Shown one piece after another: positions 1 through 64,000 of a stretch of 64,000 nt of DNA (position 1 is its first letter; the number at the start of each line of letters is the position of its first letter). The notes below the pieces were generated by a model. That model saw only the letters and a list, made by a program, of their open reading frames with translations. It did no database searches and was not told the origin of the DNA. Made by a program: the position numbers and the translations under genes. Source of the stretch: a virus. Where the stretch lies: IMG/VR virus record IMGVR_UViG_3300044655_001360. The stretch is one strand, 5' to 3'.

Positions 1-1023
1 GGTAAAATTAATTCGGGTGTAAACTTAAACAACCCAGTTACTATATTAGACAAAGCTAACTTCCATGGTGGTTTACCAGTATTTTCAGGAACAGCAACTG
101 CTGCAACTCAGTTAATTGTTGGAAAAGAAACTGTTGAATCTTCTAAGTTCTTACGTACTGATAAAATTAACAACACCGAGTATGCAATTAACATTAAACA
201 TAACGATGGACTTGCAATTGGTACTGATAGAAATCTAATAGTTACGTATAGTGCTAGTACAAAAGCTGCTGCTTTATACAATAGCAGTGAAGGTAGCATC
301 GAATTACAAACCAAAATCGACCATGCACCAAAAACCGTATTAAAAGTTACTGGTACAACAGTCGGAATTAATACCGAACACCCAGCTGCTGAATTGGATG
401 TAACTGGAAATGCTAAAGTAAGTGGAAAACTAACAATTGCTGGAATTAATGGTGATGGCCTTGATATTACCGGTAAAGTGACAAAAGGGTTAATCGTAGA
501 TCAAACGCAAAAAGATAGTGTTCTACCTACTGATACGATATTAATGTATCGTGATGGCGATTATTTGAGCAAAACTACAGTCGCTAATCTTTTAGCAAGT
601 GTACAACCTCAACAGCAAGTATCAAACGCGTTGCCTGCTAGAAAAACCCTACAACAAACTACTACCAATCTAGCAGCTGGTGCTTCTATTAAGTTAACAT
701 TACCTGGTGGATATAAAGGATACGCATTGTATTCGATTAATGTATCATCCTCTGCGTGGGTTAGAGTTTATACAACCAGCACTGATGCAACTTCATTTGC
801 CGAAGTGAATCGAGTAGAAGGAACACCAGCAGCAGCAAATTCAGGGGTTGTTGCGGAGATATCAACTACTACTGATAACGAAACCATCAAATTTACACCT
901 GCACTAATCGGGTATAATTCCGAAACAAACCCAAATAATGATGTTGTTATACGATTGAAAAATAAAGGTGCATCTGCAGTGGATATTACCGTTAAGTTAA
1001 CTATTTTACAATTGGAGGCATAA
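1..1023 (+). CDS. Tail fibre/baseplate-associated structural protein, 5'-truncated by the window edge
   Basis: Frame 1 is open from base 1 and continuous with ORF 394..1023. T/G/N-rich fibre-like sequence (VGINTEHPAAELDVTGN motif), followed by paralogous fibre genes. Confidence 0.65.
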   Translation, partial: GKINSGVNLNNPVTILDKANFHGGLPVFSGTATAATQLIVGKETVESSKFLRTDKINNTEYAINIKHNDGLAIGTDRNLIVTYSASTKAAALYNSSEGSIELQTKIDHAPKTVLKVTGTTVGINTEHPAAELDVTGNAKVSGKLTIAGINGDGLDITGKVTKGLIVDQTQKDSVLPTDTILMYRDGDYLSKTTVANLLASVQPQQQVSNALPARKTLQQTTTNLAAGASIKLTLPGGYKGYALYSINVSSSAWVRVYTTSTDATSFAEVNRVEGTPAAANSGVVAEISTTTDNETIKFTPALIGYNSETNPNNDVVIRLKNKGASAVDITVKLTILQLEA

Positions 1024-1026
1024 TCA

Positions 1027-2223
1027 ATGGCTTATACTATTAATGTAGCAGGAAACCAAGACATTATTGTTAATGACGGTACTGTTGATAAAGATTCTAC
1101 CGATTTAACCCTAATTGGTAAAAACTATTCTGGGTTTGGTCAGTCATTAAATGAGAATTTCATAAAGCTATTGGAAAACTTCTCATCTGATGAAGCTACA
1201 CCAGTTAACCCAATCACCGGACAACTCTGGTATGATAAAAAAATAGCAAAACTAAAAGTGTATAGCGGAACCGCGTTTGTACCAGTTAGTTCTACTACAG
1301 TAGCCGCACAGCAACCACTTAACATGGGTGTTGGTGATATGTGGTATAATACAACTACTAAACAATTAAACTTCTGGGATGGTAGTTCTATTATCTTATT
1401 AGGACCAACTTATACTTCAACCCAAGAAAAAAGTGGATTTGCAGTATACACGGTAAAAGATAACGTTGGGCAAGATAAAGTTATCACCTGTATCTATAAC
1501 AATGGTTTACTAGCTGGATTATTTGCAAATGAATCATTTACACTTCAAGACCCAACAATTATCACTGGATATTCACCAGATGGTATTATTCGTGCTGGAT
1601 TTAACCAAGGTACAATTCCAAATTTTAAGTTTAACGTTAATGCAGTAGATTCAGAAAAGCTAGGTGGTAATCCAGAATCAGCTTATATCAGAAGTGGTCG
1701 TGATGGTATTTTAGATCATCGTTTATATATCGACAGCAATGATGGCTTGTCTATTAAAATGGGTAACTTGAATATCGATTCAAATGCAGTTGTTTTGGAA
1801 AATACATTTTCTAATCAACCTCTCAAGTTAAAAGCTAAACATAGTAATACTATGGATACTGCGATTGATATACAACCTGGTAGTAGAACGGTGTATATTG
1901 GCAGTTCTGATGTACCCTATCAACTGAATTTGTATCAAGACCCAGTAATTAATAGCAGTGTCACTAATAAGACATACGTTGATCGTGAAATTTTAAAAAG
2001 AACAATGCTGTTGAGTATTATAGTAGATAACAGCACATCTGATTCTCAGCTTTTAAATATTGTTACCAAAATGGCACCTCTTGATAATCATTATCCAACA
2101 GATACCGCATTTAGACTACTTTGTTCACCTGCTAATCCAAGTGCACAAAAAACAATCAGAGTTTATCGAATAAACAGTTCTGGTATTTGGGAGTTCCGCC
2201 CATTAGAAACTGTGACAGTATAG
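1027..2223 (+). CDS. Baseplate/short tail fibre protein
   Basis: N-terminal 'DGTVD..TDLTLIGKNYSGFGQ..NENF..LLENF...P..P..GQLWYD' module is shared with the next two ORFs and is typical of jumbo myophage fibre proteins. Confidence 0.7.
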   Translation: MAYTINVAGNQDIIVNDGTVDKDSTDLTLIGKNYSGFGQSLNENFIKLLENFSSDEATPVNPITGQLWYDKKIAKLKVYSGTAFVPVSSTTVAAQQPLNMGVGDMWYNTTTKQLNFWDGSSIILLGPTYTSTQEKSGFAVYTVKDNVGQDKVITCIYNNGLLAGLFANESFTLQDPTIITGYSPDGIIRAGFNQGTIPNFKFNVNAVDSEKLGGNPESAYIRSGRDGILDHRLYIDSNDGLSIKMGNLNIDSNAVVLENTFSNQPLKLKAKHSNTMDTAIDIQPGSRTVYIGSSDVPYQLNLYQDPVINSSVTNKTYVDREILKRTMLLSIIVDNSTSDSQLLNIVTKMAPLDNHYPTDTAFRLLCSPANPSAQKTIRVYRINSSGIWEFRPLETVTV

Positions 2224-2236
2224 GAGCCAATGAATA

Positions 2237-3997
2237 ATGTCTTACCCAATCAATAAATCAAACGGCGATCCGCTTGTTACGTTAGAAGATGGTCAACTTA
2301 ATACCGATACCAGCGTTGGTTTAGTCGGTCGTAATTACGTCGGTTATGGCGAAATACAAAATGAAAACTTCTTACATTTACTTGAAAACTTTGCAAGTAG
2401 TGGACCACCAACTAAACCAATCAGTGGACAACTTTGGTTTAATACTTCACAGAAAATACTAAACATCTACGATGGGTCAGTTAAATCATGGAACCCAGTT
2501 GGTGGTTCTGCTACGGTAGCACAGGCATCACCTAACACACCATCAGCTGGTCAACTCTGGTATAATTCCAAAAACAATCAACTTAATGTCTATACTGGAT
2601 CTAGTTGGGTAGTTGTTGGCCCAGAAGCAATTGCAGATTTTGGTGAAACTAAAGCCAAAGCCTCTGTGTTATTGGATACAACTAATACAAAAAGACCTGT
2701 TGTTTTATTAGTAGTTAATAATAAGGTAATAGCTGTTATTGCAACCGATACCTTTAGAATAAATTCGTCCAATTCGATCAATGGTTTTGAAAGCATTGTT
2801 CCAGGTATCAATATATCAACAACCGTTGAATTTAATGGTACCTTGAACGGAACTGCCGATTATGCAAATAGATTAACCAGAGCAGCAAGAATCAATAATG
2901 TTGGTTTTGATGGTGCGGCTGATATTACAGTAAAAGCAAGTACATCAAAATCGTTAAAGATAGGCAATTATCTTTTAGGTAGTGATTTTGATGGTTCTGC
3001 TGAAGTTACTTTAGCTGTTAAAGCAGGTACTGCTAATACACCGAATACACTTGTTGCACGAGATGCATCTGGTAACTTTGTTGCCAATGAAATCACTGCT
3101 ACCTTAAAAGGTCAAGTAAATGCACCTTCTGGAACTAGCACGTTTGATAATATCACCTTTAATTCTATTACTGGTAATGGTGTTATTCAAGGAACAACTT
3201 CTTCTGCTAGCAGATTAAATCCAGGTGCAAGAATCAACGGTGTATTATTTGATGGATCTGCGGATAAGTTAATTCCTGCTGATGCTAATACCTTAACTGG
3301 TACCAATATAAATGCAACTGTAGTTGATTCAAGTTTACGAACTGTTGGTGTCTTACAATCTTTAAATGTAGGTGATGCTACACGTAAATTAACTGTAAAT
3401 CTAGTATCAAATGTACCAACAATAAGTGCATCTACCGGTAAATTGACAATCACAGCTGGTTCAACTGGTTCAGCTTTGACATTCTTGGATTCTGCGCAGT
3501 CAACTGCTGCAGGGTTGTCGAAAGTTTCAATTATACCGTCAGCTGATACTAACTTAGGCTCTTCTACTAATAAGTTCAATGAGATTCATGCAACTGAATT
3601 TAAAGGCGTTGCAACATCTGCATATTATGCTGATTTGGCAGAATGTTATGTATCAGATGAAGATTATAAAGCAGGTACAGTTGTTCAATTTGGTGGTGAT
3701 TATGAAGTAACCATTGCTAGAAATAAAACATCAAAGGTTGCAGGAGTTGTGTCAACTAATCCAGCATATTTGATGAATTCATTACAAGAAGGCGAACATG
3801 TAGTTGCGGTTGCATTACAAGGTAAAGTACCATGTAGAGTTGCAGGTTATGTGTCTAAAGGTGACATGATGGTTAGTGGAGGACAAGGATATGCTATGTC
3901 ATGCGATAATCCAACAATTGGTACCGTCATTGGCAAGGCGTTGGAGGATTTTCATGGTGAATTCGGCGTAATTAACATTGTTGTTGGTCGAGTATAG
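2237..3997 (+). CDS. Tail fibre protein with C-terminal intramolecular chaperone (peptidase G2/IMC-like) domain
   Basis: Same N-terminal module, 'ARINxVxFDGsaD' fibre repeats, and C-terminal 'YADLAE.Y...GTVV..GG..EVT...GVVSTNPAYLMN...G.VP'. Confidence 0.75.
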   Translation: MSYPINKSNGDPLVTLEDGQLNTDTSVGLVGRNYVGYGEIQNENFLHLLENFASSGPPTKPISGQLWFNTSQKILNIYDGSVKSWNPVGGSATVAQASPNTPSAGQLWYNSKNNQLNVYTGSSWVVVGPEAIADFGETKAKASVLLDTTNTKRPVVLLVVNNKVIAVIATDTFRINSSNSINGFESIVPGINISTTVEFNGTLNGTADYANRLTRAARINNVGFDGAADITVKASTSKSLKIGNYLLGSDFDGSAEVTLAVKAGTANTPNTLVARDASGNFVANEITATLKGQVNAPSGTSTFDNITFNSITGNGVIQGTTSSASRLNPGARINGVLFDGSADKLIPADANTLTGTNINATVVDSSLRTVGVLQSLNVGDATRKLTVNLVSNVPTISASTGKLTITAGSTGSALTFLDSAQSTAAGLSKVSIIPSADTNLGSSTNKFNEIHATEFKGVATSAYYADLAECYVSDEDYKAGTVVQFGGDYEVTIARNKTSKVAGVVSTNPAYLMNSLQEGEHVVAVALQGKVPCRVAGYVSKGDMMVSGGQGYAMSCDNPTIGTVIGKALEDFHGEFGVINIVVGRV

Positions 3998-4038
3998 ACC
4001 CTAAATACTACTAAATATATTCCCACGGAGTCCAAGTA

Positions 4039-5895
4039 ATGGCATACACAGTAAACAAATACAATGGTGATGTGATTGCAACCGTACTAGATGGTACAGT
4101 CGATCACACTACCGATTTAACTTTTATCGGTAAGAACTACGCAGGTTATGGAGATGTTCAGAACGAAAACTTCTTACATCTACTTGAAAACTTTGCAAAT
4201 ATAACCGAACCACCAAAACCAGTAGAAGGTCAGATTTGGTACGACAAAACATCCAAAGTTTTGAAATTCTACAATGGACTGCGTTTTAAAGCATCTGCAG
4301 TTGAATATGGCCCAACTATACCAACTGATCCATCACTTGGAGATTTATGGTTGGATTCAGTATTAAACAAATTATATTCATATACTGGATCTGGTGAGCG
4401 AAGTGGGTTTCATTTGGTTGGTCCTGATAATAATACAAGTCATACTTCACTTCAGGTAAGAACGATTCGTGATACAACAAGTGCTGACTCAGTGCATGAT
4501 ATCGTTCAAATTATTGCAAATGATGTGGTAGTTGCTATCTTTAATAGTGATGATGCGTTTGATGTGGTTGAAACCGACCCAATTGATGCAAGAGACCCTG
4601 ATGCATTTAGATCAATCAAAAAAGGTATTACACTACGTCACACCAATGCAAGTGGTGCTAGTTACTCAGTGGGTAATCCATGGCAATTCTGGGGTACTGC
4701 ATCTGATGCAAATACATTAGGTGGCGTTTCCTCTAATTTATTTGCGTTAACTACTGGTGCGACGTTTACTGGAGTTACTGATTTTAATGCTGGTTTAACT
4801 GTAAAATTGTTGACAGTTTCTGAAGATGTCAATAATAACACTGTATTTGCAAAAACTGGTGCGAATCCAATCAAGTTTACCGTTAATTCGTTATCCAATT
4901 TGGTTATTTCTTCAACATCAGTTGCACCTGACACAAATGCCACCTTGAATACTGGTACAATTGATTTAGGAACTTCGACTGCTAAATGGAAAGATATTTG
5001 GGCTAGTGGCACGGTCTCGGCAAACGCATTCTCTGGGGCTTTAACTGGTAATGTAAAAGATTCAACTGGTGCAGTCTTATTAGATAATACTGCTAAAATG
5101 TTCAAAGGTAGTATTAAAGCATCAGATGATACAACATTATTAGATAATACATCTAAAACGTTTAAAGGTAGTATTAAAGCATCTGATGATTCACCAGCAT
5201 ACGATTATACAACAAAAACTTTTACGGGTACATTAGTTGGTAGTTCAACCACTACAACTTCATTAAAAAAACAAACAACTGAAACTGCAGGTACTTCAGA
5301 TAGTTTCCTACCAGCAATTACAGAATTAGCATACACGGTAGTTGTTAGAGATGCCGATGGTAAAATCAACGTTGGTGCTATTGGTGGTAATGCTGAAGGT
5401 GCTAAAACACTATACCTACCAGGTGTTAATCTTTATAAACCTGCTGATATTGCTACAACCGCAAGCACTATTGCTGCTAGAGATACCAATGGAAATCTTG
5501 CAGCTGTTGAATTCAAAGGTACTGCATCATCGGCATACTATGCAGACTTAGCAGAAAAATACGTAGCAGATGCTGAATATGAAACAGGAACAGTGGTTGT
5601 TGTTGGCGGTTCTGAAGAAGTAACAGCGTGTTCAGTTGGTGGTTTTGCGATTGGTGTTGTTAGTAAAAACCCGGCATATATGATGAATAGTGGATTAGCT
5701 AACGGTACTTATATTGCTCTAAAAGGACGAGTTCCAACAAAAGTAGTTGGTGCGGTTAATAAAGGTGACAGATTGATTGCCGCTGCCGATGGGTGTGCAA
5801 CTGCCAATAACAGCACAGCCAACCATTGTTTTGGTATTGCTTTAGAAAGCAGTTCTGATATAGCAGTTAAATTAGTTGAAGTTTTGGTATTATAG
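4039..5895 (+). CDS. Tail fibre protein with C-terminal IMC-like domain
   Basis: Paralogue of 2237..3997 at both ends (NENFLHLLENF; YYADLAEKY). Preceded by CTAAATA late-promoter-like motifs at 4001 and 4011. Confidence 0.75.
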   Translation: MAYTVNKYNGDVIATVLDGTVDHTTDLTFIGKNYAGYGDVQNENFLHLLENFANITEPPKPVEGQIWYDKTSKVLKFYNGLRFKASAVEYGPTIPTDPSLGDLWLDSVLNKLYSYTGSGERSGFHLVGPDNNTSHTSLQVRTIRDTTSADSVHDIVQIIANDVVVAIFNSDDAFDVVETDPIDARDPDAFRSIKKGITLRHTNASGASYSVGNPWQFWGTASDANTLGGVSSNLFALTTGATFTGVTDFNAGLTVKLLTVSEDVNNNTVFAKTGANPIKFTVNSLSNLVISSTSVAPDTNATLNTGTIDLGTSTAKWKDIWASGTVSANAFSGALTGNVKDSTGAVLLDNTAKMFKGSIKASDDTTLLDNTSKTFKGSIKASDDSPAYDYTTKTFTGTLVGSSTTTTSLKKQTTETAGTSDSFLPAITELAYTVVVRDADGKINVGAIGGNAEGAKTLYLPGVNLYKPADIATTASTIAARDTNGNLAAVEFKGTASSAYYADLAEKYVADAEYETGTVVVVGGSEEVTACSVGGFAIGVVSKNPAYMMNSGLANGTYIALKGRVPTKVVGAVNKGDRLIAAADGCATANNSTANHCFGIALESSSDIAVKLVEVLVL

Positions 5896-5904
5896 GATAT
5901 TAAT

Positions 5905-8900
5905 ATGTCAACTCAAATTACAATCAATAGATACAATACTTTACAATCAGCAATAAATGAAATTCTAGGAACCGGTGCTACTGGATATGGGCAAGTTTTA
6001 AAAAGTTCACAGTTATCAATTCCAAGTGGTACCAGTAGATTGATTTATGCACAAGATGTTAACAACTTAGTTGCTGATTTGCGTAGAATACTACAACATC
6101 AAGATGGTGTTGATTATTCTACTAATATACCAACGGTTACCGCTGGTACAACAAAAGCAGCTGAAACAACATATGTAAATTTAGAAACTTACTTAGCACA
6201 AGCAACTACTAATCGTTGGAAAATGTCAGGTGATGCTTCGCAGTCAGCTACTGTTACTGGTGTTACAACACAAAGAACAACTAATTGGAATAGTGAAATA
6301 TACCATGAAGCAGTTGCAAATTTTAGTTCAGAATTGAATGCAAAGTATTTCTTTAATGCTGGTGGCGAGCTGATTGTGTCAACTTCAATGACTGGACAAT
6401 CTGGTGATAAAAGTAATGCATGGGCGCAGATGTTAAATTCAGTTGGTAATGTGACGATGAATTATACCACTACGTCAACTGGTACTAGTGTTTCTCAGAT
6501 TGGATTTAACGATTTGACTTCTGCATATCAGCTGTTGTATTCAGGGGCATGTAGTGCACCTTATACTACCAATACTTATACAGTGTCTGCTAAAAAAGAT
6601 GGTCAGTTTGTGTATTTTAAAATGACATATACAGATGCTGTCTCCGGTACACCAGATGAATTAATCAATGGTACTATTACAAGCACTGTGAAATATAGAG
6701 GTGCAGTCGGCGCAAGTGTCGTAGCACCCGTACCAACTATCACGACATTAAATGGCCTAGATTCTGGTGGTGTATCACAAGGATATACAGTATTATTATC
6801 TCCAAATTCAGTATCAGAAGGTAATGACATTCATGTTACCATTAGTTCATATCCACCAGTAGCCAGTGTCTGGTATGAAATTACAGGTGATGGACCAGGT
6901 GTTACGGTTGATGATTTCGATGATGGTAAAGTGAAAGAAAGTAAAACATTAACAAACGGTGGAATTCAATTTAATAAAGCGGTAGCAGTTGATGTATTAT
7001 CAGATTCATCAAACGTCACGATGAAGCTATATGATAAAGATCCAGCGATACCAGGCGCAGTTTTACTTAAAACCAGTAATACAATTTTGATAAATGACGG
7101 TAATCTTGATTTAACGCTATCGTTGGTTTCACCACTTACTCCAGTATTAGACGAATCAAGTAATAATATTGGTAATTTTGCAGTGGTTGGAACTGGTTTA
7201 CCAGCCACGACAACTGCTACTTGGACTGCAACTGGAACTGGAGCGACACATTTAACTAAAACAACCGATACGTTCACGATTAGTGGTGGTTCTGGAACCT
7301 TTGCAGTAACCGTTAGTCCAGATCATAAAACAACTGGCGATTTACCAGTGCAGGTTAAAGTATCTATTGGTGCAATCCAATCTAATACTATAGATTTAAC
7401 TATTAATGATACTTCTAAGCCAATTATAACGTATCATTCAACGAAAGATCCAGATTTTGGACTCTCTGCGTTTACATACGACGCGGATTTGTATTTCACG
7501 ATCACTGGTGGACCTCCAGGTGGTACATTCACGTTTACTCGTGATACCAATGAAACACCGGTGACTTATACATTGGGTAATACTGGTATATTCCCGCATG
7601 GTAGTTTTGATAATAAGATCGCTGCACTGACTTCACCTGGAACATTACACACAAAAATTGTATTTGCTGGTGAATCCCATGATTACCTACATGATATCGC
7701 ATTCACGAATGATGTTCAGGAAATAACAATACCATCGATACCCCCAGATATTACTAGTGGAAAAACATTACAAATTGATTTTTCATTGTCAAAATGCTAT
7801 ACACCTGCGATTATCAATTGGGAATTGATTGCACCAATTCCACCAATTCCAAATGGTATATACAAATCCGGTACTACAACAACTAGTGGTACTATAACAA
7901 CTACTGTAAACACTGGTAATGGTCTTGGTAGCCTTATATTAGAAGCTAATAGTGCAACGGTGGTCAAAGGAACTTCATTTACTGTTAAGTTTACGTTGAG
8001 TACACTTACCACAATTAATGCAACTACATCTGCTATTCGAATTATTGACGCGTTCCCATACACGACAAATGTCGATGCCCAAGTATTCTTACCAACGTTA
8101 GCTTCTGCTGTTACTATTAAAGCACGCGGTGGTGCTGGTGGTGGCGGTGGCCGTGATGGTAGCAATGGTGATGGTGGTGACGGTGCTTCAGCAAATACTA
8201 TCATAACAAAAGAACCAGTTGGTTCTGTTAGAACATTATCGGCTGTTATCGGTAAAGGTGGGAATCCAGGTACATCGAATGCAACTTCTGCTGGTGGTGG
8301 ATTGGGCGGTACTGGCTACAAAAAAGGTGGCGATGGTGGTGCGGTTCGTAATGATAATACTAGCGGTGGTGGTGCTGGTGGTGGTGGAGCGACAGCCGTT
8401 TCAGCTGATACTACCGTTTTAGTGGTTGCTGGTGGTGGAGGCGGTGGTGCCGGTGGTAGTTTGGATAGAGACGGAATAGACGCAACCGGTACAAATACCA
8501 CCGTTACTGTTTTAACAGGAACTGATGGTATTGCAGGTGACGGTGGTGGAAGCGGTGACGGTGGTGGTGCAGGTGGTAGTGGTGGTTTTGTCACAACTAT
8601 TGGAACTAACCTTAAAGGTGCTGATAGTAGCAGAAGTGCGACTGCTGGAACATCTGGTAACATTGCGTATAATAACTCACAACCAGCTGTGACCGGCACA
8701 CCTATTATATTATTAAATTCCTATACTGGTGGTTTGGGAGCTACTACTAAAATAGCAAGTACTGCTGGGTTAGACGGTGAAGTAACTATTTACGTTCAGC
8801 CAATGGCGCCTCAATATCCAGTCGCCGAATTACATCTAGGGTTGTCTGGTGCGGAAGAGTATTATATCAATGCCGATACACCATTAAAAGATGGTTCTGC

Positions 8901-10344
8901 ACCTGTTGATAATTACACAGTTACTGGTAGTAGTCCAGTAAACGGTGTTATTTCTGATACTGGTGCACTACCGATGACTGATTTCACATTTACTACCGGA
9001 CAACGTGCTGCGTTCAAAATAGCTGCAAATAACGTTTTTGGTAAAGGTGTCGAAATAGCAGTGCCAGTTCAAACGTTTAAAATAACAGACAACACAACGT
9101 TAGGTTCGAATATCGGGATTTCAGCTGCGATGTCTGGAGATGGTAATTATTTGGTAGTTGGCGCACCGTATGCTAATACTAAAGGATGCGCCTATGTGTA
9201 TCAGAGAAGTGGAAATAGATGGATTCAATCGGATATTTTGTTTGGGTTTGACACGGTTTCAGGTGATAGATTTGGTTATTCCGTCGATATTTCATATGAT
9301 GGTAGTAGAGTTATCGTTGGGTCTCCTGATAAAGCATTTATTGTTGGTGGAACGTCTTATCCAAAAACTGGAGCAGCCCATATATTCTTACGACTTCCTT
9401 CTGGGAAATACCTCGAAGAAGTTTTCTTAGAAAGCGGGAATAGTGATCACGATTTAACACCAATCGACAAACCAAATGATTTCTTCGGTACAGATGTGAA
9501 AATAAGTAGTGATGGAACCGTGGTGTTAATTGGTGCACCAGGTGATGATAGTGGTTCTACCTATAGTATTGGTTATATATGGCACTATTATATTAATTCA
9601 ACGACAAATTCATGGGCTGGCGTTTCTGGTACCACCGGTTCGAATTATTTACCAACTGGTGCTACTGAAGCACAGGCGTTGCACGGTTCATCGTTAGCAA
9701 TATCGTCAAATATGTTAGTTTGCGCTGAAGGCGCACCAGGCGATAATAACAAAGGTTGGTTTGCATCTGTATCTGTTGATTTGAACAATGCCGGTACGGT
9801 TTGTCTATTTAAAAGATCAAGCACGGCTGCTAAAACTTGGTCTGCGTTGAAAACTTACATGTATTCACCAACCCCGATTATTGACGGAAACTTTGGTTCA
9901 AGCATAGCATTAAATTCTACTGGTACTATATTAGTTGTTGGTGCACCTGGTGAATCTGCTTTTGGATTAGCCAAAGCTGGTGTAGTTCATATATTTGCTG
10001 GTTCTGGTACTGTTTGGGATATTCAAGCGAAATTAACCGCATCTGATGCACAAGCAGGTGCTAATTTTGGAACATCAGTATCTATCAATGACGCTGGTGA
10101 TGTCATATTAGTTGGTGCAAATAACGCGACTGCTGGTGGTAGAACTGGGTCTGGTATAGTTTATAAATATGTGAAAACTGGAACTACTTGGATTCAGGAT
10201 GCGATTATTACACCGTATGACAAAGCAGCAACCGATGCATTTGGTACTTCAGTTTCATTGAATTCAACTGGTGATTTGGCAGTTATCGGTGCACCAAACA
10301 CAGACCCAACGAAAGCAGGTGCTGCATACACCTTCCAAATTTAG
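5905..10344 (+). CDS. Large virion structural/adhesin protein: phage N-terminal domain, Ig-like segments, Gly-rich region, C-terminal FG-GAP propeller
   Basis: Gly-rich stretch at about aa 740-900 and repeated 'FGxSVxIsxdG..vvVGAP' FG-GAP motifs in the last ~420 aa. Confidence 0.7.
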   Translation: MSTQITINRYNTLQSAINEILGTGATGYGQVLKSSQLSIPSGTSRLIYAQDVNNLVADLRRILQHQDGVDYSTNIPTVTAGTTKAAETTYVNLETYLAQATTNRWKMSGDASQSATVTGVTTQRTTNWNSEIYHEAVANFSSELNAKYFFNAGGELIVSTSMTGQSGDKSNAWAQMLNSVGNVTMNYTTTSTGTSVSQIGFNDLTSAYQLLYSGACSAPYTTNTYTVSAKKDGQFVYFKMTYTDAVSGTPDELINGTITSTVKYRGAVGASVVAPVPTITTLNGLDSGGVSQGYTVLLSPNSVSEGNDIHVTISSYPPVASVWYEITGDGPGVTVDDFDDGKVKESKTLTNGGIQFNKAVAVDVLSDSSNVTMKLYDKDPAIPGAVLLKTSNTILINDGNLDLTLSLVSPLTPVLDESSNNIGNFAVVGTGLPATTTATWTATGTGATHLTKTTDTFTISGGSGTFAVTVSPDHKTTGDLPVQVKVSIGAIQSNTIDLTINDTSKPIITYHSTKDPDFGLSAFTYDADLYFTITGGPPGGTFTFTRDTNETPVTYTLGNTGIFPHGSFDNKIAALTSPGTLHTKIVFAGESHDYLHDIAFTNDVQEITIPSIPPDITSGKTLQIDFSLSKCYTPAIINWELIAPIPPIPNGIYKSGTTTTSGTITTTVNTGNGLGSLILEANSATVVKGTSFTVKFTLSTLTTINATTSAIRIIDAFPYTTNVDAQVFLPTLASAVTIKARGGAGGGGGRDGSNGDGGDGASANTIITKEPVGSVRTLSAVIGKGGNPGTSNATSAGGGLGGTGYKKGGDGGAVRNDNTSGGGAGGGGATAVSADTTVLVVAGGGGGGAGGSLDRDGIDATGTNTTVTVLTGTDGIAGDGGGSGDGGGAGGSGGFVTTIGTNLKGADSSRSATAGTSGNIAYNNSQPAVTGTPIILLNSYTGGLGATTKIASTAGLDGEVTIYVQPMAPQYPVAELHLGLSGAEEYYINADTPLKDGSAPVDNYTVTGSSPVNGVISDTGALPMTDFTFTTGQRAAFKIAANNVFGKGVEIAVPVQTFKITDNTTLGSNIGISAAMSGDGNYLVVGAPYANTKGCAYVYQRSGNRWIQSDILFGFDTVSGDRFGYSVDISYDGSRVIVGSPDKAFIVGGTSYPKTGAAHIFLRLPSGKYLEEVFLESGNSDHDLTPIDKPNDFFGTDVKISSDGTVVLIGAPGDDSGSTYSIGYIWHYYINSTTNSWAGVSGTTGSNYLPTGATEAQALHGSSLAISSNMLVCAEGAPGDNNKGWFASVSVDLNNAGTVCLFKRSSTAAKTWSALKTYMYSPTPIIDGNFGSSIALNSTGTILVVGAPGESAFGLAKAGVVHIFAGSGTVWDIQAKLTASDAQAGANFGTSVSINDAGDVILVGANNATAGGRTGSGIVYKYVKTGTTWIQDAIITPYDKAATDAFGTSVSLNSTGDLAVIGAPNTDPTKAGAAYTFQI

Positions 10345-10353
10345 GTAATACTC

Positions 10354-12318
10354 ATGAGTGGATTTTTATCAGTATTAGTTTCATATGGCGCTACCGCAGT
10401 GAAGGCCGCGTATCAAAAGATAATTGCATCTGACACTGCTTCGCAGACAGGTGCAAACTTTGGTTCTGCCGTTGCATTGAGTGGTAATGGTAATTACATC
10501 GTCGTTGGATCCGCATTAGCTGGTTCGGCTGACGACGGTGCAGTCTATGTTTATTATAACAATAGCGGAACTTGGGAAGAACAGGCTAAATTGGTTGCAT
10601 CCAATGCCGTTGTTGGTGATTGGTTTGGTTGTGCAGTTGATATTACCAAAACCGGTGATAGAATTATCGTTGGTGCTCAGAAAGCCAACGCATTACCTTA
10701 CAACCAAGATAACTCAGGTGCTGCTTATATATTTCAACGGTCTGGTACTACATGGACTGAAGAATTATATTTGCCTGGTGGTAATGGTGGTTCTAATGAT
10801 TACTGTGGTAATTCGGTAGCAATTAATGACAATGGTACTGCTATTTTTGTTGGTGCCTATGGTGATGAAGGTGACGGTACTAATGTAGGGTTTGTGCACA
10901 CGTTTCTAATAAAAGGCAATACTTGGGCTGGATTAAAATGGAACACTGATGATGATATGTTACCAACATCAGCAACTGAAAGTAATTCTCATCATGGATG
11001 GTCGGTTGCATGCAATGCCAATGGTGAAAGATGTATCGAAGGTGGGCCAGGTGATAATAATCAAGGAAAAACTAATTCTGGTGTAGTTACTATTCATCGG
11101 AGAGCTAGTCTCACTGGGGCATGGACTAGAGATATCTGGTTAGAACCACCATACCCATCAAATGACGGTCAGTTTGGTTGGAGTGTTGCGATGGATGCTA
11201 TAGGTGATCGAGTTGTTATTGGTGCAATAGGTGAAAGTCCAACTGGAATTATAAGTGCTGGTGCTGCTTATATCTACAAAAGAACCGGCACCGTATGGGC
11301 TTTAGAAGCGCAATTGACTGCGGATGCCAAAGAAGCTGGTGATAAGTTCGGTTATTCGGTATCTATCAATGCAGCAGGTGATAAAGTTACCGTTGGAACG
11401 ATATACGCGAATATACCAACTAAAGCAGCTGCTGGCGTTGTGTATGTGTTTGAACGTAGTAGTTCAATCTGGACTCAGTCATCAAAACTAACAGCTGGTG
11501 ATGCTGAAGCTGGTGATAACTTAGGTAGTGCGGTATCATTAGATGATGCAGGAACGGGTGTAGTCGTTGGTTCACTTGGTAATGACCCGTTTGGTAGTAT
11601 AGATTCAGGCGCTGCGTATTATTTTCCGTTAACGGTTACGCCGCCATATGTTCCAGTAGATCCTTATTGGAATGATGTAGTGTTGTTAATAACTGCTGAC
11701 AATGGTGCACAAGGAAGTAAAATATTCGTTGATTTGTCAAAAAATAACATCGGATTGACTTCACATTTAGCGGTCGTCACAGATACCAGTATTAAGAAAT
11801 TTGGTTCTGGATCGATTGCATTCCCTACTGCTGGTTACCTGATAACACCAACTACTAGTATTTTAGATTTCACTGACGCGCTGATGACCATCGAGGCTTG
11901 GGTATATCCAACCTCATTCGCGGCACCGCACAGCTGTATCGTAATGAATCCGTCTGCTGCTTCTGGGAAAGGTTGGGAATTGCAAGTCGAAGACAATTCC
12001 CGGTTGACTTTTCAATATAATTTTGCAGTATCTGGTTCAGTATTAACCGGTGACCCGTTAAATCTTAACGAGTGGAATCACGTTGCTGTTACTTACGATG
12101 GTAGTACCATTCGATTGTATTCAAATGGCGTCTTGGGTAATTCTATCACAACCACATTACGTATGGGAACTGGTGGTATTCGGATTGGATGGCATGCTAG
12201 TACCGGAGGTGGTGATGCCGATTATCGAGGATTCATGGATGAAGTGCGAATAACGAAAGGTGTTGCTAGATATACCGGTGCAACTTACACTATTCCAACA
12301 AACTCATTCTATTCTTAA
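10354..12318 (+). CDS. FG-GAP repeat beta-propeller plus LamG/concanavalin A-like domain protein (virion adhesin)
   Basis: Seven FG-GAP repeats. C-terminal 'TIEAWVYP...WNHVAVTYDG...LY.NG...G.MDEVRITKG' is a LamG signature. Confidence 0.8.
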   Translation: MSGFLSVLVSYGATAVKAAYQKIIASDTASQTGANFGSAVALSGNGNYIVVGSALAGSADDGAVYVYYNNSGTWEEQAKLVASNAVVGDWFGCAVDITKTGDRIIVGAQKANALPYNQDNSGAAYIFQRSGTTWTEELYLPGGNGGSNDYCGNSVAINDNGTAIFVGAYGDEGDGTNVGFVHTFLIKGNTWAGLKWNTDDDMLPTSATESNSHHGWSVACNANGERCIEGGPGDNNQGKTNSGVVTIHRRASLTGAWTRDIWLEPPYPSNDGQFGWSVAMDAIGDRVVIGAIGESPTGIISAGAAYIYKRTGTVWALEAQLTADAKEAGDKFGYSVSINAAGDKVTVGTIYANIPTKAAAGVVYVFERSSSIWTQSSKLTAGDAEAGDNLGSAVSLDDAGTGVVVGSLGNDPFGSIDSGAAYYFPLTVTPPYVPVDPYWNDVVLLITADNGAQGSKIFVDLSKNNIGLTSHLAVVTDTSIKKFGSGSIAFPTAGYLITPTTSILDFTDALMTIEAWVYPTSFAAPHSCIVMNPSAASGKGWELQVEDNSRLTFQYNFAVSGSVLTGDPLNLNEWNHVAVTYDGSTIRLYSNGVLGNSITTTLRMGTGGIRIGWHASTGGGDADYRGFMDEVRITKGVARYTGATYTIPTNSFYS

Positions 12319-12320
12319 AC

Positions 12321-12355
12321 AAAAAAGCCCATCACGTTTTATGTGATGGGCTTTT
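12321..12355. terminator. Bidirectional rho-independent terminator between convergent genes
   Basis: AAAAAA-GCCCATCAC-loop-GTGATGGGC-TTTT. Confidence 0.85.
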
Positions 12356-12367
12356 CAACATTCAAAC

Positions 12368-13141
12368 TTATACGTCAGAAGTTTCCTTTGATTCAACTAC
12401 TTTAGAAGTAGTCTTAGCAACGGTTTTAGCTACTGTTTTTACAGGAGCTTTAGTAGCAGTCTTTGCAGCAGGTTTAGCCTGTGCTTTTACTGCTGGTTTG
12501 GCTTCAACTGCTGCAACCACATCAGGTGGATCTAAGTCATCAGCTTGTTTTCGTAACTCAGCAGCCTCTTTCAAAAGAGATTCTGCTTGGCTACGATAGC
12601 TTTTAGCAATATCTGCATCTGATAATACAGCATTTGCATTGGCTTGTAGCGGCGCAACTGCGGCTTGTGCTCTAGCTGGTTCACCAACATCACGACCAAC
12701 ATCTTTAACTGGTTCAGCGGCTTCATTTGCAGCAGCATTTGCTTTAGCACCAGAAACAAACTGGCACAAATCATCAACTGCACAATTACGTTGTTCTGCA
12801 ATTAAAACATTCAAATCTGACAACAAGATTTCATCATTCAACGTAGGCATCATCATAACTGAATCAGTTGGTACTTTATGTAACAACCCATCAGCACGTA
12901 ATGCACGTAACATTGGACGACCATCTGGGAACATACGAGTGAATAAGATTTCACCAAACTCAAATGATTCTTGTGCTTGAATTGTTTCAACCAACTGATT
13001 AACTGCATCATGATACAAATCTGACAAACCAGCAGTTGGTAATACTAAAGCACTGTCTGAATCACCTGGTAATGTTCTGAATATAACAAGAACATTTTCC
13101 TTGGTTTTTGCAATTTTACCAATGTGTTTGAGAGTTCTCAT
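12368..13141 (-). CDS. Conserved-type hypothetical phage protein with an A/K/T-rich histone-H1-like C-terminal tail
   Basis: 257-aa ORF with C-terminal PAAKTATKAPVKTVAKTVAK repeats. Confidence 0.6.
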   Translation of the reverse strand: MRTLKHIGKIAKTKENVLVIFRTLPGDSDSALVLPTAGLSDLYHDAVNQLVETIQAQESFEFGEILFTRMFPDGRPMLRALRADGLLHKVPTDSVMMMPTLNDEILLSDLNVLIAEQRNCAVDDLCQFVSGAKANAAANEAAEPVKDVGRDVGEPARAQAAVAPLQANANAVLSDADIAKSYRSQAESLLKEAAELRKQADDLDPPDVVAAVEAKPAVKAQAKPAAKTATKAPVKTVAKTVAKTTSKVVESKETSDV

Positions 13142-13147
13142 GATTGA

Positions 13148-13420
13148 TTAGCCTTGTGATGCAGCAGCGTCTAAGAAAGTAGATAATTTGTTGAATGCTT
13201 TACCAACAGATTCCAATTCAGCTGCTTTGAATGTACCACGTTGTGATGCCACTTCAATGATTTGACGTAATACAGCTAAGTCATTTAAAGTTAATTCAGG
13301 AGCAGGTGCTGCATCAGCTGCTTGTGTAGATGCTTCTGCTGCGGTTGTAGTAGTTGTAGTATCAACAGTTTCTGTAGATTCTACGGTTGCGGTTGTTGCT
13401 TCTAATACAGCTTCAGTCAT
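13148..13420 (-). CDS. Hypothetical protein
   Basis: 90-aa ORF with an AGAGG RBS, in an operon. Confidence 0.6.
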   Translation of the reverse strand: MTEAVLEATTATVESTETVDTTTTTTAAEASTQAADAAPAPELTLNDLAVLRQIIEVASQRGTFKAAELESVGKAFNKLSTFLDAAASQG

Positions 13421-13421
13421 T

Positions 13422-13679
13422 TTAATTTCCTCTAAAGAATGTGCATGCTAACGCGAAATACGTGAGTTCATGCATGTTTTCAAAAGCCACATATGTGGCG
13501 GTTTTTCCAGAATCCTTGTTATTACTAGGATATCTAACTATACAAAATCGTCCTGAAAGTCTATTTCGAATCCATTCTCTTACTTCAGATTCCTTATCAT
13601 AACACATCTCGATTTTATGGAAATGTGGTGGTAAGGTTTTTAATTCTCTTTTCTTTACAATATCTAGTGGAGTATACAC
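13422..13679 (-). CDS. Hypothetical protein
   Basis: 85-aa ORF tightly packed in the operon. Confidence 0.55.
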   Translation of the reverse strand: MYTPLDIVKKRELKTLPPHFHKIEMCYDKESEVREWIRNRLSGRFCIVRYPSNNKDSGKTATYVAFENMHELTYFALACTFFRGN

Positions 13680-13684
13680 GATAT

Positions 13685-14080
13685 TTAGTCTCCGATTTCT
13701 TGCTGGAATTTCTTAGCAGATGCTTTGTTATTACCCATCTTCTTAAGATCACCATCGAATATCATCAATTCAAATGCCATTTTCTCACAGAATACAACAA
13801 TTATACCATGTTTTGCGAACCATGGGCAAGTAATAAACTCATCTAATTGCAACAAAAGTTGAGCAGTTACATCACCTTCGATCTTTAAATTGACTTCATA
13901 AGATGTAATATTAGCACGATAAAGTAAAAATTGCAACCCTTTTTCGGTTAATCTTAAACCTCGATTAGTTGCTCTTAGGTTGGCCCACCAGCGACTTCTA
14001 TGTTCTTTAACAGAAATGTCGTCAACTGGCAGTCCTGCTACCTCGAGGAATATCCTAGTGTACTTGGATTTCAAGTCCAC
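13685..14080 (-). CDS. Hypothetical protein
   Basis: 131-aa ORF whose start overlaps the upstream stop. Confidence 0.55.
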   Translation of the reverse strand: MDLKSKYTRIFLEVAGLPVDDISVKEHRSRWWANLRATNRGLRLTEKGLQFLLYRANITSYEVNLKIEGDVTAQLLLQLDEFITCPWFAKHGIIVVFCEKMAFELMIFDGDLKKMGNNKASAKKFQQEIGD

Positions 14081-14316
14081 TAGAAACCACCACCATCAAA
14101 CTTAACTTCAACTGATGTAGAAGATTCTTTGATTTCAGCCAACATGCTATGAATTTCAGTAACTGTTTTACCTAGATTCATAGTCATACCAGCCAATTCA
14201 GTGGCTAACTCACGAGCTTCTTGTATAGAAAGTCGAATATCTTTCTGTTGAGATTTCTCAGCAGCTGCAACTCGTTGAAACAATCTTTCAATTGTCGGCA
14301 AAGTCATGTTGCTCAT
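14080..14316 (-). CDS. Hypothetical protein
   Basis: 78-aa ORF with a GGAG RBS. Confidence 0.55.
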   Translation of the reverse strand: MSNMTLPTIERLFQRVAAAEKSQQKDIRLSIQEARELATELAGMTMNLGKTVTEIHSMLAEIKESSTSVEVKFDGGGF

Positions 14317-15307
14317 GTTTTACTCCGTTTGTGGTATATGAAGCACCTAATGGAGATGCATACTTAATGGATTGGTCTGAAATCTTCTTTAAATCATACA
14401 ATCCGCAAAACTTAATTAACCTAGAACCCACTTGATTAATAGACTTTGGTTCAACTGACCGAATAGTTTCATCAATAATAGCACGTACATCAGCTGGCTG
14501 TTTAGTCAAATCAATCAGGGTACAATTACGATTATAATCATCTAAAACACGATGGTCAGTACCGTTGTGATCTGTCCATTTCTGCAACATTAGATTATTC
14601 CAACTGAAACCTTTATGTTTTTTGTCTTCAAATGCTTCAAGTAAACCAACTTTGTTTTTAGTTCCTTTGGTACGAACCCCAGGATAAGCAGAAAACACAT
14701 TATCTGACGTATCACCACGTATACATTTTTCAAATAGCAACCATTGTGGATCTGGTGGTGGTTTTGGTAAGTTTGTTTTCTTATCAATAACTAACTTACC
14801 TTTTACATCAAAGAAACCACTTTCACATACGGTAGTTTCACTAACACCGTTATACTGACGTACATTCGGTGCAATTAACTGATAAAAATCACTATCTGTA
14901 CTAATAATAACATGATTATCATTGGGATGGTTTTGAATCCAACCAGCAATCAAGTCATCTGCTTCTAAACGAGGATGTTGTAATACTGTACAGTTAGTCT
15001 TTTCAGTTAAGAAGTTTGCTAACTTTTCATACGCTTCCCAGAAAACCTTTTCTTCAATGGCTTCTTTTTCAGTGTGTGCTGCTCTGGTATCAGAACGATT
15101 ACGTTTATAAGGTGGATAGAAGTCTTTACGCCAACTACGACCTTCTAAGAAGACAACCACATGACTGCCATCGAAGTCTTCCCATGCTTTCTTGATAGAA
15201 TGCAACGTAATATGAAATGCCATACCTAATTTAAGGTCAACATCCCCATTAATAGAGAATCTTGCTCTATAAAACGTATTTGATAAATCAACTAGGATGT
15301 GGCTCAT
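14288..15307 (-). CDS. rnh: T4 RNase H-like 5'-3' exonuclease (FEN/PIN family)
   Basis: Motifs LVD, WRK..YP.YK.NR, EADDLI, STDSDFYQL, GD.SDN. Confidence 0.9.
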   Translation of the reverse strand: MSHILVDLSNTFYRARFSINGDVDLKLGMAFHITLHSIKKAWEDFDGSHVVVFLEGRSWRKDFYPPYKRNRSDTRAAHTEKEAIEEKVFWEAYEKLANFLTEKTNCTVLQHPRLEADDLIAGWIQNHPNDNHVIISTDSDFYQLIAPNVRQYNGVSETTVCESGFFDVKGKLVIDKKTNLPKPPPDPQWLLFEKCIRGDTSDNVFSAYPGVRTKGTKNKVGLLEAFEDKKHKGFSWNNLMLQKWTDHNGTDHRVLDDYNRNCTLIDLTKQPADVRAIIDETIRSVEPKSINQVGSRLIKFCGLYDLKKISDQSIKYASPLGASYTTNGVKHEQHDFADN

Positions 15308-15798
15308 GCGTTTGCTCTCAAAACAGAGGCAATATCAAGTGTACCAGTAGTAATGTCACTTGGGTAATCATCTTCCATTACAACATTAGCACATAATTCT
15401 TTAAACCAACGATCGATAATACTTTCATCAGAATCGCCATTAGCACCATAGCCGTTATTTCTCAATTGGGTGATAAACATATCATTCCAATCAAGTTCAA
15501 AGAACCCATTACGGATATTATCAGCATTTACATGAGTTTCAAGTACACCAACCCAAGGTTCGCCATTGGCGGTTGCCTTATCTTTAGGTGATGCGTAATT
15601 GGCTTGTTGCTGCTCTGCTTTGATAATAGCTTCTTCTGCTTCGGCTTTTGCTTGTTCAGCAGCTTTAGTTGCTTTCTCAGCAGACTTAATCTTTTTCTGA
15701 AGTCTAGCCTCTGCTTCTTCTAATTGTTTAATAGTTGCTGCTGCAGTTTCTTCCATTGCAGCAATACCTGTTATCTTTCTAAGTGCGTCTTTAATCAT
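15304..15798 (-). CDS. Hypothetical protein with N-terminal coiled coil
   Basis: 164-aa ORF overlapping the rnh start (ATGA). Confidence 0.6.
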   Translation of the reverse strand: MIKDALRKITGIAAMEETAAATIKQLEEAEARLQKKIKSAEKATKAAEQAKAEAEEAIIKAEQQQANYASPKDKATANGEPWVGVLETHVNADNIRNGFFELDWNDMFITQLRNNGYGANGDSDESIIDRWFKELCANVVMEDDYPSDITTGTLDIASVLRANA

Positions 15799-15850
15799 TA
15801 TTGATTCCCGTATTGGTGGAAAACCGTGGGTAGATAACTACCCACACGTA

Positions 15851-16183
15851 TTACTTTGTATTTAATATGAACTGAGCAGACCAACCAGCTTTGACTGGCG
15901 TTAATTTCGTCAAACCTTTCATGGTTTCATAATACACCACTGAATCTACTGGAGTCAAGTCTAATGGCCAGTCAATGATCTCATCATACGAACTAAAGTC
16001 TAATTGCGTAGAATCTACCACATAATCAACTCGTTTAATAGTCCAAGATCCATCTTTATTATCAATCCATTCTACGTCATCACCACCGTTTAAGTCAACT
16101 GTATCTAAAAGATCATCAGGTAAGATGATAAAGTGTGAATCGGTTGTTTCGTCGTATTGTACTTCTGTTGTCCACTGCTTCAT
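15851..16183 (-). CDS. AbrB/MazE-like small DNA-binding protein
   Basis: 'IILPDDLL...L..GD.VEW' swapped-hairpin motif. Start taken at MKQW (ATGA overlap with the upstream stop). Confidence 0.5.
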   Translation of the reverse strand: MKQWTTEVQYDETTDSHFIILPDDLLDTVDLNGGDDVEWIDNKDGSWTIKRVDYVVDSTQLDFSSYDEIIDWPLDLTPVDSVVYYETMKGLTKLTPVKAGWSAQFILNTK

Positions 16184-16689
16184 ACTTGCCACCATCTTGA
16201 ATAAGGAAAAGTTATAAGGTATTCTTCTTTTTGGTAATGCATTTCAAAACCACAAAAGTCAATATTTTTGTTAAACTTACTAGTGGTATTATCAGCTACT
16301 ACTGCAAATTTAACGTTTGAGTTCCAAATGGAATCCCATTCAGGAGAATCTGGTAAACAAGCAGATTGCCAATCATCAACAATCCAGTTTAGGGTTTCAC
16401 CAGTTTCGTTTAAGTCATCAACTACTAGGATATTATTACGTTCACCTGATTCACCAAACACATCACATGGAATCCAGCAGTTATGCTCAGTATTTGAATG
16501 GGTGTGCAAGTTTACGCCAACTGAATGGTAGGGCACATCAAAATATTGGCTAATCATTACTGCTGGAACTGCACCACCACGGCCAATACCAACAACATAA
16601 TCAGGTTTCCAATTGGTTTTTGCGATTTTTCTACAGATATTAGCAACATATCCGTTAAACTCTCGCTGGTCAATTGTTATTAATTCCAT
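16180..16689 (-). CDS. Phosphoribosyltransferase-family protein
   Basis: VGIGRGG and ILVVDDLNETGET (PRPP-binding loop). Confidence 0.85.
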   Translation of the reverse strand: MELITIDQREFNGYVANICRKIAKTNWKPDYVVGIGRGGAVPAVMISQYFDVPYHSVGVNLHTHSNTEHNCWIPCDVFGESGERNNILVVDDLNETGETLNWIVDDWQSACLPDSPEWDSIWNSNVKFAVVADNTTSKFNKNIDFCGFEMHYQKEEYLITFPYSRWWQV

Positions 16690-16716
16690 CTTTCACCTCT
16701 TGATTTGTAAAAGCCT

Positions 16717-16745
16717 AGTTTAGTCTAAAAGATAATAGAAGTCAA
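16717..16745 (-). promoter_or_regulatory. Sigma70-like promoter with the 12-mer box in its spacer
   Basis: TTGACT-N17-TAAACT; the spacer contains ATTATCTTTTAG. Confidence 0.7.
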
Positions 16746-16748
16746 CCA

Positions 16749-17102
16749 TTAAATCCATCCGCATGGAGTATACCGTTCAGCCCATCGCCAATAAAGACCT
16801 ACCTTTGGTATATGCTTATCAGCAAATCTTCTTTCAGCAGAAGTCCATTTTGATTGAATCGGTAATGGTGCATGATAAGCTAGATAATGCAATTGACCAT
16901 GTATTTTCATCAAGGTTTTGCGATTTATAGTAGTTTGACTTTCCCAACCATAATACTTCTCAAACGCATAGTTTTCCCATTGACCTCTAAGTTTGGCTTT
17001 AAGTTTGAATATTGGACAGAAATACTGTGGTCTAAATCTAATAGTATAAGGAGCAGTGTCGTTTTCAACTGCATCGAAGAATTCTTCAGGAGTCATAATC
17101 AC
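16749..17102 (-). CDS. Hypothetical protein
   Basis: 117-aa ORF with a GAGGTG RBS. Confidence 0.55.
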   Translation of the reverse strand: MIMTPEEFFDAVENDTAPYTIRFRPQYFCPIFKLKAKLRGQWENYAFEKYYGWESQTTINRKTLMKIHGQLHYLAYHAPLPIQSKWTSAERRFADKHIPKVGLYWRWAERYTPCGWI

Positions 17103-17145
17103 CTCAAATTAAAAGAGCAGATTATCTAATCTGCTCTTGTCTGTT

Positions 17146-17376
17146 TTACGAATTTTGGTATTTCTTGTTTCTAGGATTATTACCTAGATACGGTTTTCGC
17201 GGACGTTTACTTGTAAGATAGGCAGTGTAATTTGCAGAATCTCTGCGATATAACTCCGCTGGGTTGTACTCTCTTAACTCTAAACGGCAGAAATCAAGAT
17301 ATGAATCTAAATCGTCAAAGATTTGGTCAACTGTACGTCGTCCATGATAAAAAACTGATGGTTCAATAGTAGCCAT
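17146..17376 (-). CDS. Hypothetical protein
   Basis: 76-aa ORF with an AGGA RBS, an upstream CTAAATA and a downstream hairpin terminator. Confidence 0.6.
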   Translation of the reverse strand: MATIEPSVFYHGRRTVDQIFDDLDSYLDFCRLELREYNPAELYRRDSANYTAYLTSKRPRKPYLGNNPRNKKYQNS

Positions 17377-17443
17377 TGTTTGGTTCCTAATTGTGTTATT
17401 GAAAAGGGTTTAAATTGCTTACTTAAGCAATAGTATTTAGCCC

Positions 17444-18040
17444 TTACAATGACTTCGTTGTTATTGTCATCCTTCGCATTTTCCCAACTTTTGCAGGAGT
17501 CCAGATAATATCACCCATCTTAGCATAGAATGATTTCCAATATCCTACGTCTGGAATGTGCTGCGTCGTTCGTTTTTCAAAATCAACGTAGTACACCTGT
17601 AGACCCTTATCAAATGCCTTTGGGATTAGACCCATCCAATATCGCGCACCGTCCCAAGACTGTCGAGAGTCAGTTAATACGGTTCCGTATGTCGGTATTA
17701 AATATTCAAAGAACACCTTATCAGGTAATCCGGTGGTGATTGGATCAATCTTAGAATGCCACACACTAGCTTGCCACACAAAGGTACCAATCAACGGATC
17801 GGTTTTTGTATTAAATTCCATATCATACGTCACTCGTTGGATGCTAGAATCTAAACAATAGATTTCCTTCGAATGAATATAAACCTTTGAAGTAGCTGAT
17901 AATGAAAATAATTCATCCTTGTTTGGCATTCGAGAAAACTGCAAATACAATTCATGATTATTTTCTTTGTTATGCAACTCATTTGGTTTATACGTGCTAA
18001 ACGTCTGTGGCATTTCGTTAATGAATTCCGATGCTTTCAT
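17444..18040 (-). CDS. Probable internal head protein, paralogue of 27784..28404 (possible GNAT-like fold)
   Basis: Leader MKASEFINE. Shares 'DS.Q..DG..[YF]W......AF..GL.VYY.D' with 27784..28404. Confidence 0.5.
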   Translation of the reverse strand: MKASEFINEMPQTFSTYKPNELHNKENNHELYLQFSRMPNKDELFSLSATSKVYIHSKEIYCLDSSIQRVTYDMEFNTKTDPLIGTFVWQASVWHSKIDPITTGLPDKVFFEYLIPTYGTVLTDSRQSWDGARYWMGLIPKAFDKGLQVYYVDFEKRTTQHIPDVGYWKSFYAKMGDIIWTPAKVGKMRRMTITTKSL

Positions 18041-18043
18041 AAA

Positions 18044-18235
18044 TCACCAATTACTCACATCTGTAATATCAATCGTAATTTGCAATGAACCATGTTCAAA
18101 CTTAACATAATCATTAACCCCAATACCAGATTCGGATTTCTCCCAAATCTCAAACTGTGGTATATCTTCAAACCTATCAGCGATTTCACTCAACTTACTG
18201 ATCTGTTCACGGGTTAATATCGTAACTCTTTGCAT
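18044..18235 (-). CDS. Hypothetical protein
   Basis: 63-aa ORF with a GGAG RBS. Confidence 0.55.
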   Translation of the reverse strand: MQRVTILTREQISKLSEIADRFEDIPQFEIWEKSESGIGVNDYVKFEHGSLQITIDITDVSNW

Positions 18236-18276
18236 AATGTCTCCGAAAAAGGGTGGCTATTAACCACCCTAAAAGA

Positions 18277-19017
18277 TTACTTACTAGATAATGCAGGTAA
18301 GATGTACTTATATACCGCAATACCACTATCAACAATAATTTGCATCGCACCAACATCAGAAATGTTCATAGTTTTAGTACCAGCTAATCCAAGAATCTGA
18401 ATGATTTGATGCACTGGCCAAGACCAAGTATATTTTAAGGATTCAGTAGCAGTAACTGTATGGAATATAAAACTACCAGCATGAGTAGATGCATCACCAA
18501 AACTAACGATTAAGTTATTGTTCTTTGTACTTATTTCCAGAACTGGTTCTTGTGAATGAGCCGTACTTTGATACTTCAAACGCGTAATACTTGCAATAGT
18601 CGGTTCAAATGAAATCTTCCATTGTGCGCCATTGAATATAGCATTCTTGATCTTTTCGTTAATAACCGCAGTACTCATAAAACGGTAGTCATTTGAAAAG
18701 TCACCTGCTGCATTTTCAAAATGTAGGGAAGTAGGTACTTCAACTCCGTCACGTACTTCACGTACAACTTCAATTTTGCCATCTTCACGGTATTCAGGAC
18801 ATTTTAAATGAATGTTTAGTTTATCTAAGTTGGGTAAACCAAATACACCTTCGAATTCTGCAACTGGCTTATGTACTTCAGCCTGCAAAATAACCGATTT
18901 ATCTTCGGCAATAGATTCAATAGAAGTTGAAGTTGGTGTTCCAGTTACTTTTACTGTTGGTAAAATGCCTAATGAATGAGTGTGTGCTACGATGTCTTGT
19001 AGAGTATCTTTAATCAT
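18277..19017 (-). CDS. Probable DNA polymerase sliding clamp (gp45/PCNA-like)
   Basis: About 246 aa with an alpha/beta pattern, adjacent to polB, with a clamp loader in the window. Start taken at MIKDTL. The function is inferred, with no decisive motif. Confidence 0.45.
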   Translation of the reverse strand: MIKDTLQDIVAHTHSLGILPTVKVTGTPTSTSIESIAEDKSVILQAEVHKPVAEFEGVFGLPNLDKLNIHLKCPEYREDGKIEVVREVRDGVEVPTSLHFENAAGDFSNDYRFMSTAVINEKIKNAIFNGAQWKISFEPTIASITRLKYQSTAHSQEPVLEISTKNNNLIVSFGDASTHAGSFIFHTVTATESLKYTWSWPVHQIIQILGLAGTKTMNISDVGAMQIIVDSGIAVYKYILPALSSK

Positions 19018-19083
19018 AATATAATCTCGAGGTTTGAAGTTAAAATAATCCACATATAAGTGGAATCTGGTACTGCTTTGTGT

Positions 19084-19112
19084 AGTTTAATAGTTTGTCA
19101 CTGGATTGTCAA
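19084..19112 (-). promoter_or_regulatory. Sigma70-like promoter
   Basis: TTGACA-N17-TAAACT. Confidence 0.7.
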
Positions 19113-19154
19113 GTTAAATATGTACCTAGTGGATACTAGGTACAATATACCAAT

Positions 19155-19176
19155 GCGAGGCGCGTTAGTGCCGAGC
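19155..19176 (+). repeat. Hairpin element, copy 1
   Basis: GCGAG GCGC GTTA GTGC CGAGC (one G.T pair on this strand). Confidence 0.75.
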
Positions 19177-19181
19177 CTTAG

Positions 19182-20201
19182 TTAAAAAGAAAACAACGAA
19201 TTGAAGAAGTTATCCTGACGAGTTTCACTCAAATCCCAGTTGAGTACACCAATCAAGTTGTCCAACTTGTCATCAATCAACTTCTCTTCCATGATAGCTT
19301 CATCAAATGGAAGTTCCTTAAACCATTGAGGTAAACGTTGTTCATCAACTGGATACGCTACGCTCTTGAATCCCATCGGGTTATCTTTAAGTGTACAAAC
19401 CACCACTTTGGAACCATCGATAATAGACATAGTATACTTGTCACTATTCATGCGTTTTAAGGTATTCCAATTGATACTAGCTCTGACTTGACCTGGCATC
19501 GTTGCTTTGCCTTTATCGGTTAATAACGTACCATACTTGGTAATGTTATTAGCTCGTTTTGGTGAACCCTTTTCCCAACCATTCCATTTCTTGAATTCTT
19601 GTCTGAATTCGGTAATGTAATTGATTGTATCCTCTTGTGGTTTGCCATTGAGAACCATATCTAATACATTACTTAAGAAGTCTTGAATTGCCGGTGGCGT
19701 GTCAGATCGTCTTAAGTCCAAACCCATTGCTTTTACTTTACCAGCTTTGCCATTCACATCCATACGTTTACCTTCCTTGTCGAAGTAAAGAACCGCGTAT
19801 CGTTTTTTGGTGATGAACAGCGCTTTAGAACCAATGATCTCGCGGCCTGCTTTGATTACTGAACCACGTGCTTTTGGGCAATGAAATGCAGTAGACATGA
19901 ATTTTGGGAAAGTCTCGTTAACTTCCTCACCAATCGCATCATAAAACTGAATGATTGATTCTTTATCCCATGGGATTTGACCAGAATCAATCAATGGTTT
20001 CAATGTTGGGTATGCAGAGAAATACACCGAGTTATGAATTAAAATGTCGTTACCAAAAAACCATGGATGATCTTCGTTTTTCATACCAATGTCATATACA
20101 TATTCATCCTCTGCTTTTCTTAGAAGTTTAACTGACTTCACTTTTCCACGGTGTAAACTTATTGTGTTAGTTTGTTGCATAATACCATTCCTTAATTTCA
20201 T
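19182..20201 (-). CDS. polB: Family B DNA polymerase, C-terminal part, with N-terminal split-intein C-fragment (20031..20201)
   Basis: 'YVYDIGM...FFGNDILIHN|SVYF' gives intein blocks F/G plus the +1 Ser. Followed by PolB motifs KKRYA and KAMGLD..RSD. The real start may be MQQTN at 20180. Confidence 0.93.
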   Translation of the reverse strand: MKLRNGIMQQTNTISLHRGKVKSVKLLRKAEDEYVYDIGMKNEDHPWFFGNDILIHNSVYFSAYPTLKPLIDSGQIPWDKESIIQFYDAIGEEVNETFPKFMSTAFHCPKARGSVIKAGREIIGSKALFITKKRYAVLYFDKEGKRMDVNGKAGKVKAMGLDLRRSDTPPAIQDFLSNVLDMVLNGKPQEDTINYITEFRQEFKKWNGWEKGSPKRANNITKYGTLLTDKGKATMPGQVRASINWNTLKRMNSDKYTMSIIDGSKVVVCTLKDNPMGFKSVAYPVDEQRLPQWFKELPFDEAIMEEKLIDDKLDNLIGVLNWDLSETRQDNFFNSLFSF

Positions 20202-21171
20202 TGATGACAGTCTCTTTGTCTTTATACCATGCTTTTTCCCAGATTACAAATACTTCATATCCTTGATTATTGGCATATGTACGTTTTGCTTGATCGCGGG
20301 ACCAAATGAAATAAGCATGTTGTCCTTTTTGTTTAAAGTAAAAATCTCTATCATATAAGTCTGGATCAGCATGCCAGTATGATCCATAAAACTCAATCAA
20401 CTTCTTACGCGATGGATCACCGTAATCATATGGTCCAATATGTGGATTATCTAGTCTAAAGGATAATTGTAAATCTGGCATTACTGCAACTAAATCCTCA
20501 TATGCAGATAATTCGATTTTTGATTGTATTCGTTCAACCGATGCACGACCAATACAAAACGCATCATACTTTTCAGTTCCATCTTCAAGACCATAAGTTT
20601 CCACAAAATATTCCAATGACGTGGTATATCGTTGTTGCTCGCAGTATATATTCCAATTAACCATACCAGCAACTACACCATGGCGGTCTATCATGTTTTG
20701 TATCGTTTGAGATCTTGAATTATTATACGCATTGAATTCATCAATAGTCATACCATATTTTGCTTCCTTGTACTCGAAGGTGTTAGTTTCTGCCTGTACA
20801 TCACAGTAACTTTTCCATCTGATCTTTCCTTCTTCTTCGCCGTATTTTTCAATCATCGCGGCTTCTGTAACACCGCACAATTCTTTTAAGTTTTCTGACA
20901 CGATTGGCGATGTTGGATACCTATGTATATATTCCGCTATTGTAATACTTTCAACACATTTACTTTTCAAATGGGTTGGTGTGATACGTTTATATGATTT
21001 CCCACACATTGCACATTTCACTTGGCTATTTGGGTCCGCAGAATCGACGGATCTTCTACTAACACCATACTTGTTAGTCTTTATGGTTATCCCATTAACA
21101 GGGGGGTTAACGCCCAACGAGTTCAATAACTCACCATACAACTGTTTTGTTTCATCGTCAACATTGTTCAT
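20167..21171 (-). mobile_element. Free-standing Vsr-like (very-short-patch/DUF559-type) homing endonuclease gene between the polB halves
   Basis: N-terminal CxxC..H..C Zn-finger, KYG.E.G repeats and C-terminal 'IEFYGSYWH...RD..K...A...GY.V.VIWE'. Has its own AAGGA RBS. Confidence 0.8.
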
Positions 21172-21183
21172 GCTATATCCTTA

Positions 21184-23370
21184 TTAGTTTATAAAATCTG
21201 AGTGTTTCACCGATATCAATATATCAGTCTCTAAAATGTCAATCGGTTTAGTTTCAATTAAATTACCATCTCTCTCAACCATAACTGAATGGTCTTCAGT
21301 TACAATTATGGTGTTTCCAAGTTCATCTTCAATTTCGTACAAATCCTTTGATACTTTATGTCGGTATATGTAGTTAATATTACCATAATACGGTGCATCA
21401 TCTTTTAGACTATACGATAAAACTTGTAGATCTGGGTTACATGCATACTCCTTATCACCATTATTCCAAAACTCAGTACACCCGTTAAACAACTCTTCGA
21501 TTGTCTTAACTCCTTGATTTGTATGGTGTTTCGTTTCGGAAAATTCGGAATCCGTGTCGTTATAAATGATTGATTTTCCTAGATAATTATATTCACCACA
21601 TACAATCTCGTTAACTTGTGCTGTCATATGACGGGTAATCGACCGTCCAGTTAATGTTGTACTTTGACCAATGCGTTTATCGAAAAACCTACAACCACTG
21701 TTCAAAATCGCCCCATAGCAGGAGTTCAAAAGTAATTTGGTATACTGTTCTTTAATACTCCAGTATCTTTCCTCGATGTCAAGTCCAGCATCCCGAGCAA
21801 CTTTCATTTTTTTCTGCATTACTTGACGATCAGCATACCATTGTTTTAACAAACCGGGAATGATTCCCTCTTTTTCAAAAGTAAAGATAGTACCATTTGC
21901 ACTTAACATCCATGATTGACCAGATTTGAAAATTAAATCATAGGTTTGAGCAGCACTAAGTTCATCACTACTACCCTCTTCCCAATCTATAGTAAGCATA
22001 CGATTCGAATCTCTTGACATAACATCATCATATTCTAAAGTCGAAAATACGCCTTCCCAACATGAAGCAAACTTCTTACCTGTAGCCATTTGATCCGCAA
22101 TAAACTTATCAGTTGCCACTGGTCTAAGTTGACCGATAATAGTCTCTGGACTCATATTAAGTGCACGGATTGTACTAGGGTACAGCGAGTTGATATCTAA
22201 TGAAGCAACCCAATCATGTAGACCTTTTTTGGGATAAGCAACATACGCACCAGCAGCTTGCGTGTTTTCATTATCATTACGTGGCTTTCTATTAGGTGCA
22301 ATCTGCCCTTTACTATGCGCCTCATTGATAATAGCTTGTTCAATAGCTGCAACGGAACCTAACGTAGTTGGTAACAATACAGTACAACCATGAGCAGTCG
22401 TATTAGCCAAATCCATAAACTTCAACTTCTTATCCATTCTATCTAACAGTGCAACGTCTTGTCGGTTATATTCGATAAAAGTCTTAAAGTCTTGATTGTA
22501 TAGCTGTTCTAACGTACCATCATAAACAGTTTTATGGTCACCTAATTCATATTCAGCAATCGCATCTAATCGATAAGATGGCTTTTCTTCATGAGTATAC
22601 TTACGATAAATGTCCAAGTAATCCATATGAACTCGACCAACCAAATCGAAAGTAGTCGAAACCTTACCAAACTTCTCGAATTCACGTTTCTTAGGAGATT
22701 GATCCCATAAACAGAATCGACGAGTATCGTTCTTACTTAAAACCTTAGCAACACGATTAACGGTATATGGAATATCGAATGATTCAGAATTCCAACCACT
22801 TAATACATCAGCATCTTCGATAATAGTAAGGAACGTATCTAATAATTCCTTTTCTGTTTTAAAGATAAACGTATTCTCAAACTCAGCTACTTGCTCTTCA
22901 GCTTCTTTGATACTCATATGTTTTGGTGGAATTGCCAAACAAATCATAGTTTCAGACCACTGTAGATATACAGCAATAGAAACAATTGGCATAAAAGGAT
23001 CATCTGGTGCGGCATAGCCGCGTTCAGGACACATACTGGTCTCGATATCGAAATACGCGACATTGAGTTTAGGTGCATCTGCGTTAAGGTAATGGTCTTC
23101 AAGACAACGATAGGTAACATTGATATCACTTTCATATAACTTCTTGGTTTGACCAAATATAGCAATATTCTTATGATGTTCTTTGTGGGTTTTACTTTTA
23201 ACCCTAGACAATGGTTTACCTTTCATTGAATGATGGTTACCATTTGGGTCTTCGTAATAAAAGACATAGTTTGCTGGAAATTCTCGGTAATGGCGAATGC
23301 CATCTGTATCACGTTCAACTACGTGGATAATATCGCGATCTTTTTCATAAAAAGCATCTACATAACTCAT
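21184..23370 (-). CDS. polB: Family B DNA polymerase, N-terminal part, ending in split-intein N-fragment (21187..21549)
   Basis: Exo motifs FDIET, GWNS..FDIPY and YN.QD. Pol motifs DINSLYPS, KLLLNSCYG and YNDTD. Then 121 aa of intein (S-start, block B 'VTEDHS') and a TAA stop. Confidence 0.93.
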   Translation of the reverse strand: MSYVDAFYEKDRDIIHVVERDTDGIRHYREFPANYVFYYEDPNGNHHSMKGKPLSRVKSKTHKEHHKNIAIFGQTKKLYESDINVTYRCLEDHYLNADAPKLNVAYFDIETSMCPERGYAAPDDPFMPIVSIAVYLQWSETMICLAIPPKHMSIKEAEEQVAEFENTFIFKTEKELLDTFLTIIEDADVLSGWNSESFDIPYTVNRVAKVLSKNDTRRFCLWDQSPKKREFEKFGKVSTTFDLVGRVHMDYLDIYRKYTHEEKPSYRLDAIAEYELGDHKTVYDGTLEQLYNQDFKTFIEYNRQDVALLDRMDKKLKFMDLANTTAHGCTVLLPTTLGSVAAIEQAIINEAHSKGQIAPNRKPRNDNENTQAAGAYVAYPKKGLHDWVASLDINSLYPSTIRALNMSPETIIGQLRPVATDKFIADQMATGKKFASCWEGVFSTLEYDDVMSRDSNRMLTIDWEEGSSDELSAAQTYDLIFKSGQSWMLSANGTIFTFEKEGIIPGLLKQWYADRQVMQKKMKVARDAGLDIEERYWSIKEQYTKLLLNSCYGAILNSGCRFFDKRIGQSTTLTGRSITRHMTAQVNEIVCGEYNYLGKSIIYNDTDSEFSETKHHTNQGVKTIEELFNGCTEFWNNGDKEYACNPDLQVLSYSLKDDAPYYGNINYIYRHKVSKDLYEIEDELGNTIIVTEDHSVMVERDGNLIETKPIDILETDILISVKHSDFIN

Positions 23371-23449
23371 TTAAACTCCTGATTGTTTATGGCCAATCTT
23401 ACCGTATAATCCGACACTTATGGCGGTCGTAAACCTTATTGATTATAAC

Positions 23450-23692
23450 TTATTTGCCGTGTTTTAAGCAATACATAGTCACCAGTGGATTTTCTTCCAT
23501 TACGATTAAGTCAAACTGATACTTGCGATAATGCCTATTACGCTCTCTGTCTATTTCTGTTATCATGATTAGTTTTGGGCATACCTTAGTTACTACGCCA
23601 ACTCGTAAGTCGTTATGATGTGCAAATGCTACGAAGTTACCTGCTACTACTGGTCTACCTAGTTTGTCACTTTGTTCGATTATTTTAGCCAT
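23450..23692 (-). CDS. Hypothetical protein
   Basis: 80-aa ORF with an AGGA RBS. Confidence 0.55.
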   Translation of the reverse strand: MAKIIEQSDKLGRPVVAGNFVAFAHHNDLRVGVVTKVCPKLIMITEIDRERNRHYRKYQFDLIVMEENPLVTMYCLKHGK

Positions 23693-23714
23693 TTTGAATC
23701 CTAATATCAGTTAA

Positions 23715-23736
23715 GCTCGCACCTAGCGGTGCTCGC
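23715..23736 (-). repeat. Hairpin element, copy 2
   Basis: Minus strand GCGAG CACC GCTA GGTG CGAGC. Confidence 0.9.
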
Positions 23737-23791
23737 AAGGTACGAGCAATGCACAAGTGAGGTACGAGTGAGGTACGAGCAAGGTACTAGC
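23737..23791. repeat. Short iterated AGGTACGAG repeats
   Basis: AGGTACGAGC, AGGTACGAGT, AGGTACGAGC, AGGTACTAGC. Confidence 0.8.
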
Positions 23792-23860
23792 GTAAACTAA
23801 TATTTAGACTCAAAATTAACTATTACAAAAAGAGCAGCCTGTAGGCTGCTCTATAATAGA

Positions 23861-24118
23861 TTAATCTAACCGTTTAGTGATATCAAGGATAGCTTCAACT
23901 TCTTCCCAGTCTTCATTAAAGGTAGACCAATTGCCTTTGTGAGCAATCTTGATGGCTTTGTTGATAATAGAAGGTTTGATTTGAAGTTCTTCAGCTACTG
24001 CTTTTACAGTATCTTTAAGACCCATAGAAAGGTCTTCAACTTCACGTAGTACGTTAGAACCTTCATTGATTAAACGTTCTAATTTTGCTTTTTCTTCTGG
24101 ACCGTAGATTTTTGACAT
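23861..24118 (-). CDS. Small dsDNA-binding protein (T4 DsbA-like/transcription regulator)
   Basis: 85-aa helical ORF 'LKDTVKAVAEELQIKPSIINKAIKIAHK' with its own promoter and terminator. The family call comes from recalled similarity only. Confidence 0.45.
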   Translation of the reverse strand: MSKIYGPEEKAKLERLINEGSNVLREVEDLSMGLKDTVKAVAEELQIKPSIINKAIKIAHKGNWSTFNEDWEEVEAILDITKRLD

Positions 24119-24147
24119 TTGATTCTCTCGTTGTGGTTAAAAATGAT

Positions 24148-24176
24148 ATTGTAAGTGAGTGGTTGGTAGTTGTCAA
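24148..24176 (-). promoter_or_regulatory. Sigma70-like promoter
   Basis: TTGACA-N17-TACAAT. Confidence 0.75.
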
Positions 24177-24283
24177 GCGTTATTTTTAGATACTTGAAAC
24201 TGCCAACTGAGAATGCAGTATAACATAGTAAAAACTAAAAAGCCAGCACGGTGGCTGGCTTCTTGTTCGATTATCTTTTAGAA

Positions 24284-25690
24284 TTAACGAAGTTTGTAGT
24301 GAACTGGGCGTTCATAACGACCGTCTGTTTCACGAGTTACTGAAATAAGGCGTTCACCATCATTTGATTTTACACGCACAGTTTGACCATATGAAATGTT
24401 ACGACCAGTTGGCCATTGGTCAACCAAACCTTCTGATTCTAATGCTGCGTTTAGAGTTTCAAACCAGTTTTGTTTAGCTTGATGTTTACCAAATGCTTCT
24501 TCGAATTCTTCGTCGAATGATTCTTGGAATGAATCGCCGATCATATCATCACTTGCTTGTTTTTGATAATGACCTTTGTTTTGTTGCATATACTGGTCAA
24601 TAGCATTACCATAAAGGTCTTTAACAACATGAACCAGTTGGGCTACTGCGTTAGCATCATTTTGGTTAGTAACGTGAGCTCTACCAATTGCTTTAATAGC
24701 ATCAACAAAGTCAACTGATTCATCGAAGTTATGCCATGCAAAGTCATAGAAATCTTCATCGAAGTCGGCAACAACATTATCAGGAACTGAATGATCTTGT
24801 TCACCACGGTTTGCTAAATCCATTTGTCTAGCCATTTGTGGGCGAGTTAATGTCGCTTCCGATAACACATCGAACATACGGAATTCACCACCCATGTTTT
24901 CGTATACCATACCAGCATAAAGTTCTTGTTTAACACCTTCGTATTTGGCACTAGCAACGCGTTGTGCCCATGCAAACAATTCAGTATCAACTGCATCAAT
25001 TTGTTGTTGACCACCGCTTTCTTGAACTAAAGTGACCATTTGTTTGAAAGTTAGTTTAGGTTCGATTGATTCCTTAACTGCTTTCTTTTTAGCTTGGCCT
25101 TTCCACATAGCGGCTGCTGCAACTGCTTTAGGGTCTTTAGCTCCACTTTTCGCTGCTGCTTTTTCAACTTTCTCGAAGCCTTTACCTTTTTTGCCAATAT
25201 CCTTACCGGCAACTGCTTTCTTAACTACTGCAGATTTCTCTTTTTTAGTTAAACCAGCACTTGGTTTAGAATCTTCTTTCATGTGTTGATCGAGTTCTTT
25301 TTTGAATGCTGCACCACCTTTACCATCTGGTTTTTTACCTTTACCAGATTGTGATTTTAATGCGTCGGTTGCAGTACCAGATTTAGCGGTTGGTGAAACT
25401 TTAGTAACTAAGTTTTTGAATTTTTCTTGTGCTGCGATTTGAGCAGCAGATTCTTCCAAATCTTCTTCCATGTCATCATCCAAACATTCAACTTGTTGTT
25501 CTTCGACTTTTTCTTCTTTCTTAGCTTTTGGTTTCTTTACCTTAGCTGCTTCAGTTAAAAGTGAAGATTGGCCTGCTAGTACACGTAATTGTGCACTTTC
25601 ATCCAATTGAATTGGTGATGGTAATGTGGGTGCTGCTACACCAGCTACTGGTGTTTCGATTGCATCGAGTTTATCTAAAATGTCTTTCAT
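24284..25690 (-). CDS. Probable prohead core/internal head protein
   Basis: Start at MKDILDKLDAIE. K/A/E-rich, with many [LVI]-x-E-[SA] candidate prohead-protease sites (LDES, LTEA, LEES, VKES, VQES, LSEA). Confidence 0.55.
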   Translation of the reverse strand: MKDILDKLDAIETPVAGVAAPTLPSPIQLDESAQLRVLAGQSSLLTEAAKVKKPKAKKEEKVEEQQVECLDDDMEEDLEESAAQIAAQEKFKNLVTKVSPTAKSGTATDALKSQSGKGKKPDGKGGAAFKKELDQHMKEDSKPSAGLTKKEKSAVVKKAVAGKDIGKKGKGFEKVEKAAAKSGAKDPKAVAAAAMWKGQAKKKAVKESIEPKLTFKQMVTLVQESGGQQQIDAVDTELFAWAQRVASAKYEGVKQELYAGMVYENMGGEFRMFDVLSEATLTRPQMARQMDLANRGEQDHSVPDNVVADFDEDFYDFAWHNFDESVDFVDAIKAIGRAHVTNQNDANAVAQLVHVVKDLYGNAIDQYMQQNKGHYQKQASDDMIGDSFQESFDEEFEEAFGKHQAKQNWFETLNAALESEGLVDQWPTGRNISYGQTVRVKSNDGERLISVTRETDGRYERPVHYKLR

Positions 25691-25700
25691 TTTGGGGTCC

Positions 25701-25955
25701 TTAAGGTTGTCTTTTGATGGGAGTTCCACCAAATAAGTTATCTTTTATATTTAGTGCGTTTTTAGCCGTACCATCTGAATTCGTTGGTTGAACCACTTTG
25801 GGTGGTTTCGGTGCTTTTGTTCCGGGTTTACCTGGGCTACCTGCGTAACTTTTTGATCTTTTACCAATGGCAAGATTTGGATTGTATACTGCCGCTATAT
25901 CACCTGCACTGGTTGCACCGGCACTAGCTTCTTCAAATAATTCGTGCAATCTCAT
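25701..25955 (-). CDS. Small probable head protein
   Basis: Leader MRLHELFEEA followed by 'SAGATSAGDIA'. Confidence 0.5.
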   Translation of the reverse strand: MRLHELFEEASAGATSAGDIAAVYNPNLAIGKRSKSYAGSPGKPGTKAPKPPKVVQPTNSDGTAKNALNIKDNLFGGTPIKRQP

Positions 25956-26164
25956 TGCTTGTCTCCAAATGGTGATTCACCAGTTAAGTGTGTTTGTGCA
26001 AACCAAAGTCTAAACCATTCTGGAGTTCCAGGTTGGATGTTATTTGATTTTTCAAAATCACGTTTCATAGTAGCAGTTGCGTGTTGTTCTGATGGCTGGT
26101 ATGTGGATAATCCAGCAAATGGCTTAATCCCTGCCAATAGTTTAATTCGTTCTAGTTCGTCCAT
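25952..26164 (-). CDS. Small conserved-type hypothetical protein
   Basis: MDELERIKLLAGI ... IQPGTPEWFRLWF. Confidence 0.55.
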   Translation of the reverse strand: MDELERIKLLAGIKPFAGLSTYQPSEQHATATMKRDFEKSNNIQPGTPEWFRLWFAQTHLTGESPFGDKQ

Positions 26165-26740
26165 TTACCTATTCTCGTGTATTTTATTTGATTGCTGGCT
26201 AAAAGATCCGGTATTACCAATAGCAGACTTTGCTTGATTTGATTTAAACGCAACGTAAGTTCCAATAGTTGGGTAATATAGTCCATCATGCCCAGCTTTT
26301 TCAACTTCAATCCGTGCGTATCTAGCACCATCAGTACCGTGTTTTTTGATAAGATCACGCAAGAACTCTTCAGGTTCGTCCACAATCACTGGGTTTTTGA
26401 TTGATAGAAACATTGGTTTTACGTTACCATTTTCTCTTTTCGCATAATCACTTGCAACTTGCGTGTCCGATGAAAAGAAAAATCCACCATCAAATGTATA
26501 GAATCCAGGTGAGACTTTATCACGATCATACTCATCAAAATCGCTAGGAGATCCGTTATAAACCACTAAGGGTTCACCGTTTCCATCAACCACTTTACTA
26601 TCACCAAACCATGATTTGAATTCAGGTGTTCTTACTTGTTGGTATTGAACCGGATTCAAATTACTTGGCTTTCCATTTGGTGCTAGTAATTGCTCAGATT
26701 CAAGTAACTTTAATTTGTCTAAAAGATAACGGATTTCCAT
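26165..26740 (-). CDS. ART-PolyVal-like ADP-ribosyltransferase domain protein
   Basis: LAPNGKPSNL...VRTPEFKSWFGDSKVVD.NGEPLVVY.G...GFFFS...A..YA...FL.IKNP...G.DG...KSAIGN.G.F. Confidence 0.7.
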   Translation of the reverse strand: MEIRYLLDKLKLLESEQLLAPNGKPSNLNPVQYQQVRTPEFKSWFGDSKVVDGNGEPLVVYNGSPSDFDEYDRDKVSPGFYTFDGGFFFSSDTQVASDYAKRENGNVKPMFLSIKNPVIVDEPEEFLRDLIKKHGTDGARYARIEVEKAGHDGLYYPTIGTYVAFKSNQAKSAIGNTGSFSQQSNKIHENR

Positions 26741-27552
26741 TAGAGTTCCTCGTGCATTTTGTCAGATTTGGTACTGAATCCTACATTACCAATCGCAGAT
26801 TTAACTTGGTTTGGGTTGAATGCAACGACGATTGCACCTTCATGTTTATTTTCGAGGAACATCATACCATCATAGCCAGCTGATATTAAATCATTACGTA
26901 GTAATGAACCACCACCGGTTAAGTATTTGTGGGTATCATGTAAATCAAATGAGGAACGGACACCATTCAAATAATTGACGATACTATCCAATGTATCAGA
27001 TGATAATGACACATTAGCGGTTTTCATTAATTTAACAAACTCGTCCATATCAGAAATGTATTCTTGCCGTAATCTTATTGGATTTCTTATATTTAAAAAT
27101 ACGGCTTGTGTATTACCCGTGTCACCTGTGTAATGGGTGGCATCGCTCGAGTCTGTACTAAAGAAAAATCCAAATGTATTACTTACTGATTTATGTGTTA
27201 GGTTTTGCTTATCATAAGAGAATGTATCACCAAAATCTTCGACGTTGCCTCGATAGCATACTAATGGTTCTTCATTCGCGCCAACGATTTCACTAGATTG
27301 ATACTTATGTTCATCGTGTTCCCAATCACCAAACCATGCTTTGAATTCAGGGGTTCTTACCATGCGGTATTGACCAGCATTTAATTTGGAAGGTTTTCCA
27401 TTTGGTGCCAATCGTTGTTCTGGTTTATCAACCTTTTGAGGTTCTTGTTTGACTGGTTCTGCCTTAACGGGTTCTTGAACTTCATCATCTTTTGGCTGTT
27501 CTACCTCAGATTCAATCAACTTTAATTTGTCTAAAAGATAACGGATTTCCAT
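26740..27552 (-). CDS. ART-PolyVal-like ADP-ribosyltransferase domain protein (paralogue)
   Basis: Same motifs as 26165..26740. Start taken at MEIRYLLDKLKL (27552). Confidence 0.7.
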   Translation of the reverse strand: MEIRYLLDKLKLIESEVEQPKDDEVQEPVKAEPVKQEPQKVDKPEQRLAPNGKPSKLNAGQYRMVRTPEFKAWFGDWEHDEHKYQSSEIVGANEEPLVCYRGNVEDFGDTFSYDKQNLTHKSVSNTFGFFFSTDSSDATHYTGDTGNTQAVFLNIRNPIRLRQEYISDMDEFVKLMKTANVSLSSDTLDSIVNYLNGVRSSFDLHDTHKYLTGGGSLLRNDLISAGYDGMMFLENKHEGAIVVAFNPNQVKSAIGNVGFSTKSDKMHEEL

Positions 27553-27553
27553 A

Positions 27554-27787
27554 CTATTTCTTCTTTTTCTCAGGTAGGCCTTTATGCTTAGTGCTAGCAA
27601 AGTCTTTAACATCTGATTTACTAATTGACTTAGCCATCTTTGCTATTTTAGGGCTGGATGCATCACCAGTTTCTTGGGCATGTTTAACCGCACCAAACAA
27701 CCGTTGTTGTGCTTTACTCAACGACTTTTCAGCTAGTATTTCTGATTCAATCAAATCCAGTTTATCAAGTATATCTCTCATGTTCAT
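27554..27787 (-). CDS. Small basic protein (DUF3008-like) with head-protein leader
   Basis: MNMRDILDKLDLIESE leader and 'SKAQQRLFG...DFASTKHKGLPEK'. Confidence 0.6.
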   Translation of the reverse strand: MNMRDILDKLDLIESEILAEKSLSKAQQRLFGAVKHAQETGDASSPKIAKMAKSISKSDVKDFASTKHKGLPEKKKK

Positions 27788-28404
27788 TCCGTCACTCTCA
27801 GTTTTTTGCTCGAAATAACAAAAACCTTTTCAAGTGAAGATTCTGCTCTGGTCCAAACACCATAAGCAAAGTCATAACGACTAATATCACCCGGTTTCTG
27901 TAATTGCTTTAATACATTTTTGTTTAAATCGGCATAGTAGACATTCAAACCACTACCAAATGCTGTATGTAGTTGTCGCATCCAGAACTTTTTACCATCG
28001 GGTGTTTGTTCTGAATCCGCAATAACCGTAAAGTAATCATCTATAAGTTCATTAAACATGCGAGTTGGAAGATTACCAAGTTCGCCTTTATACGCTTTAT
28101 CCATCCATAACCAACGTTGGATAGCAAATTCACCTAATAGTCTATTTGAATCTCGTTCAAATTCCATTAAGTAAACAACTTTATCATCACCGTCAACGCC
28201 TTCACTTTTAGCTGCCATGTAAACATTTCTGGTATTACCTTCGCCGTAGTACAATGTAATCGTATCGGATAGTTTCTCAACTGGCTCGCAAAAACGTCTG
28301 TATTTTGCGAACATCGAGTTATCGGCTTGGCTTGCCATCTTGGGAGTCACTGGATCGATGATCTGTGACATTTCACGGACATTAAACAATTCTAAAAGTA
28401 ACAT
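27784..28404 (-). CDS. Probable internal head protein, paralogue of 17444..18040
   Basis: Start at MLLLELF; shared C-terminal motif. Confidence 0.5.
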   Translation of the reverse strand: MLLLELFNVREMSQIIDPVTPKMASQADNSMFAKYRRFCEPVEKLSDTITLYYGEGNTRNVYMAAKSEGVDGDDKVVYLMEFERDSNRLLGEFAIQRWLWMDKAYKGELGNLPTRMFNELIDDYFTVIADSEQTPDGKKFWMRQLHTAFGSGLNVYYADLNKNVLKQLQKPGDISRYDFAYGVWTRAESSLEKVFVISSKKLRVTE

Positions 28405-28405
28405 A

Positions 28406-28897
28406 TTAAACCAACTTAAAAGCCTTAAGGTTTTTCCGAATAGTGCCTGGTCCAACATCTTTTGTTGAGTTTTGTTTGGTAACAATACCAACACCAGCTG
28501 CGTCTTCCATGTTAACCGAGTTCAAATACTCGCCATTACGAATATGCTCTTCTTGTTCAGCAGCGATGTGTCTTGCCAATTCTCTTATTAAAGAATCTGG
28601 GAATTTCTCATCTCGATCTTCAATATCAAAATGATCACAGTATTGGTCAATACTGGTTAATATAGGTTTGATGTAGATTTTATAGATATTTGCATTACCA
28701 ACATACTTGAGATGTTTCTTGGTAACTGGAAAGAAGTGGTTATTCAGTAACTTATCGTCATTATCGATATAGAACTTTAGGTCACCGAGCCAATCAATAT
28801 CCTGCGAATCATCTTCTGATGGGGCACCAATAGGAGAATACTCCTTAGCGTCTTCTGTTAATCGTTTGGTCGATGCGAATAATTCTAGTAATTGCAT
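28406..28897 (-). CDS. Hypothetical protein with head-protein-like leader
   Basis: MQLLELF...LTED; AAGGA RBS. Confidence 0.55.
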   Translation of the reverse strand: MQLLELFASTKRLTEDAKEYSPIGAPSEDDSQDIDWLGDLKFYIDNDDKLLNNHFFPVTKKHLKYVGNANIYKIYIKPILTSIDQYCDHFDIEDRDEKFPDSLIRELARHIAAEQEEHIRNGEYLNSVNMEDAAGVGIVTKQNSTKDVGPGTIRKNLKAFKLV

Positions 28898-28918
28898 TTG
28901 TATTCCTTTTTCTTGGTA

Positions 28919-29272
28919 CTAAATCTGATACCGGATTTGTACGATAGTACCTTGTTCTAGTTGATAAGCAGCCCTAATCCAAATGAATTTACCCCAGAAT
29001 GTATATGAGGAATTTGCACTGGATATATATGAACTATCACCACCTAATAAAGTTTCGGGCACGTCAAACCAATCCTGTTCACCCGGATATAACTCTAGGG
29101 TTGCTTGGATTTTAACTGTACCTTTAAACTGGTCAAATTGATAAACAACGAGATGACTTCCATCGTTATTATGTTGATAACCTGCACCTTTTTGCTTAGA
29201 AGTATAGGCAAATTCGGTAGGCATCGAATCATTTGAGTAGTTTGATATTAATATTTGACTTTCTTTTTGCAT
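28919..29272 (-). CDS. Hypothetical late (probably structural) protein
   Basis: Start taken at MQKESQ, just downstream of CTAAATA (29277..29283). Confidence 0.5.
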   Translation of the reverse strand: MQKESQILISNYSNDSMPTEFAYTSKQKGAGYQHNNDGSHLVVYQFDQFKGTVKIQATLELYPGEQDWFDVPETLLGGDSSYISSANSSYTFWGKFIWIRAAYQLEQGTIVQIRYQI

Positions 29273-29305
29273 ACCGTATTTAGCTTGAAAGTTCGGTATT
29301 TCTAG

Positions 29306-29327
29306 GCTCGCTCCTAGCGGAGCTCGC
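29306..29327 (-). repeat. Hairpin element, copy 3
   Basis: Minus strand GCGAG CTCC GCTA GGAG CGAGC. Confidence 0.9.
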
Positions 29328-29377
29328 ATATTATGCGTATATATTGATATATACAAGTTTAACTCTAATATTGGATA

Positions 29378-29399
29378 GCGAGTGCCGATAGGCACGAGC
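29378..29399 (+). repeat. Hairpin element, copy 4
   Basis: GCGAG TGCC GATA GGCA CGAGC. Confidence 0.9.
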
Positions 29400-29438
29400 C
29401 ATAAAAAAAGGGCAGTACCTGAGTACCACCCTTTGGGG

Positions 29439-30098
29439 TTAAGTTACGACATGTTCATAGATTCTACCGATAATGGCTTGGTTTCGCATCCTTAGCATCA
29501 AAAGAGTTTGCTCATCTTCTACTAGGATATATCTTGCATCACCAGACCATCTTGTATACATAATCCAATCTTGGATTGCTTCAGAGAATGTAATACGAGG
29601 TACTTGTGTATTCATCCACTTGATATATTCCTGCTTTTCAGCTGGATCAAGTATCTTATGTGGTTTCAAGAAAACCTTGAACCTATACTTACCATATGGT
29701 AATTTCTTAACAGAAATAACATTGGGTGTATCCAATATAGGATTTGTTAAGTCAGGTTCCCATCTTTCTAAGATTGGAAACTTAGCACTAATCGCATTAT
29801 ACATATTCACGTCATTTGTAAAGATAGAAATATCAAATTCCGTTCTAGCAGTCCAATCCGTTTTTGGATACATATCTACAAAATCAATCAATTCAATGAT
29901 TGCATCTTTATGGAGGTTCAACAAACGTTGTTGATGTTTGGAAAAACTCCAACAATAAGAACCGTTTTCGCAGAATTCTTTCATACGATTGCGGAACTTA
30001 TTGAAGTTTAACAACGCAGCACTGTATTGACTAACATCTATTGTGACTTTGTAAAGCCACTTGTCATAATACTTCTTAGTTGTCGTCTGCGTGATCAT
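29439..30098 (-). CDS. Hypothetical protein
   Basis: 219-aa ORF overlapping the clpA end. Confidence 0.6.
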   Translation of the reverse strand: MITQTTTKKYYDKWLYKVTIDVSQYSAALLNFNKFRNRMKEFCENGSYCWSFSKHQQRLLNLHKDAIIELIDFVDMYPKTDWTARTEFDISIFTNDVNMYNAISAKFPILERWEPDLTNPILDTPNVISVKKLPYGKYRFKVFLKPHKILDPAEKQEYIKWMNTQVPRITFSEAIQDWIMYTRWSGDARYILVEDEQTLLMLRMRNQAIIGRIYEHVVT

Positions 30099-32400
30099 CA
30101 GCTAATACCAATTGCCCATCTTCAACGATCAGTTTTTGATCTGATTCCACTACTGGTTTAACATACTCAGAAACTGTGAAAACGGGTTCGTCATTTTCGA
30201 TAGTAACTTTAACATGACCACCGTTAACCAAATCACCGAATAAAACACGACGACTTAATGGACTTTTCAGTTTAGTATCGATTACTCTTGAAAGAGGTCT
30301 AGCACCCATTTTCTTATCGTATCCAAGTTTAGCTAACCATTCAGCTGTAGTTTCATCGATTTCAATTAAGATATCTTTGTCTTTTAACTGGGCGTTTAAT
30401 TCACCAATGAATTTATCCACGATTTTAAGAACTGTACTATGTTCTAATGGAGCAAACTTGATGATAGCATCTAAACGATTGCGGAATTCAGGTGCAAAGT
30501 ATTCATTAATTGCTTTATCATCTTCACCAGTTCTAGCTAAATCACCAAACCCAATAGTATTACGTTCACTGTCACGAGCACCCAAGTTACTCGTCATAAT
30601 AAGAATACAGTTACGACCATCTGCTTGTTTGCCGTTAGAACCAGTTACAAAGCCATTATCCATGAATTGTAACATGATATTTGTTACATCAGGATGTGCT
30701 TTTTCGATTTCATCGAGTAGAAGAACACAGTGTGGATTTTCTTGCAGTTTAGTAATTAACTGACCTGCGTTGTCTTCAAATCCAACATAACCAGGAGGTG
30801 AACCAATCAATCTTGCCACTGAGTGTTTCTCTTGATATTCACTCATGTCAAAACGAACTAATGGCATGTGCATGTACTTAGCAAGTTGCATAGAAAAATT
30901 TGTTTTACCAACGCCGCTGGGTCCTGGGGCAAGAAAACATCCAATTGGTTTGTTAGGAGCTTTCATACCAGCTTGTGATAAGAAGATTTTATCAACCATT
31001 TTCTCAATAGCTTCGTCTTGTCCAAAGATAACCGATTTCAAATGAGGTTCTAATTCTTGCAAATCCGAACTTTCACGTTGATTCATTGATTCAAGTGGCA
31101 TACCTAGCATTTTAGACAATTCAAATGAAATCTGTTCGATGTCAACTATTTCAGTTACACCTTCAGTTGTCGGATCATCGTTCAATTTGAATCGAGCAGA
31201 AGCACAATCCAAGATATCAATTGCTTTATCTGGAAGTTGCTTGTCATTGATATACTTAACGGACAATTTAACTGCTTGTTCGATAGCTGCTGTAGTAATT
31301 TTCACATTATGATGTGCTTCATAATACTTACGAATACCTTTTAAGATTTTAACTGCCATTTCTGGTGATGGCTCATCCGCAGTAACTCGTTGGAAACGAC
31401 GCATTAATGCACGGTCATTTTCAAAGTGTTTGCGATAATCTTCCCATGTAGTAGAAGCAACAATTTTGATAGTACCTTTAGTTAATAAAGGTTTCAACAT
31501 ATTAGATAAATCATTAGCACTATTACTTGATGCACCAGCACCTTGCATCATATGAGCTTCATCAATGAATAATATAATTTTACCTTTTTTCACTAATGCT
31601 GCCAACACGCCTTTGATGCGTTCTTCAAAATCACCACGATACTTGGTACCAGCTAGTAACGAACTGATATCCAATGAATAAACTTCGTGGTCTTGAATGA
31701 ACTTAGGTACATCTTTCTCGTGAATTTTACGGGCTAGGCCAGCTATAATGGAAGTTTTTCCAACTCCTGGTGAACCGATTAAAAGTGCATTACACTTATG
31801 TCTACGAGCAAGAATCAATTGGATTTCTTCTAACTCGGTTTCACGACCGATAACTGGATCTATTTTGTTATCACGAGCAAGAGCACTCAAGTTAGTGCAA
31901 TACGCATCCAATAACTTATCTGGGTTTTTCGCACTACCAACTGCTTGATCACCCAAGTCACCATCTTCACGATTGGCATTGAAGTGTTTAGCAAACTTTT
32001 CTTTAGAAACACCACCACGATTAAAGAAGTAGTAAGCAAAACTGTTCTTTTCACTTAAGATACTAATGATAACATCAGTAACTTCAGTTGTATTACGACC
32101 ACTGAATACAACTTGAGTAAAGCAACGATGTAATACACGGTCAACCGAATTGGTTTTACGTGGTACGTGATTAGGATCATCGATTACGATTTCAGCCAAA
32201 TTGGTTTTCAAGTAGTGATCTAAGTTCATTTTAATAAACTTAGCATCTGCGCCAAAACCTTCGATTAAGTTATATGAATCTTGATCACTCATAATTGCAT
32301 ACGCAATATGTTCAAGAGTAATATACTCATGACTGTGTTCTTTTGCAATCTCAGTTGCTGCCTCAAAGATTGATTGTAAGTTTTTACTCGGTTCAATCAT
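30076..32400 (-). CDS. clpA: ATP-dependent Clp protease ATP-binding subunit ClpA
   Basis: Clp N-domain, two AAA+ modules (GSPGVGKT, GPSGVGKT, FIDEAH, LLLDEIEKAH), IGF ClpP-docking loop, no long M-domain. Confidence 0.93.
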   Translation of the reverse strand: MIEPSKNLQSIFEAATEIAKEHSHEYITLEHIAYAIMSDQDSYNLIEGFGADAKFIKMNLDHYLKTNLAEIVIDDPNHVPRKTNSVDRVLHRCFTQVVFSGRNTTEVTDVIISILSEKNSFAYYFFNRGGVSKEKFAKHFNANREDGDLGDQAVGSAKNPDKLLDAYCTNLSALARDNKIDPVIGRETELEEIQLILARRHKCNALLIGSPGVGKTSIIAGLARKIHEKDVPKFIQDHEVYSLDISSLLAGTKYRGDFEERIKGVLAALVKKGKIILFIDEAHMMQGAGASSNSANDLSNMLKPLLTKGTIKIVASTTWEDYRKHFENDRALMRRFQRVTADEPSPEMAVKILKGIRKYYEAHHNVKITTAAIEQAVKLSVKYINDKQLPDKAIDILDCASARFKLNDDPTTEGVTEIVDIEQISFELSKMLGMPLESMNQRESSDLQELEPHLKSVIFGQDEAIEKMVDKIFLSQAGMKAPNKPIGCFLAPGPSGVGKTNFSMQLAKYMHMPLVRFDMSEYQEKHSVARLIGSPPGYVGFEDNAGQLITKLQENPHCVLLLDEIEKAHPDVTNIMLQFMDNGFVTGSNGKQADGRNCILIMTSNLGARDSERNTIGFGDLARTGEDDKAINEYFAPEFRNRLDAIIKFAPLEHSTVLKIVDKFIGELNAQLKDKDILIEIDETTAEWLAKLGYDKKMGARPLSRVIDTKLKSPLSRRVLFGDLVNGGHVKVTIENDEPVFTVSEYVKPVVESDQKLIVEDGQLVLADDHADDN

Positions 32401-32431
32401 TCGTAACTCCTAGGTTGTTAATGTTATAGTT

Positions 32432-32526
32432 AGTTTAACTTGTTTTCTAGTACAAGTCAAGGTTTGTTTAAAAGTATTAATGTATGTAGCGAATATGTAG
32501 TATACTCTTGATTTTAGAATTGTCAA
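32432..32526 (-). promoter_or_regulatory. Two tandem sigma70-like promoters upstream of clpA
   Basis: TTGACT-N17-TAAACT (32432..32460) and TTGACA-N16-TATACT (32499..32526). Confidence 0.7.
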
Positions 32527-32536
32527 GTGTTTATTG

Positions 32537-32558
32537 GCTCGCTCCTAGCGGAGCTCGC
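32537..32558 (-). repeat. Hairpin element, copy 5
   Basis: Minus strand GCGAG CTCC GCTA GGAG CGAGC. Confidence 0.9.
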
Positions 32559-32569
32559 AAGATTATGGT

Positions 32570-32869
32570 TCAATTATCTTTTAGATCACGAATGGCTCTA
32601 ACACTGTTTATGTTTTCCTTGTATAGAGATGTTTGTATTCCGTTTTGGTTGAAACTTTTACACCAAACATAACTGATATTGTGTTCTGTGAACGACCAAT
32701 ATCGTTTCTTATCAAAATCATTATCTGATTCATATATTCTGTTTAATTCATCTTTAGTGGGTAATCGCCATCCAGTCTTACCATCTATATTAAGAGAAAA
32801 ACAATACAACTTGGCATCAAACCAGTTTAGTCTAATTTCAGTTGATTTAGGTGCTATTTCAAAGTTCAT
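32570..32869 (-). CDS. DUF1566/Lcl-like (C-type lectin fold) small protein, paralogue 1
   Basis: MNFEIAPKS...W.DA..YC..L.I.G..GWRLPT..EL...YWS...VRAIRDLKDN. Confidence 0.75.
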   Translation of the reverse strand: MNFEIAPKSTEIRLNWFDAKLYCFSLNIDGKTGWRLPTKDELNRIYESDNDFDKKRYWSFTEHNISYVWCKSFNQNGIQTSLYKENINSVRAIRDLKDN

Positions 32870-33059
32870 GATGATCATTATCCTCAACCGACCATTCAAT
32901 ATAGTCAATCAAATTTTGAATATCGCTACGTAGGACAGTTGCACGATATTGCCATTGGTTATTCTCGGTTACGAGTTTATCTTCGAGTGATTCAACAGTC
33001 GCTAAAAGATTATCGAGTTTTAACATTAAGATTTGTTTATGTGATAGGGATTTTCTCAT
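32859..33059 (-). CDS. Hypothetical protein
   Basis: 66 aa with a GGAGG RBS, downstream of the promoter. Confidence 0.6.
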   Translation of the reverse strand: MRKSLSHKQILMLKLDNLLATVESLEDKLVTENNQWQYRATVLRSDIQNLIDYIEWSVEDNDHHEL

Positions 33060-33084
33060 GATTGCCTCCGGTTAAGTTTTGCCT

Positions 33085-33112
33085 ATTATAACTAAAAGAT
33101 AATCGATGTCAA
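33085..33112 (-). promoter_or_regulatory. Sigma70-like promoter with the 12-mer box in its spacer
   Basis: TTGACA-tcgATTATCTTTTAGt-TATAAT. Confidence 0.8.
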
Positions 33113-33165
33113 CCATTATTTGCGAGCCCTAATAAAAGAATACCCAGACTAGCTGGGTATTGAAT

Positions 33166-33963
33166 TTAAGTAGCAACTGCTTGTATATGCAGTATTTGAT
33201 CTGGTGTTAAGTCTTTGGGTATCTTGATTTTAACTTTAATCAAAAGATTACCACGACGTTTAGTTTGCATATTGGGTAACCCTTCACCATTACAACTTAA
33301 AACAGTTTCGGGTTGGATACCAGCTGGGATTGTCAGGTTTAGCGTTCTGTCATCTAAGGTATGAATTTCAAGTTTAGTACCTAAAAGAGCATCCCAAACT
33401 GATATGGTTTTTTCAACTACTAGCGCATCACCTTCACGTCTAAACATTCGATGAGGTCTAATGTTAATATTAACAATCAAATCACCAGGAGGAATACCAG
33501 CAATCGAATCATCACCCAGACCTTGATAACGAATCTGCTGACCATGTAACACACCAGCAGGAACTTCAAGTTTAATCGTTTTCTTCTGACCAGATGGGTA
33601 AGCCAAGTCAGCATCAAATGATTTACCAGTTAGCACTTCTTCAAGTGAAACTTCTACATGGATAGAAAGACTGGTATTACGTTGTACGTGATGAAACCCA
33701 TGAGGACCACCGCCATGGAAAAATTCAAATGGATTAAATCCACCATGGAATTGCGGTTCAGGATTATTTGGATCTTGTCCATTATCAACCCGTTGTTTTT
33801 TAACTGGGTCACTTAAGACTTCATAAGCCGTTGCAATGTCTTTAAATTGTTCTTCAGAACCACCTCGGTCTGGGTGATGTTTCATTGCCAGTGAGCGATA
33901 GGCTTTCTTAATTTCATCTGCCGATGCGCCACGTGTTAAACCTAAAATCTTGTAGTAATCCAT
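33166..33963 (-). CDS. dnaJ: DnaJ/CbpA-type co-chaperone (J domain plus C-terminal domain, no Zn finger)
   Basis: DYYKILG...IKKAYR.LA..HHPD, G/F-rich linker, and DnaJ_C motifs (GDL, ALLG, G.GLP). Confidence 0.9.
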   Translation of the reverse strand: MDYYKILGLTRGASADEIKKAYRSLAMKHHPDRGGSEEQFKDIATAYEVLSDPVKKQRVDNGQDPNNPEPQFHGGFNPFEFFHGGGPHGFHHVQRNTSLSIHVEVSLEEVLTGKSFDADLAYPSGQKKTIKLEVPAGVLHGQQIRYQGLGDDSIAGIPPGDLIVNINIRPHRMFRREGDALVVEKTISVWDALLGTKLEIHTLDDRTLNLTIPAGIQPETVLSCNGEGLPNMQTKRRGNLLIKVKIKIPKDLTPDQILHIQAVAT

Positions 33964-33972
33964 ATTCCCAAA

Positions 33973-34587
33973 TTAAGGTAAATGTTTAAGGGCCAATGCG
34001 TAATTCGCATTGCGTTCTTCTAAACCATTAGTACCACCATTGATTTTCTTAGTAATGGTTAGCATATCTTTCTTGTCTGCATGGGTGTTAAGGTCGTGTT
34101 TATCCCAGAACCAGCAAGCAGATTCTAAAGCACCTTCCATGCTACACAGGTATTCACACAAATGATCTACTTCTACACCTAAGTCTTTAGCCATACTAAG
34201 GTAATTTGCTTTACCAGTCAATTGGATTAAACCACGACCACAAAACTTAAAGCCTTCACCAGTAGCTTCTGGACCATTCCCCATTCTACCACCATATACT
34301 TTATTTGCAATCTTTTCTGGTTGCTTTGCATATTGTTTGGCTACTGCTAAGGTAGGAAAGTACTTGGGGAATACTTTAACTAAGGTTTCAGCACGATAGT
34401 TCAAGTTTTCACGTAAGACAGTAAACTGACCACTTTCATGTGAACACTGGGCAATAAATGCAGCAACTCGTAACTTGGTATTGATTTCATACTTTGGTAA
34501 AATCTTATCTAATGCCGCTTTCCATTCATCAATGTGTTTGTTATTTGGTAATATAGCCGCCAAGTCAGCTTTTGTTATTTCATACAT
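33973..34587 (-). CDS. Glycoside hydrolase family 19 (chitinase-like) endolysin
   Basis: FIAQCSHESG, ENLNY, GRGLIQLTGKANY, SACWFW, INGG.NGL.ER. Confidence 0.9.
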   Translation of the reverse strand: MYEITKADLAAILPNNKHIDEWKAALDKILPKYEINTKLRVAAFIAQCSHESGQFTVLRENLNYRAETLVKVFPKYFPTLAVAKQYAKQPEKIANKVYGGRMGNGPEATGEGFKFCGRGLIQLTGKANYLSMAKDLGVEVDHLCEYLCSMEGALESACWFWDKHDLNTHADKKDMLTITKKINGGTNGLEERNANYALALKHLP

Positions 34588-35325
34588 TTAGTCAATCCTT
34601 TTTAATAGCATTGTGTTTGAATCGTTAGTAAACACAAAGTTCTCACCTATTTTGTTGATGTTATAATCACCTAGTACTTTAGTTAACCAAAAGATTTCAC
34701 TCATAGTGGCTTCATCCATTACATAACCTTCAGTACCTTCTAAAATGGCATTCTCTTGTACCAATCGAAGTTTGATTCGATTACCATAAGGTTTTACAAT
34801 AGTGATAACATCGTCTTCTAAGGTAAAATCATCCATTAAAGTCTTTGTAAAGAACTTACGAATGCTTTCAGTTCTGATATCACCTAACATAGCAACGTAG
34901 TCAGCTGGGCTAGACGGAACTATAGCAGTTAAAGTTTCTTCATTGGCTTCGTGTTCAGCTTCATTGGTATGAAACTTGAACTTAAAGTTTTTAATACCAG
35001 TCAACTTAGTAACACCATATAAGATTTCAGTGATATGATTGGCTAAATGAGATTCTCTTGGTAATTCAACGAATACATAGTAATCACCTGCATTCGATTC
35101 ACCAGCACTTACATCAGCATCCAACACATAATGGTATCCTTTTTCAATGAAATCCATTAAGTCCTTGGCAGGTGATCTATCTTTAAGTTGGAAACTCAAA
35201 ACACAAACGTCTTGATCTTCACCCATCTTAGACCGATACGTGTCAATCTCAAAGAATGGGTAAATCATATGTTCTAAATCTAAAGGTCTTAAACCTTCGG
35301 TCAAGTTAGAGTGGTGGAAGTTCAT
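34588..35325 (-). CDS. Conserved-type hypothetical late protein
   Basis: Start taken at MNFHHSNLTEGL; 'ID.Y.SKMG.D.DV.VLSF'. Confidence 0.55.
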   Translation of the reverse strand: MNFHHSNLTEGLRPLDLEHMIYPFFEIDTYRSKMGEDQDVCVLSFQLKDRSPAKDLMDFIEKGYHYVLDADVSAGESNAGDYYVFVELPRESHLANHITEILYGVTKLTGIKNFKFKFHTNEAEHEANEETLTAIVPSSPADYVAMLGDIRTESIRKFFTKTLMDDFTLEDDVITIVKPYGNRIKLRLVQENAILEGTEGYVMDEATMSEIFWLTKVLGDYNINKIGENFVFTNDSNTMLLKRID

Positions 35326-35839
35326 TCTCAGCCTCCATTGCTTGTGTTTCAGCTGGGTCAACATGCGCATTCACGCCCTGATTCATCGTAGCAATATCAT
35401 CTAACTTGTTTTTATCCAAATTAGTATAGCCACGTGTGATATCAGTCATGAGTTTCTTTGGCATGCCAATTTTAACTAGCCAAACTTCTTCGCGGTCAAT
35501 CTTACCTTTACGCGTGCCTGGTCTGATGTCATCAACTTTCTTAATCTTTCGAACTCTTGAAAAATGGGAACTAGCAAACTCAACTTTACACCCATACTCC
35601 ATTAGTCTTAATCCACCAATGGGTTCTGGCATTTGCTTTTTAGGCCACATAAAAGTACATTCAACAAAGTAACGACTTTCATTTGGTCCAACAACTAATT
35701 CACCATCAATCCAGTTATCATAGACATACGTGTCTAATTCATCTATAACCCGTTCGAAATCTTTTAGCAAAGCGAGACTGTTATTAGAACCATAAATCTG
35801 TTCAATATTCTGTATTACGTCTTTAATATCGGTTGCCAT
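35306..35839 (-). CDS. Conserved-type hypothetical late protein
   Basis: 177 aa with a GGAG RBS and CTAAATA at 35857..35863. Confidence 0.6.
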   Translation of the reverse strand: MATDIKDVIQNIEQIYGSNNSLALLKDFERVIDELDTYVYDNWIDGELVVGPNESRYFVECTFMWPKKQMPEPIGGLRLMEYGCKVEFASSHFSRVRKIKKVDDIRPGTRKGKIDREEVWLVKIGMPKKLMTDITRGYTNLDKNKLDDIATMNQGVNAHVDPAETQAMEAENELPPL

Positions 35840-35941
35840 AAATTCTCCTATTGACGTATTTAGGCGAATTTCATTTGGGTAGAAAAGAAAAAGGCTACCT
35901 GAGTAGCCTTTGTTTGTATGGATTATTGATCACACCTGATC

Positions 35942-36208
35942 TCATACGCGTTTAATCTCTAACTGGTTGACAATACCAGATAGGTTAAATAAAGCGATGA
36001 ACTTATCAAAATCAATTTGATTGCTGAATTTGATACTGGTTATATCATCATAGACGCTAGTTCGTAGTTTTGCATTGAAAGCCAACTTACAATACTCCTT
36101 ATATCCGTCTGTTCTTGACCAGCCTTGTGCTTTGGCTGCAGATCTGATTACATTAATGAATTGATCAGAAGTTACATCGTTATATTTGAATTTAATTGTA
36201 ATAGTCAT
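35942..36208 (-). CDS. Hypothetical early protein
   Basis: 88 aa with a GGAG RBS and promoter TTGACA-N16-TATACT at 36240..36267. Confidence 0.6.
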   Translation of the reverse strand: MTITIKFKYNDVTSDQFINVIRSAAKAQGWSRTDGYKEYCKLAFNAKLRTSVYDDITSIKFSNQIDFDKFIALFNLSGIVNQLEIKRV

Positions 36209-36274
36209 GTTGTTTACTCCAGTTAGTTAAGGTGTGAGTAGTATAATATATTATTTGGGAATGTCAAGTGTTTT

Positions 36275-36574
36275 TCAATTATCTTTTATATCTCTCACGG
36301 CGCGTACCCGAATATTATCACTTGATTTACCATGAGCGTATCGACTACCATCTCTAAATGATAAAGCATCAGCAAGTATATTAGTAATCTCAACAGATGT
36401 CCAGTAGTATGAACTTGCGAAATCATTTCCTGATTTGTATATTTCGTTTAATTCTTCATTGGTTGGTAGCCTCCATCCGGATTTACCGCCTATATCAAGG
36501 GAGAAACAATACAAACGGGCATCATCCCAGTTGGATCGGATCTCTGTTGATTTTGGTGCTATTTCAAATTTCAT
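36275..36574 (-). CDS. DUF1566/Lcl-like protein, paralogue 2
   Basis: Family motifs present; promoter TTGACT-N16-TATACT at 36608..36635. Confidence 0.75.
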   Translation of the reverse strand: MKFEIAPKSTEIRSNWDDARLYCFSLDIGGKSGWRLPTNEELNEIYKSGNDFASSYYWTSVEITNILADALSFRDGSRYAHGKSSDNIRVRAVRDIKDN

Positions 36575-36726
36575 GTTATTAACTCCGGTTCTGTTTAAGA
36601 TGCTGGTAGTATAACAACGAAACTAATAAAGTCAATACCTAAAACAAAGAAACCTCAAATAGAAATATTTGAGGTTTTCTAAGAGGTGTGATTTCTCAAA
36701 AGTATTATTTGATTATATTACTGATA

Positions 36727-36747
36727 GCTCGCGCTATTCGCGCTCGC
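36727..36747 (-). repeat. Hairpin element, copy 6 (21-nt variant)
   Basis: Minus strand GCGAG CGC GAATA GCG CGAGC. Confidence 0.8.
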
Positions 36748-36809
36748 ACAAATAGAAATGAAATAGATAATTGAACCCACCAGATTTTGGACGTAACTGT
36801 CCATTTAAA

Positions 36810-37260
36810 AGAATAATACTAAAAGATAATTGAACTATGATTGTCTTATAGATGATGTCGATTACTAAAAGATGATTGAACTATTATAGACTTATAGATG
36901 ATGTTTATATTTGATCTATTATCTTTTAGTTATGATATTCTTATTGATGATCTTATTGATGATCTTATTGATGTGAGTTATTAATGAATTATCTTTTAGT
37001 TCAAAATGTATATGTTCGAATAGATCTAAAATGTATGTGTGCAAATGGAAACAGCTAAAATGTATGGGTTCGTATAGAGTTAAAATGTATGTGCGCGAAT
37101 GGAAACAGCTATAAGGCAATTATCTTTTAGGTTCAAAATGTATGTGCGCGTGGCTTAAGCAGGTAGGATATAAGGGAAGATAAAGTTGAATCTATTATCT
37201 TTTAGATGCTCCTACAATAATAGATTAATTATAGATTAATTATAGATTCTAATAGAAGCT
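36810..37260. repeat. AT-rich iterated-repeat region, candidate replication origin
   Basis: Two ~40-bp direct repeats starting CTAAAAGAT, three short TCTTATTGATG repeats, AAAATGTAT x5 within longer duplicated units, ATAGATTAATT x2, and six 12-mer boxes. Confidence 0.6.
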
Positions 37261-37269
37261 CCTAATACT

Positions 37270-37900
37270 GCGGTATGTGGAGCTGAACATCTTAACCCGA
37301 AAAACTCGGGTTAATTCAAAGCATTCTGGAGGATACATTCTCAAGAAGTTCTGCGTACAAGTATCGCATCACAGCAGCAGTAGAGCATTACAGAGGCGGT
37401 CAGCCGGTACCTCGAGCTCAGTCTTATTAATCTGACGGTGGCTTGCTGGACAACTGCTACCTCATCCAACAAACGCGGGTTTTCTCAACCCATCTTTAGC
37501 CTTTGTTATATCTTTTTGCTGTAACTCAAATGGGTTGTATGAAGGCATATCCCATAACTCATCTGGTGGGGTAGTGAGTTACATCTCCGTTGCTAAATTC
37601 GGAACTTCCATCCCCTATGTGACAAGTAGACTAGGGTTTAAGGGCACGTAATGGTCGCCTGTGCGCGGCTTTCTTAGCAATTCTCTCGTCTTTCTATGTT
37701 CTATCTAGTAATTCGACGAGCAATGGTGGCGGGTGCCTAAAAGATAATTGAAGTAGTATTGAGATGGTCTCTGAAGTTGTAAAAGCGAATAGACTAGGTG
37801 TCGGTAGGGATTTGAGTTGGTCTCTAAAAGATCATTGAGTAATAGACTGGGTGTCGGTAAGCATTTGAGATGGTCTCGGTAAACTGCTTTTGAGTAGAAT
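37270..37900 (-). ncRNA. Candidate large structured non-coding RNA
   Basis: ORF-free, GC-elevated core with many helices whose G.U pairs favour the minus strand. Consensus promoter directly upstream. Ends are uncertain. Confidence 0.6.
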
Positions 37901-37907
37901 ATGATTA

Positions 37908-38019
37908 ATTATAACTTAGATTATGGGGACTGTCAACCTTTTTTCAAGGCTTCTCGTTAACTTCTTTTGGGTAATTTCATAATATGGTTAATTGTACCTT
38001 GTATAGAAATGGATGTCAA
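37908..38019 (-). promoter_or_regulatory. Two sigma70-like promoters pointing into the non-coding interval
   Basis: TTGACA-N17-TATAAT (37908..37936) and TTGACA-N17-TACAAT (37991..38019). Confidence 0.8.
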
Positions 38020-38025
38020 GTGTTT

Positions 38026-38316
38026 TTAATCATCTTTTAGATCTCGAACTGGCATAGTAACTGCTTCGCTTTCGTTTTTGTCCCATTCTATGAAGTGCAT
38101 TCCGTGTGGGCGCACTTGCATTGCATCCAATCCAAGGTCCTCGGAAGTCCAGTACCAATGATTGACAGCTGATGTGACTTGATTTGCGTGAAAATAATCT
38201 ATATCAGGTAAATGCCAACCGGTTTTACCATCGATATTAAGACAAAAACAATAAAACTTGGCTTCATACCAATTCAAATCGGATTTCCAATATTCTTCAG
38301 GTGCTATCTCAATCAT
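38026..38316 (-). CDS. DUF1566/Lcl-like protein, paralogue 3
   Basis: Family motifs; ends PVRDLKDD. Confidence 0.7.
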   Translation of the reverse strand: MIEIAPEEYWKSDLNWYEAKFYCFCLNIDGKTGWHLPDIDYFHANQVTSAVNHWYWTSEDLGLDAMQVRPHGMHFIEWDKNESEAVTMPVRDLKDD

Positions 38317-38576
38317 CTTTTAATTCTCGAGAAAAATCTAGGGTGAATAAGACAAAGTATTCTATTAAATATAGTTGGTTCAATATCTCTAACTGGTACT
38401 AGATGAAATTCGCAAGGACTATGTTGTAAATCATCATTTTGGTACCACATAACATGTTCAATGGCTTTGTATTCGTCAAGAGTTGGCAGTCTCCAACCAT
38501 CACCTAAACAAAAACAATACAAAACAGCATCTACATACGACATTCGGTTTTCTGGTGGTTTTCCTACTTCAATCAT
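38313..38576 (-). CDS. DUF1566/Lcl-like protein, paralogue 4 (short form)
   Basis: DA.LYCFCL..GWRLPT..E...PVRD. Confidence 0.65.
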   Translation of the reverse strand: MIEVGKPPENRMSYVDAVLYCFCLGDGWRLPTLDEYKAIEHVMWYQNDDLQHSPCEFHLVPVRDIEPTIFNRILCLIHPRFFSRIKR

Positions 38577-38832
38577 CGGTTATATCTCGCACTGGTATGG
38601 TATTCGAAACTTCATTTGTATTACTTTCACCCTCGCTATCCCAAAAAAGATAGCATGAACTTCTCAGTTGATTAAATTGCTCCCACAGAGTCACACCAAT
38701 TAAGGCATGTTCTGCGCTAGTCGGTAATCTCCAACCAGTCTTACCATTAATCGTAAGAGAGAAGCAATACATCTTAGCTTCATCGAATGTTAAATCTTTC
38801 CAGTATTTCTCGTTTGCAAACTCAAAGTTCAT
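38569..38832 (-). CDS. DUF1566/Lcl-like protein, paralogue 5
   Basis: Start MNFEFANE; YCFSLTINGKTGWRLPT...PVRD. Confidence 0.7.
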   Translation of the reverse strand: MNFEFANEKYWKDLTFDEAKMYCFSLTINGKTGWRLPTSAEHALIGVTLWEQFNQLRSSCYLFWDSEGESNTNEVSNTIPVRDITDD

Positions 38833-39047
38833 GTTATATCTCGCACTGGGGTTACTGGTAATGGTTCTGGACATTGCTCGTTTAAGTACCAACCTCGTAT
38901 GTTATAATGGTATTGAAATTCTTTGTCAGTCGGCATTCTCCATCCAATCTTACCATCGATGTTCAATGCAAAGCAATATAGCAATGCCTCGTCGTATGTT
39001 AACCAATTTTCCGATGTAGGTGCTATTTCAATTTTTGATTTCATCAT
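38829..39047 (-). CDS. DUF1566/Lcl-like protein, paralogue 6 (short form)
   Basis: IEIAP...YCFALNIDGKIGWRMPT...PVRD. Confidence 0.7.
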   Translation of the reverse strand: MMKSKIEIAPTSENWLTYDEALLYCFALNIDGKIGWRMPTDKEFQYHYNIRGWYLNEQCPEPLPVTPVRDIT

Positions 39048-39340
39048 CTTTTAGATCTCACGGCTCTAACCTTATTTTTACTTTCACGATGGGCATGAAA
39101 CTGGTGGTGAATTCCTCGATACGCGAAGCCTTTTTGAACCCAAATGCTTACATCACCCCATTCTTCGCTAGTCCAATAATAATCATTACCATTGAGAAAA
39201 TCAACCATTATATTCAACTCTTTCTTGGTTGGCAACCGCCATCCTGTTTTACCATCTATACGAAGAGCAAAACAATACAACCTGGCATCATTCCAGTTGG
39301 CTAGTATCTCGGTTTCTTTAGGTGCTATTTCGAATTTCAT
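39044..39340 (-). CDS. DUF1566/Lcl-like protein, paralogue 7
   Basis: Family motifs; ends VRAVRSKR. Confidence 0.75.
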   Translation of the reverse strand: MKFEIAPKETEILANWNDARLYCFALRIDGKTGWRLPTKKELNIMVDFLNGNDYYWTSEEWGDVSIWVQKGFAYRGIHHQFHAHRESKNKVRAVRSKR

Positions 39341-39627
39341 AGTAAATCCCTAACTAACCTAGTTCTAATCTTATCATCAAGTTTATTTGCCTTGTGAAAA
39401 CTGTTTGACAAGAAACTTTTAACCCAGGCGCGTGTGGTATCAATCTCGGTCGAAGACCAATACCAACCATCGAAATCGTTATCGGATTTCCAAATTTCAC
39501 TAAATTCGTTTTTAGAAGGTAATCTCCATCCGATCTTACCATCGATATTAAGAGAAAAGCAATACAATCGGGCATTATCCCAGTTGGTTCGGATCTCAGT
39601 AGATTTTGGTGCTATTTCAAAGTTCAT
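39337..39627 (-). CDS. DUF1566/Lcl-like protein, paralogue 8
   Basis: Start MNFEIAPKS; YWSS...AWV..F...RLVRD. Confidence 0.75.
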   Translation of the reverse strand: MNFEIAPKSTEIRTNWDNARLYCFSLNIDGKIGWRLPSKNEFSEIWKSDNDFDGWYWSSTEIDTTRAWVKSFLSNSFHKANKLDDKIRTRLVRDLL

Positions 39628-39890
39628 AAGATTTCCAAACATTCTACAATTACGTTTTCAGAATCATCGCCTCTAAAGCGATTGCAAGAACGGGCATAAG
39701 ACTCAGCATCTATACGATTGCCATATACCTTGTGGATTTCATTACCAAACTCATTGCAACAAACCCAAACAACATCTAGTTTTTCAGAACGACTCTCTAT
39801 TTCACCCCATTCGGAATCGCCTGCGTTACGATGCGCAGTTAACCCAGTGGAATCTTTGCGTATATAAACAGTATGTTGGTGGTATTTCAT
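39624..39890 (-). CDS. Hypothetical early protein
   Basis: Start taken at MKYHQ with an AGGA RBS, downstream of the promoter. Confidence 0.55.
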   Translation of the reverse strand: MKYHQHTVYIRKDSTGLTAHRNAGDSEWGEIESRSEKLDVVWVCCNEFGNEIHKVYGNRIDAESYARSCNRFRGDDSENVIVECLEIL

Positions 39891-39918
39891 GTTGGTTCCT
39901 ATTAGTTGAGTTTTGCGT

Positions 39919-39946
39919 ATTATAACTAAAAGATAACTGATGTCAA
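39919..39946 (-). promoter_or_regulatory. Sigma70-like promoter with the 12-mer box in its spacer, driving the six-gene DUF1566 array
   Basis: TTGACA-tcaGTTATCTTTTAGt-TATAAT. Confidence 0.8.
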
Positions 39947-39993
39947 GCATATATTACTGTATTGTATTGCATTGTATTCTCGCGAGTAATGTC

Positions 39994-40015
39994 GCGAGCA
40001 CCGATAGGTGCGAGC
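39994..40015 (+). repeat. Hairpin element, copy 7
   Basis: GCGAG CACC GATA GGTG CGAGC. Confidence 0.9.
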
Positions 40016-40118
40016 CATAACCATTATGACAACTCAAATACTACCAAAATGGCAAACTAAATACAAGCAGTGCAGTACTTAACGCAGTTCAAACTTCAAC
40101 CAAAAAGGACTTCAAAGC

Positions 40119-41678
40119 ATGACGAGAAAAAGATCAAGACACACGGATTCACGCGAGTATTTCAACGAAACGCATGAACCAAATACCCCACCCCAAAGCA
40201 AAAAAGCCCGTAGTAAAAACTCCAGTAGTAAACACCAGCAGTCCCATCAACAAAACCACCAGCAACAACCAGACCCACAGCAAATGTCAATCGATCAACG
40301 ATTGGCTGCTAAACGTAAACGGGTTCAAATTCACCCCAAAAACCTTAGCCAAGAACAATACTTAATGGAACTTAACAATCCTAAAAAACAAATTGTTTTT
40401 GCTATCGGGCCAGCTGGTACTGGTAAAGCTCAACCACTGTTTTCAAAAATAAAAATTCCAGGCGGTTGGACTACTATGGGTGATATCGCAGTAGGTGATA
40501 AAGTCACTACTCCTGATGGTAATACCGCTAATGTCGTCGGCTTATTCCCACAAGGTAGTAAACCGACTTATTCAATCACCTTGCACGATGGTCGTTCTAC
40601 TCTAGCCTGCGCTGAACACCTATGGGAAGTATTCCTTGATAATAAACCTGCAGTCATCAATACACTAGAACTACTTAAACTGCGTTATCATGGCTCTATT
40701 ATGCCTTATATTCGCCTACCTAAACACGAAATCATGGACGATGTAGAACTACCAATCGACCCTTTCCAATTAGGTACTATGCTCTTAAAAGACGATAAAG
40801 CTATCCCAGCGGAATATCTCAACGCTTCTCGTTCACAAAAAGTTAAATTACTACAAGGTCTGCTCGATACCAGTATTCATGCTGTCGATTCTGGTAACCT
40901 AGTCTTTACTGCCGGTGCCTTGTTACAAAACTCTGTTGTCTACCTTGTGCGTTCTATCGGTGGTTCTGCTTGTATCAAAGACACTGGTGTTCATATTCGG
41001 TTTAGTATCGTTGAGAGTCCTTTAGAGTTAATGCCGGTGTTGTCAGTTGTCGAATCCGAGGTGGAAGAGTGTCAGTGTATCTTGATCGATAGTGAGGAAC
41101 ACTTGTATGTTACTGATAATTATATAGTTTCCCACAACACGCTAATCGCAACTCAGTGGGCCGTTGATCAATTTAAAGCTGGTAAATGTGATAAGATTAT
41201 TGTAACTAGACCTGCAGTTTCAAACTCAGAATCTCTCGGTTACCTTCCTGGTAATTTGGAAGAAAAAATGCTACCGTGGACTGTTGGTATGTTTGACGTT
41301 TTTTACGAAAACTGGACTAAGGCAGAAGTCGAGTGGTTGATGTCCCGTGACTGTATATCCATTTCCCCGATGTCGTATATGCGCGGACGTACAATGAAAA
41401 ATGCTTGTGTTATTGCAGACGAGGTGCAGTTATGTAACCCAAGCCAAATGAAAATGCTTCTTACTCGAATAGGTGATCAGTCAAAAATGATTTTGACAGG
41501 TGATCTCGCACAAGCAGATAGAGGAGAATTTAACGGGTTAAAAGATTTTATGGGTTTATATGACAAGGCGTCTGTGAATAAGGAAGAATCCCGAATTGCT
41601 ATTGTTAGGTTTAGCCATTCAGATATCGAGCGGCACCCGGCAGTTGCCGAGGTGCTGAAATATTACGGTGAAGATTAG
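40119..41678 (+). CDS. phoH: PhoH-family ATPase containing an intein
   Basis: GPAGTGK|intein|T, TRPAV, LGYLPG..EEK..P, YMRGRT, DE.Q, LLTRIG, TGDLAQ.D, DI.RHP. Confidence 0.93.
   Translation: MTRKRSRHTDSREYFNETHEPNTPPQSKKARSKNSSSKHQQSHQQNHQQQPDPQQMSIDQRLAAKRKRVQIHPKNLSQEQYLMELNNPKKQIVFAIGPAGTGKAQPLFSKIKIPGGWTTMGDIAVGDKVTTPDGNTANVVGLFPQGSKPTYSITLHDGRSTLACAEHLWEVFLDNKPAVINTLELLKLRYHGSIMPYIRLPKHEIMDDVELPIDPFQLGTMLLKDDKAIPAEYLNASRSQKVKLLQGLLDTSIHAVDSGNLVFTAGALLQNSVVYLVRSIGGSACIKDTGVHIRFSIVESPLELMPVLSVVESEVEECQCILIDSEEHLYVTDNYIVSHNTLIATQWAVDQFKAGKCDKIIVTRPAVSNSESLGYLPGNLEEKMLPWTVGMFDVFYENWTKAEVEWLMSRDCISISPMSYMRGRTMKNACVIADEVQLCNPSQMKMLLTRIGDQSKMILTGDLAQADRGEFNGLKDFMGLYDKASVNKEESRIAIVRFSHSDIERHPAVAEVLKYYGED
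40428..41138 (+). mobile_element. Class-3-type intein (237 aa) in the PhoH P-loop, with degenerate LAGLIDADG remnants
   Basis: Starts AQPL; block B HLW, block F CQCI, block G YVT...SHN; +1 Thr. Confidence 0.88.
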
Positions 41679-41689
41679 TTAGTAATAAG

Positions 41690-41712
41690 AAAAGGGCCTT
41701 ACGGCCCTTTTT
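41690..41712 (+). terminator. Rho-independent terminator after phoH
   Basis: AAAAGGGCC-TTAC-GGCCCTTTTT. Confidence 0.8.
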
Positions 41713-41721
41713 GTTTATATG

Positions 41722-41743
41722 GCTCGCACCTATCGGTGCTCGC
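41722..41743 (-). repeat. Hairpin element, copy 8
   Basis: Minus strand GCGAG CACC GATA GGTG CGAGC. Confidence 0.9.
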
Positions 41744-41829
41744 ATGATAAAAAGTATAAATACAAATGAGATTCGCGACTGTAGGAAGTCCAATCCCTCT
41801 AACATTTAATCTTAAAGGAGAATGCCAGC

Positions 41830-43134
41830 ATGAGTATTTATGCACCAGTCAAAAACCCAATTTCATTGGGTACACAATCAAACACTGTACAACCACAACC
41901 AACAACTTTACCCGAAGATAATCAAATCCCAGGGTATGTATATCGACTTACCTGTATACCTACTGGACAGTTTTATATAGGATCTCGTGTTGGGAATATC
42001 ACCGAAAAGAAAATGCCGAAAGAAGACTTTTGGATTAATTATCATACCAGTAGTGAATATGTCACTGAGTTAAGAATACTGTATGGGAAAGCTAGTTTCG
42101 AGTATGAAATCATTTACGAGGATTGTGATAGAGATAAAGTATTTTGGTATGAACAGGAACAAATCCAAAAACATTATAATGACCCATTGATTTTGAATAA
42201 ACAGGTTAATGGATATAAAGATAAACATAAAGGTAAATCTATACCAATATCCACATCAGGAAAACATAGAAAATGGGAAGTTACAGCACCGTGTGGTGTT
42301 GTGTGGGTAGTGAGTAACCTTGAACGATATTGCAAAAATAACGACTTAGATCCAGAAACGATGCGTGGTTTAGCGAGAGGAAAAGGTAAGCAATACAAAG
42401 GCTTTAAGTGCAGACTACAACCCAAATTACCAGTTCCAGCTTGGTATGTTACTATTGACATGGGTGACATTATAAAACCAATCGAACCTATTATGATATT
42501 AGGTAAAGTTCCGGTCATCGATATCAATATCAATCTAGTAGTACCGGAATTGCATGTGATTAAGTTTAAGCATAAGGAAAAGACTGAATCGTTGAGATCA
42601 CAGTATAAGAAATTAACTGCTGCTAAACCAGCAAAGAAACCAAAACCAGTGATACCATACAGCCCATCTGTTGCTAAAGGCTTGGCTAAAAAGAAAGCCA
42701 ATGGAACTCTTAGCTCGGCAGCTATAAAAGGTCAGGCAACACAGAGAAAGAATGGAACACATCAAAATGGTAACAAGGCTACCGTGTTAGCAACTAGAAA
42801 AGTGTGGGAGATTACTGATCCAGCTGGTAATATTACTATTACCAATGATTTGACTGGTTTTTGTAAAGAAAACGGCTTATCAGTTGCTTGTATGCGAGAT
42901 GTTGCATTTAATAGGCAGTTACAACATCGTGGTGGGTGGAAATGTAAAGAATGCGTTGGTGCTAAACCAGCAATTCATTGGGAGATTACGGACCCATTTG
43001 GTAATATAATTACAACTGATAATATAAAACAATTCTGCGAGGATAATAGTTTGAGTGAACCAGGTATGCGAAAAGTTGCACTTGGTTCCGCAAAATCACA
43101 TCGAGGCGGCTGGAAGTGTAAACGATTAGACTAA
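41830..43134 (+). CDS. Free-standing GIY-YIG-type homing endonuclease with three NUMOD-like repeat modules
   Basis: GYVY...FYIGSR and Y.TSS; three 'W.[IV]T.P.G......NL..[FY]C..N.L....MR..A.....GWKC'-like repeats. TATAAATA at 41755. Confidence 0.7.
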   Translation: MSIYAPVKNPISLGTQSNTVQPQPTTLPEDNQIPGYVYRLTCIPTGQFYIGSRVGNITEKKMPKEDFWINYHTSSEYVTELRILYGKASFEYEIIYEDCDRDKVFWYEQEQIQKHYNDPLILNKQVNGYKDKHKGKSIPISTSGKHRKWEVTAPCGVVWVVSNLERYCKNNDLDPETMRGLARGKGKQYKGFKCRLQPKLPVPAWYVTIDMGDIIKPIEPIMILGKVPVIDININLVVPELHVIKFKHKEKTESLRSQYKKLTAAKPAKKPKPVIPYSPSVAKGLAKKKANGTLSSAAIKGQATQRKNGTHQNGNKATVLATRKVWEITDPAGNITITNDLTGFCKENGLSVACMRDVAFNRQLQHRGGWKCKECVGAKPAIHWEITDPFGNIITTDNIKQFCEDNSLSEPGMRKVALGSAKSHRGGWKCKRLD

Positions 43135-43177
43135 AAGATAATGGGGCTCACGCGAGTGGGCCCTTTCTTTATAACAA

Positions 43178-43199
43178 GCTCGCACCTAGCGGTGCTCGC
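43178..43199 (-). repeat. Hairpin element, copy 9
   Basis: Minus strand GCGAG CACC GCTA GGTG CGAGC. Confidence 0.9.
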
Positions 43200-43215
43200 A
43201 ACACACAATAATAAA

Positions 43216-43503
43216 CTAAGCAGAAACAAACCCATGTTCACGTAGCAACATAAGGTCTACGAACTCCCAGCTGATAACCCGATAGAACATAGTCATAGCT
43301 TCACTATGATCGTCGTAGTCTCTTTCCATACCAGTATCATCTTCACCCCAAACGCAAACACGCCATTGGCCATCCCCATTTGTTGGATCTGGACCAGTCT
43401 GTGTAAAGGAAACACAAACAAGTTGCAGGTTATCCCAACCTTTTACTTGGTATGAAGGGTACCAATCATCGTGGGTTGGTTTGTATACGTCAATTCTTTT
43501 CAT
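43216..43503 (-). CDS. Hypothetical protein
   Basis: 95 aa with an AAGGA RBS. Confidence 0.6.
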   Translation of the reverse strand: MKRIDVYKPTHDDWYPSYQVKGWDNLQLVCVSFTQTGPDPTNGDGQWRVCVWGEDDTGMERDYDDHSEAMTMFYRVISWEFVDLMLLREHGFVSA

Positions 43504-43529
43504 AGTGGATTCCTTGTTTTAATTATCTT

Positions 43530-43865
43530 TTATAGGTCACGAACAGGTAATACAAAATACCGATTGTATGGTATATTGTTTTTGCCTGGTATGCAATACG
43601 TTTGGAATCCTTTTCTGAAATCTTGAGTCCAAATGGCTTTGTCGAAATCTGGGTTATCACATACAATATACGGGGTACATGACCAGTAACAAACTGGGTC
43701 AAACCTTTGCACCTGTAATCGATTATCAAGGTATATTTGATTCAATTCATCCATAGTTGGTAGTCTCCAACCTGTTTTACCCTCAATGTTTGCCATACAG
43801 TAGAATCTGGCATCATCGTAGTTTGCTTCAATTACTGCTGACTTCGGTGCTGTTTCAAAGTTCAT
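43530..43865 (-). CDS. DUF1566/Lcl-like protein, paralogue 9
   Basis: Family motifs (GWRLPT..EL, YWS, PVRDL). Confidence 0.75.
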   Translation of the reverse strand: MNFETAPKSAVIEANYDDARFYCMANIEGKTGWRLPTMDELNQIYLDNRLQVQRFDPVCYWSCTPYIVCDNPDFDKAIWTQDFRKGFQTYCIPGKNNIPYNRYFVLPVRDL

Positions 43866-44215
43866 AGGATTTCTCTATATCCGTTCCATTTGTAGATCAA
43901 CCTACCAAACCAACCGACTTCTGGTAGGGTTCTAACTGGGACTACCAAACGTGGAGTATTAAGTTCGTAGTCATTGATAAGTGGCCATGGTAACGACCAA
44001 CAATCACGTAAGATAGTATAACCATCAGCACTCCAACAACCACGGTTAGAAGCCCATTCCTCGTAATCTATGGATTTCGTAATCTTATGCAATTCGTTGG
44101 TGGTTGGTTCACGCCAGCCTACCTTACCGTCAATGTTAAGGGAGAAACAATACATCTTTGCTGTATTTTGTGGCATTTTAACCTGATATTCGGGTGGTGC
44201 TATTTCGATGTACAT
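43862..44215 (-). CDS. DUF1566/Lcl-like protein, paralogue 10
   Basis: IEIAP...YCFSLNIDGKVGWREPT...PVR. Confidence 0.7.
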   Translation of the reverse strand: MYIEIAPPEYQVKMPQNTAKMYCFSLNIDGKVGWREPTTNELHKITKSIDYEEWASNRGCWSADGYTILRDCWSLPWPLINDYELNTPRLVVPVRTLPEVGWFGRLIYKWNGYREIL

Positions 44216-44538
44216 AGTCGGTTAATAATCCGTTTGAAGAGATTTGGAGTTTTGAAAATAGGTTGTTTAGTTCTAATTGGCAAAACCAAACATTTACTAC
44301 TAACCCGTGAACTGGTGCAACCACCTCTGCCTTTTTGTAAGTTAATGTAAACATATCTGAACTCAAGACGAGGAGGTTCACTAGTCCAATAAGGGCCTTC
44401 AAATCTAAATTCAGCAACTGAGAGTTCAAGGAATTCTTTTTCTGTTGGTAAACGATAACCTAGCGTGAAGCAATAGAATACTGCTTCATCGTAGGGTAGG
44501 CGAGTCCAATACTTTTCTGGTGCTATTTCGATGTTCAT
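44200..44538 (-). CDS. DUF1566/Lcl-like protein, paralogue 11
   Basis: Start MNIEIAPEK; YCF...YRLPT..E...YWTS...PIR. Confidence 0.7.
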   Translation of the reverse strand: MNIEIAPEKYWTRLPYDEAVFYCFTLGYRLPTEKEFLELSVAEFRFEGPYWTSEPPRLEFRYVYINLQKGRGGCTSSRVSSKCLVLPIRTKQPIFKTPNLFKRIINRLCTSK

Positions 44539-44554
44539 ACGGTTTTCCTTAATA

Positions 44555-44576
44555 GCTCGCACCTAGCGGTGCTCGC
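44555..44576 (-). repeat. Hairpin element, copy 10
   Basis: Minus strand GCGAG CACC GCTA GGTG CGAGC. Confidence 0.9.
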
Positions 44577-44582
44577 GTTGAT

Positions 44583-44894
44583 TCAATTATCTTTTAGATC
44601 TCTCACTGGTCTAACTCCTAGTATTTCATGTGATTTCCCACCAGTTGAATGATATCCCGTGTCGAAAAGTGAGTAACAATACACGCAGTTATTATCATAG
44701 TCTACCTCAGTAGATGACCAGTAATACCCACCCAGTACAAAATCACTGTCTATTTTTCTTATTGACATCAATTCATCAATGGTTGGTAATCGCCAATCAT
44801 TTTTCCCATCGATATTAAGAGAGAAACAATACAGTTTAGCATCACTCCACGTAAGTCTTGTTTCGGTTGATTTAGGTGCTATTTCAATATTCAT
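44583..44894 (-). CDS. DUF1566/Lcl-like protein, paralogue 12
   Basis: Family motifs; ends VRPVRDLKDN. Promoter TTGACT-N17-TAGACT at 44926..44954 overlaps a 12-mer box. Confidence 0.75.
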   Translation of the reverse strand: MNIEIAPKSTETRLTWSDAKLYCFSLNIDGKNDWRLPTIDELMSIRKIDSDFVLGGYYWSSTEVDYDNNCVYCYSLFDTGYHSTGGKSHEILGVRPVRDLKDN

Positions 44895-44950
44895 GTGATT
44901 CTCGATTGGTTGTTATGTTTCAAGTAGTCTAAAAGATAATGCGAACAAAG

Positions 44951-45247
44951 TCAACTATTATCTTTTAGATCTCTCACTGGTCTAGCGTAACGAATGTGTT
45001 CTTTAAAGCTATGAGATCCCAGTTCGGAATGCCAGTTGTAGCATACTATCCAGTCGCCATCGTCGTTGGAAGTCCAATACCATTCATCGGAACTTTCAAT
45101 GTTTTGTGATTTTAGAAACTCTTGTTCCTTATTGGTAGGTAAACGCCATCCAATTTTCCCATCAATGGTCAACGAAAAACAATATAATTTAGCATCTTCC
45201 CAGTTCAATTCTTTTTGGAATTCAATAGGTGCTATTTCGATGTTCAT
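44951..45247 (-). CDS. DUF1566/Lcl-like protein, paralogue 13
   Basis: Family motifs; ends RPVRDLKDNS. Confidence 0.75.
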   Translation of the reverse strand: MNIEIAPIEFQKELNWEDAKLYCFSLTIDGKIGWRLPTNKEQEFLKSQNIESSDEWYWTSNDDGDWIVCYNWHSELGSHSFKEHIRYARPVRDLKDNS

Positions 45248-45324
45248 TCAAAGTCCGTAAGAAAATCAGCAAGCATAAAAGCAAAAACAAATAAGAATGC
45301 GATAAAAGTAAGAGTGTAAAACAT
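45244..45324 (-). CDS. 26-aa hydrophobic membrane peptide
   Basis: MFYTLTFIAFLFVFAFMLADFLTDFE; AGGAGA RBS; stop overlaps the next ATG. Confidence 0.55.
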   Translation of the reverse strand: MFYTLTFIAFLFVFAFMLADFLTDFE

Positions 45325-45355
45325 GTTGATTCTCCTAGTAGTTGATACTGTATGT

Positions 45356-45383
45356 ATTATACCTAAAAGATAATGGATGTCAA
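45356..45383 (-). promoter_or_regulatory. Sigma70-like promoter with the 12-mer box in its spacer
   Basis: TTGACA-tccATTATCTTTTAGg-TATAAT. Confidence 0.8.
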
Positions 45384-45480
45384 CATTTTTCGATGGGTAA
45401 AGAAAAGGGCCTATTGGATAGACCCTTTTGATACTTTGCGAGCTCAATATGACTAAAAGATAATCGTGTATTACCTCCTA

Positions 45481-45502
45481 GCGAGCGCCGCTAGGCGCGA
45501 GC
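45481..45502 (+). repeat. Hairpin element, copy 11
   Basis: GCGAG CGCC GCTA GGCG CGAGC. Confidence 0.9.
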
Positions 45503-45506
45503 CTAA

Positions 45507-45800
45507 CTAAGCCTTAATGACTTCAGCTGACTCAACCGCATCAGAACCGAACTCTAATCCAAGATGAGCAATATATGGATCTAGTTGGGCACCGATCTCG
45601 TTTCTATAGATTGTCAATACTTCTAAGAAATCATATTTCTTTTGTAGACTGTTCTTGATAACTTTCTGATCTTTAAGATCTAAGATTACGCTTGCTTGTT
45701 GCAAATTGCTAGGTGATACTCGGTTTTTGAAATCAGTTAACTCATCGTATGAACCGTTTTTGGTTAGTACATAAGTTACGATCATAAAGCGTTCTTTCAT
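45507..45800 (-). CDS. Hypothetical protein
   Basis: Start taken at MKERF (AAGGA RBS, ATGA overlap). Confidence 0.55.
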   Translation of the reverse strand: MKERFMIVTYVLTKNGSYDELTDFKNRVSPSNLQQASVILDLKDQKVIKNSLQKKYDFLEVLTIYRNEIGAQLDPYIAHLGLEFGSDAVESAEVIKA

Positions 45801-46240
45801 TTGTTTTCCTTTACTTGGTGGACGGGGATGTTGCATTTTTTCAGGAACTCGATACCATCAGTTGATTTGTATTCAATTGAATAGTATACCTCTGAGATTC
45901 CTGCTTGGTAAATCATTTTTGCGCAATTTATACAGGGTGAGTGTGTTATGAACAAGGAGGCATCTAACGCAGACTCGTGACTTCTAGCTAATTTCAAAAT
46001 CGCGTTGGATTCTGAATGCGCTACCTCTGGTTTAGTTTTTAATTCAACTTCACCTGTATCTGGGTTTACTATCCGGTCTTCACAGTCATTTGACCAGCCT
46101 GAAGGCGTGCCATTATAACCAATCGATATGATACGGTTATCTTTGACCACGATAGAACCAACCTTCATTTTTTCAGCTGTACTAAGTTCAGAGAATGTAA
46201 AGGCAGTTTTCATGTAGGCTTGTATAAATTTAGGTTTCAT
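45797..46240 (-). CDS. cd: dCMP deaminase
   Basis: GYNGTP, HSESNAI and SPCINC Zn-binding motifs. Confidence 0.92.
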   Translation of the reverse strand: MKPKFIQAYMKTAFTFSELSTAEKMKVGSIVVKDNRIISIGYNGTPSGWSNDCEDRIVNPDTGEVELKTKPEVAHSESNAILKLARSHESALDASLFITHSPCINCAKMIYQAGISEVYYSIEYKSTDGIEFLKKCNIPVHQVKENK

Positions 46241-47172
46241 GACTTATTTAGCATCCTCATAATACGGATTAGACAAGCAGCCAGGTTGATTTCTGGATCT
46301 GCCACTGCCTGGTGGTCCACTAAAGATTGCTTAACTATTAAGATGATAGAATCTTGAACTGTGGAATCCTCACTGAAAATGGATAGGTTATCGTAGATAA
46401 ATCTATACACATCCTCCATTTCATCTGCTGAGATTTTACCACATAGTAATGCACGTGCATCGTTTATCTTACCAGCTTTGAATAACTCAACCATCTGAAA
46501 ACGCCATTCAGCCGTGCTATTATCACCATCACCTGGCGACACTAACTTATTTGAAATCGTATTTTGTTGTAATTCGTTGATACATTTCCGCAAATCTGGA
46601 TAGGTTGCTCTGACATACGAATCGAGAACATCCAATGAAAATTCAACGTTTTCGTTGATTAAAATTGTGGCAACTCTAGTAGTAAACTCGGTTACGTCAG
46701 GTTTCTCGATATGAAACCCTTGACAACGACTTTTCAACGCAGGGATGATCCGATGCGGGTAATTATAGGTTAGAATAAACCGTGCAGTATCACTATATGC
46801 CTCGATAACACCACGCAATGCCTGTTGGCCACTAAAAGATACGCCATCAGCTTCATCCAATAATATAATCTTAAATGCGCCAAATGGCATCATTTGAGCA
46901 AAGTTTGTTATACGGTCTCTGACTTCGTCGATACTAGAATTTCGACTTGCATTAATTTCTAAGAAATCGTATGGATTAACACCTAGTTCATTTACAAGTA
47001 ATCGTGCCAGAGTTGTTTTACCAACTCCTCCCGGACCGCTGAGACCCAAATGCCCAATGTTTTTCTCTTTAACCCACTTTTCAATAGTTGCTTTTTGTTT
47101 AGGATCAGTGAAAACATATCCTTCGAGTGTGGACGGTCTGTATTTTTCAACCCATAATTGTGGAATTGCCAT
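46237..47172 (-). CDS. Clamp loader small subunit (T4 gp44/RFC-like AAA+)
   Basis: LWVEKYRP, GPGGVGKTT, EINAS, LLDEAD, QQALR, SRC. Confidence 0.92.
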   Translation of the reverse strand: MAIPQLWVEKYRPSTLEGYVFTDPKQKATIEKWVKEKNIGHLGLSGPGGVGKTTLARLLVNELGVNPYDFLEINASRNSSIDEVRDRITNFAQMMPFGAFKIILLDEADGVSFSGQQALRGVIEAYSDTARFILTYNYPHRIIPALKSRCQGFHIEKPDVTEFTTRVATILINENVEFSLDVLDSYVRATYPDLRKCINELQQNTISNKLVSPGDGDNSTAEWRFQMVELFKAGKINDARALLCGKISADEMEDVYRFIYDNLSIFSEDSTVQDSIILIVKQSLVDHQAVADPEINLAACLIRIMRMLNKS

Positions 47173-47175
47173 ATC

Positions 47176-47388
47176 TTAGTTCTCTTTAAAGTTCATATAA
47201 GGAAGGATGTCATTATCGAATATCTTGGCCATACTACACCATAACGAAGTAGTTTTCATTCGTGGATCGTAAGCACGTCTTACATGCTTTGTTTCACCGG
47301 TTGGTCTTGGTAAGTATTCAAAATCAGGACGTGTACTGTAACACATATTTGTAATTATCGAAAGTCTTTTTTGTTCAAAGTCAGTCAT
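47176..47388 (-). CDS. Hypothetical protein
   Basis: 70 aa with an AGGA RBS. Confidence 0.55.
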   Translation of the reverse strand: MTDFEQKRLSIITNMCYSTRPDFEYLPRPTGETKHVRRAYDPRMKTTSLWCSMAKIFDNDILPYMNFKEN

Positions 47389-47450
47389 GGTGGATTCCTA
47401 TAGGTATAAACAGGAAATAGCCAGTTGGCTATTTCCTTGGTAGATCAATA

Positions 47451-47828
47451 TTATGCTACGTTTTCAAGAAACTGTGCTAGATTCGGTTCAGAGAATGTGG
47501 CTGGTTTAATCACCTTACCGTCTTCTCGACGGAGAACAGTACCGGTTTCAGGATCAATTTTGCTCTTATTGGAGCGAATAACTTCATTCCATATGGAATG
47601 AGGATTTACACCACGTGATAACAATGCACCAGCGCATACCACTATGATATCTGCCAATGCATCAATTTGTTCAACTGCATTTTTATCTTCGATCGCTTCT
47701 TGTAATTCAGTATATTCTTCAGATACTAAATTAAGATACATGTTGTATTGTGATGGATTGAAAGTAGTAGTTGATTGACCCCATGCTTCCATGCAGAATT
47801 TTTGATCTTCAAAAACGTTAGTACTCAT
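47451..47828 (-). CDS. MazG-like NTP pyrophosphohydrolase (PRA-PH-like family)
   Basis: EEY.EL.EA, DALAD, EV.RSN.SK, R.DGKV.KP. Confidence 0.85.
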   Translation of the reverse strand: MSTNVFEDQKFCMEAWGQSTTTFNPSQYNMYLNLVSEEYTELQEAIEDKNAVEQIDALADIIVVCAGALLSRGVNPHSIWNEVIRSNKSKIDPETGTVLRREDGKVIKPATFSEPNLAQFLENVA

Positions 47829-47837
47829 TTGATACCT

Positions 47838-47929
47838 CTAAAAGATAATTGAAAACGACTAAAAGATAATTGCTTTTAGTATTGAAAACGGCTAAAAGAT
47901 AACTGAACCATAAGGCAATTATCTTTTAG
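47838..47929. repeat. Cluster of four 12-mer boxes (three direct, one inverted)
   Basis: CTAAAAGATAA[T/C] at 47838, 47859 and 47892; ATTATCTTTTAG at 47918. Confidence 0.85.
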
Positions 47930-47945
47930 CCAAGGAAAGACTAGT

Positions 47946-48443
47946 TTACACCAATTCTGGTGTTTCGTAAAGGGGTTTCATGACATCAGTAACAACAAAC
48001 ATTTTCAACGAATCTACGTCAGAGGAAACAAGGGTATAACCTTTGTCATCAAGCCATTCGTATGCGTTTGTGATCGTATCTCGACCATCTTTGATATCGA
48101 TATACACCGATTGGTTATATCTAGCCGAATGAATCTTTAGTTGATAAACACCAGCATCGTTTTTCACTGTTGAAATTTCCAACACATGAGAAACGGGTAC
48201 ATTGTATTCGAAAAGATCAGGTACTGCACCTTCAAAATCGCAAACTATATGATTCATCATACAACCTAACACAGTGATATTCTTCTTCTGCAACCAGTTC
48301 ATTGCTGTGAAATCTGGTGTAGTAGTGTGATCTCGTGGAATGGTAACTCGTTTGTTATACTTCGGATCGAAGATTTCCAAACTATCAGGACTATTTTCTT
48401 CTTCGTAGGTATAATATAAAACTCTGGTATAAACTTGTGACAT
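47946..48443 (-). CDS. Hypothetical protein
   Basis: Start taken at MSQVY (AGGAGA RBS). Confidence 0.55.
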   Translation of the reverse strand: MSQVYTRVLYYTYEEENSPDSLEIFDPKYNKRVTIPRDHTTTPDFTAMNWLQKKNITVLGCMMNHIVCDFEGAVPDLFEYNVPVSHVLEISTVKNDAGVYQLKIHSARYNQSVYIDIKDGRDTITNAYEWLDDKGYTLVSSDVDSLKMFVVTDVMKPLYETPELV

Positions 48444-48451
48444 GGATTCTC

Positions 48452-48799
48452 CTAGCACTTAGATGGAATGTATTGATCGCCAATAGGTGGTTCTACATCA
48501 GATACAAGTAAAATTGCATCATTGTCTGCTCGTTGCAGATCCATTGGACCTTCTGGTGTTTCTACTCGTACTTTTCGTGTCCAACGAGCATGTTCAAGCA
48601 AAATCCAATCATCCTTCTTGATATATTTCTGATCCGGACCCACCATGAACACTTGAGCCCAACGAGGGCGTATACCGTGCGATTTTCCTGAATCAGAATT
48701 TAAAATTATACCAGATTGTAAAACGGTTTCACTATGACGCATGTTTCTGATTAAAATGTGATCCCGTATAGTTCGATCAATTGTAATTACTTCACTCAT
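48452..48799 (-). CDS. groES: Co-chaperonin GroES-like protein
   Basis: D.IL...E....SGIIL.....K.......V..VGP pattern. Confidence 0.8.
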   Translation of the reverse strand: MSEVITIDRTIRDHILIRNMRHSETVLQSGIILNSDSGKSHGIRPRWAQVFMVGPDQKYIKKDDWILLEHARWTRKVRVETPEGPMDLQRADNDAILLVSDVEPPIGDQYIPSKC

Positions 48800-48807
48800 A
48801 GAAAGCC

Positions 48808-49005
48808 TTAAATGTTACGTGGATTTTGATTGTAATAGTCTTGAAGTAATTCTTCGCGTGATTTGACAACTTTGCCATTTTCCAAAAGATCACCGCGAGC
48901 GTTGGATTTCATATTACCAACAGCAACACTGGATTCATTTTCTAAAGCTAAACGAGCCATGTCAACGGATTTACCTTTTGCAGATTTATAAACTTGATCA
49001 GTCAT
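48808..49005 (-). CDS. Conserved-type small hypothetical protein
   Basis: YKSAKGK.VDM..L...NE...AVGNM..NARGD; CTAAATA upstream. Confidence 0.6.
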   Translation of the reverse strand: MTDQVYKSAKGKSVDMARLALENESSVAVGNMKSNARGDLLENGKVVKSREELLQDYYNQNPRNI

Positions 49006-49034
49006 ATTTGTTCTCCTGATTAATAAAGCAGTAT

Positions 49035-49271
49035 TTAGTCAGCCATCTCAGCTGCGAAGTTTGGAAAGTTAAGATATTTGAATAGGAGTCGATCATCCCA
49101 TAGTTTGCAGATTCTATCTAATTCTTCCTGTGAAGCGTTTTCGGCATCAAAGTTTTCGATAGCGAATGCGTGGAAGTTTTCTGGTTCGATGTGATAGATG
49201 TTACTAGCATAGGTGCCATTGAGTGATACTACGGTTACGTCGCCTGCATCGGTTGTATTTAAAGTAATCAT
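49035..49271 (-). CDS. Hypothetical early protein
   Basis: 78 aa with an AAGGA RBS and promoter TTGACA-N17-TAAACT at 49305..49333. Confidence 0.6.
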   Translation of the reverse strand: MITLNTTDAGDVTVVSLNGTYASNIYHIEPENFHAFAIENFDAENASQEELDRICKLWDDRLLFKYLNFPNFAAEMAD

Positions 49272-49343
49272 TTGTAAAGTCCTTGTTAAGTTGAAAGTGG
49301 GTGTAGTTTAGTTGAATTAGAATTGTTTGTCAAGGGTTAATTA

Positions 49344-49799
49344 TCAACGCAAAAACTCATTAATGGCTAAACCGTATTTGATACTATCGATTTTATGGAC
49401 ACCGATAAGGAATAAGACGTAGCTTGACACTGAACTACCTCTACCTACACCCCATACTATATTATGGGCACGTAGGGTATCAACAATATAAATCATGCAT
49501 TGTAGGACTGGGAATAGGTTACGTGATTTAAACTCGGTTAGTTCTAATTCCACTCTTGCGACTTCCGTATCAGTGCTGCATTTGGCTAAACACCATTCTG
49601 CGATATCTAAGTTTTTGTAGGAATCTGGGATAAACCAGTTGTTTGGATTGGTTTCTTCGAGTGGTACTGGGTAATTAAGTCTTTCATCTAAAAGATAATT
49701 GACGTACTTTGAAATGTCATCGGAACATGTGCAATATCCCAGAATATCTGGGCCATGTCTTAAAACGCCTGTGACTAATTGGTCTACAGTATTGGTCAT
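49344..49799 (-). CDS. Stand-alone fragment of DNA polymerase III alpha (DnaE) domain
   Basis: R...EL......GVGRGSSVSSYVL.LIG...ID..KY.L matches DnaE GPGRGSAAGSLVAY.LGIT.IDP..Y.L. Confidence 0.8.
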   Translation of the reverse strand: MTNTVDQLVTGVLRHGPDILGYCTCSDDISKYVNYLLDERLNYPVPLEETNPNNWFIPDSYKNLDIAEWCLAKCSTDTEVARVELELTEFKSRNLFPVLQCMIYIVDTLRAHNIVWGVGRGSSVSSYVLFLIGVHKIDSIKYGLAINEFLR

Positions 49800-49808
49800 T
49801 TGGAACTC

Positions 49809-50042
49809 CTAATCTACGTTAATTAATTCTCCAAGGTCACCGTTTTCGGATTGGGTAATCTTAGCACGGAATCGGTTGGACATTTCTTCTTTGTAGATAT
49901 TAACAAAGGTAGCCAACTGTGTCAAGAGTTCTTGGTTACCTAGTCTATAAGCCGTGTGATATTTTTTCATGAGTTCGTTGAGTTTCAACTCGACTTCATC
50001 ATCTCGCATGGCGGTTAAATCAGGTGCGAATGGGTGGTTCAT
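49809..50042 (-). CDS. Hypothetical protein
   Basis: 77 aa with an AAGGA RBS. Confidence 0.6.
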   Translation of the reverse strand: MNHPFAPDLTAMRDDEVELKLNELMKKYHTAYRLGNQELLTQLATFVNIYKEEMSNRFRAKITQSENGDLGELINVD

Positions 50043-50060
50043 CGTGGTGTCCTTAAAAGA

Positions 50061-50084
50061 AGGGGCCTCTGGAAGAGGCCCCTT
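50061..50084 (-). terminator. Rho-independent terminator
   Basis: AGGGGCCTCT-GGA-AGAGGCCCCT, with the U-tract on the minus strand. Confidence 0.8.
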
Positions 50085-50093
50085 GTGTGAAAA

Positions 50094-53000
50094 TTAACGT
50101 GCTTGCCCGCCAGTCACCGTCAATTCGATATCGGTTGTTTGGGTGATTGCAGTGTCATCTGGGAAAGATGTGATTGTTAGCGGTGAACTTACCAGGTCAG
50201 TTGCATCAGTATCTGTGAACGTCAATTCAAATTCGGTTATTGCACTAGCATCCGTGATGGTAATATCAACTGCGGTTGTTCCTAATATATTATTACCAGT
50301 CACACGGTCTAGCGTTATAACACCGCTTGCATACTCAAGACCATTCGGGAATATATTATAACTAATGTAAACGTTCGAACTATCTACTTTGATATCACTG
50401 AATATACTTAGGTTAGTGAATACGCGTTTTGATAAAAGCGTACCAGATGCGTCATATGTTGCGTACAGTCCACCACCATCACAAGAACCAACAACATGTA
50501 TTATATTACTGGAGTCAACATCGATCGCGTAGAAATGAGAGTCAGCTGATGCTGATAATGCTTTAGTCCACAGGAGTGATCCAGTAGGCGAGTATTTCAC
50601 AACGAATGCATTTCTGGGAGAAACCCCACCATCTGAGGATTTAGTACCAGAAATATAAAAATTGTTGTTAGAATCGGCTGCTATACTTACATCTGTTATA
50701 TTGGCAGTACCAATATGTGTGTTAATTCGTTTCCATAGCAAGTTACCCGCATTATCGGATGCTGCGACTACGAAGTTAGTTATTCTACTACCAACAACAC
50801 CGATCGTATTGGTATTGGTAATCGCACACCCTGTTATATAGCAATCAGCTAATGATGTTGCCCATTGTAATACATTTGAACTACTATATTTTGCAATAAA
50901 ACCAGGGTTAGTACCACCGTTATTGAATGCATCGATACCGTAGTTACCAACTAATATCATATTATCGGCATGATCGATATGCACACTAGCATAACCTCTA
51001 TACCAACTGTTACTGGTTGATAAGTCCAATTTCTTCGCCCACAATAAAGTTCCTGTACTGCTATATTTTCGTACAAAGCCATCTCGAGAAATATCACCAG
51101 TAATATACACATTATTACTTGAATCGATAGCAACAGATGTACAGTGAAGCCAGGTATCGGTGATATCTTGTAGGTTGATTTGATGGGTTATTGCGTTATT
51201 GGTATAATACGTTAAACTCCCATGAAAGACACCAGGCATATCGAATTGAGTACTAACGGTTGCGTAGTTACCCGATAATAACGCAATCCCGTATATTCTA
51301 TCCGATGCCAAGTTTGTGCCGTCTCTTCTGGATGGTATCTGTTTGGTAGCATACCAACCACCGTCAATCGCGGCGATTGTGATGTTAATCGCTGGGCTTT
51401 TTCCACTTTCACCTGCTTGATTACTCAGAGTGTACTTAAAGTCGTAGTTACCGTCTGGTAACGCGGTGTCGGGGGTTAATGCTCCAGTTGCTGAATTGTA
51501 GGTTGCTGGTATATAAGTATTCCCGTTGTATAATTTCACTGTATCGGTTAAACCAGTTGGGATATTAATGCCTGGAGTTGTGTCATCGGTTGTCGATGCG
51601 GTGCTGGTATCGGATGTAACTGGTCCTGAATTATCCACGTATGATGCAGGTGCACTGGTCGGTGTTGTTGGAACCGTACCACCAGAACCACCATTAGTCG
51701 CGGTGCTATTGTTAATTCCGGTCATTGTTAACGAGGTAGCTTTATTGCCAGCCAAATCTTTTATTGCATCAGTACCTGATGGTGCGGTGTAGCTCATTGA
51801 TACAGTTTGATTTTGTTGTATTGCAATTGCTAACGTCAATGTAACATGACTGCTAGTGGCAGATACACCACTTACTGTTACTGGCGAACTATTCACTGAT
51901 ACTACAAATGCCGTTGTCGGTGCAGTTGTTGCATTCAAGGGTTCATCGTATGTTAAAATTACATTAAGGCCAGTTGTGTCGGTAGCAACACTTTGTAGTA
52001 CAGGTGATGTTGAATCGACCACTACCGTGCTATTATTAATTCCAGTCATTGCTATCGTAATTGCTTTATTACCAGCCGAATCTTTTATTGCGGCATTACC
52101 GGACGGTGCGGTATAAGTAACGTTAACTGTTTGTCCTTGTTGGATCGCTGTAGCTAATGTTAGTGAAACTGTGTTGTTGGTTACTGAAACCCCACTAACG
52201 GTTGCTGGTGAGTTATCTACCGAGACTGCAAACGCGGACGTAGGAGCAGTGGTTGCATTTAAAGGTTCGTTATAAAGCATGTCAACGGTTAATCCAGTAC
52301 TGACAACTGTAACACTTTGTAGAACCGGTGATATCGTATCAACTGTACTGCTATTTGTTAATGGTGTAAGAGGTATGGTAACTGCTTTGTTACCAGCCAA
52401 ATCTTTAATTGCGTTACCAGATTGAGGTGCTATATAGCAGAATTTTAAATCTTGCCCTTGTTGAATCGCAGTGGCTAATGTTAACGTGACGGTGCTGTTA
52501 CTAGCAACTGCACTACTGATAGTTGCTGGAGTATTATCGACTGTTACGGTAAATGCAGAAGCAGGAGCAGTGGTTGAACTTAAGGTTTCGCTATAGGTCA
52601 ACACAACATTCAGTCCATTTGAACTAACTGCTGCAGTTTGTAATGCTGGTGATATAGTATCAACTGTAAAACTAGTCGTATTGCTCACTGCAGGATTTCC
52701 TGCTAAATCAGACACTACTGTCACTAAATTGTAACTATTTCCGTTTGTCAGTGCGGTTAAATCTGCTAATGGTACAACTATAGATGTTGCGTTGTTAAGA
52801 ATAGTACCATGGTAATCCATTGAGTTTAATGTAGTGGTTACTATTTGATTATTTTCAACACCGGTCGTAGTTACATCGATAGTTCCATCGGTAGATATAT
52901 CAGTTGCATCTAGTACAAAACCCCAACTTGGCGTTACTGATACTATAGTTGGAATTTCGGTATCGATTGTAATATTAAGAGCAGCACTTAATCCACTTTC

Positions 53001-53864
53001 ATTGCCTAATGCATCAGTTAGAGTATATGCGAAACTGTATACGCCAGGTGATAGTTCTGCGTTTGGTGTTAATGACCCAATAGTTGAGTTATACACGGCT
53101 GCGGTTTCAGTACCATTAATGTATAATTTTATAGTCTTGGTTATATTAGCACCAATTAGAATTCCTGGTTTGGTGTCATCGGTTTTAATTGAGGAACTGC
53201 TTGGATTTTGTACAGCACCGACATTATCAACGTAGCCGCGTGGTTGTGGTGGTATCCATGCATTGTATTGGAATGATCCAATGTGTTTAATATAAATCGA
53301 TGGTGTTAATGTACCATTGTTTACCTGCCAAATATCAACAATCGTTGCAGTCTCTGTGACTGAGCCTTTTATTGTTATTTTACTTGTGTCTACAAATGGG
53401 TAATTTGAATCATATTTCAATGCCGCGTTAGTTGCGGTAAATTCAACCTTTCTATCTGTTGAATCTGCTGAAATATGAAGTCTAACTTTACCAACTTTAA
53501 AGTTGTCTGTTGTATCAGTTGGGAAATTAACAAGATTAATGGTTAAATTAGCACCAACTTTGACGTTTTGGTATAATCCATTGTTGTAATCTAAATTGAA
53601 ATTATTAACTTGTAAACCAGTGATAGCGTGGCGATACTCTGCCGTGGCTTTCATTACACACGTAGATAGTATATTACCATTTAAACTGCTTACTGCAGCA
53701 TCATCACGAACACCATGATTTAAGAATTGTTCAATTTCAGTTTTTGCACTAGCTAAACTTGTTTTTATGGTGGCGAAATTATCTCGGAATACTTGACTAT
53801 CGTTGGTAACTCCTTGAACTGGGAATTGATCATTGATAGTAGTTTTGATTGCTGAGTCTGTCAT
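50094..53864 (-). CDS. Modular virion protein: shared phage N-domain, Ig-like repeats, three SwmB-like repeats and a C-terminal beta-propeller
   Basis: N-terminal 'FP.....NDSQ.FRDNF..IK..L..AK.E'; three 'D..SP.LQ......G..V.L.Y.E.L....AP..AF.V.V....V.LTLA.AIQQ.Q....Y.AP....AIKD.AGNKA' repeats; 'V.KY...G.LLW' blades. Confidence 0.75.
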   Translation of the reverse strand: MTDSAIKTTINDQFPVQGVTNDSQVFRDNFATIKTSLASAKTEIEQFLNHGVRDDAAVSSLNGNILSTCVMKATAEYRHAITGLQVNNFNLDYNNGLYQNVKVGANLTINLVNFPTDTTDNFKVGKVRLHISADSTDRKVEFTATNAALKYDSNYPFVDTSKITIKGSVTETATIVDIWQVNNGTLTPSIYIKHIGSFQYNAWIPPQPRGYVDNVGAVQNPSSSSIKTDDTKPGILIGANITKTIKLYINGTETAAVYNSTIGSLTPNAELSPGVYSFAYTLTDALGNESGLSAALNITIDTEIPTIVSVTPSWGFVLDATDISTDGTIDVTTTGVENNQIVTTTLNSMDYHGTILNNATSIVVPLADLTALTNGNSYNLVTVVSDLAGNPAVSNTTSFTVDTISPALQTAAVSSNGLNVVLTYSETLSSTTAPASAFTVTVDNTPATISSAVASNSTVTLTLATAIQQGQDLKFCYIAPQSGNAIKDLAGNKAVTIPLTPLTNSSTVDTISPVLQSVTVVSTGLTVDMLYNEPLNATTAPTSAFAVSVDNSPATVSGVSVTNNTVSLTLATAIQQGQTVNVTYTAPSGNAAIKDSAGNKAITIAMTGINNSTVVVDSTSPVLQSVATDTTGLNVILTYDEPLNATTAPTTAFVVSVNSSPVTVSGVSATSSHVTLTLAIAIQQNQTVSMSYTAPSGTDAIKDLAGNKATSLTMTGINNSTATNGGSGGTVPTTPTSAPASYVDNSGPVTSDTSTASTTDDTTPGINIPTGLTDTVKLYNGNTYIPATYNSATGALTPDTALPDGNYDFKYTLSNQAGESGKSPAINITIAAIDGGWYATKQIPSRRDGTNLASDRIYGIALLSGNYATVSTQFDMPGVFHGSLTYYTNNAITHQINLQDITDTWLHCTSVAIDSSNNVYITGDISRDGFVRKYSSTGTLLWAKKLDLSTSNSWYRGYASVHIDHADNMILVGNYGIDAFNNGGTNPGFIAKYSSSNVLQWATSLADCYITGCAITNTNTIGVVGSRITNFVVAASDNAGNLLWKRINTHIGTANITDVSIAADSNNNFYISGTKSSDGGVSPRNAFVVKYSPTGSLLWTKALSASADSHFYAIDVDSSNIIHVVGSCDGGGLYATYDASGTLLSKRVFTNLSIFSDIKVDSSNVYISYNIFPNGLEYASGVITLDRVTGNNILGTTAVDITITDASAITEFELTFTDTDATDLVSSPLTITSFPDDTAITQTTDIELTVTGGQAR

Positions 53865-53916
53865 TATTTAATTCTCTCTATGTTATGGGAATGCTAGGTA
53901 TTTAGGGACATTTACG

Positions 53917-56202
53917 TTATAAATCCCCAGTATTTGTTGATGGGAATGCACGGTTAGACCCCCAAATGATACGGACTGCGCCATTACCACCTTCGGAATC
54001 TGGACGGCTACCATCAGAACCGCCACCGCCACCGCCACCGTACTGGCCACCATTACCACCTTGATTATTTGAAACCGATCCAGGATCACCACCGGAACCA
54101 TTAGAACCACCAGAACCACCAGAACCACCAGAGTCTGATGAACCCATGCCACTGGCACCTTCGCCGAGAAGTCCAACACCGCCACCACCGCCACCGCCAT
54201 GGTTAGAGCAGCCACCACCGCCACCGCCACCAGAACCATTGGAACCGAGTCGATGATAATCAGACCCATCTGCACCAGCACCACCATTTCCAGAATAACC
54301 AGCTGCACCGCCACCACCACCGCCATATAGACTGGTAAACGCATCACCACCGTTACTACCACCATTTCCACCCCAACCACCACCATCGCCAACAAAGTCG
54401 CCGCCGGTACCAATAAAGTTCACGGATGATCCCTTACCAGGATAACCACAGACGGTACCCGTGCTAATGAAATAACTAACTCCGCCGCTGCCACCTCCAG
54501 TACCACCGACACCAACGACTACTGTATAACTACCGCCAGGCGTTACTTGGATGTTATTTTTCCATCCTAATCCACCACCACCTCCACCAGCTTCATCTAA
54601 GGGGGAAGACCCTTGACCACTTCCACCGCCTCCAACAGCTACAACACAAACAGATGTTACTCCAGGTGGTGCTGTCCATACATGTGTACCTGGCGTTGTG
54701 AACGCAATTTGACCTCCGCTTGGTGGCGGTGGGGCTATAGTTATTTCTATTGTATTGGTTGCCATGCTTGTTTGTATATTACCGGCCACGTCTGTTTGTC
54801 TAACCTTTAATTGCCCTATTGGATATGTACCATTAGATACTGTAAATGAAGTACCAGACCCCGCAGTCCATGTACTACCGCCATCGATGCTATATTCCCA
54901 GGTTGCATCTGGTTCTAATCCACTAACTGTGATCCCACCAACAGAAGAATTACCATCAGATGAACTCACACCATCATCGACTGTCAATGATAATGTACCA
55001 GAGGTTGGAGCATTGGTATCAACCGTTATAGTATACGAGTTGGTAGGTATATTTACGGTTTGTACACTACCAATCGCATTTATTTGTCTCATTTTAATTT
55101 GACCAATACCGTACGTACCAGATGCTAACGTAAACGAATTACCTGTACCATCTACCCAGTTATTACCACCATCTATACTATATTGCCAAGAACAACCAGA
55201 ATCTAAATTGCTTACTGTTATTTGACCATTGTTAGTAATACCATCACTTGAATTAGAGCCGGTATCATATGCGAGTGAAATAGAACCAGTAGTTGGTGCA
55301 GATGTATCTATTGTTATTACTAATGGTGTACTTTGCATACTCTCATTACCCTGTGTGTCAGCTAAGGTATATGTGAAATTGTAGGTACCAGGCAATACGA
55401 TGGCTGTTGGTGTTAATATACCAGATATCGAATCATAAACCGATTCAGTATACACACCATTAATATATAAGACTGGTGTAAAATTAGTCACGTTAGTTAT
55501 CTTAATACCAGGTGTAGTGTCATCGGTAATTACAGACGTGCTATTTTGACTAGTTATAGTCCCTTGGTTATCAACATATGAAACAGCTGGTGACGGTGGT
55601 GCTGCACGATATGAATAACAACCAATGTATTTGATATAAATAGTTGGCGTTGAATTGTTATCATTTACTTGCCATATATCTACTATAACTGGGTCCTTTC
55701 CACCAGAACCAGGTATATTAAGTTTTTTAGTATTAACCAATGGGAAATTAGGATCATATTTTATCACAGCAGTTGTGCTGGTGAATTCTATCTTTCTAGT
55801 GGTTCTATCTGTTGCGATATGCAAGCGTAATTTACCAACATTAACAGAGGTTGAATCTGTCGGGAAGTTTTTTAACTTTATACCAACATCAGCACCAATT
55901 TGTACAGTTTGATATTGCCCATCAGTATAATCAATTTCAAACGATTGTAATTGCAACCCGGATATATCATGTCTATAAATTGCCATTCCACTATGTACTT
56001 GATTTTTAATCAAGGTATTATTGAAATTATCGGATGTATTATCAGATCTAATAGAATTAGACAACAAATCGGATAATTCCAGTTTAGCCGTAGTTAAACT
56101 GGCTTTAATTGTGTTAAAATTGTCACGAAATATCTGGCTATCATTATCATTAGCTGTTGGATAATGAATGTTTATATTTGTATTGATTTTAGATTGTGTC
56201 AT
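53917..56202 (-). CDS. Modular virion protein: shared phage N-domain, bacterial Ig-like repeats and Gly-rich C-terminal domain
   Basis: Same N-domain; two 'L..D.G..SSDG......W.YSIDGG..W..G.G.SFT' repeats; 'FTTPGT..WTAP.GVTSVCVVAVGGGG...GAVRIIWG..RAFPST' tip domain. Confidence 0.75.
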   Translation of the reverse strand: MTQSKINTNINIHYPTANDNDSQIFRDNFNTIKASLTTAKLELSDLLSNSIRSDNTSDNFNNTLIKNQVHSGMAIYRHDISGLQLQSFEIDYTDGQYQTVQIGADVGIKLKNFPTDSTSVNVGKLRLHIATDRTTRKIEFTSTTAVIKYDPNFPLVNTKKLNIPGSGGKDPVIVDIWQVNDNNSTPTIYIKYIGCYSYRAAPPSPAVSYVDNQGTITSQNSTSVITDDTTPGIKITNVTNFTPVLYINGVYTESVYDSISGILTPTAIVLPGTYNFTYTLADTQGNESMQSTPLVITIDTSAPTTGSISLAYDTGSNSSDGITNNGQITVSNLDSGCSWQYSIDGGNNWVDGTGNSFTLASGTYGIGQIKMRQINAIGSVQTVNIPTNSYTITVDTNAPTSGTLSLTVDDGVSSSDGNSSVGGITVSGLEPDATWEYSIDGGSTWTAGSGTSFTVSNGTYPIGQLKVRQTDVAGNIQTSMATNTIEITIAPPPPSGGQIAFTTPGTHVWTAPPGVTSVCVVAVGGGGSGQGSSPLDEAGGGGGGLGWKNNIQVTPGGSYTVVVGVGGTGGGSGGVSYFISTGTVCGYPGKGSSVNFIGTGGDFVGDGGGWGGNGGSNGGDAFTSLYGGGGGGAAGYSGNGGAGADGSDYHRLGSNGSGGGGGGGCSNHGGGGGGGVGLLGEGASGMGSSDSGGSGGSGGSNGSGGDPGSVSNNQGGNGGQYGGGGGGGSDGSRPDSEGGNGAVRIIWGSNRAFPSTNTGDL

Positions 56203-56225
56203 TTAAGTACCCAGCGGTAATCATT

Positions 56226-56825
56226 TTAGCTATACATCCCTTCACAGTTTATGTATATAGTTGGGGTTGCAGTTCCATTGTTTACTTGCCAGATATCCAA
56301 TATTGTCGGATCCCATGTTGGAGAACCAGTGATGCTGAGTTTGGTAGTATCAACAAATGGAAATCCATCATTGTATTTTATTACAGCATTTGTTGATGAA
56401 AATTCAACTTTTCGAGAACTAGCATTTGAGAATAAATGCAATCTTATAATACCAATCTGGTTGGCATTAGCTGTATCGATAGGGAAATTCTTCAAATTTA
56501 TCGTTAAATCAGCCCCAATTTGAGCAGTTTGGTAAACTCCATTATTATAATCTACATCAAAGTTAGCAGTTTGTAATCCAGGAAACGTGTATCTTAATGT
56601 AGTTGTATTCTTAAGAACTACATTTGTTATTATCTGACCATTATAGTCAATTTCTCCGGTGTCTTTTCTAATAGTATTGGTTAGTAAATCTGATATTTCA
56701 TCTTTTGCAGTTGTTAAACTGTTTTTGATAATGGAGAAATTGTCACGAAATCCTTGTAAGTCATTGTCTACCCCTGGGTATGGATATCGTTCATCGATGT
56801 TTGGATTGATTGCTGAGTTTGCCAT
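56226..56825 (-). CDS. Virion protein consisting only of the shared N-domain
   Basis: 199 aa; aligns along its full length with the N-termini of the two downstream ORFs. Confidence 0.7.
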   Translation of the reverse strand: MANSAINPNIDERYPYPGVDNDLQGFRDNFSIIKNSLTTAKDEISDLLTNTIRKDTGEIDYNGQIITNVVLKNTTTLRYTFPGLQTANFDVDYNNGVYQTAQIGADLTINLKNFPIDTANANQIGIIRLHLFSNASSRKVEFSSTNAVIKYNDGFPFVDTTKLSITGSPTWDPTILDIWQVNNGTATPTIYINCEGMYS

Positions 56826-59504
56826 TTAATTCTCTCTATTATTTGGGAATGCGAGGTATTTATCAGCAATTTGGTCACTGATAGCATCGATAACATAACG
56901 ATCTGCGGTGAAATTAAGTGCTTTGAACTCAAAATTGCGAGACCAGTTAACAGAATTATCGGATGGTTTTGAATTTGTGTTATTAACGGCACACGTATAG
57001 TAAAAACCAAGATATGAAACAGTGTCACCTATTTGATATGCTGCTTGATTATTCCAAGCACCACGCGATGCAGTGTGTAGTTTTGCTTTAATTCTAGCAA
57101 GTACGTTTGGTGCATTGCCTGGTTTAACATAACAAAGAACGACCACACTTGCATAACCAGCTGAGTATATACCTGTCATCCATGCTGGAAGATATGTACT
57201 GGTATGAGCTCCTGAGTTTGCAATTCGGGCTCTCATGTTTTCAATTGAGTTAGGGAATACTTGTTGTTTATCACTATCACTGACATACGGTATATCGCTA
57301 TCGATGGTGATGGTATCAACGCTGGTTAGTATCTTTGCTTTTAAGTCATCAGATAAGTCTTGTGATGTTTCGGTGCTTATTCCTGCTATGTCGTCGATTA
57401 TTTCAACATAAACCACTTCGTAAATTGGTTCTTTGGAAGATGGATCGTAAGCAGTTGCATATTTGATATCTCCAAACAACATTTGTTTCTTGTTATGATT
57501 GCGACTTACTGCTTGTACAAAGTTAACAATATCTGAGTTTTCAACACCCGCGTAGATGAGAGTTCTCAACTCTGTTTGAACGCCGTAGTTCACGTCGCCT
57601 GGGCGGTAGAATTCATTTGCTTTAAATAAATTGCTATCTGTGATGAAGTTATACCACTCATTACGTTGTTCTTTACTCAAAAATGCTTTTACGTACAGAT
57701 TACAATACTTGGTTGGGTTTGGATCTGCTACTTTTAACGTAAATGTTCTATCTACTGCTGAAAGATTAGTTGCATCGTGTGCAGTTACTGTAAACTTATA
57801 GGTTCTGTTAAACGTGGTGTACCCAGCGTCGAATGTTATATCAAATGTAGTAACACCATTAACAATATCATAGAATCGATTGTTGTCTTCGGCTTTACCG
57901 ATAATGTTACCATTGGGTAGTAAAGACAATCCTTTAGGTAAAGAACCTGATTTTAATTCGACTGAAACTTGTGCATCTGCAAGTAAACTAATTGCTTCTA
58001 GGTGTAATGTACTGTCATGATACGGTAGAATACTACCTAGATCAGCAGGAGTAACCCATTCAATAGAGCTTTCTATTTCACCTATTACATCGACAGTAAA
58101 CGTTCTAGTTGAGAATACTGAATTAGTGTACCAAAGATTCTGATTATACAACTTAGGTATTTCATTTTCACTAGCTATAGAATTTTTTTCTTTGCATATA
58201 TAGATTTCATATTCATATCTCACTGCTTGATATGGAAAGTAAGTTACACCATATACTAAGTCTACTGGCGCGGTGACATACCAGTAATCAGTATAGATCT
58301 GCTTATCAATATCTTCGTCGTAGTTTGGTTTTACATTTATATTATCTTTTATGCAAATATATAGCTTTGTATCACCATTATCAATCTTTGGGTCTCTATA
58401 TCTAACTGCTTGACTGGTAGTATACGCGGTCACAGCATTCCAATCACCAACCACCTTAAATGTTGGAGTTTCGAATGTAGTATGGAACTTAGTTGCTTTT
58501 ATTGTAAATTGATGTCTGGTAGTTACCGCATTTTGTTTTGGTATAGAACCTTGTAAAGTACCAGCGTGAGTATCTAATATTAACCAATCTGGTAAACTTA
58601 CATTAACAACGCTAAAAGATATTAAACCAGGTAATGTTGGTGGATCATATACTTCAAGTGGAATTGTGATCTTGTTATTTGCACGAAATCTTCCAAGATA
58701 AGGTTCGGTAATCCAATAAGGAACTCGATGATATGATATATTGTTTTGTATTAAGAAATCGTCAGTGATAATGTAGATTTTAAACATGCGTGAAATGGAA
58801 GTTGTTCCATCTGATGCTTCTACTGAAAAAGTATAGACTCTATTCAATCTCACTGGGTTTGTATCTACTTCAGAGAAATCGTAAGTATCGATGTCGTATG
58901 AATAATCATCGAAGCCTGATACCGAGTCGGTGACAATATCTAACGGTAAAGTATCCCACGGGGTTGTATCATAACCTGCTTGCACACCATCGAAATTGAG
59001 TGCTAGAATTGGTTGAGTAAACCCAGTGATACGACCAGTTGGCGATAGGGTTAATCCAGGTGGAAACTGACCAGCGTTAGGTAATAATCTATAAGTTAAT
59101 ACATTACCTGCGGTTGTATCACTATCTGTTGCTTCTAATTGGAAATCAACATAACTATTATCTAATACATATTCGGTTCCAAGAACTCCCATAGGCAAAA
59201 AACCACTAGGTGTAACCCATTGTGGTTCATCTGCACCCTCTACGATTAATGTAAATGTTCTATCTGCGATATCAACACTCGTTGATGCCCTAATGACAAA
59301 TTTAAATTCAGTGATATCAGCGACTTCGTGAGGAGTACCTGAGATTAAACCAGTTGAACTTAATCGCAAGCCAGCAGGTAAATTACCTGCTAATACTTTA
59401 AACGTTACCGGTAACGTTGATAGTGCTACTAACTGAAACGAGTATGTTACAGACTCTTGTATAGTATTAATGTTACCAGCTGGTGTTACCCATTGAATTT
59501 CCAT
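56826..59504 (-). CDS. Baseplate/structural protein with putative Ig (He_PIG-like) repeats
   Basis: Repeated 'W.TP.G.L...G.LP.GL.L...G.I.G' units; baseplate gene context. Confidence 0.65.
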   Translation of the reverse strand: MEIQWVTPAGNINTIQESVTYSFQLVALSTLPVTFKVLAGNLPAGLRLSSTGLISGTPHEVADITEFKFVIRASTSVDIADRTFTLIVEGADEPQWVTPSGFLPMGVLGTEYVLDNSYVDFQLEATDSDTTAGNVLTYRLLPNAGQFPPGLTLSPTGRITGFTQPILALNFDGVQAGYDTTPWDTLPLDIVTDSVSGFDDYSYDIDTYDFSEVDTNPVRLNRVYTFSVEASDGTTSISRMFKIYIITDDFLIQNNISYHRVPYWITEPYLGRFRANNKITIPLEVYDPPTLPGLISFSVVNVSLPDWLILDTHAGTLQGSIPKQNAVTTRHQFTIKATKFHTTFETPTFKVVGDWNAVTAYTTSQAVRYRDPKIDNGDTKLYICIKDNINVKPNYDEDIDKQIYTDYWYVTAPVDLVYGVTYFPYQAVRYEYEIYICKEKNSIASENEIPKLYNQNLWYTNSVFSTRTFTVDVIGEIESSIEWVTPADLGSILPYHDSTLHLEAISLLADAQVSVELKSGSLPKGLSLLPNGNIIGKAEDNNRFYDIVNGVTTFDITFDAGYTTFNRTYKFTVTAHDATNLSAVDRTFTLKVADPNPTKYCNLYVKAFLSKEQRNEWYNFITDSNLFKANEFYRPGDVNYGVQTELRTLIYAGVENSDIVNFVQAVSRNHNKKQMLFGDIKYATAYDPSSKEPIYEVVYVEIIDDIAGISTETSQDLSDDLKAKILTSVDTITIDSDIPYVSDSDKQQVFPNSIENMRARIANSGAHTSTYLPAWMTGIYSAGYASVVVLCYVKPGNAPNVLARIKAKLHTASRGAWNNQAAYQIGDTVSYLGFYYTCAVNNTNSKPSDNSVNWSRNFEFKALNFTADRYVIDAISDQIADKYLAFPNNREN

Positions 59505-60106
59505 TAGACTATAGCACCCATATCAATACCAAAAGAACTTGGTGTAGTTACTGTACCAAAATCAATTGGTGTAGTAGCTAAGTATAATTCAAATACGTTG
59601 TTTACAGCACTATCCAGTTGACCAAAGTCATACGTTTTTATGAGTTGACCAAGTGGTAAGTTACTTCTAATATTAACAACACCTGGTATTGTTTGTCCTG
59701 GTGGAATTGAAGTACTTGGAATTGGTTGCGTGAGTGTAACATTAATATCAGCATCACCAGCAAATTTCAAGGTAGAAGTTAGTGCTGAATTGATTTCACT
59801 GGTTGCTGTTGCAACCTTTGAAAACATTGATGCGTTATTTGAAATGATAACCGAATTTGGAGTTTCATTAAACGAAATGTTTCTACCAGCGGCTAAGTCT
59901 TTAAATTTCAATGCTGAATTTTCAAGACCTGTGAATATGCTATAACCAGATGGGTTTGCTGGTGCAGTAATACTAACAGTGGTAATTGCGTTTGCAACTA
60001 CTGAAAGCTCTGTGAAATTAGCATTTACTTTTTCAAATGCAGTTCTTAGGTTATCACCTAAACCGTCGTTTGCATTATTACCTATGTTAATTGTGGTTAT
60101 AGACAT
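59504..60106 (-). CDS. Baseplate wedge/tail-fibre connector-like protein (T4 gp9/gp10-type N-terminus)
   Basis: INIG..ANDG.GD.LRTAF.KVNANFTEL. Confidence 0.7.
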   Translation of the reverse strand: MSITTINIGNNANDGLGDNLRTAFEKVNANFTELSVVANAITTVSITAPANPSGYSIFTGLENSALKFKDLAAGRNISFNETPNSVIISNNASMFSKVATATSEINSALTSTLKFAGDADINVTLTQPIPSTSIPPGQTIPGVVNIRSNLPLGQLIKTYDFGQLDSAVNNVFELYLATTPIDFGTVTTPSSFGIDMGAIV

Positions 60107-60117
60107 ATTGTTTCCTG

Positions 60118-60498
60118 TTATGCGCAGCCAACTGCGATTTCTATCGTTCCGATATGATCAGAACTAAACTCTTGTAGTGCTTTACCGATTATCGTACCTG
60201 CGATTGCACCGCTGGTTGGAACAACAGCTACACCTGCGATTCTTGATGTTACTAAAAGATCACCTTTTTCAACTTTACCTACTACCCTGTATGGTGCTCT
60301 TCCATGACTAGCTACTGGGATATTAAATCCAGGAAATAGGTGTACTGGGTCTGCAATAGTCGCAACAACACCAGCAACTCTTGTATCTGAGTATTGGTTT
60401 GAAATAGTGACTTCTCGTTCACCACCGAAGATAACTACAGTTCCTACTGCATATTCTCGATCTCCGTCGTAGTGGTCAATAGTTGGGTGTACAGACAT
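60118..60498 (-). CDS. Stand-alone IMC/peptidase-G2-like chaperone domain protein
   Basis: GTVVIFGG.REVT...RVAGVV...G.V.KGDLLV...GTIIGKAL, matching the C-termini of the fibres at 2237 and 4039. Confidence 0.65.
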   Translation of the reverse strand: MSVHPTIDHYDGDREYAVGTVVIFGGEREVTISNQYSDTRVAGVVATIADPVHLFPGFNIPVASHGRAPYRVVGKVEKGDLLVTSRIAGVAVVPTSGAIAGTIIGKALQEFSSDHIGTIEIAVGCA

Positions 60499-60592
60499 TT
60501 TTGTTCCTTTAATGGTTTGTATATCTGGTATTTATCCGATTTTGGCTTAAACTAAATACGTTATCTTTAAACAATCCCCAAAGGAGCAGTAC

Positions 60593-61036
60593 ATGTTTGA
60601 TTTTATCAAAAACATTTTCAAGAAAGAACCACAAGAGGAGCAAGTCGTGGAAGTAGAAGTTAAAGCGAAGCGTAAGTATAAGCCTCGCAAACCTAAAACG
60701 GAAGTTAAGGTCGAAGAATCTGTGGTGGAACCTGTTGTTGCTGAAGCACCGGCAGAACCAGTTAGAGCACGTATCATGGCTAGACAATTAGTTGGAGCTT
60801 CTACACCTGTTGCACCGGCAGAAGCGGTTGCCGAACCAGTGGTAGAAGAAGCGGTTAAAAAAGCACCGGTGAGAAAGAAACCTGCTGCTAAGAAACCAGT
60901 TGAAGTTGCGGTTGTAGAACCAGTAGTAGAAGTAAAAGTCGAACCTGTGGTTGTAGCATCGGCACCTAAGAAACCCGAAAACAAACCAAAGGTGGTTCAG
61001 AACAAACCACCACGTGGCAAAAAGAAAAAACGTTAA
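60593..61036 (+). CDS. Low-complexity P/E/V/K/A-rich hypothetical protein
   Basis: AAGGAG RBS, CTAAATA at 60552 and a terminator at 61042..61064. Confidence 0.65.
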   Translation: MFDFIKNIFKKEPQEEQVVEVEVKAKRKYKPRKPKTEVKVEESVVEPVVAEAPAEPVRARIMARQLVGASTPVAPAEAVAEPVVEEAVKKAPVRKKPAAKKPVEVAVVEPVVEVKVEPVVVASAPKKPENKPKVVQNKPPRGKKKKR

Positions 61037-61066
61037 AACACAAAAGGGGCTTATTAGCCCCTTTAC

Positions 61067-61762
61067 TTAATCTATTCGCTTGAGAATTTCCCAAGTATCC
61101 TTCCAATTGGCAACAGTCTCAAACGTTCCTCGACGTTGTTCGACTGTAGCATAAGCTAATGCATAATCATTACCAATTGGGTCGGTTCTATCACCAATGA
61201 ATAAGATATCTCCTTTAATCCATTCTAGGACTTGTGATTTATCTGCTCCAATACTTGCTATATCAATACTAGTTTCACCACCAACAACTGCATGTAAATC
61301 AGGCCAGGTTTCATTGATGGTATTTACAATCCTAGTACGCTCGTTGTTCTTCAAATCCCAGTCGTAGTAATCTACTCTATCGCGACCTTTTGCATTTCTA
61401 CCAACAATAGAAAAGTTAAGCATACCTGTGCGATGTTCAAAATGTTTACCGAAACGTTCTTCGTATGGACTTGTGAATAGTTCAGATTTTAAGTAATCCA
61501 TTACGGGTTCTGGTACTGACCAAGCATGTTCATATATAATTTCGCCATTCTCACGAACAACGTTACCAGAACAACTGAATATAAACTTCGTAGCTTCTAC
61601 TATATCTGGTCCTAGTTGCTCTAAGGTTTTTTCATAATCACCACCAGAAACAAGTGATACGTTGTGGGTTCGAGCAAATCCTAGAAACCAATGACCAAAT
61701 GCTGGGTTTATCTTTTCACGGCTTGGTGTTAATGTTCCGTCTACATCAAACAGATAGTGCAT
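61067..61762 (-). CDS. HAD-IIB hydrolase, eukaryotic-type phosphomannomutase-like
   Basis: FDVDGTLTP.R, VSG.D, E.R.GMLNFS..GR, GG..SID, F.GD.....GND. Confidence 0.85.
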   Translation of the reverse strand: MHYLFDVDGTLTPSREKINPAFGHWFLGFARTHNVSLVSGGDYEKTLEQLGPDIVEATKFIFSCSGNVVRENGEIIYEHAWSVPEPVMDYLKSELFTSPYEERFGKHFEHRTGMLNFSIVGRNAKGRDRVDYYDWDLKNNERTRIVNTINETWPDLHAVVGGETSIDIASIGADKSQVLEWIKGDILFIGDRTDPIGNDYALAYATVEQRRGTFETVANWKDTWEILKRID

Positions 61763-61908
61763 CTATAATCTCCAATTCAATTAAGTTTTCTGCGTTCGTA
61801 AACGGTTTGCGATCGGTTTAATGGCCGTCTGTAGTCTACCTCACGTACTTTTAACCAGGTTGCTGTTATAAGTGCCTCCAATACTAGTCTTAACATATAT
61901 CTCTCCTT

Positions 61909-62607
61909 TTAAACCCAGTTATCAATAATGAACTGGTCTTGAACTTCGTGTGGTTTTGGTTCGCCGTGAAATACTAATACACAGCATTCGTCTGATATAA
62001 CAGGGTTGTCTACTTTAGACTCAAAGTTTCGTTTACCATCGGTTAATACTAACTCGTTTCTATTACGAACTTCCCATTTGTAACTTTGTATCCATGAATC
62101 AGGCCAAAAGATAATTTTAGACTTGGCAATCCGCCATATCCAATCTTGGTCTCCGTGGGTTCGCATTGCTTCTTCTGGCAGTTTGATGAATTGTTCCCAT
62201 ATAATACCATGATCACCATGTGACCATGACATAACTGAACTATTTAAACATTTGTAGTCCTTGTTAAACTTACGATTGAAGTCACGGATACCATAGAAGT
62301 TTCCTTCTTTTGATATCAACTTATCAATATTACCAGTGATAACAACATCTAAGTCAAAATATAAGATGGTATCTTCTACAGGTAGATTAGGGTCAAACAT
62401 GTGTACTTTGTACCACCAACCACGTTTATAATCTGCAGTTGGTTGTACGATAAGTCTAACGCCTTCGATTGCGGTTGGATCATCTGTTAGGCAAACAAAT
62501 TCATATGGAACTGTTAAGTACCTATTTACCATGTTACGTAGTCTAATAACGTAATCGGGGGAGTAAGCAGTTCCAAATTTAACACATAATACGGTTATTT
62601 TCTTCAT
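61909..62607 (-). CDS. Glycosyltransferase (GT-A fold, GT8-like)
   Basis: CVK.G..Y...YV..L..MV, GWW.K..F, YFDLDVVI, NSSVM, GDQD, FHG.PKP. Confidence 0.8.
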   Translation of the reverse strand: MKKITVLCVKFGTAYSPDYVIRLRNMVNRYLTVPYEFVCLTDDPTAIEGVRLIVQPTADYKRGWWYKVHMFDPNLPVEDTILYFDLDVVITGNIDKLISKEGNFYGIRDFNRKFNKDYKCLNSSVMSWSHGDHGIIWEQFIKLPEEAMRTHGDQDWIWRIAKSKIIFWPDSWIQSYKWEVRNRNELVLTDGKRNFESKVDNPVISDECCVLVFHGEPKPHEVQDQFIIDNWV

Positions 62608-63583
62608 GTTGGTTAAAAAGTTGTTGAGATGCTAGGTTTTTTGATTTTGCTTCGCACATGATGTCAGCCCAAGCAAGATGAGTTAATGCCCAATCGTTAA
62701 TCTTGGTGTTATTGAACATATCGCTATGTGCACGAAGTTTACTTTTGCTTGATTCCAGCAATAGGGTATCCATTGATGGTATATCTATGTATTTACCTAA
62801 AAACTCTTCTTTGGATTGGCTATAGTGGATAACTGGTCTAACACCTTGCCAACTATCAATAACATGCTGAATTCTTGGATCAGTGGCTTTAATGTATTCA
62901 CCAGTCATAATCAAATGATGATGAATATCAAGCACGATGCCTACCTTATCTTTTAGTTCTAAAAGATCATCGAGACCTTTTTGATACTCGTCGTTTTCTA
63001 AAGTTAATGTATTTCGGAGTTCTGGACACATGCGATTCCAAGCTGCATTAAAGCCATCAGCACCTAGTTTACCACTAAGGTGTACATTGAGTTTAAAATC
63101 TAATTTGGATCGACCATAGCCCATCCAGCGTGCCATATTTGCATGGTATTCTAGTTCTTCAAGAGAACTATCAACGACTTCTGGTCTATCACTGACGATA
63201 CAGCAGAACTGACCTGGGTGAAAACTCAATCTAACTTGCTTTTCACGGGCTAAATTGCCAATCTTACTGAATCCTTGTTCTAAGTAGTTGATGACGTCTG
63301 GTTGTTGATAGAAGTTACTGAAATCTTTGTGAGTATAGGCAGTTAGTACATCAGAACCTATGCGAAGCATACGTAAAGATTCTGGTAGTTGGCCAACACG
63401 TTCAACTAACTTATAGGTAGCAGTTAAGTTAGCTTGCATTAAATCGGTTAGTTTTTGTTCTGCTGCTGCCCGTGATTGACGATTAAGCCAAGCGATTGTA
63501 GTAGTACCCATGTTTAATTCTGGTACGTTGACTACGCCTTTTGACGTTTGTTGAACGTATTTACAAGCAAATCCTATTCTCAT
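62579..63583 (-). CDS. uvdE: UV-damage endonuclease (UvdE/UvsE)
   Basis: RIGFAC, R.SFHPGQF, LENDE, VLDIHHH, HYS, RAHSD, DIMCEAK.K. Start at MRIGF; promoter at 63614..63642. Confidence 0.92.
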   Translation of the reverse strand: MRIGFACKYVQQTSKGVVNVPELNMGTTTIAWLNRQSRAAAEQKLTDLMQANLTATYKLVERVGQLPESLRMLRIGSDVLTAYTHKDFSNFYQQPDVINYLEQGFSKIGNLAREKQVRLSFHPGQFCCIVSDRPEVVDSSLEELEYHANMARWMGYGRSKLDFKLNVHLSGKLGADGFNAAWNRMCPELRNTLTLENDEYQKGLDDLLELKDKVGIVLDIHHHLIMTGEYIKATDPRIQHVIDSWQGVRPVIHYSQSKEEFLGKYIDIPSMDTLLLESSKSKLRAHSDMFNNTKINDWALTHLAWADIMCEAKSKNLASQQLFNQHEENNRIMC

Positions 63584-63644
63584 GATGTTCTCTGGTTGGT
63601 TTAAGTTGGGCATATACTAACTTACTAATTACATGATGTCAAAC

Positions 63645-63675
63645 AAAAAACCCAGATTTTTAAGTCTGGGTTTTT
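63645..63675. terminator. Rho-independent terminator
   Basis: AAAAAACCCAGA-loop-TCTGGGTTTTT. Confidence 0.8.
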
Positions 63676-63678
63676 AAG

Positions 63679-63999
63679 TTAATGTACTTTAACAAGTATC
63701 TGATTGGGATTTATCCTACCATTTGCCTTTATTTCAACGGTAGTAAGACTATCAAAGAACTTGTTAATCGCTGTCTTACTACCGGCCTTGAATATTGCCA
63801 GTTGTTCTGCTGGTTTCCTGATTGTTTTACCAATCGATTTATTTGGGTCGTAACCTATTATAGTAGTACCTTTGACACCTAATGGTCCGTCTATCTCGTC
63901 GGCTAGATACCTGAATAACTTCTTAGTTTTACTATCGTAACACCATAGTATAGCAGCACCAATGATAGTTACTGGATTAATAGATACTAACTTAGAATT
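63679..63999 (-). CDS. C-terminal part of a conserved-type phage hypothetical protein, truncated by the window edge
   Basis: Open frame NSKLVSINPVTIIGA...VKGTTIIGYD...KTIRKP...NGRIN...LVKVH*; absent from the ORF track. Confidence 0.65.
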   Translation of the reverse strand, partial: NSKLVSINPVTIIGAAILWCYDSKTKKLFRYLADEIDGPLGVKGTTIIGYDPNKSIGKTIRKPAEQLAIFKAGSKTAINKFFDSLTTVEIKANGRINPNQILVKVH

Positions 64000-64000
64000 A

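Follow-up and report, generated by a model that had tools for sequence, protein, structure and literature searches.

The closest described counterparts of the element analysed here are the promoter-early stem-loops, or PeSLs, of T4-type phages (Arbiol et al. 2010, PMC2839356; Comeau et al. 2014, PMC4122927). PeSLs are composite cassettes formed by a stop codon, an AT-rich stretch, a stem-loop, a sigma70 promoter and a Shine-Dalgarno (SD) sequence, and they are concentrated in hyperplastic regions, where ORFans are inserted, deleted or replaced through recombination between them; the crossovers fall within the stem-loop or next to it, and the resulting motifs are chimeric (PMC2839356, PMC4122927). 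Their stem-loops have heterogeneous polyG/polyC stems and have been shown to terminate transcription (PMC2839356, PMC4122927). Hairpins of another class, with C(UUCG)G tetraloops, occur in the mRNA of phage T4 (PMC4371310). The family of 22-nt hairpins described below is best read as a PeSL-like intergenic stem-loop module that doubles as a recombination linker of short homology and disappears through deletion, and not as an autonomous mobile element.

The window, by which we mean the whole stretch of 64,000 nt from one IMG/VR record (IMGVR_UViG_3300044655_001360), comes from a giant T4-like phage of lake water that belongs to an uncultured lineage. A Pfam/PHROGs scan returns T4 hallmarks (a gp43-type polymerase, Phage_DsbA and a gp44-type clamp loader), besides genes for a dCMP deaminase, PhoH, a ClpB-like protein and a DnaJ-like protein; the family-B DNA polymerase has thousands of matches among T4-type records and is about 49% identical to its counterparts in jumbo phages of the PA5oct group. 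Many lake metagenomes contain DNA of the window, with sequencing runs that include about 20-100% of the words sampled from its 38-46 kb part, and the lineage of this phage is abundant in lakes. A nucleotide search of 50,697 phage records with the 31-39 kb part of the window gave zero matches, and a tRNA scan returned zero tRNAs. The polymerase gene is apparently split (19182-23370, minus strand) into a main ORF of 728 aa (21184-23370), an ORF of 339 aa carrying a DNA_pol_B segment (19182-20201) and an ORF of 334 aa between them (20167-21171). The PhoH-like protein (519 aa; 40119-41678, plus strand) matches along residues of about 53-234 PHROGs that are annotated as terminase, DnaC-like loader and primase, which suggests that a common inserted domain, perhaps an intein or nuclease-like, precedes the PhoH ATPase.

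The original prediction dealt with junctions behind DUF1566 genes, in which a hairpin near 32521 seemed to have been inserted between two halves that adjoin each other elsewhere in the window. All the strings it quoted were confirmed in place, but genes around 32521 run on the minus strand, and the strings have to be read in reverse complement. In that orientation AATTATCTTTTA is the 12-mer TAAAAGATAATT, which mostly represents the last codons of DUF1566/Lcl_C lectin paralogues (AAA GAT AAT TGA, that is KDN-stop), while TGTCAAGTGTTT is AAACAC-TTGACA and supplies the -35 box of an early promoter of the sigma70 type, which continues with N16-17 and then TATACT or TACAAT. The general layout is thus a gene end, an optional insert, and an early promoter or ribosome binding site (RBS). 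The features of the compared junctions are the following.

32570-32908, minus strand: DUF1566/Lcl_C paralogue, the last codons of which (AAA GAT AAT TGA) form the 12-mer at 32572-32583
32559-32569, minus strand: 11-nt spacer ACCATAATCTT, from stop codon to hairpin
32537-32558, minus strand: hairpin, GCGAGCTCCGCTAGGAGCGAGC on the minus strand (covariance model 44.1 bits, E 7e-13)
32499-32526, minus strand: sigma70-type early promoter TTGACA-N16-TATACT, 11/12 match; the TGTCAA in the original prediction is its -35 box
32432-32460: second promoter-like site, TTGACT-N17-TAAACT, upstream of the ClpB-like gene at 30076-32400 (direct reading)
36240-36288, minus strand: empty junction, with the 12-mer (36277-36288), AAAAACAC and TTGACA-N16-TATACT
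37991-38039, minus strand: empty junction, with a 12-mer variant (38028-38039), AAACAC and TTGACA-N17-TACAAT
43504-43532, minus strand: empty junction, in which the stop codon TAA opens the 12-mer (43521-43532), followed by the RBS and ATG of the gene at 43216-43503
44555-44576, minus strand: hairpin preceded by the 12-mer (44585-44596) and followed by the RBS of the next gene

On the minus strand the junction near 36262 reads TAAAAGATAATTGA-AA-AAACACTTGACA and that near 38014 reads TAAAAGATGATTAA-AAACACTTGACA, whereas the junction near 32521 has 37 additional nucleotides between TGA and AAACAC (alignment A2), where about 36 had been predicted; these consist of ACCATAATCTT, the 22-nt hairpin and CAAT. 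In the same way, the 12-mer abuts AAACAAGGAA..ATG near 43510 and is separated from the RBS near 44555 by GAATCAAC, the hairpin and TATT (alignment A3), exactly as had been described. These filled and empty junctions of the window are paralogous, not orthologous, and the similarity between 43510 and 44555 on the RBS side is nothing more than the generic SD consensus; this last point is what could favour the view that there is no real indel and that the flanks resemble each other merely as AT-rich promoters and gene ends. Against it, the 12 nt of TGTCAAGTGTTT occur exactly three times in the window, always at the junctions near 32521, 36262 and 38014, and the 12-mer has 34 matches with one mismatch at most, compared to 1.35 expected (a 25-fold enrichment). 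Since relatives also provide orthologous pairs of filled and empty sites, as documented below, this view is largely refuted and we consider it most improbable. Hence the flanks are similar beyond chance, as the original prediction required, while their homology is that of paralogous junctions and does not extend to the RBS side of the second pair. The orthologs of the 37991-38039 junction in the related contigs G004 and G005 are empty too. For the 43504-43532 junction, the ortholog in G003 is equally empty, and that in G001 carries a 20-nt insert holding the palindrome CTCGCGAG, possibly another scar of the hairpin.

The 12-mer has additional features of its own. It clusters on both strands of non-coding DNA at 36820-37204, 37738-37836 and 47839-47928, beside tandem repeats of CTTATTGATGAT (three copies) and AAAATGTATGTG (five copies), and together with a following GA it provides stop codons in all three frames. 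Perfect sigma70 promoters are present in the window, and three out of four with the form TTGACA-N16-TATAAT have the reversed 12-mer, ATTATCTTTTAG, as their spacer (33085-33112, 39919-39946 and 45356-45383, all on the minus strand); the remaining copies are not followed by a consistent -10 box, and the reversed 12-mer was therefore not taken for a general promoter element. In related contigs, TTGACA is often found immediately next to the forward 12-mer. The reversed 12-mer could be the operator for a phage regulator of early promoters. The gene-free stretch 36600-38000 also includes a match to the Polynucleobacter-1 RNA of Rfam (37519-37669, minus strand; 68 bits, E 2e-12), around which about 1.4 kb are conserved at approximately 80% in G004-G007, L009 and L011; a metatranscriptome contig spans 37473-37751.

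The hairpin itself is a real, structure-constrained element. Its consensus of 22 nt is GCGAG-N4-GNTA-N4'-CGAGC, composed of G1C2G3A4G5, one side of a 4-bp upper stem, a G-N-T-A loop, the complementary four nucleotides and C18G19A20G21C22, usually followed by another C. The window contains ten canonical copies, a 21-nt variant recognised by the covariance model and one deletion scar, all of them intergenic; the consensus pattern has nine matches compared to zero expected, and the covariance model retrieves eleven. They are confined to 19-46 kb, where the genes are small, while the structural blocks have none. The copies of the window not listed above, with the gene lying between two of them, are as follows.

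19155-19176, plus strand: hairpin copy with one G.T pair
23715-23736, minus strand: hairpin copy that precedes a gene start by 22 nt
29306-29399: two hairpins in inverted orientation, one at 29306-29327 (minus) and one at 29378-29399 (plus), separated by an AT-rich spacer of 50 nt and directly following the terminator at 29434-29407
33122-33128, plus strand: scar GCGAGCC; a perfect promoter (33112-33085, minus strand; 12/12 match) lies 9 nt downstream of it
36727-36747, minus strand: 21-nt variant with a 3-bp upper stem and a 5-nt loop (covariance model 21 bits)
39994-40015, plus strand: hairpin located where the DUF1566 array and PhoH diverge
41722-41743, minus strand: hairpin right after the PhoH terminator, at the left boundary of the GIY-YIG cassette
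41830-43134, plus strand: free-standing GIY-YIG (SegE-like) homing endonuclease gene, flanked by the hairpins at 41722 and 43178
43178-43199, minus strand: hairpin at the right boundary of the endonuclease cassette, adjoined by a bidirectional terminator (43143-43164)
45481-45502, plus strand: hairpin 4 nt past the stop codon of the gene at 45507-45836, antisense to transcription

The copy at 19155 lies 5 nt past the downstream fragment of the polymerase, and about four short direct repeats of GGTACGAG (23737-23790) lie directly beside the copy at 23715. The copy at 45481 is conserved in G001, G002, G003 and L022. A promoter accompanies the hairpin at 32537 and the scar at 33122, but none is present at 44555, 23715 and other copies, where the RBS follows directly. 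Inverted pairs of hairpins around AT-rich spacers of 25-70 nt recur in the family.

The element was found in 28 IMG/VR stretches. The window and 21 related sequences contain 82 copies with 22 distinct cores and nine forms of the upper stem, every one of which is fully complementary. Among 39 distinct copies, pairing is maintained in 99.3% of the cells and double-sided changes affect 46 cells, compared to 9.6 in shuffles; three of the stem pairs display all four Watson-Crick types. Alignment A1 and model R1 include three contigs (L002, L006 and L010) in which the motif lies inside other repeats of apparently unrelated phages. The stem comprises seven Watson-Crick pairs and two G.A pairs, closing a loop that reads GCTA, GTTA, GATA or GTAA; hardly any variation is seen in the stem base, tandem G.A/A.G mismatch included (read as T.C/C.T on the opposite strand), or at positions 1, 3 and 4 of the loop. 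Folding energies are -13 kcal/mol for the RNA of the GCGAG strand, -10 to -11 kcal/mol for that of the other strand, and about -6 kcal/mol for the DNA. An invariant stem base and GNTA loop, combined with a free upper stem, are more than a hairpin serving mere stability requires, and argue against such a role. Both these and the C(UUCG)G hairpins are short, recurrent tetraloop hairpins of T4-type phages, yet those in T4 mRNAs belong to a different loop class defined by loop stability, form no conserved 22-nt element with mismatches and have no described role in recombination (PMC4371310).

Other forms of the hairpin were observed. A perfect palindrome related to it (GGCTCGCG..CGCGAGCC) is found in L043 (1276-1300) and in the region of G004 around 13457; it merges both arm orientations without G.A mismatches in a stem of 8 bp (-11.7 kcal/mol as DNA), and a similarly 'corrected' copy lies at position 3715 of G001. 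In L002, a GC-richer viral contig that is apparently unrelated, a repeat of about 250 nt occurs three times (3247, 6559 and 7807), and in every copy a TCGA/TCGA stem lengthens the same hairpin core and a terminator-like hairpin comes next; these repeats may constitute a family of small RNA genes.

Several identities could be discarded. The terminator scan calls none of the hairpins, which have no T-run or U-tract after the stem-loop and are in several cases adjoined by separate canonical terminators; the hairpin thus does not qualify as a rho-independent terminator, and termination is not an obvious job for it. The RNA contig of one relative extends about 28 nt beyond the hairpin at 45481, although contigs cannot show where transcripts end. 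A scan of 185,579 species genomes retrieved only 21 scattered singletons, mostly in GC-rich MAGs and at chance level, and an origin from REP elements or MITEs of the host was rejected on this ground. A permissive Rfam search around 29250-29450 gave chance-level matches alone, to the neighbouring terminator. The hairpin was also rejected as a transcript start depending on a TATAAT-like -10 box just upstream, because the spacing is variable (0-7 nt), a -35 box is lacking and half of the copies are antisense. The variant TGCC-GATA-GGCA bears a passing resemblance to a type I-F CRISPR repeat, but arrays and repeat handles are absent.

Among co-directional gene pairs, 19 hairpins are sense and 19 antisense, a pooled figure that counts L002, L006 and L010. 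This equality argues against a strand-specific RNA signal and towards recognition at the DNA level. A subset departs from it: All seven independent hairpins lying 4-14 nt behind the stop codon of a DUF1566 gene are in the sense orientation, which brings diversity-generating retroelements (DGRs) into consideration. The DGR target hairpin, or cruciform, sits downstream of the variable region (VR) of target genes with the lectin fold (Guo et al. 2011, PMC3240598), at a distance of 4-34 bp, with a GC-rich stem of 7-10 bp and a 4-nt loop of sequence 5'-GRNA (PMC3240598). DUF1566/CLec is a family of DGR target genes, and the hairpin described here would likewise act on DNA, has a GC-rich stem of about 9 bp in which pairing is kept despite variation, and has a conserved 4-nt loop of the form G...A (cf. 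PMC3240598). Yet most copies lie away from DUF1566 or other target-type genes and half are antisense, so that a sense position behind a variable region is not what defines them; just two of the six array-terminal DUF1566 genes of the window carry the hairpin, gene ends are AT-rich without a GC-rich IMH, and the loop is mostly GCTA or GTTA rather than GRNA, with a purine at position 2 in a minority. Moreover, ten hairpin-bearing contigs, all fragments except G010 (98% complete), contain no RVT_1 match, and neither a cognate reverse transcriptase nor a template repeat is in view. That the hairpin is, or descends from, a DGR target-recognition hairpin is consequently a reading to which we give little credit.

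If the hairpin were gained and lost as a unit, as the original prediction proposed, filled and empty alleles should be found by aligning orthologous regions of close relatives. At the sites on which the proposal was based this is not the case: The hairpin at 32537 is present in L016 and that at 44555 in six of six relatives (G001, G002, G003, L022, L086 and L087, with G002 sharing the left flank alone), and every available ortholog searched for an empty allele of either was filled. Scans of viral contigs for the 12-mer followed by AAACACTTGACA found unrelated phages and one junction of the type of G006, in which a canonical terminator between two 12-mers takes the place of the hairpin; one metagenome scan for the flanks of 44555 produced two contigs, both filled. 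Alignments extending for at least 40 nt on each side span 63 hairpins, nearly all of which are conserved in the partner, and reveal presence/absence at three other orthologous sites.

At the first of these sites, the hairpin of L020 (2931-2952) corresponds to an exact 22-nt gap in G006 and G008 (CCTATTG|AAGAT), without duplication and in an alignment of 88% identity. The spacer ACCATAATCTT precedes the hairpin in L020 as well as the empty site in G006 and G008. Here G008 has one more DUF1566 gene, and L020 combines the left part of one junction of G008, the hairpin and the right part of the next junction. At the second site, L016 has the full hairpin (7178-7199) and the window, within a block of 96% identity, has a 15-nt gap that leaves GCGAGCC at 33122. 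The third site opposes L020, which keeps only GCGA, to G006 and G008 (6999); its junction is of the type originally noted, with a terminator, the 12-mer, the hairpin and the AAACAC-TTGACA promoter. The second and third sites thus represent losses of the hairpin by deletions that left scars. Loss is therefore supported by two scarred deletions, beside one exact indel that may be either a loss or a gain, while no gain could be documented among the polymorphic sites.

These results speak against the part of the original prediction that considered the hairpin to be mobile. No precise insertion with a target-site duplication or a fixed target motif was found, and no transposase-like gene is present among the few window proteins scanned with Pfam/PHROGs, which cover a minority of the small ORFs in these 64 kb of a much larger genome, the sole nuclease found being the GIY-YIG homing endonuclease. 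A self-mobile element of the MITE, REP/RAYT or IS200/IS605 type is accordingly not supported, given the lack of target duplication and of a partner enzyme in view, the low turnover and the fact that only losses are seen.

The other part of the same prediction, that the hairpin marks recombination junctions, is supported, since mosaic boundaries between related phages coincide with it. Related lake contigs align with the window as a mosaic of blocks of 77-96% identity, and their homology ends 0-2 nt from the hairpins at 32537, 41722 and 43178. For example, L016 matches 28512-32560 and 32694-35916, the first block stopping 2 nt past the hairpin at 32537-32558, where L016 goes on with about seven different DUF1566 genes in a row; in three other lake metagenomes, contigs likewise lose their match at 32560 and continue with unlike sequence. 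At the 32537 junction, a left flank of the L020 type adjoins a hairpin of the L016 type, whose stem is different, so that only about 8 nt of common sequence are left for a crossover. Two directly oriented hairpins enclose the endonuclease gene and those following it in the window and in G001. G002, which lacks all these genes, matches the window up to 41743, the final base of the hairpin at 41722, and again from 44957; it possesses a single chimeric hairpin, with the left flank of 44555 joined to the loop and right flank of 41722. In X4 contigs, homology ends at the hairpin at 41722, and one of these contigs joins position 41744 to sequence resembling that at 32566. Identical hairpins can share one flank and differ in the other, on either side. 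Read joints with less than 30 nt on one side, such as that from 29402 to 43179, reflect shared hairpins and nothing more.

When all pairs are considered, 123 of 262 breakpoint clusters are intergenic, though intergenic DNA amounts to 13.7% of the sequence, and 13 of these 123 lie within 5 nt of a hairpin compared to 3.6% expected (binomial P=5e-4, the events not being independent); the pooled figures include L002, L006 and L010, on which the junction cases described above do not depend. Breaks are found also at other short repeats, namely 12-mers and terminators, and this fits general recombination. Thus the gene at 44583-44894 is an insertion between two 28-nt repeats containing the 12-mer (44612 and 44957) that is absent from six relatives, and L016 has a cassette of 810 nt between two copies of the terminator at 35890-35911 (repeat 35885-35916).

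In mechanistic terms, we consider it probable that the hairpin is the stem-loop block of a PeSL-like system of modular junctions, operating in the small-gene, or hyperplastic, part of the genome of a giant T4-like freshwater phage. The junctions would be assembled from a gene end with the 12-mer, the hairpin, a canonical terminator, a sigma70-type early promoter and an RBS, the hairpin being optional. In the transcript or in unwound DNA the hairpin may fold as cistron punctuation, either as an attenuator or as a stem-loop protecting 3' ends like that of T4-type PeSLs. Because many copies share 22 identical bases, the general recombination or replication machinery of the phage could cross over or switch template at them, joining different flanks so that cassettes would be added, removed or replaced. 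The filled and empty appearance of paralogous junctions would then result from module exchange and occasional deletion of the palindrome, and not from transposition of the hairpin.

The resemblance to PeSLs is considerable. The phage is T4-like and the motifs are composite intergenic cassettes among small and ORFan genes of hyperplastic regions; ORFan cassettes between two motifs correspond to a single chimeric motif at the empty site of a relative, with crossovers in or next to the stem-loop. The junction near 32521 even reproduces the order of a PeSL subclass, from stop codon and AT-rich stretch to a stem-loop upstream of the -35 box, promoter and SD. The differences are that the hairpin here forms a single 22-nt family, defined by an invariant base, G.A mismatches in tandem and a loop of GNTA, that either orientation is used, and that the copies often have no promoter and often have a separate canonical terminator beside them. 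The PeSL model leaves unexplained the invariant mismatched base, the invariant loop and the equal use of both orientations. Moreover, the exact 22-nt indel between L020 and G006/G008 needs two events under a simple crossover between hairpins, and the mere 8 nt or so in common at the hairpin edge of some junctions, such as that at 32537, do not fit this model well either.

This evidence creates a puzzle: Is the hairpin a passive stretch of homology, or is it recognised as DNA? It might be a DNA-level site, a cruciform or single-strand hairpin whose stem base would be cut by a dedicated phage nuclease or recombinase driving cassette exchange, a possibility that we hold to be unlikely though worth considering. 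An asymmetric stem base and a loop that stay invariant while the upper stem covaries, an orientation unbiased with respect to transcription, several breaks falling precisely on one edge, 5' or 3', of the 22-mer, one indel of exactly 22 nt without flanking repeat, and an endonuclease gene of the GIY-YIG type between two copies would all be consistent with it. But the hairpins have no candidate enzyme associated with them and show no target-site duplication, breaks occur equally at 12-mers and terminators, and turnover is low, with about three polymorphic orthologous sites per 63 spanned hairpins; breaks at the edge are, besides, equally expected from crossover inside identical 22-mers. The attC sites of integrons, as well as REP elements with their RAYT transposases, are imperfect hairpins that are recognised as folded single-stranded DNA. 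Our hairpin resembles them in its imperfect stem, its conserved unpaired bases and its position between genes or at the bounds of gene cassettes, but it is much shorter than attC sites, its family occurs in no bacterial genome, and no integrase or RAYT was found among the few window proteins scanned. A more specific proposal makes the 22-nt element the site at which a dedicated cassette-exchange system of giant T4-like phages would recombine, with a phage nuclease or recombinase reading the G.A base and GNTA loop and cutting the stem base; it appears somewhat less likely still. Were it true, genes for lectins, homing endonucleases and ORFans would move as hairpin-bounded cassettes of a viral integron-like system whose origin may lie in a DGR target hairpin.

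Returning to the preferred PeSL-like reading, what is known is the modular shuffling, and what is new is a sharply defined 22-nt family in an uncultured lineage of giant T4-like phages. Giant phages carry large arrays of small accessory genes, the shuffling of which is poorly understood outside the T4/RB49 and KVP40 pairs treated in the PeSL literature. With its natural filled, empty, scarred and chimeric alleles, the 22-nt hairpin constitutes a marker for following cassette exchange in metagenomes, and can be used to test whether the linkers between such genes are passive short homologies or sites for active enzymes.

Follow-up and report, generated by a model that had tools for sequence, protein, structure and literature searches.

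The window analysed here, the whole 64-kb (64,000 nt) stretch of IMG/VR virus record IMGVR_UViG_3300044655_001360, carries 13 intact open reading frames (ORFs) of 72-117 aa, all on the minus strand, which were present where a first-pass annotation had placed them and which form a single family. A profile built from the 13 genes gave exactly 13 matches in the window (E-values 9e-44 to 2e-16) and links all copies at E ≤ 2e-16, including those without a Pfam match. Comparison with PF07603 (Lcl_C/DUF1566; gathering cut-off 34.9 bits) upheld the family assignment made earlier, with 4 of the 13 copies above the cut-off, namely W12 (44583..44894), the best Pfam match at 55.4 bits, and the long forms W01 (32570..32878, probable start 32869; a minimal Lcl_C protein of 43.2 bits, profile E 9e-44), W02 (36275..36574; 41.3 bits, profile E 2e-40) and W08 (39337..39627; 38.6 bits). 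Three others fell below it at about 29-33 bits: W07 (39044..39340; 32.9 bits), W09 (43530..43865; 32.6 bits) and W13 (44951..45247; 28.9 bits). Lcl_C scores of 17-18 bits, with the N-half alone aligned, were obtained for W03 (38026..38316; 17.4 bits, below the cut-off, profile E 8e-35), for the short forms W05 (38569..38832; Pfam and own-profile search) and W06 (38829..39047; 72 aa), and for W10 (43862..44215). The Pfam search gave no Lcl_C match for W04 (38313..38576), a short form whose C-terminal tail is basic and hydrophobic (profile E 2e-16), or for W11 (44200..44538; profile E 5e-26); W10 and W11 also possess C-terminal tails, and the three short forms in the window lack most of the variable region. 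Fused longer forms were considered and discarded, the ‘longer’ homologues being only about 190-206 aa and consisting of the same domain alone.

The common motif E..A.....A..YCF.L...GWRLP...E...W...R proved invariant or near-invariant in the 13 copies. The [VP][VI]R[D] ending ascribed to all of them is seen in most, but W07 ends in VRSKR through a frame change, and W10 and W11 in VRT plus the tail. As had been proposed, variation is uneven and concentrated in the middle of the protein, with an entropy among 105 distinct members of 1.88 bits in the N part, 3.14 bits in the middle and 1.46 bits in the last strand. Export signals are absent: the most hydrophobic 19-residue stretch reaches a GRAVY of 1.04, too low for a signal peptide or membrane segment. 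With pI values spanning 4.5-9.5, action as a DNA mimic or anti-restriction protein by charge was rejected as a general property, and PADLOC models gave no match for the 10 copies scanned at E-values up to 0.01.

The genes are arranged in four operons behind consensus sigma-70 promoters, a layout that agrees with the one first described. A perfect TTGACA-16-TATAAT promoter with an inverted 12-mer box in its spacer (33085..33112, minus strand) serves the first operon, and a 66-aa leader ORF without a family match (32859..33059, minus) lies between it and W01. W02 has a promoter-like site, TTGACT-16-TATACT with a TG extension and a 10/12 match (36608..36635, minus); a terminator-like hairpin is located just upstream of this site at 36650-36677. 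The seven-gene W08-W03 operon has a perfect consensus promoter with the 12-mer box in the spacer (39919..39946, minus), and the start of its leader ORF (39624..39890, minus) was assigned downstream of this promoter. Perfect consensus and 12-mer box are again found at the W13-W09 operon promoter (45356..45383, minus), and this operon ends with a 95-aa ORF without a family match (43216..43503, minus). The reported translational overlaps were likewise found: five gene junctions are ATGA, two others overlap further, by 8 and 16 nt, and an ATGA also joins W08 to its leader ORF. The exact consensus TTGACA-N16/17-TAYAMT occurs 8 times across the window, always on the minus strand, versus 0.26 expected, and 7 of the 8 fall between 32.5 and 45.4 kb; loose promoter-like sites are not enriched window-wide (55 versus 49.6), the enrichment being limited to the exact consensus.

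An opposite-strand island (40119..43134, plus) holds a PhoH-like gene with an intein-like insert and a SegE-type GIY-YIG endonuclease (Pfam). More generally, the window arrays sit amid replication, nucleotide-metabolism and ADP-ribosyltransferase genes (Pfam), two genes with matches to PHROG ‘virion structural protein’ families lie between W01 and W02, and sigma-70 consensus promoters precede every array in the window and in relatives. The idea of an adaptor for the neighbouring phage ClpA/B-like ATPase was dropped, as clp lies at least 100 kb from the arrays in complete relatives.

Structure prediction supported the proposed C-type-lectin fold. The AlphaFold2 model of W12 (pLDDT 87.5) has as its top PDB match 8q4e, the C-terminal domain of Lcl (Lcl-CTD; TMq 0.78, E 3e-6, 28% identity), followed by snake-venom and animal C-type lectins. 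For the W06 model (pLDDT 93) the nearest folds, with weak E-values, are poxvirus A33, Link modules and Lcl-CTD (TMq 0.71), which are compact C-type-lectin-like domains. The G-W-R-L-P stretch and a Glu six residues past the Arg are invariant or nearly so, a spacing that equals that of Arg338-Glu344 in Lcl (PMC11162425). None of the classical C-type-lectin disulfide pairs is conserved; the sole invariant Cys is that of YCF, which is replaced by Ser in one orthologue, and each copy contains 1-5 Cys. Lcl-CTD is itself without the EPN or QPD calcium/sugar-binding motifs (PMC11162425). In the predicted models the lectin fold takes up the entire chain, N-terminal strand included, so that no stretch of residues is left as an anchor.

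The source of the window is a new uncultivated T4-core jumbo phage, and the lectin-fold family is clade-wide with about 50 copies per genome. Profile searches gave 47 family matches in each of two complete 372-kb relatives (G001 and G002) and 42 in G003. A 271-kb relative (scaffold 271,688 bp) has an array of 12-14 family genes inside its head-gene module, between the portal gene and the prohead-protease/major-capsid (Gp23) genes. Megablast returned no cultured-phage relative, and at the protein level the cultured-phage collection yielded no more than three weak matches, located in a 196-aa protein from the early region of Pseudomonas phages. Given that a survey of 224 cultured jumbo phages recorded no lectin (FGS) domain of the type found in diversity-generating retroelements (DGRs; PMC7824862), this biology is visible so far in metagenomes alone. 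Contig chaining also placed an incomplete 2702-aa gene upstream of the window.

A canonical DGR consisting of target, Avd, template repeat and reverse transcriptase (RT) was found in metagenomic relatives. Contig L048 contains the 3' end of a target, bAvd, an all-AAY template repeat and an RT with the motif IGNLSSQ, and the template repeat covers exactly the variable half of the family, from FVGNNYWSSTE to YVRAT. The first-pass annotation named this segment as the part diversified by DGRs, which is upheld by the literature (PMC5758913) and directly by the DGR in the relatives. The same Avd is present on at least 23 contigs, including the 271,688-bp phage scaffold and L054, a contig of run SRR27430846, in which window-identical contigs occur as well. 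Three all-AAY template patterns gave nothing in viral contigs; a scaffold pattern retrieved only known copies from viral contigs and found the template in metagenome contigs. Active targets show 0-1 changes at 76-77 non-adenine template sites versus 19-22 changes at 47-50 adenine sites, and their variable region is different in each sample. Cognate targets in the relatives have 99-100% non-adenine identity (p 1e-9 to 1e-11); they are 176 aa and 330 aa long, with N-halves unlike those of the minimal family. At the 3' end of their variable region the active targets carry the homing sequence GCCACCCGGAGATCA, the protein ending in RRSTI. RT and template are absent from the complete relatives G001 and G002, and within the 64-kb window no template-like repeat was found and no RT-like ORF noticed. 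G001 and G002 nonetheless contain a copy with a fresh footprint, a situation explicable only if the DGR was lost recently, the copy was transferred or the element acted in trans.

Family members form a continuum in which non-adenine identity to the template runs from 100% to 58% while the NNC codon fraction falls in parallel from 0.6 to 0.16. Fixed copies outside the window retain an adenine-specific footprint at 78-99% non-adenine identity, and in five orthologous pairs of such fixed, footprint-bearing copies on different contigs the variable regions are 99-100% identical. Two copies with the window-type ending RAIRDLKDN and the 12-mer box have 85-86% non-adenine identity and a footprint at p 7e-4 and 1.6e-3, and in L012, L001 and L006 minimal-type N-halves are fused to variable regions that are 96-97% template-like. 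For the window's own 13 copies, identity at non-adenine sites is 50-73% and changes fall on adenines and other bases alike, leaving no adenine footprint (W08: 62%, Fisher p 0.53, NNC fraction 0.19; W01: 60% over 122 alignable nt); unlike those of active targets, their differences from the template are not confined to adenines. No NNC excess remains in them (mean fraction about 0.19 for the tails and about 0.16 for the heads), GCCACCCGGAGATCA was not found at their 3' ends, and they terminate in ...GTTAGAGCCATTCGTGATCTAAAAGATAATTGA or variants (RDLKDN).

For 9 of the 13 window genes, other samples provided orthologues at 78-100% identity, C-half included (W07, 88% in L002; W09, 94-95%; W10, 95-99%; W11, 88-97%; W13, 78-96%), and for W12 the identity is 100% in two further assemblies, where the neighbouring genes differ. 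Selection is purifying (pooled pN/pS 0.20 in the N-half and 0.26 in the C-half); the C-half previously called hypervariable is so between paralogues, but between orthologues it is conserved like the N-half. Synonymous divergence between orthologues is higher for the N-halves, at pS 0.207 against 0.128 for the C-halves, and no clean donor tracts of gene conversion among N-halves were found. Taken together, the low non-adenine identity, the missing footprint, the similarity of the orthologues and the pN/pS of 0.2-0.26 mark the window's 13 genes as frozen paralogues and not genes hypermutating now. Among close relatives the arrays turn over by whole cassettes: L001 has flanks 95-97% identical, yet seven copies in place of the window's one, L002 is without W09-W12 and misses the window stretch 41743-44957, and L007 and L010 are without W12. 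Duplication and recombination, the diversifier originally suggested, provide only part of the answer: a DGR template of the clade spans exactly the variable half.

We consider it probable that the 13 genes are fixed, stand-alone lectin-fold paralogues of a DGR-target family, descended from DGR-written ancestors and serving as early binders. Adenine mutagenesis would write new binding surfaces into copies that retain the 3' homing sequence (RRSTI end), and a copy that lost this sequence would become fixed, held by purifying selection and left to drift toward the A/T-rich codon usage of the genome, the 13 window copies being the frozen end of the series. Through recombination, related phages gain, lose and exchange whole cassettes. 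We infer descent from DGR-written ancestors for the window copies themselves; judging from their host-type promoters they would be produced early, and within the infected cell the proteins may function as a set of binders, each of fixed specificity. Should they do so, they would add a new class to the factors by which phages take over the host or counter its defences, and would also offer a natural library of binding scaffolds that are very small (72-117 aa) and free of disulfides. A bolder and rather doubtful extension regards the DGR as a gene nursery, in which bare lectin cassettes would be written and useful variants uncoupled, duplicated and exchanged to give about 50 early intracellular binders directed at defence or takeover targets; if true, this would amount to a virus-encoded, germline-stored repertoire of intracellular binders.

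A history made up solely of duplication and ordinary divergence, through point mutation, indels and recombination, in which a DGR later captured one sub-lineage and the window genes were never written by a retroelement, seems to us unlikely. It would fit the short forms that are entirely without the variable-region segment and the dissimilar N-halves of the 176-aa and 330-aa cognate targets; moreover, since no window copy has an NNC excess or an adenine bias, these copies may never have been DGR-written, and the DGR-targeted lineage may derive from the minimal family instead. Such a history is, however, difficult to square with the unbroken series from 100% to 58% non-adenine identity with NNC falling alongside, with the minimal-type N-halves on template-like variable regions in L012, L001 and L006, and with the significant footprint in two copies that have the RDLKDN end and the 12-mer box.

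Because one relative has its array inside the head-gene module, between the portal and prohead-protease/Gp23 genes, the proteins may instead be virion-associated, either packaged in the capsid and co-injected with the DNA like T4 internal proteins, or binding the host surface as detachable adhesins or decoration proteins. The two PHROG structural matches flanked by W01 and W02 are consistent with this, and in phages the proteins that DGRs target normally serve in host attachment (PMC8144416, PMC10743442). We nevertheless judge a virion role improbable, as every array lies behind sigma-70 consensus promoters, the window arrays keep company with replication, nucleotide-metabolism and ADP-ribosyltransferase genes, and the fold uses the whole chain with nothing left as an anchor. 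T4-type prohead proteases follow an L/I-x-E cleavage rule, which the N-terminus of these proteins does not match. Finally, that the 13 genes are DGR targets hypermutated at present is highly improbable: they belong to a DGR target family and the run that holds window-identical contigs also contains a DGR, but their changes lack adenine bias, the homing sequence is missing, orthologues under purifying selection are stable across samples, and W12 is unchanged between assemblies with differing neighbours.

The preferred reading, of fixed paralogues of a DGR-target family, can be set beside several known systems. T-even internal-protein loci consist of small variable genes with a conserved 5' end that are bracketed by repeated promoter or terminator motifs and swapped as cassettes among related phages. 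The present arrays share the conserved 5' end, the repeated bracketing motifs and the cassette exchange, but their fold is unrelated, and no capsid-targeting or cleavage motif was recognised. The Lcl-CTD of Legionella pneumophila (8q4e; PMC11162425) has the same W-R-L-P...E core positions, which hold the Arg338-Glu344 salt bridge in Lcl, and likewise lacks disulfide bonds; in contrast, Lcl forms a secreted trimer on a collagen stalk and has sulphated glycosaminoglycans as ligands (PMC11162425), whereas the phage proteins are bare 72-117-aa domains with the first strands missing and unrelated surface loops.

Among DGR proteins the closest class is that of DUF1566/DUF823/Fib_succ_major, whose CLec2 variable regions constitute ‘category d’ of Wu et al. 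[quoted passage not shown] The Pfam domain and the position of the variable region in the C-terminal part of the lectin fold are the same, and in relatives a canonical target-Avd-template-RT cassette writes the phage family. The window copies differ in that their changes are not adenine-limited, the homing sequence is absent and they are fixed across samples; furthermore, the phage copies are without a lipoprotein or secretion signal and number about 47 per viral genome, versus the usual one to a few targets. Other phage DGR targets, among them tail-fibre tips such as Mtd of Bordetella phage BPP-1 and the tentaclins (PMC10743442), also combine a phage C-type-lectin fold with a DGR-written binding surface, but Mtd and the tentaclins possess extra virion-anchoring domains, whereas the window genes have none and lie outside the tail module behind host-type promoters.

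The DGR targets known from phages are proteins of receptor binding (PMC8144416). Such targets are viewed as tips of the virion through which host range is altered, with usually one or two genes per element; here we find tens of anchor-less, single-domain lectin-fold genes per giant-phage genome behind host-type promoters. The graded series from actively written to long-fixed copies offers a testable picture of a mutagenic retroelement seeding a large multigene family. In scale the nearest parallel is the zinc ribbon of Bacillus phage G, a lineage-specific jumbo-phage expansion of roughly 35 copies (PMC7824862), where one small domain has likewise multiplied into tens of separate genes within a single lineage of giant phages; the fold is another, however, and the lectin expansion is tied to a diversity-generating retroelement.

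The 13 small ORFs listed in the first-pass annotation were all found on the minus strand (W01 to W13, numbered by rising coordinate), and they align together as the single family proposed there, with a conserved N-terminal part and last strand enclosing a middle that cannot be aligned. A profile built from the 13 and searched against the 64-kb window gave exactly 13 matches (E 9e-44 to 2e-16). Four copies lie above the Pfam gathering score of 34.9 bits for Lcl_C/DUF1566 (PF07603), namely W12 (55.4 bits), W01 (43.2), W02 (41.3) and W08 (38.6), the remaining copies falling mostly below it. An AlphaFold2 model of W12 obtained from 72 homologues (pLDDT 87.5) agrees with the suggested C-type-lectin fold, matching the Lcl C-terminal domain of Legionella (8q4e; TMq 0.78, E 3e-6) and, after it, many C-type-lectin folds. 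The 72-aa short form W06 was modeled by AlphaFold2 as a compact version of the fold (pLDDT 93) with weak similarity to poxvirus A33, Link modules and the Lcl-CTD. Since YCF, GWRLP and the Glu six positions after Arg in the phage family match residues of the buried core and of the salt bridge in Lcl (PMC11162425), the constant half forms the scaffold of the fold. The window copies range in pI from 4.5 to 9.5 and have only one conserved Cys. An orthologue of W08 in a related locus (L002:10294-10584) has YSF for YCF, with Ser replacing this sole invariant Cys of the family, which is therefore not strictly required. Past the last strand, three copies carry extra basic and hydrophobic tails of ~20 residues (F.R[IL]I-like), located on the minus strand at 38313-38380 (W04), 43862-43925 (W10) and 44200-44270 (W11), and each overlaps the start of the next gene.

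The C-terminal half had also been described as hypervariable, which holds between paralogues but not between orthologues. For 9 of the 13 window genes, orthologues present in other assemblies (L002, L007, L010, L011 and L019) have full-length identities of 78-100%, and a selection check did not bear out a hypervariable C-half among them. Pooled pN/pS was 0.26 in the C-half and 0.20 in the N-half, so the window genes are under purifying selection and show neither decay nor hypermutation. In one assembly W12 is unchanged (100% identity) amid neighbouring genes that differ by 4-12%, and no template-like second copy of any C-half was present in the 64-kb window. Differences between orthologues, compared for W06-W08 and W13 versus L002 and L007, are denser in the conserved N-half, where pS is 0.207, than in the C-half, where it is 0.128, and a periodic dip in identity recurs over codons 10-30 in every gene. 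Paralogues may have undergone ectopic exchange; no clean donor tract for it was seen.

When codon endings were measured across all family copies available, a subset of copies in relatives was found to have ~50% C-ending codons (NNC) in the last 35 codons versus ~15% elsewhere in the gene. Common to these copies is a scaffold that is invariant as DNA (TGG TCC TCT ACT GAG ... GCC TGG nnT CAG ... AAG ... TAC GTT AGA GCC) which, together with the C-rich ends, predicts the template of a diversity-generating retroelement (DGR) with AAY at the variable codons. Such a template was found neither in the complete relative G001 nor in the viral contigs searched. A scan of metagenome contigs located it on contig L048, and both elements that the first-pass annotation had proposed looking for in the rest of the genome, an RT and a template repeat, are there: L048 encodes the 3' end of a target, a bAvd gene, the template repeat NNGNNAWNQNFNNGNQNNNNKNNGNNYVRAT and an RT with an IGNLSSQ motif. 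An identical Avd occurs on at least 23 contigs. One of them is L054, from run SRR27430846, a run that also has contigs identical to the window, and another is a 271,688-bp phage scaffold, where the Avd lies at the start. The first base of L054 comes exactly after the stop codon of the target, the place where heterogeneity of the variable region would break an assembly. Avd-adjacent variable regions differ in every sample, with changes at 0-1 of 76-77 non-adenine template sites versus 19-22 of 47-50 adenine sites. This is an active DGR belonging to the phage clade; its template spans exactly the stretch that had been called hypervariable. Beside the DGR, L049:1-10752 (the start of the 271,688-bp scaffold) encodes a sulfotransferase, a 905-aa glycosyltransferase/methyltransferase fusion, a 2OG-Fe(II) oxygenase and a two-domain Lcl_C protein of 330 aa whose C-terminal variable region is a second perfect DGR target.

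All copies keeping the scaffold were scored against the DGR template, and they form an unbroken series of non-adenine identity. It runs from active targets (protein end RRSTI; identity 99-100%, NNC 0.55-0.61) through minimal-type genes ending in RSIP, RSTV or RDII (92-99%, NNC about 0.55), further copies with various ends (78-90%) and two copies with the window-type end RAIRDLKDN and a 12-mer box (85-86%, p 7e-4 and 1.6e-3; NNC 0.41-0.48) to the most eroded copies, including W08 (58-68%, W08 62%, p 0.53; NNC 0.14-0.27). Five footprint-bearing minimal genes were paired across contigs, with variable regions 99-100% identical even in cases of N-halves differing by 2-5%, and these five are already fixed. 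The DGR-bearing 271-kb phage has just two perfect variable regions, its array genes being mostly window-type. The simplest reading of the series is one of writing, freezing and erosion, whereby the retroelement would write the variable half, loss of the homing sequence would fix the variant, and selection would preserve the protein as its codons drift back to the genome norm. The 13 window genes keep no footprint: their non-adenine identity is 50-73%, and adenine sites are altered to the same degree as the others. They may have passed through the write-freeze-erode route, the main rival reading being that they never did.

Comparison with related loci shows that array differences between close relatives involve whole cassettes. 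Over ~10 kb of flanks L001 is 95-97% identical to the window in nucleotide sequence, yet it has seven tandem family genes (L001:4054-6529) where the window has W01 alone (32570-32878), and none of the seven matches the C-half of W01. In L002, W13 is joined directly to phoH, and the equivalent of 41743-44957 (a SegE-type endonuclease, a 95-aa ORF and W09-W12) is missing, while W12 is absent from L007 and L010, which have other copies. As the segment missing from L002 includes four family genes, the endonuclease may have carried neighbouring cassettes along. A DGR-type NNC footprint is seen in 6 of the 7 tandem L001 genes. The PhoH-like gene (519 aa), which with the adjoining SegE-type GIY-YIG endonuclease occupies 40119-43134 on the plus strand, has a split PhoH match, and its internal segment, ending in ...VSHN, looks like an intein.

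Four minus-strand transcription units contain the 13 genes: a promoter (33085-33112) followed by a 66-aa ORF and W01; a 10/12 promoter match (36608-36635) and W02; a promoter (39919-39946), a leader ORF and W08-W07-W06-W05-W04-W03; and a promoter (45356-45383), W13-W12-W11-W10-W09 and a 95-aa ORF. This promoter-to-array order is seen again in related loci. The sigma70-like promoters noted previously are well supported, exact TTGACA-N16/17-TAYAMT occurring at 8 window sites versus 0.26 expected, all on the minus strand, and so is the coupling by ATGA, with 5 junctions overlapping in this way and 2 more overlapping further. The 12-mer AAAGATAATTGA is found, allowing up to 2 mismatches, at 52 window sites versus 17 expected. 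In several family genes it supplies the codons of the K-D-N-stop end, and it persists through frame changes (W07), and its inverse ATTATCTTTTAG forms the spacer of three perfect promoters preceding arrays; example sites of the two are 32570-32581, 36275-36286, 44583-44594, 33095-33106, 39929-39940 and 45366-45377. The 12-mer resembles a motif under selection as DNA, either an operator or a recombination signal. Directly after W01 and W12 (about 32525-32560 and 44545-44580, minus strand) stands a GC-rich hairpin that has tandem G.A mismatches and the loop GCTA (GCGAGCNCC GCTA GGNGCGAGC), different from the one that follows the active DGR target (L048, L051). An ORF-free stretch behind the perfect promoter 37908-37936 holds a full-length match to the Rfam Polynucleobacter-1 RNA (RF01718; 37519-37669, minus strand; 68.3 bits versus a gathering score of 37), which may indicate a freshwater Polynucleobacter-type host or habitat.

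The window also encodes replication and nucleotide proteins (family-B DNA polymerase, clamp loader, dCMP deaminase), structural and lysis proteins (tail-fibre and baseplate proteins, GH19 lysozyme), ClpA/B-like, DnaJ-like and PhoH-like proteins, the SegE-type endonuclease and two ART-PolyVal ADP-ribosyltransferases. The latter two genes adjoin (26165-27612, minus strand; E 1e-22 and 2e-16) and, by analogy with T4 Alt and Mod, which modify host proteins, are candidates for the same activity. W01 is flanked by the phage-encoded ClpA/B-like double-AAA ATPase (774 aa; 30076-32400) and DnaJ-like co-chaperone (33166-33963), both on the minus strand; complete relatives keep the clp gene at 53% identity, but far from their arrays. 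No close relative was found among cultured phages: the window's polymerase shares 49% identity with its counterpart in the Pseudomonas jumbo phage PA5oct group, and for the small lectin genes the cultured-phage collection gave only three matches, all weak. Relatives are metagenomic. Among 17 IMG/VR loci are two terminally repeated, complete genomes of 372 kb (47 profile matches each) and an 88-kb fragment (42 matches); another relative is the 271,688-bp scaffold, which has T4-type portal, prohead protease and Gp23 genes and a 12-14-gene array. Homologues in a 5.8-billion-protein collection are all small proteins with no assigned name, the longer ones just about 190-206 aa; elsewhere, in an exhaustive profile search, the domain is common as tandem repeats within giant bacterial proteins.

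As had been claimed of signal peptides, no hydrophobic leader or membrane segment exists in any of the 13 copies. That the proteins would be made early and act within the infected cell is favoured because the genes have consensus host-type promoters and translational coupling, because the proteins have no export signal or spare anchoring segment, and because their surroundings are rich in replication and host-modifying genes. These lectin-fold proteins may instead have a virion-associated role, since the array of one relative sits inside the head module, PHROG virion-protein matches lie between W01 and W02, and receptor-binding proteins are the normal targets of phage DGRs (PMC8144416).

In the literature searched we found no family with tens of copies, all anchor-less, in a single phage genome, no such lectin family in a jumbo phage and no graded series of copies from written to frozen, and a survey of 224 jumbo phages contains no such lectin domain (PMC7824862). 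DUF1566 itself is an established DGR target (PMC5758913), and short targets consisting of DUF1566 alone are already known.

Follow-up and report, generated by a model that had tools for sequence, protein, structure and literature searches.

A clade-wide 12-nucleotide box at gene junctions and early promoters of an uncultured giant T4-like myovirus

The window analysed here, a 64,000-nucleotide stretch of viral DNA (IMG/VR record IMGVR_UViG_3300044655_001360), belongs to an uncultured giant T4-like myovirus, with PHROG matches to a T4-type DNA polymerase, baseplate and tail-fibre proteins, and with PA5oct as the source of the nearest cultured DNA polymerase (49%). The 13 ORFs under study in its 32.5-45.4 kb region all encoded small Lcl_C/DUF1566-like proteins (Pfam PF07603; own HMM), and were interspersed with copies of a 12-mer, CTAAAAGATAAT (hereafter the box), and of a small stem-loop with tandem G.A pairs (the GA-hairpin). 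The main features are listed below; related phages are designated by L numbers.

24270..24281, minus: box with the third-frame stop (SKR, stop) of an unrelated 482-aa ORF, then a terminator and the 24176 promoter
32573..32584, minus: forward box at the 3' end of DUF1566 gene 32570..32908 (DLKDN, then TGA), then hairpin and 32526 promoter
33085..33112, minus: perfect TTGACA-N16-TATAAT promoter with reversed box 33092-33103 in the spacer, heading a 66-aa ORF and DUF1566 operon
36240..36289, minus: junction module of box variant ATAAAAGATAAT (end of gene 36275..36574), TGAAAAACAC, then TTGACA-N16-TATACT
36819..37205, both strands: six-box cluster (two plus, four minus) 3' of a Polynucleobacter-1-type RNA gene
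37737..37835, plus: pair of boxes immediately 5' of the RNA core, in reverse orientation with respect to the RNA gene
37991..38040, minus: junction module of box variant CTAAAAGATGAT (end of gene 38026..38316), then TTGACA-N17-TACAAT
38026..39642, minus: array of six DUF1566/Lcl_C mini-genes, of which only 38026 (in frame) and 39044 (frame-shifted) are box-ended
39919..39946, minus: perfect TTGACA-N16-TATAAT promoter with reversed box variant 39926-39937 in the spacer, heading a 108-aa ORF and the DUF1566 array
39994..40015, plus: GA-hairpin 56 nt after plus-strand box 39926, upstream of phoH
41722..41743, minus: GA-hairpin, left endpoint of a 3.2-kb stretch absent from L057
43131..43164, plus: box providing the TAA stop of an unrelated 434-aa endonuclease-like gene and lying right next to a bidirectional terminator
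43178..43199, minus: GA-hairpin after a 95-aa gene; between that gene and the hairpin, L017 has three extra DUF1566 genes and L001 one
43522..43533, minus: box variant downstream of the stop that ends gene 43530..43865 prematurely; the L174 orthologue is in frame (IKDN, stop)
44555..44597, minus: box 44586-44597, 9 nt, then GA-hairpin 44555-44576, after gene 44583..44894
44613..44956, minus: DUF1566 gene behind a weak promoter containing a reversed box, together a one-gene unit of 344 bp, with a box-including 28-bp direct repeat on either side
44926..44968, minus: forward box 44957 (end of gene 44951..45247), AG, TTGACT, 8 nt, then reversed box 44929, whose TAG opens the -10 TAGACT
45356..45383, minus: perfect TTGACA-N16-TATAAT promoter with reversed box 45363-45374 in the spacer, heading a small hydrophobic ORF and DUF1566 operon
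45453..45502, plus: box, 16 nt, GA-hairpin module, antisense to the local genes
47838..47929, both strands: four-box cluster (three plus, one minus) upstream of a MazG-like gene, where a segment replaced in L060 has its right-hand limit

Seven of the 13 DUF1566 mini-genes ended on the box, five in frame and two out of frame, in agreement with an earlier note on this DNA, which had also claimed rightly that the motif is kept as DNA whatever the reading frame. The in-frame copies gave the tails DLKDN (32570, 44583), DIKDN (36275), DLKDD (38026) and DLKDNS (44951), each followed by a stop. Gene 39044 read the box as AGA TCT AAA AGA TGA (RSKR, stop), and gene 43530 closed with CTA TAA before AAGATAAT; among the orthologues of the latter, the box was in frame in L174 and out of frame in the window and in L001, through different 2-nt indels. 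Across the clade, 34 of 60 DUF1566 genes did not end on a box, and 24 unrelated ORFs did, with all three frames represented. As the box holds stops in two frames and a frequent TGA closes the third, an upstream ORF of any kind ends there; the LKDN, SKR-stop and D-stop tails, and the seeming survival of the motif across frameshifts, arise because ORFs run into a stop-bearing box.

The repetition of the 12-mer, also reported earlier, was pronounced, with 40 matches in the window at up to one mismatch against 0.73 expected (none of 100 shuffles reached 40), and these spanned positions 2967 to 62970, beyond the 32.5-45.4 kb region. The clade-wide set comprised 142 unique exact contexts, in which conservation set in abruptly at the 5' edge and ran on into nGA at the 3' side. 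Of 106 exact boxes in 240 kb, 64 were intergenic, 21 lay in sense on ORF 3' ends and 18 within ORFs, so that about 80% stood between genes or at gene ends, though about 90% of the DNA is coding. Between co-directional genes, orientation was balanced (35 sense, 32 antisense), which argues for a role as double-strand DNA. Beside the RNA gene, the closest box of the 36819..37205 cluster and copy 37737 were invariant in five phages about 80% identical, while their flanks diverged. A more distant relative carried another junction box, GGCCCCGCTGTA, into which a DUF1566 gene also read. The box is thus a clade-wide gene-junction and early-promoter element into which neighbouring genes run, and probably a double-strand DNA site of a putative protein. 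Its neighbours included unrelated genes, a non-coding RNA and a MazG-like operon, and this genome-wide placement does not support the earlier proposal that box, hairpin, lectin genes and perhaps RNA form one dedicated system.

The link to promoters was close, as 39 of 80 strong sigma-70 sites carried a box at a few fixed positions, with offsets relative to TTGACW peaking at +2, -3 and -8. Forward boxes preceded the -35 hexamer by 0-2 or by about 10 nt, and reversed boxes lay within the spacer or formed the start of the -10 hexamer; in a third setting, the box directly preceded a stem-loop (the covarying GA-hairpin or an intrinsic terminator). Unrelated small genes of L027 had promoters of the types box-nn-TTGACA and reversed-box/TAGAAT, and the architecture of 44926..44968 recurred in that phage. 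Phage early-promoter operators, such as the lambda Cro/CI sites at OR and OL or the phi29 p4 sites, are likewise short specific sequences that overlap or adjoin the -35/-10 elements of numerous early promoters, in some cases paired in inverted orientation about -35. The box differs from them in being non-palindromic and nearly invariant, in its well over a hundred copies, and in the many copies outside promoters. Two of these properties count against the explanation preferred below: about half of the boxes had no recognisable sigma-70 promoter around them, some being inside genes, and an operator would rarely hold 24 near-invariant bits across several promoter registers.

Whole gene units differed between related phages, and two clean indels relative to close relatives ended exactly on boxes. 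The 344-bp unit 44613..44956 was missing in L001, L017, L018 and L057, and L001 carried a 1.2-kb two-gene insertion exactly at 43522..43533, between two boxes, with an 11-bp box repeat flanking the insert. Replaced segments also had boxes at their boundaries. The earlier expectation of breakpoints on the 12-mer was therefore borne out in these cases, but other repeats served equally: an 808-bp insert in L012 was flanked by a duplicated terminator, the 3.2-kb difference with L057 was bounded by hairpin copies, and other indel ends lay in paralogous coding DNA. Moreover, most DUF1566 gain and loss proceeded without a box, contrary to the idea that turnover requires it.

Taken together, we hold with moderate confidence that CTAAAAGATAAT is a clade-specific junction and early-promoter cis element, and that gene turnover proceeds by recombination at any short repeat, in a PeSL-like manner. 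The element, often with its nGA extension, would mark gene junctions in early, hyperplastic regions, where a sequence-specific protein, most likely an early-promoter regulator encoded by the phage, would bind it in double-stranded form; any ORF upstream, whatever its kind, would run into the box stops and end. Genes would be gained and lost through homology-driven recombination, presumably not enzyme-directed, between short repeats (box, hairpin, terminator or paralogous gene halves). Two observations weigh against this account: the 11-bp end identity at the 1.2-kb indel is short for homologous recombination, and about 20% of indel boundaries fell within 3 nt of a box, by a rough estimate far above random positions but only modestly more than any intergenic landmark would yield.

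By analogy, the mode of turnover appears to match that of the promoter-early stem-loop cassettes (PeSLs) of the T4-type phages RB49/phi1, T4/PST and KVP40/nt-1 (Arbiol et al. 2010, PMC2839356; Comeau et al. 2014, PMC4122927). Both occur in T4-like myoviruses as composite motifs recurring between small early genes of variable regions, with near-perfect TTGACA-N17-TATAAT promoters beside a stem-loop, and in both, close relatives differ by insertion, deletion or replacement of flanked genes with crossovers within the repeats. In contrast to PeSLs, conservation here is highest in a non-palindromic 12-mer, found in either orientation, at several promoter registers and also away from promoters (RNA-gene flanks, clusters, inside genes), and the place of the stem-loop is taken by a separate, covarying hairpin that has tandem G.A pairs and an orientation coupled to that of the box. 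The first part of a PeSL is AT-rich, precedes the -35 hexamer and has been proposed as a site of crossovers (PMC2839356, PMC4122927), and the forward box, spanning -38 to -49, coincides in part with the UP element position. The box could thus be read by no factor and owe its uniformity to gene conversion, as nothing more than the AT-rich border, similar to an UP element, of promoter modules that recombine. We consider this unlikely, as boxes reversed in spacers, clustered at the RNA gene or before the MazG-like gene, or isolated in genes are not promoter edges, and boxes stay invariant where flanks diverge.

The GA-hairpin, present in nine copies in the window, showed covariation at three positions of its stem, kept its tandem G.A pairs constant and had a folding energy of about -13 kcal/mol. 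The copies at 32537 and 44555, correctly placed by the earlier note just 3' of bracketed units in the sense orientation (14 and 9 nt 3' of the box, respectively), represent two of these nine. Clade-wide, 32 of 55 hairpins had a forward box upstream on the same strand, 14 of these at 9-18 nt, and a reversed box occurred only once; boxes at ORF 3' ends were sense in all but one of 22 cases. Lambda nut sites combine boxA with the boxB hairpin, and resemble this arrangement in that a conserved linear box precedes a small conserved hairpin by about 10 nt, the two being fixed in relative orientation. Box and hairpin might accordingly act in RNA, as a nut-like intercistronic module or an RNase processing or stabilising site governing read-through or decay of early transcripts. 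This is quite unlikely given the balanced box orientation across co-directional genes, the many boxes in untranscribed promoter spacers and the several box-hairpin modules antisense to local genes. Unlike nut sites, to which they lack sequence similarity, the elements here occur in dozens of copies and in both orientations relative to genes.

Four units were bracketed by inverted boxes, as described earlier: 32573(-)/33092(+), 38029(-)/39926(+), 44586(-)/44929(+) and 44957(-)/45363(+). The right-hand copy lay within a promoter, perfect in three cases and weaker at 44954 (TTGACT-N17-TAGACT). These units look bracketed because they are ordinary transcription units, with a reversed-box promoter at the head and the next module's forward box at the tail. 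The bracketing, the unusual invariance of the box, its presence at replaced-segment boundaries and the two clean indels, one with just 11 bp of identity, would also suit a core site of dedicated site-specific recombination (integron-, shufflon- or invertase-like), in which an enzyme encoded outside the window excises, inserts or inverts DUF1566 units. We regard this as very unlikely. No tyrosine or serine recombinase or Y1 transposase was found in four relative records (~190 kb), although the relatives were all fragments, which leaves room for an enzyme encoded elsewhere; in the window, none was noticed among the part of the ORFs scanned. Furthermore, no segment, bracketed units included, was inverted in any close relative, most boxes were situated within genes, beside the RNA gene or in the promoters of genes that do not vary, and DUF1566 turnover also occurred without boxes, with breakpoints at other repeats. 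Neither inverted units nor an enzyme gene accompanying the elements, whether recombinase or reverse transcriptase, turned up in the records searched.

The suggested resemblance to diversity-generating retroelements (DGRs) held for the relatives' DUF1566 genes, which belong to the same family as DGR variable proteins (C-type-lectin/DUF1566 class; Guo et al. 2011, PMC3240598) and possessed a hypervariable C-half with DGR-type variable regions, i.e. a conserved scaffold with NNC codons (third-position C of 0.41-0.53 in the C-half vs 0.07-0.20 in the N-half). It did not extend to the box, on which none of the ten signature-bearing genes ended (Fisher p = 0.016), which shows that the box does not act as an IMH-like signal. 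The hairpin, GC-rich and with a 4-nt loop, lay 4-14 nt past the stop in four of these ten genes, and published DGR target hairpins have a GC-rich stem of 7-10 bp, whose structure matters and whose sequence does not, and a 4-nt loop, 4-34 bp after the variable region (PMC3240598). That box and hairpin are DGR target signals (IMH-like sequence plus target hairpin) for rewriting lectin-gene C-halves is nevertheless highly doubtful. The window's 13 copies had no strong variable-region signature (maximum 0.35), their C-halves had no template-like copy in the window, no DGR template repeat was found where looked for, and reverse transcriptases were absent from 14 relative records, including two complete 372-kb genomes. 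In addition, the hairpin was dispersed genome-wide, with 42 of 55 copies elsewhere than behind a DUF1566 gene, and of its GNTA loops only the GATA variant (10 of 55) fits the GRNA consensus.

Finally, a need of the proteins for the LKDN tail, suggested by the five in-frame genes of the window, has practically no probability as the reason for the motif and is refuted by the frame data, the box being out of frame in two paralogues and several orthologues and read in other frames where unrelated genes end on it, the tail lying outside the Pfam domain and the majority of box copies being non-coding.

The features described in the earlier note were real and strongly non-random. The repeated 12-mer CTAAAAGATAAT (the box, called forward or reversed according to its orientation relative to the gene or promoter) had 40 matches with at most one mismatch in the window against 0.73 expected, a number that no shuffled sequence came near, and its copies spanned positions 2967 to 62970, so that it was not confined to the DUF1566 region. 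Its companion, a structured element with tandem G.A pairs (the GA-hairpin, GCGAGCNCCGCTAGGNGCGAGC), was present in nine window copies where none was expected, and the two hairpins that had been reported just 3' of DUF1566 units were among them. A family HMM recovered all 13 small ORFs of the 32.5-45.3 kb region as DUF1566, and four of the ten genes tested against Lcl_C/DUF1566 (PF07603) scored above the gathering threshold, with five more matching below it. The note had joined box, hairpin and variable lectin genes, perhaps with the adjacent RNA, into one diversification or shuffling system. This joint system is better described as three merged layers: a junction and early-promoter box, a hairpin coupled to it, and a lectin family with a probable past in a diversity-generating retroelement (DGR).

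The PHROG matches in the window included a T4-type B-family DNA polymerase (split), baseplate-wedge and tail-fibre proteins, an exonuclease and a homing-endonuclease-like gene, while ClpA-like, DnaJ, PhoH, RFC-type clamp-loader, dCMP-deaminase, MazG-like and GroES-like genes were recognized by eye from the translations. With its rows of small ORFs, the phage is a T4-like myovirus with hyperplastic early-gene regions, the kind of host in which promoter-early stem-loop (PeSL) cassettes occur. Its nearest cultured DNA polymerase was that of the Pseudomonas phage PA5oct (287 kb; 49%), and the 14 kb of the window searched had no nucleotide match in cultured phages. As judged by CheckV from two related contigs (53 kb = 15%, 72 kb = 20%), the genome would measure roughly 350 kb. 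The hairpin was found in 17 IMG/VR contigs, nearly all of which also had the box. More distant relatives (dCMP deaminase ≤66%, DnaJ ≤58%), including two complete 372-kb genomes, had neither, and the pair was absent from the bacterial genomes scanned; box and hairpin thus characterize a single narrow clade of phages. A host origin of the hairpin was rejected, as the bacterial scan returned only scattered single matches in GC-rich genomes without boxes. One metagenome scan for further close relatives yielded a single 3.5-kb contig.

Features of the window and of related phage contigs (L and G numbers) referred to in the text.
19182-23370, minus strand: split DNA polymerase ORFs of 728 and 339 aa, with a 334-aa ORF (phrog_22677) between them
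26165-27612, minus strand: two adjacent genes with the common N-terminal peptide MEIRYLLDKLKL, which contains a reversed box variant in codons 4-7
37205-37740, minus strand: Polynucleobacter-1 (RF01718) RNA gene, Rfam match 37519-37669, core about 500 nt
40119-41678, plus strand: PhoH-like gene of 519 aa with an intein-looking insert of ~250 aa after the P-loop
L012:4059-6933, minus strand; L057:13395-13704; also L016 and G003 (L147): signature DUF1566 genes with NNC codons
L025 (complete 372-kb, box-less relative), e.g. 311, 1218, 1360, 1618 and 8875, all sense: motif (A)GGCCCCGCTGTA

The 334-aa ORF lying between the DNA polymerase halves may be an intervening mobile element.

Among 106 exact boxes on four contigs (240 kb, coding fraction about 90%), 64 were intergenic and 18 lay inside ORFs, while ORF 3' ends held 21 in the sense orientation and one in antisense. 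Between co-directional genes the orientation was balanced (35 sense, 32 antisense), which points to recognition of the box as double-stranded DNA. The consensus was sharply delimited at its 5' edge and extended 3' by nGA, with variants mostly at positions 10 and 12. Between 24 and 46 kb there were eight promoters that matched TTGACA/TATAAT with no more than one mismatch, and 39 of the 80 strong sigma-70 sites of the clade carried a box. Box-to-TTGACW distances peaked sharply where the end of a forward box lay 2 nt before the -35 hexamer; in two further registers a reversed box started 3 nt or 8 nt after it, the 8-nt register being the one in which the TAG of the box forms the start of a TAGAAT or TAGACT -10 hexamer. 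The GATAAT of the box does not act as a general -10 hexamer, as it had a correctly spaced TTGACA only once (L027 5171). A function as late promoter was also rejected, since structural-gene regions had almost no boxes.

The related contig L027 had no DUF1566 gene past its first 311 bases, and within 10 kb it held 12 exact boxes plus 22 with one mismatch, almost all of them within promoters of unrelated small early genes. Its early promoters at L027:6186-9800 had in common a conserved ~90-bp module, composed of the box, TTGACA and a tgggtac...gtaccca stem that encloses the -10 hexamer, with a common leader CCTTAACAAAGCACTACGGAGTAAAGA ahead of the ATG. In the window, a cluster of four boxes at 47838-47929 preceded the MazG-like gene. 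The box is thus not specific to DUF1566 units, as it was also present in promoters and ends of unrelated genes, in the flanks of the RNA gene and before the MazG-like gene. It most likely serves as a site for a sequence-specific double-strand DNA-binding protein acting on early promoters.

The four DUF1566 units said to be bracketed by inverted boxes were confirmed. Three of them had a perfect TTGACA/TATAAT promoter whose 16-nt spacer held the right-hand box, always in the same register; in the fourth, that box was within a weaker TTGACT-N17-TAGACT. This arrangement corresponds to transcription units, the reversed box belonging to the promoter at the head and the forward box to the junction module that follows. 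The same box layout was seen at the RNA gene: inverted boxes bracketed it, and a perfect promoter at 37936 drives its core, which ~87-nt repeats precede. Across five aligned phages of about 80% identity, the RNA core was nearly invariant and both boxes beside it were invariant, whereas the flanks had diverged. At 32526, 45383 and 24176, box and promoter were separated by a GA-hairpin or a terminator, and the stem-loop was missing at some boxes.

Seven of the 13 paralogues ended on the box, as previously noted: five in frame (DLKDN, DIKDN, DLKDD, DLKDN, DLKDNS) and two out of frame, namely gene 39044, where the box is read as ...R S K R stop following a 2-nt loss, and gene 43530, where the stop falls two bases into a 2-nt-shifted box copy. 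The motif was indeed kept as DNA whatever the frame, but its apparent survival of frameshifts is simply explained by a junction/promoter box with built-in stop codons. The sequence CTAAAAGATAAT-TGA reads in its three frames as CTA AAA GAT AAT TGA, C TAA and CT AAA AGA TAA. The box itself always closes two frames, and a directly following TGA or TAA (46 of 142 contexts) closes the third, so that any ORF abutting the junction module ends inside it. Unrelated ORFs, 24 in number and 47 to 1081 aa long, also had their ends on the box, with all three frames represented, and the stop codons of the 482-aa and 434-aa genes of the window sit in boxes. Of the clade's 60 distinct DUF1566 genes, only 26 ended on it, and none of the seven in the L012 operon orthologous to 32570-33103. 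Moreover, the Pfam domain stops short of the KDN tail, and among the orthologues of gene 43530, L174 reads the box in frame (IKDN) while the window and L001 versions have it out of frame via two different 2-nt indels. A protein constraint on the LKDN tail is ruled out by these frame data. In a relative outside the clade with another junction motif, GGCCCCGCTGTA, a DUF1566 gene also read into it (...PVRDRGPAVT stop).

The hairpin was represented by 55 distinct copies in the clade, with the fold ((..(((((....)))))..)) at about -13 kcal/mol. Pairs 6-17, 7-16 and 8-15 each covaried among three or four Watson-Crick types, with one G-U as the sole departure, while the tandem G.A pairs and the outer G-C and C-G pairs were constant and the loop was GNTA. 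On the same strand, 32 of the 55 hairpins had a forward box no more than 200 nt upstream (14 of them at 9-18 nt), and only one had a reversed box there; the box-hairpin module as a whole could take either orientation relative to genes. When the junctions at 32526, 36267 and 38019 were compared, the hairpin stood out as 36 inserted nucleotides that separate the box from the -35 hexamer, and at 33092 the window had a single GCGAGC where L012 had a complete hairpin. Hairpins following a DUF1566 gene were enriched (13/55), without being exclusive to that position (42 elsewhere).

Indels were compared between the window and relatives 92-96% identical to it. Breakpoints on the 12-mer, expected if the units are cassettes, were found for two clean indels: a 344-bp one-gene unit at 44613-44956, missing from four relatives and with a 28-bp direct repeat including the box at both sides, and a 1.2-kb two-gene insertion of L001 at 43522, between two boxes with only 11 bp in common. 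Other breakpoints fell on hairpins, terminators or coding DNA. L012 had an 808-bp two-ORF insertion between two terminator copies, and L057 lacked 41744-44956, with two hairpin copies and a box as endpoints. Genes for the PhoH-like protein and a 434-aa endonuclease-like protein, on the opposite strand, split the DUF1566 arrays, and L057 lacked the endonuclease gene and its four neighbouring DUF1566 genes. At 32.6 kb, seven DUF1566 genes stood against one, and one or three extra genes followed the 95-aa gene; the endpoints at these two places were a hairpin edge, the inside of a gene, or overlapping start and stop codons, with no box. Two replaced segments each had a box at one boundary, and several further indels ended without notable repeat. 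Overall, crossovers inside repeated motifs accounted for the events at 44613-44956, 43522, 35885-35916, 41743-44957 and 47918, and other events ended within genes. Roughly 9 of 44 boundaries were within 3 nt of a box, far above a random expectation of roughly 1.5% but only about twice an intergenic-only null (all rough estimates), so no strong claim is made on breakpoints.

The best-supported explanation for this gene turnover is homologous exchange of the PeSL type, with any of the repeats serving as its site. In PeSLs, recombination within repeated promoter/stem-loop modules excises or inserts the intervening genes, and the resulting mini-circles have been demonstrated by inverse PCR (PMC2839356, PMC4122927). 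The window resembles them in its T4-like host, a recurrent sigma-70-like early-promoter motif, an adjacent stem-loop, and indels and replacements with crossovers in repeats.

Concerning the lectin genes, ten DUF1566 genes of relatives (L012/L041, L016, G003 (L147) and L057) had a common DNA scaffold (TGG TCC TCT ACT GAG ... GCC TGG AGT CAG ... AAG ... TAC GTT AGA GC) interrupted by NNC codons, the trace left when an AAC-rich template undergoes adenine mutagenesis. Their third-position C was 0.41-0.53 in the C-half and 0.07-0.20 in the N-half. As relatives' genes carry this scaffold, the hypervariable C-halves of the lectin genes probably originated as variable regions written by a DGR. The box takes no part in this: none of the ten signature genes ended on it, compared to 25 of 49 others (p = 0.016). 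Four of the ten were followed 4-14 nt downstream by the hairpin with its GNTA loop; DGR target hairpins are GC-rich, have a GRNA loop of 4 nt and lie 4-34 bp beyond the variable region (PMC3240598), and the present hairpin may possibly be such an element. A template repeat belonging to the clade was sought by two pattern scans, which gave nothing or only templates of unrelated box-less phages, and the clade sequences searched contained no AAC-rich template. Three unrelated phages (L171-L173; IMG/VR 3300020190_000757 and two others), of about 49% GC and without box or hairpin, had true DGR-template-like sequences.

An alternative is that the 12-mer and the orientation-coupled GA-hairpin are cis sites of dedicated machinery of this phage clade, in which a sequence-specific protein would mark the junction modules and promote their exchange or insulate their transcription, or the hairpin would be a landing signal for a DGR elsewhere in the genome. 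This reading appears improbable; if true in either form, lectin mini-gene regulation and cassette turnover would be mechanistically linked. A DGR acting within the window was rejected, as the C-halves of its 13 DUF1566 genes had no second or template-like copy there and no adenine-specific pattern. In these genes the NNC signature was weak or absent (third-position C at most 0.35). No reverse transcriptase was noticed among the part of the window ORFs scanned, and no RVT_1 match was obtained in 14 relative records (two complete, most fragments). An integron, shufflon or invertase differs in that no dedicated recombinase was found (none noticed among the window ORFs scanned, part of the total; four relative records, which are incomplete genomes, likewise gave no hit to Phage_integrase, Resolvase or Y1_Tnp), and in that the rearrangements were not confined to core sites and involved no inversion of units, with zero inverted segments in the relatives compared.

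Cassette shuffling, a promoter box and the DGR-written lectin genes of relatives are thereby separated, and the PeSL shuffling idea is extended to an uncultured giant-phage clade distantly related to PA5oct. The 12-mer box and the covarying GA-hairpin, as two sharply specified cis elements, offer probes for an early-transcription regulator.

In the gene pair at 26165-27612, the first gene encoded an ART-PolyVal ADP-ribosyltransferase domain (PF18760, E 1e-22). In L025, the motif (A)GGCCCCGCTGTA had nine copies in 20 kb, located between genes just ahead of ribosome-binding sites, and could be a phage-specific promoter or processing site.
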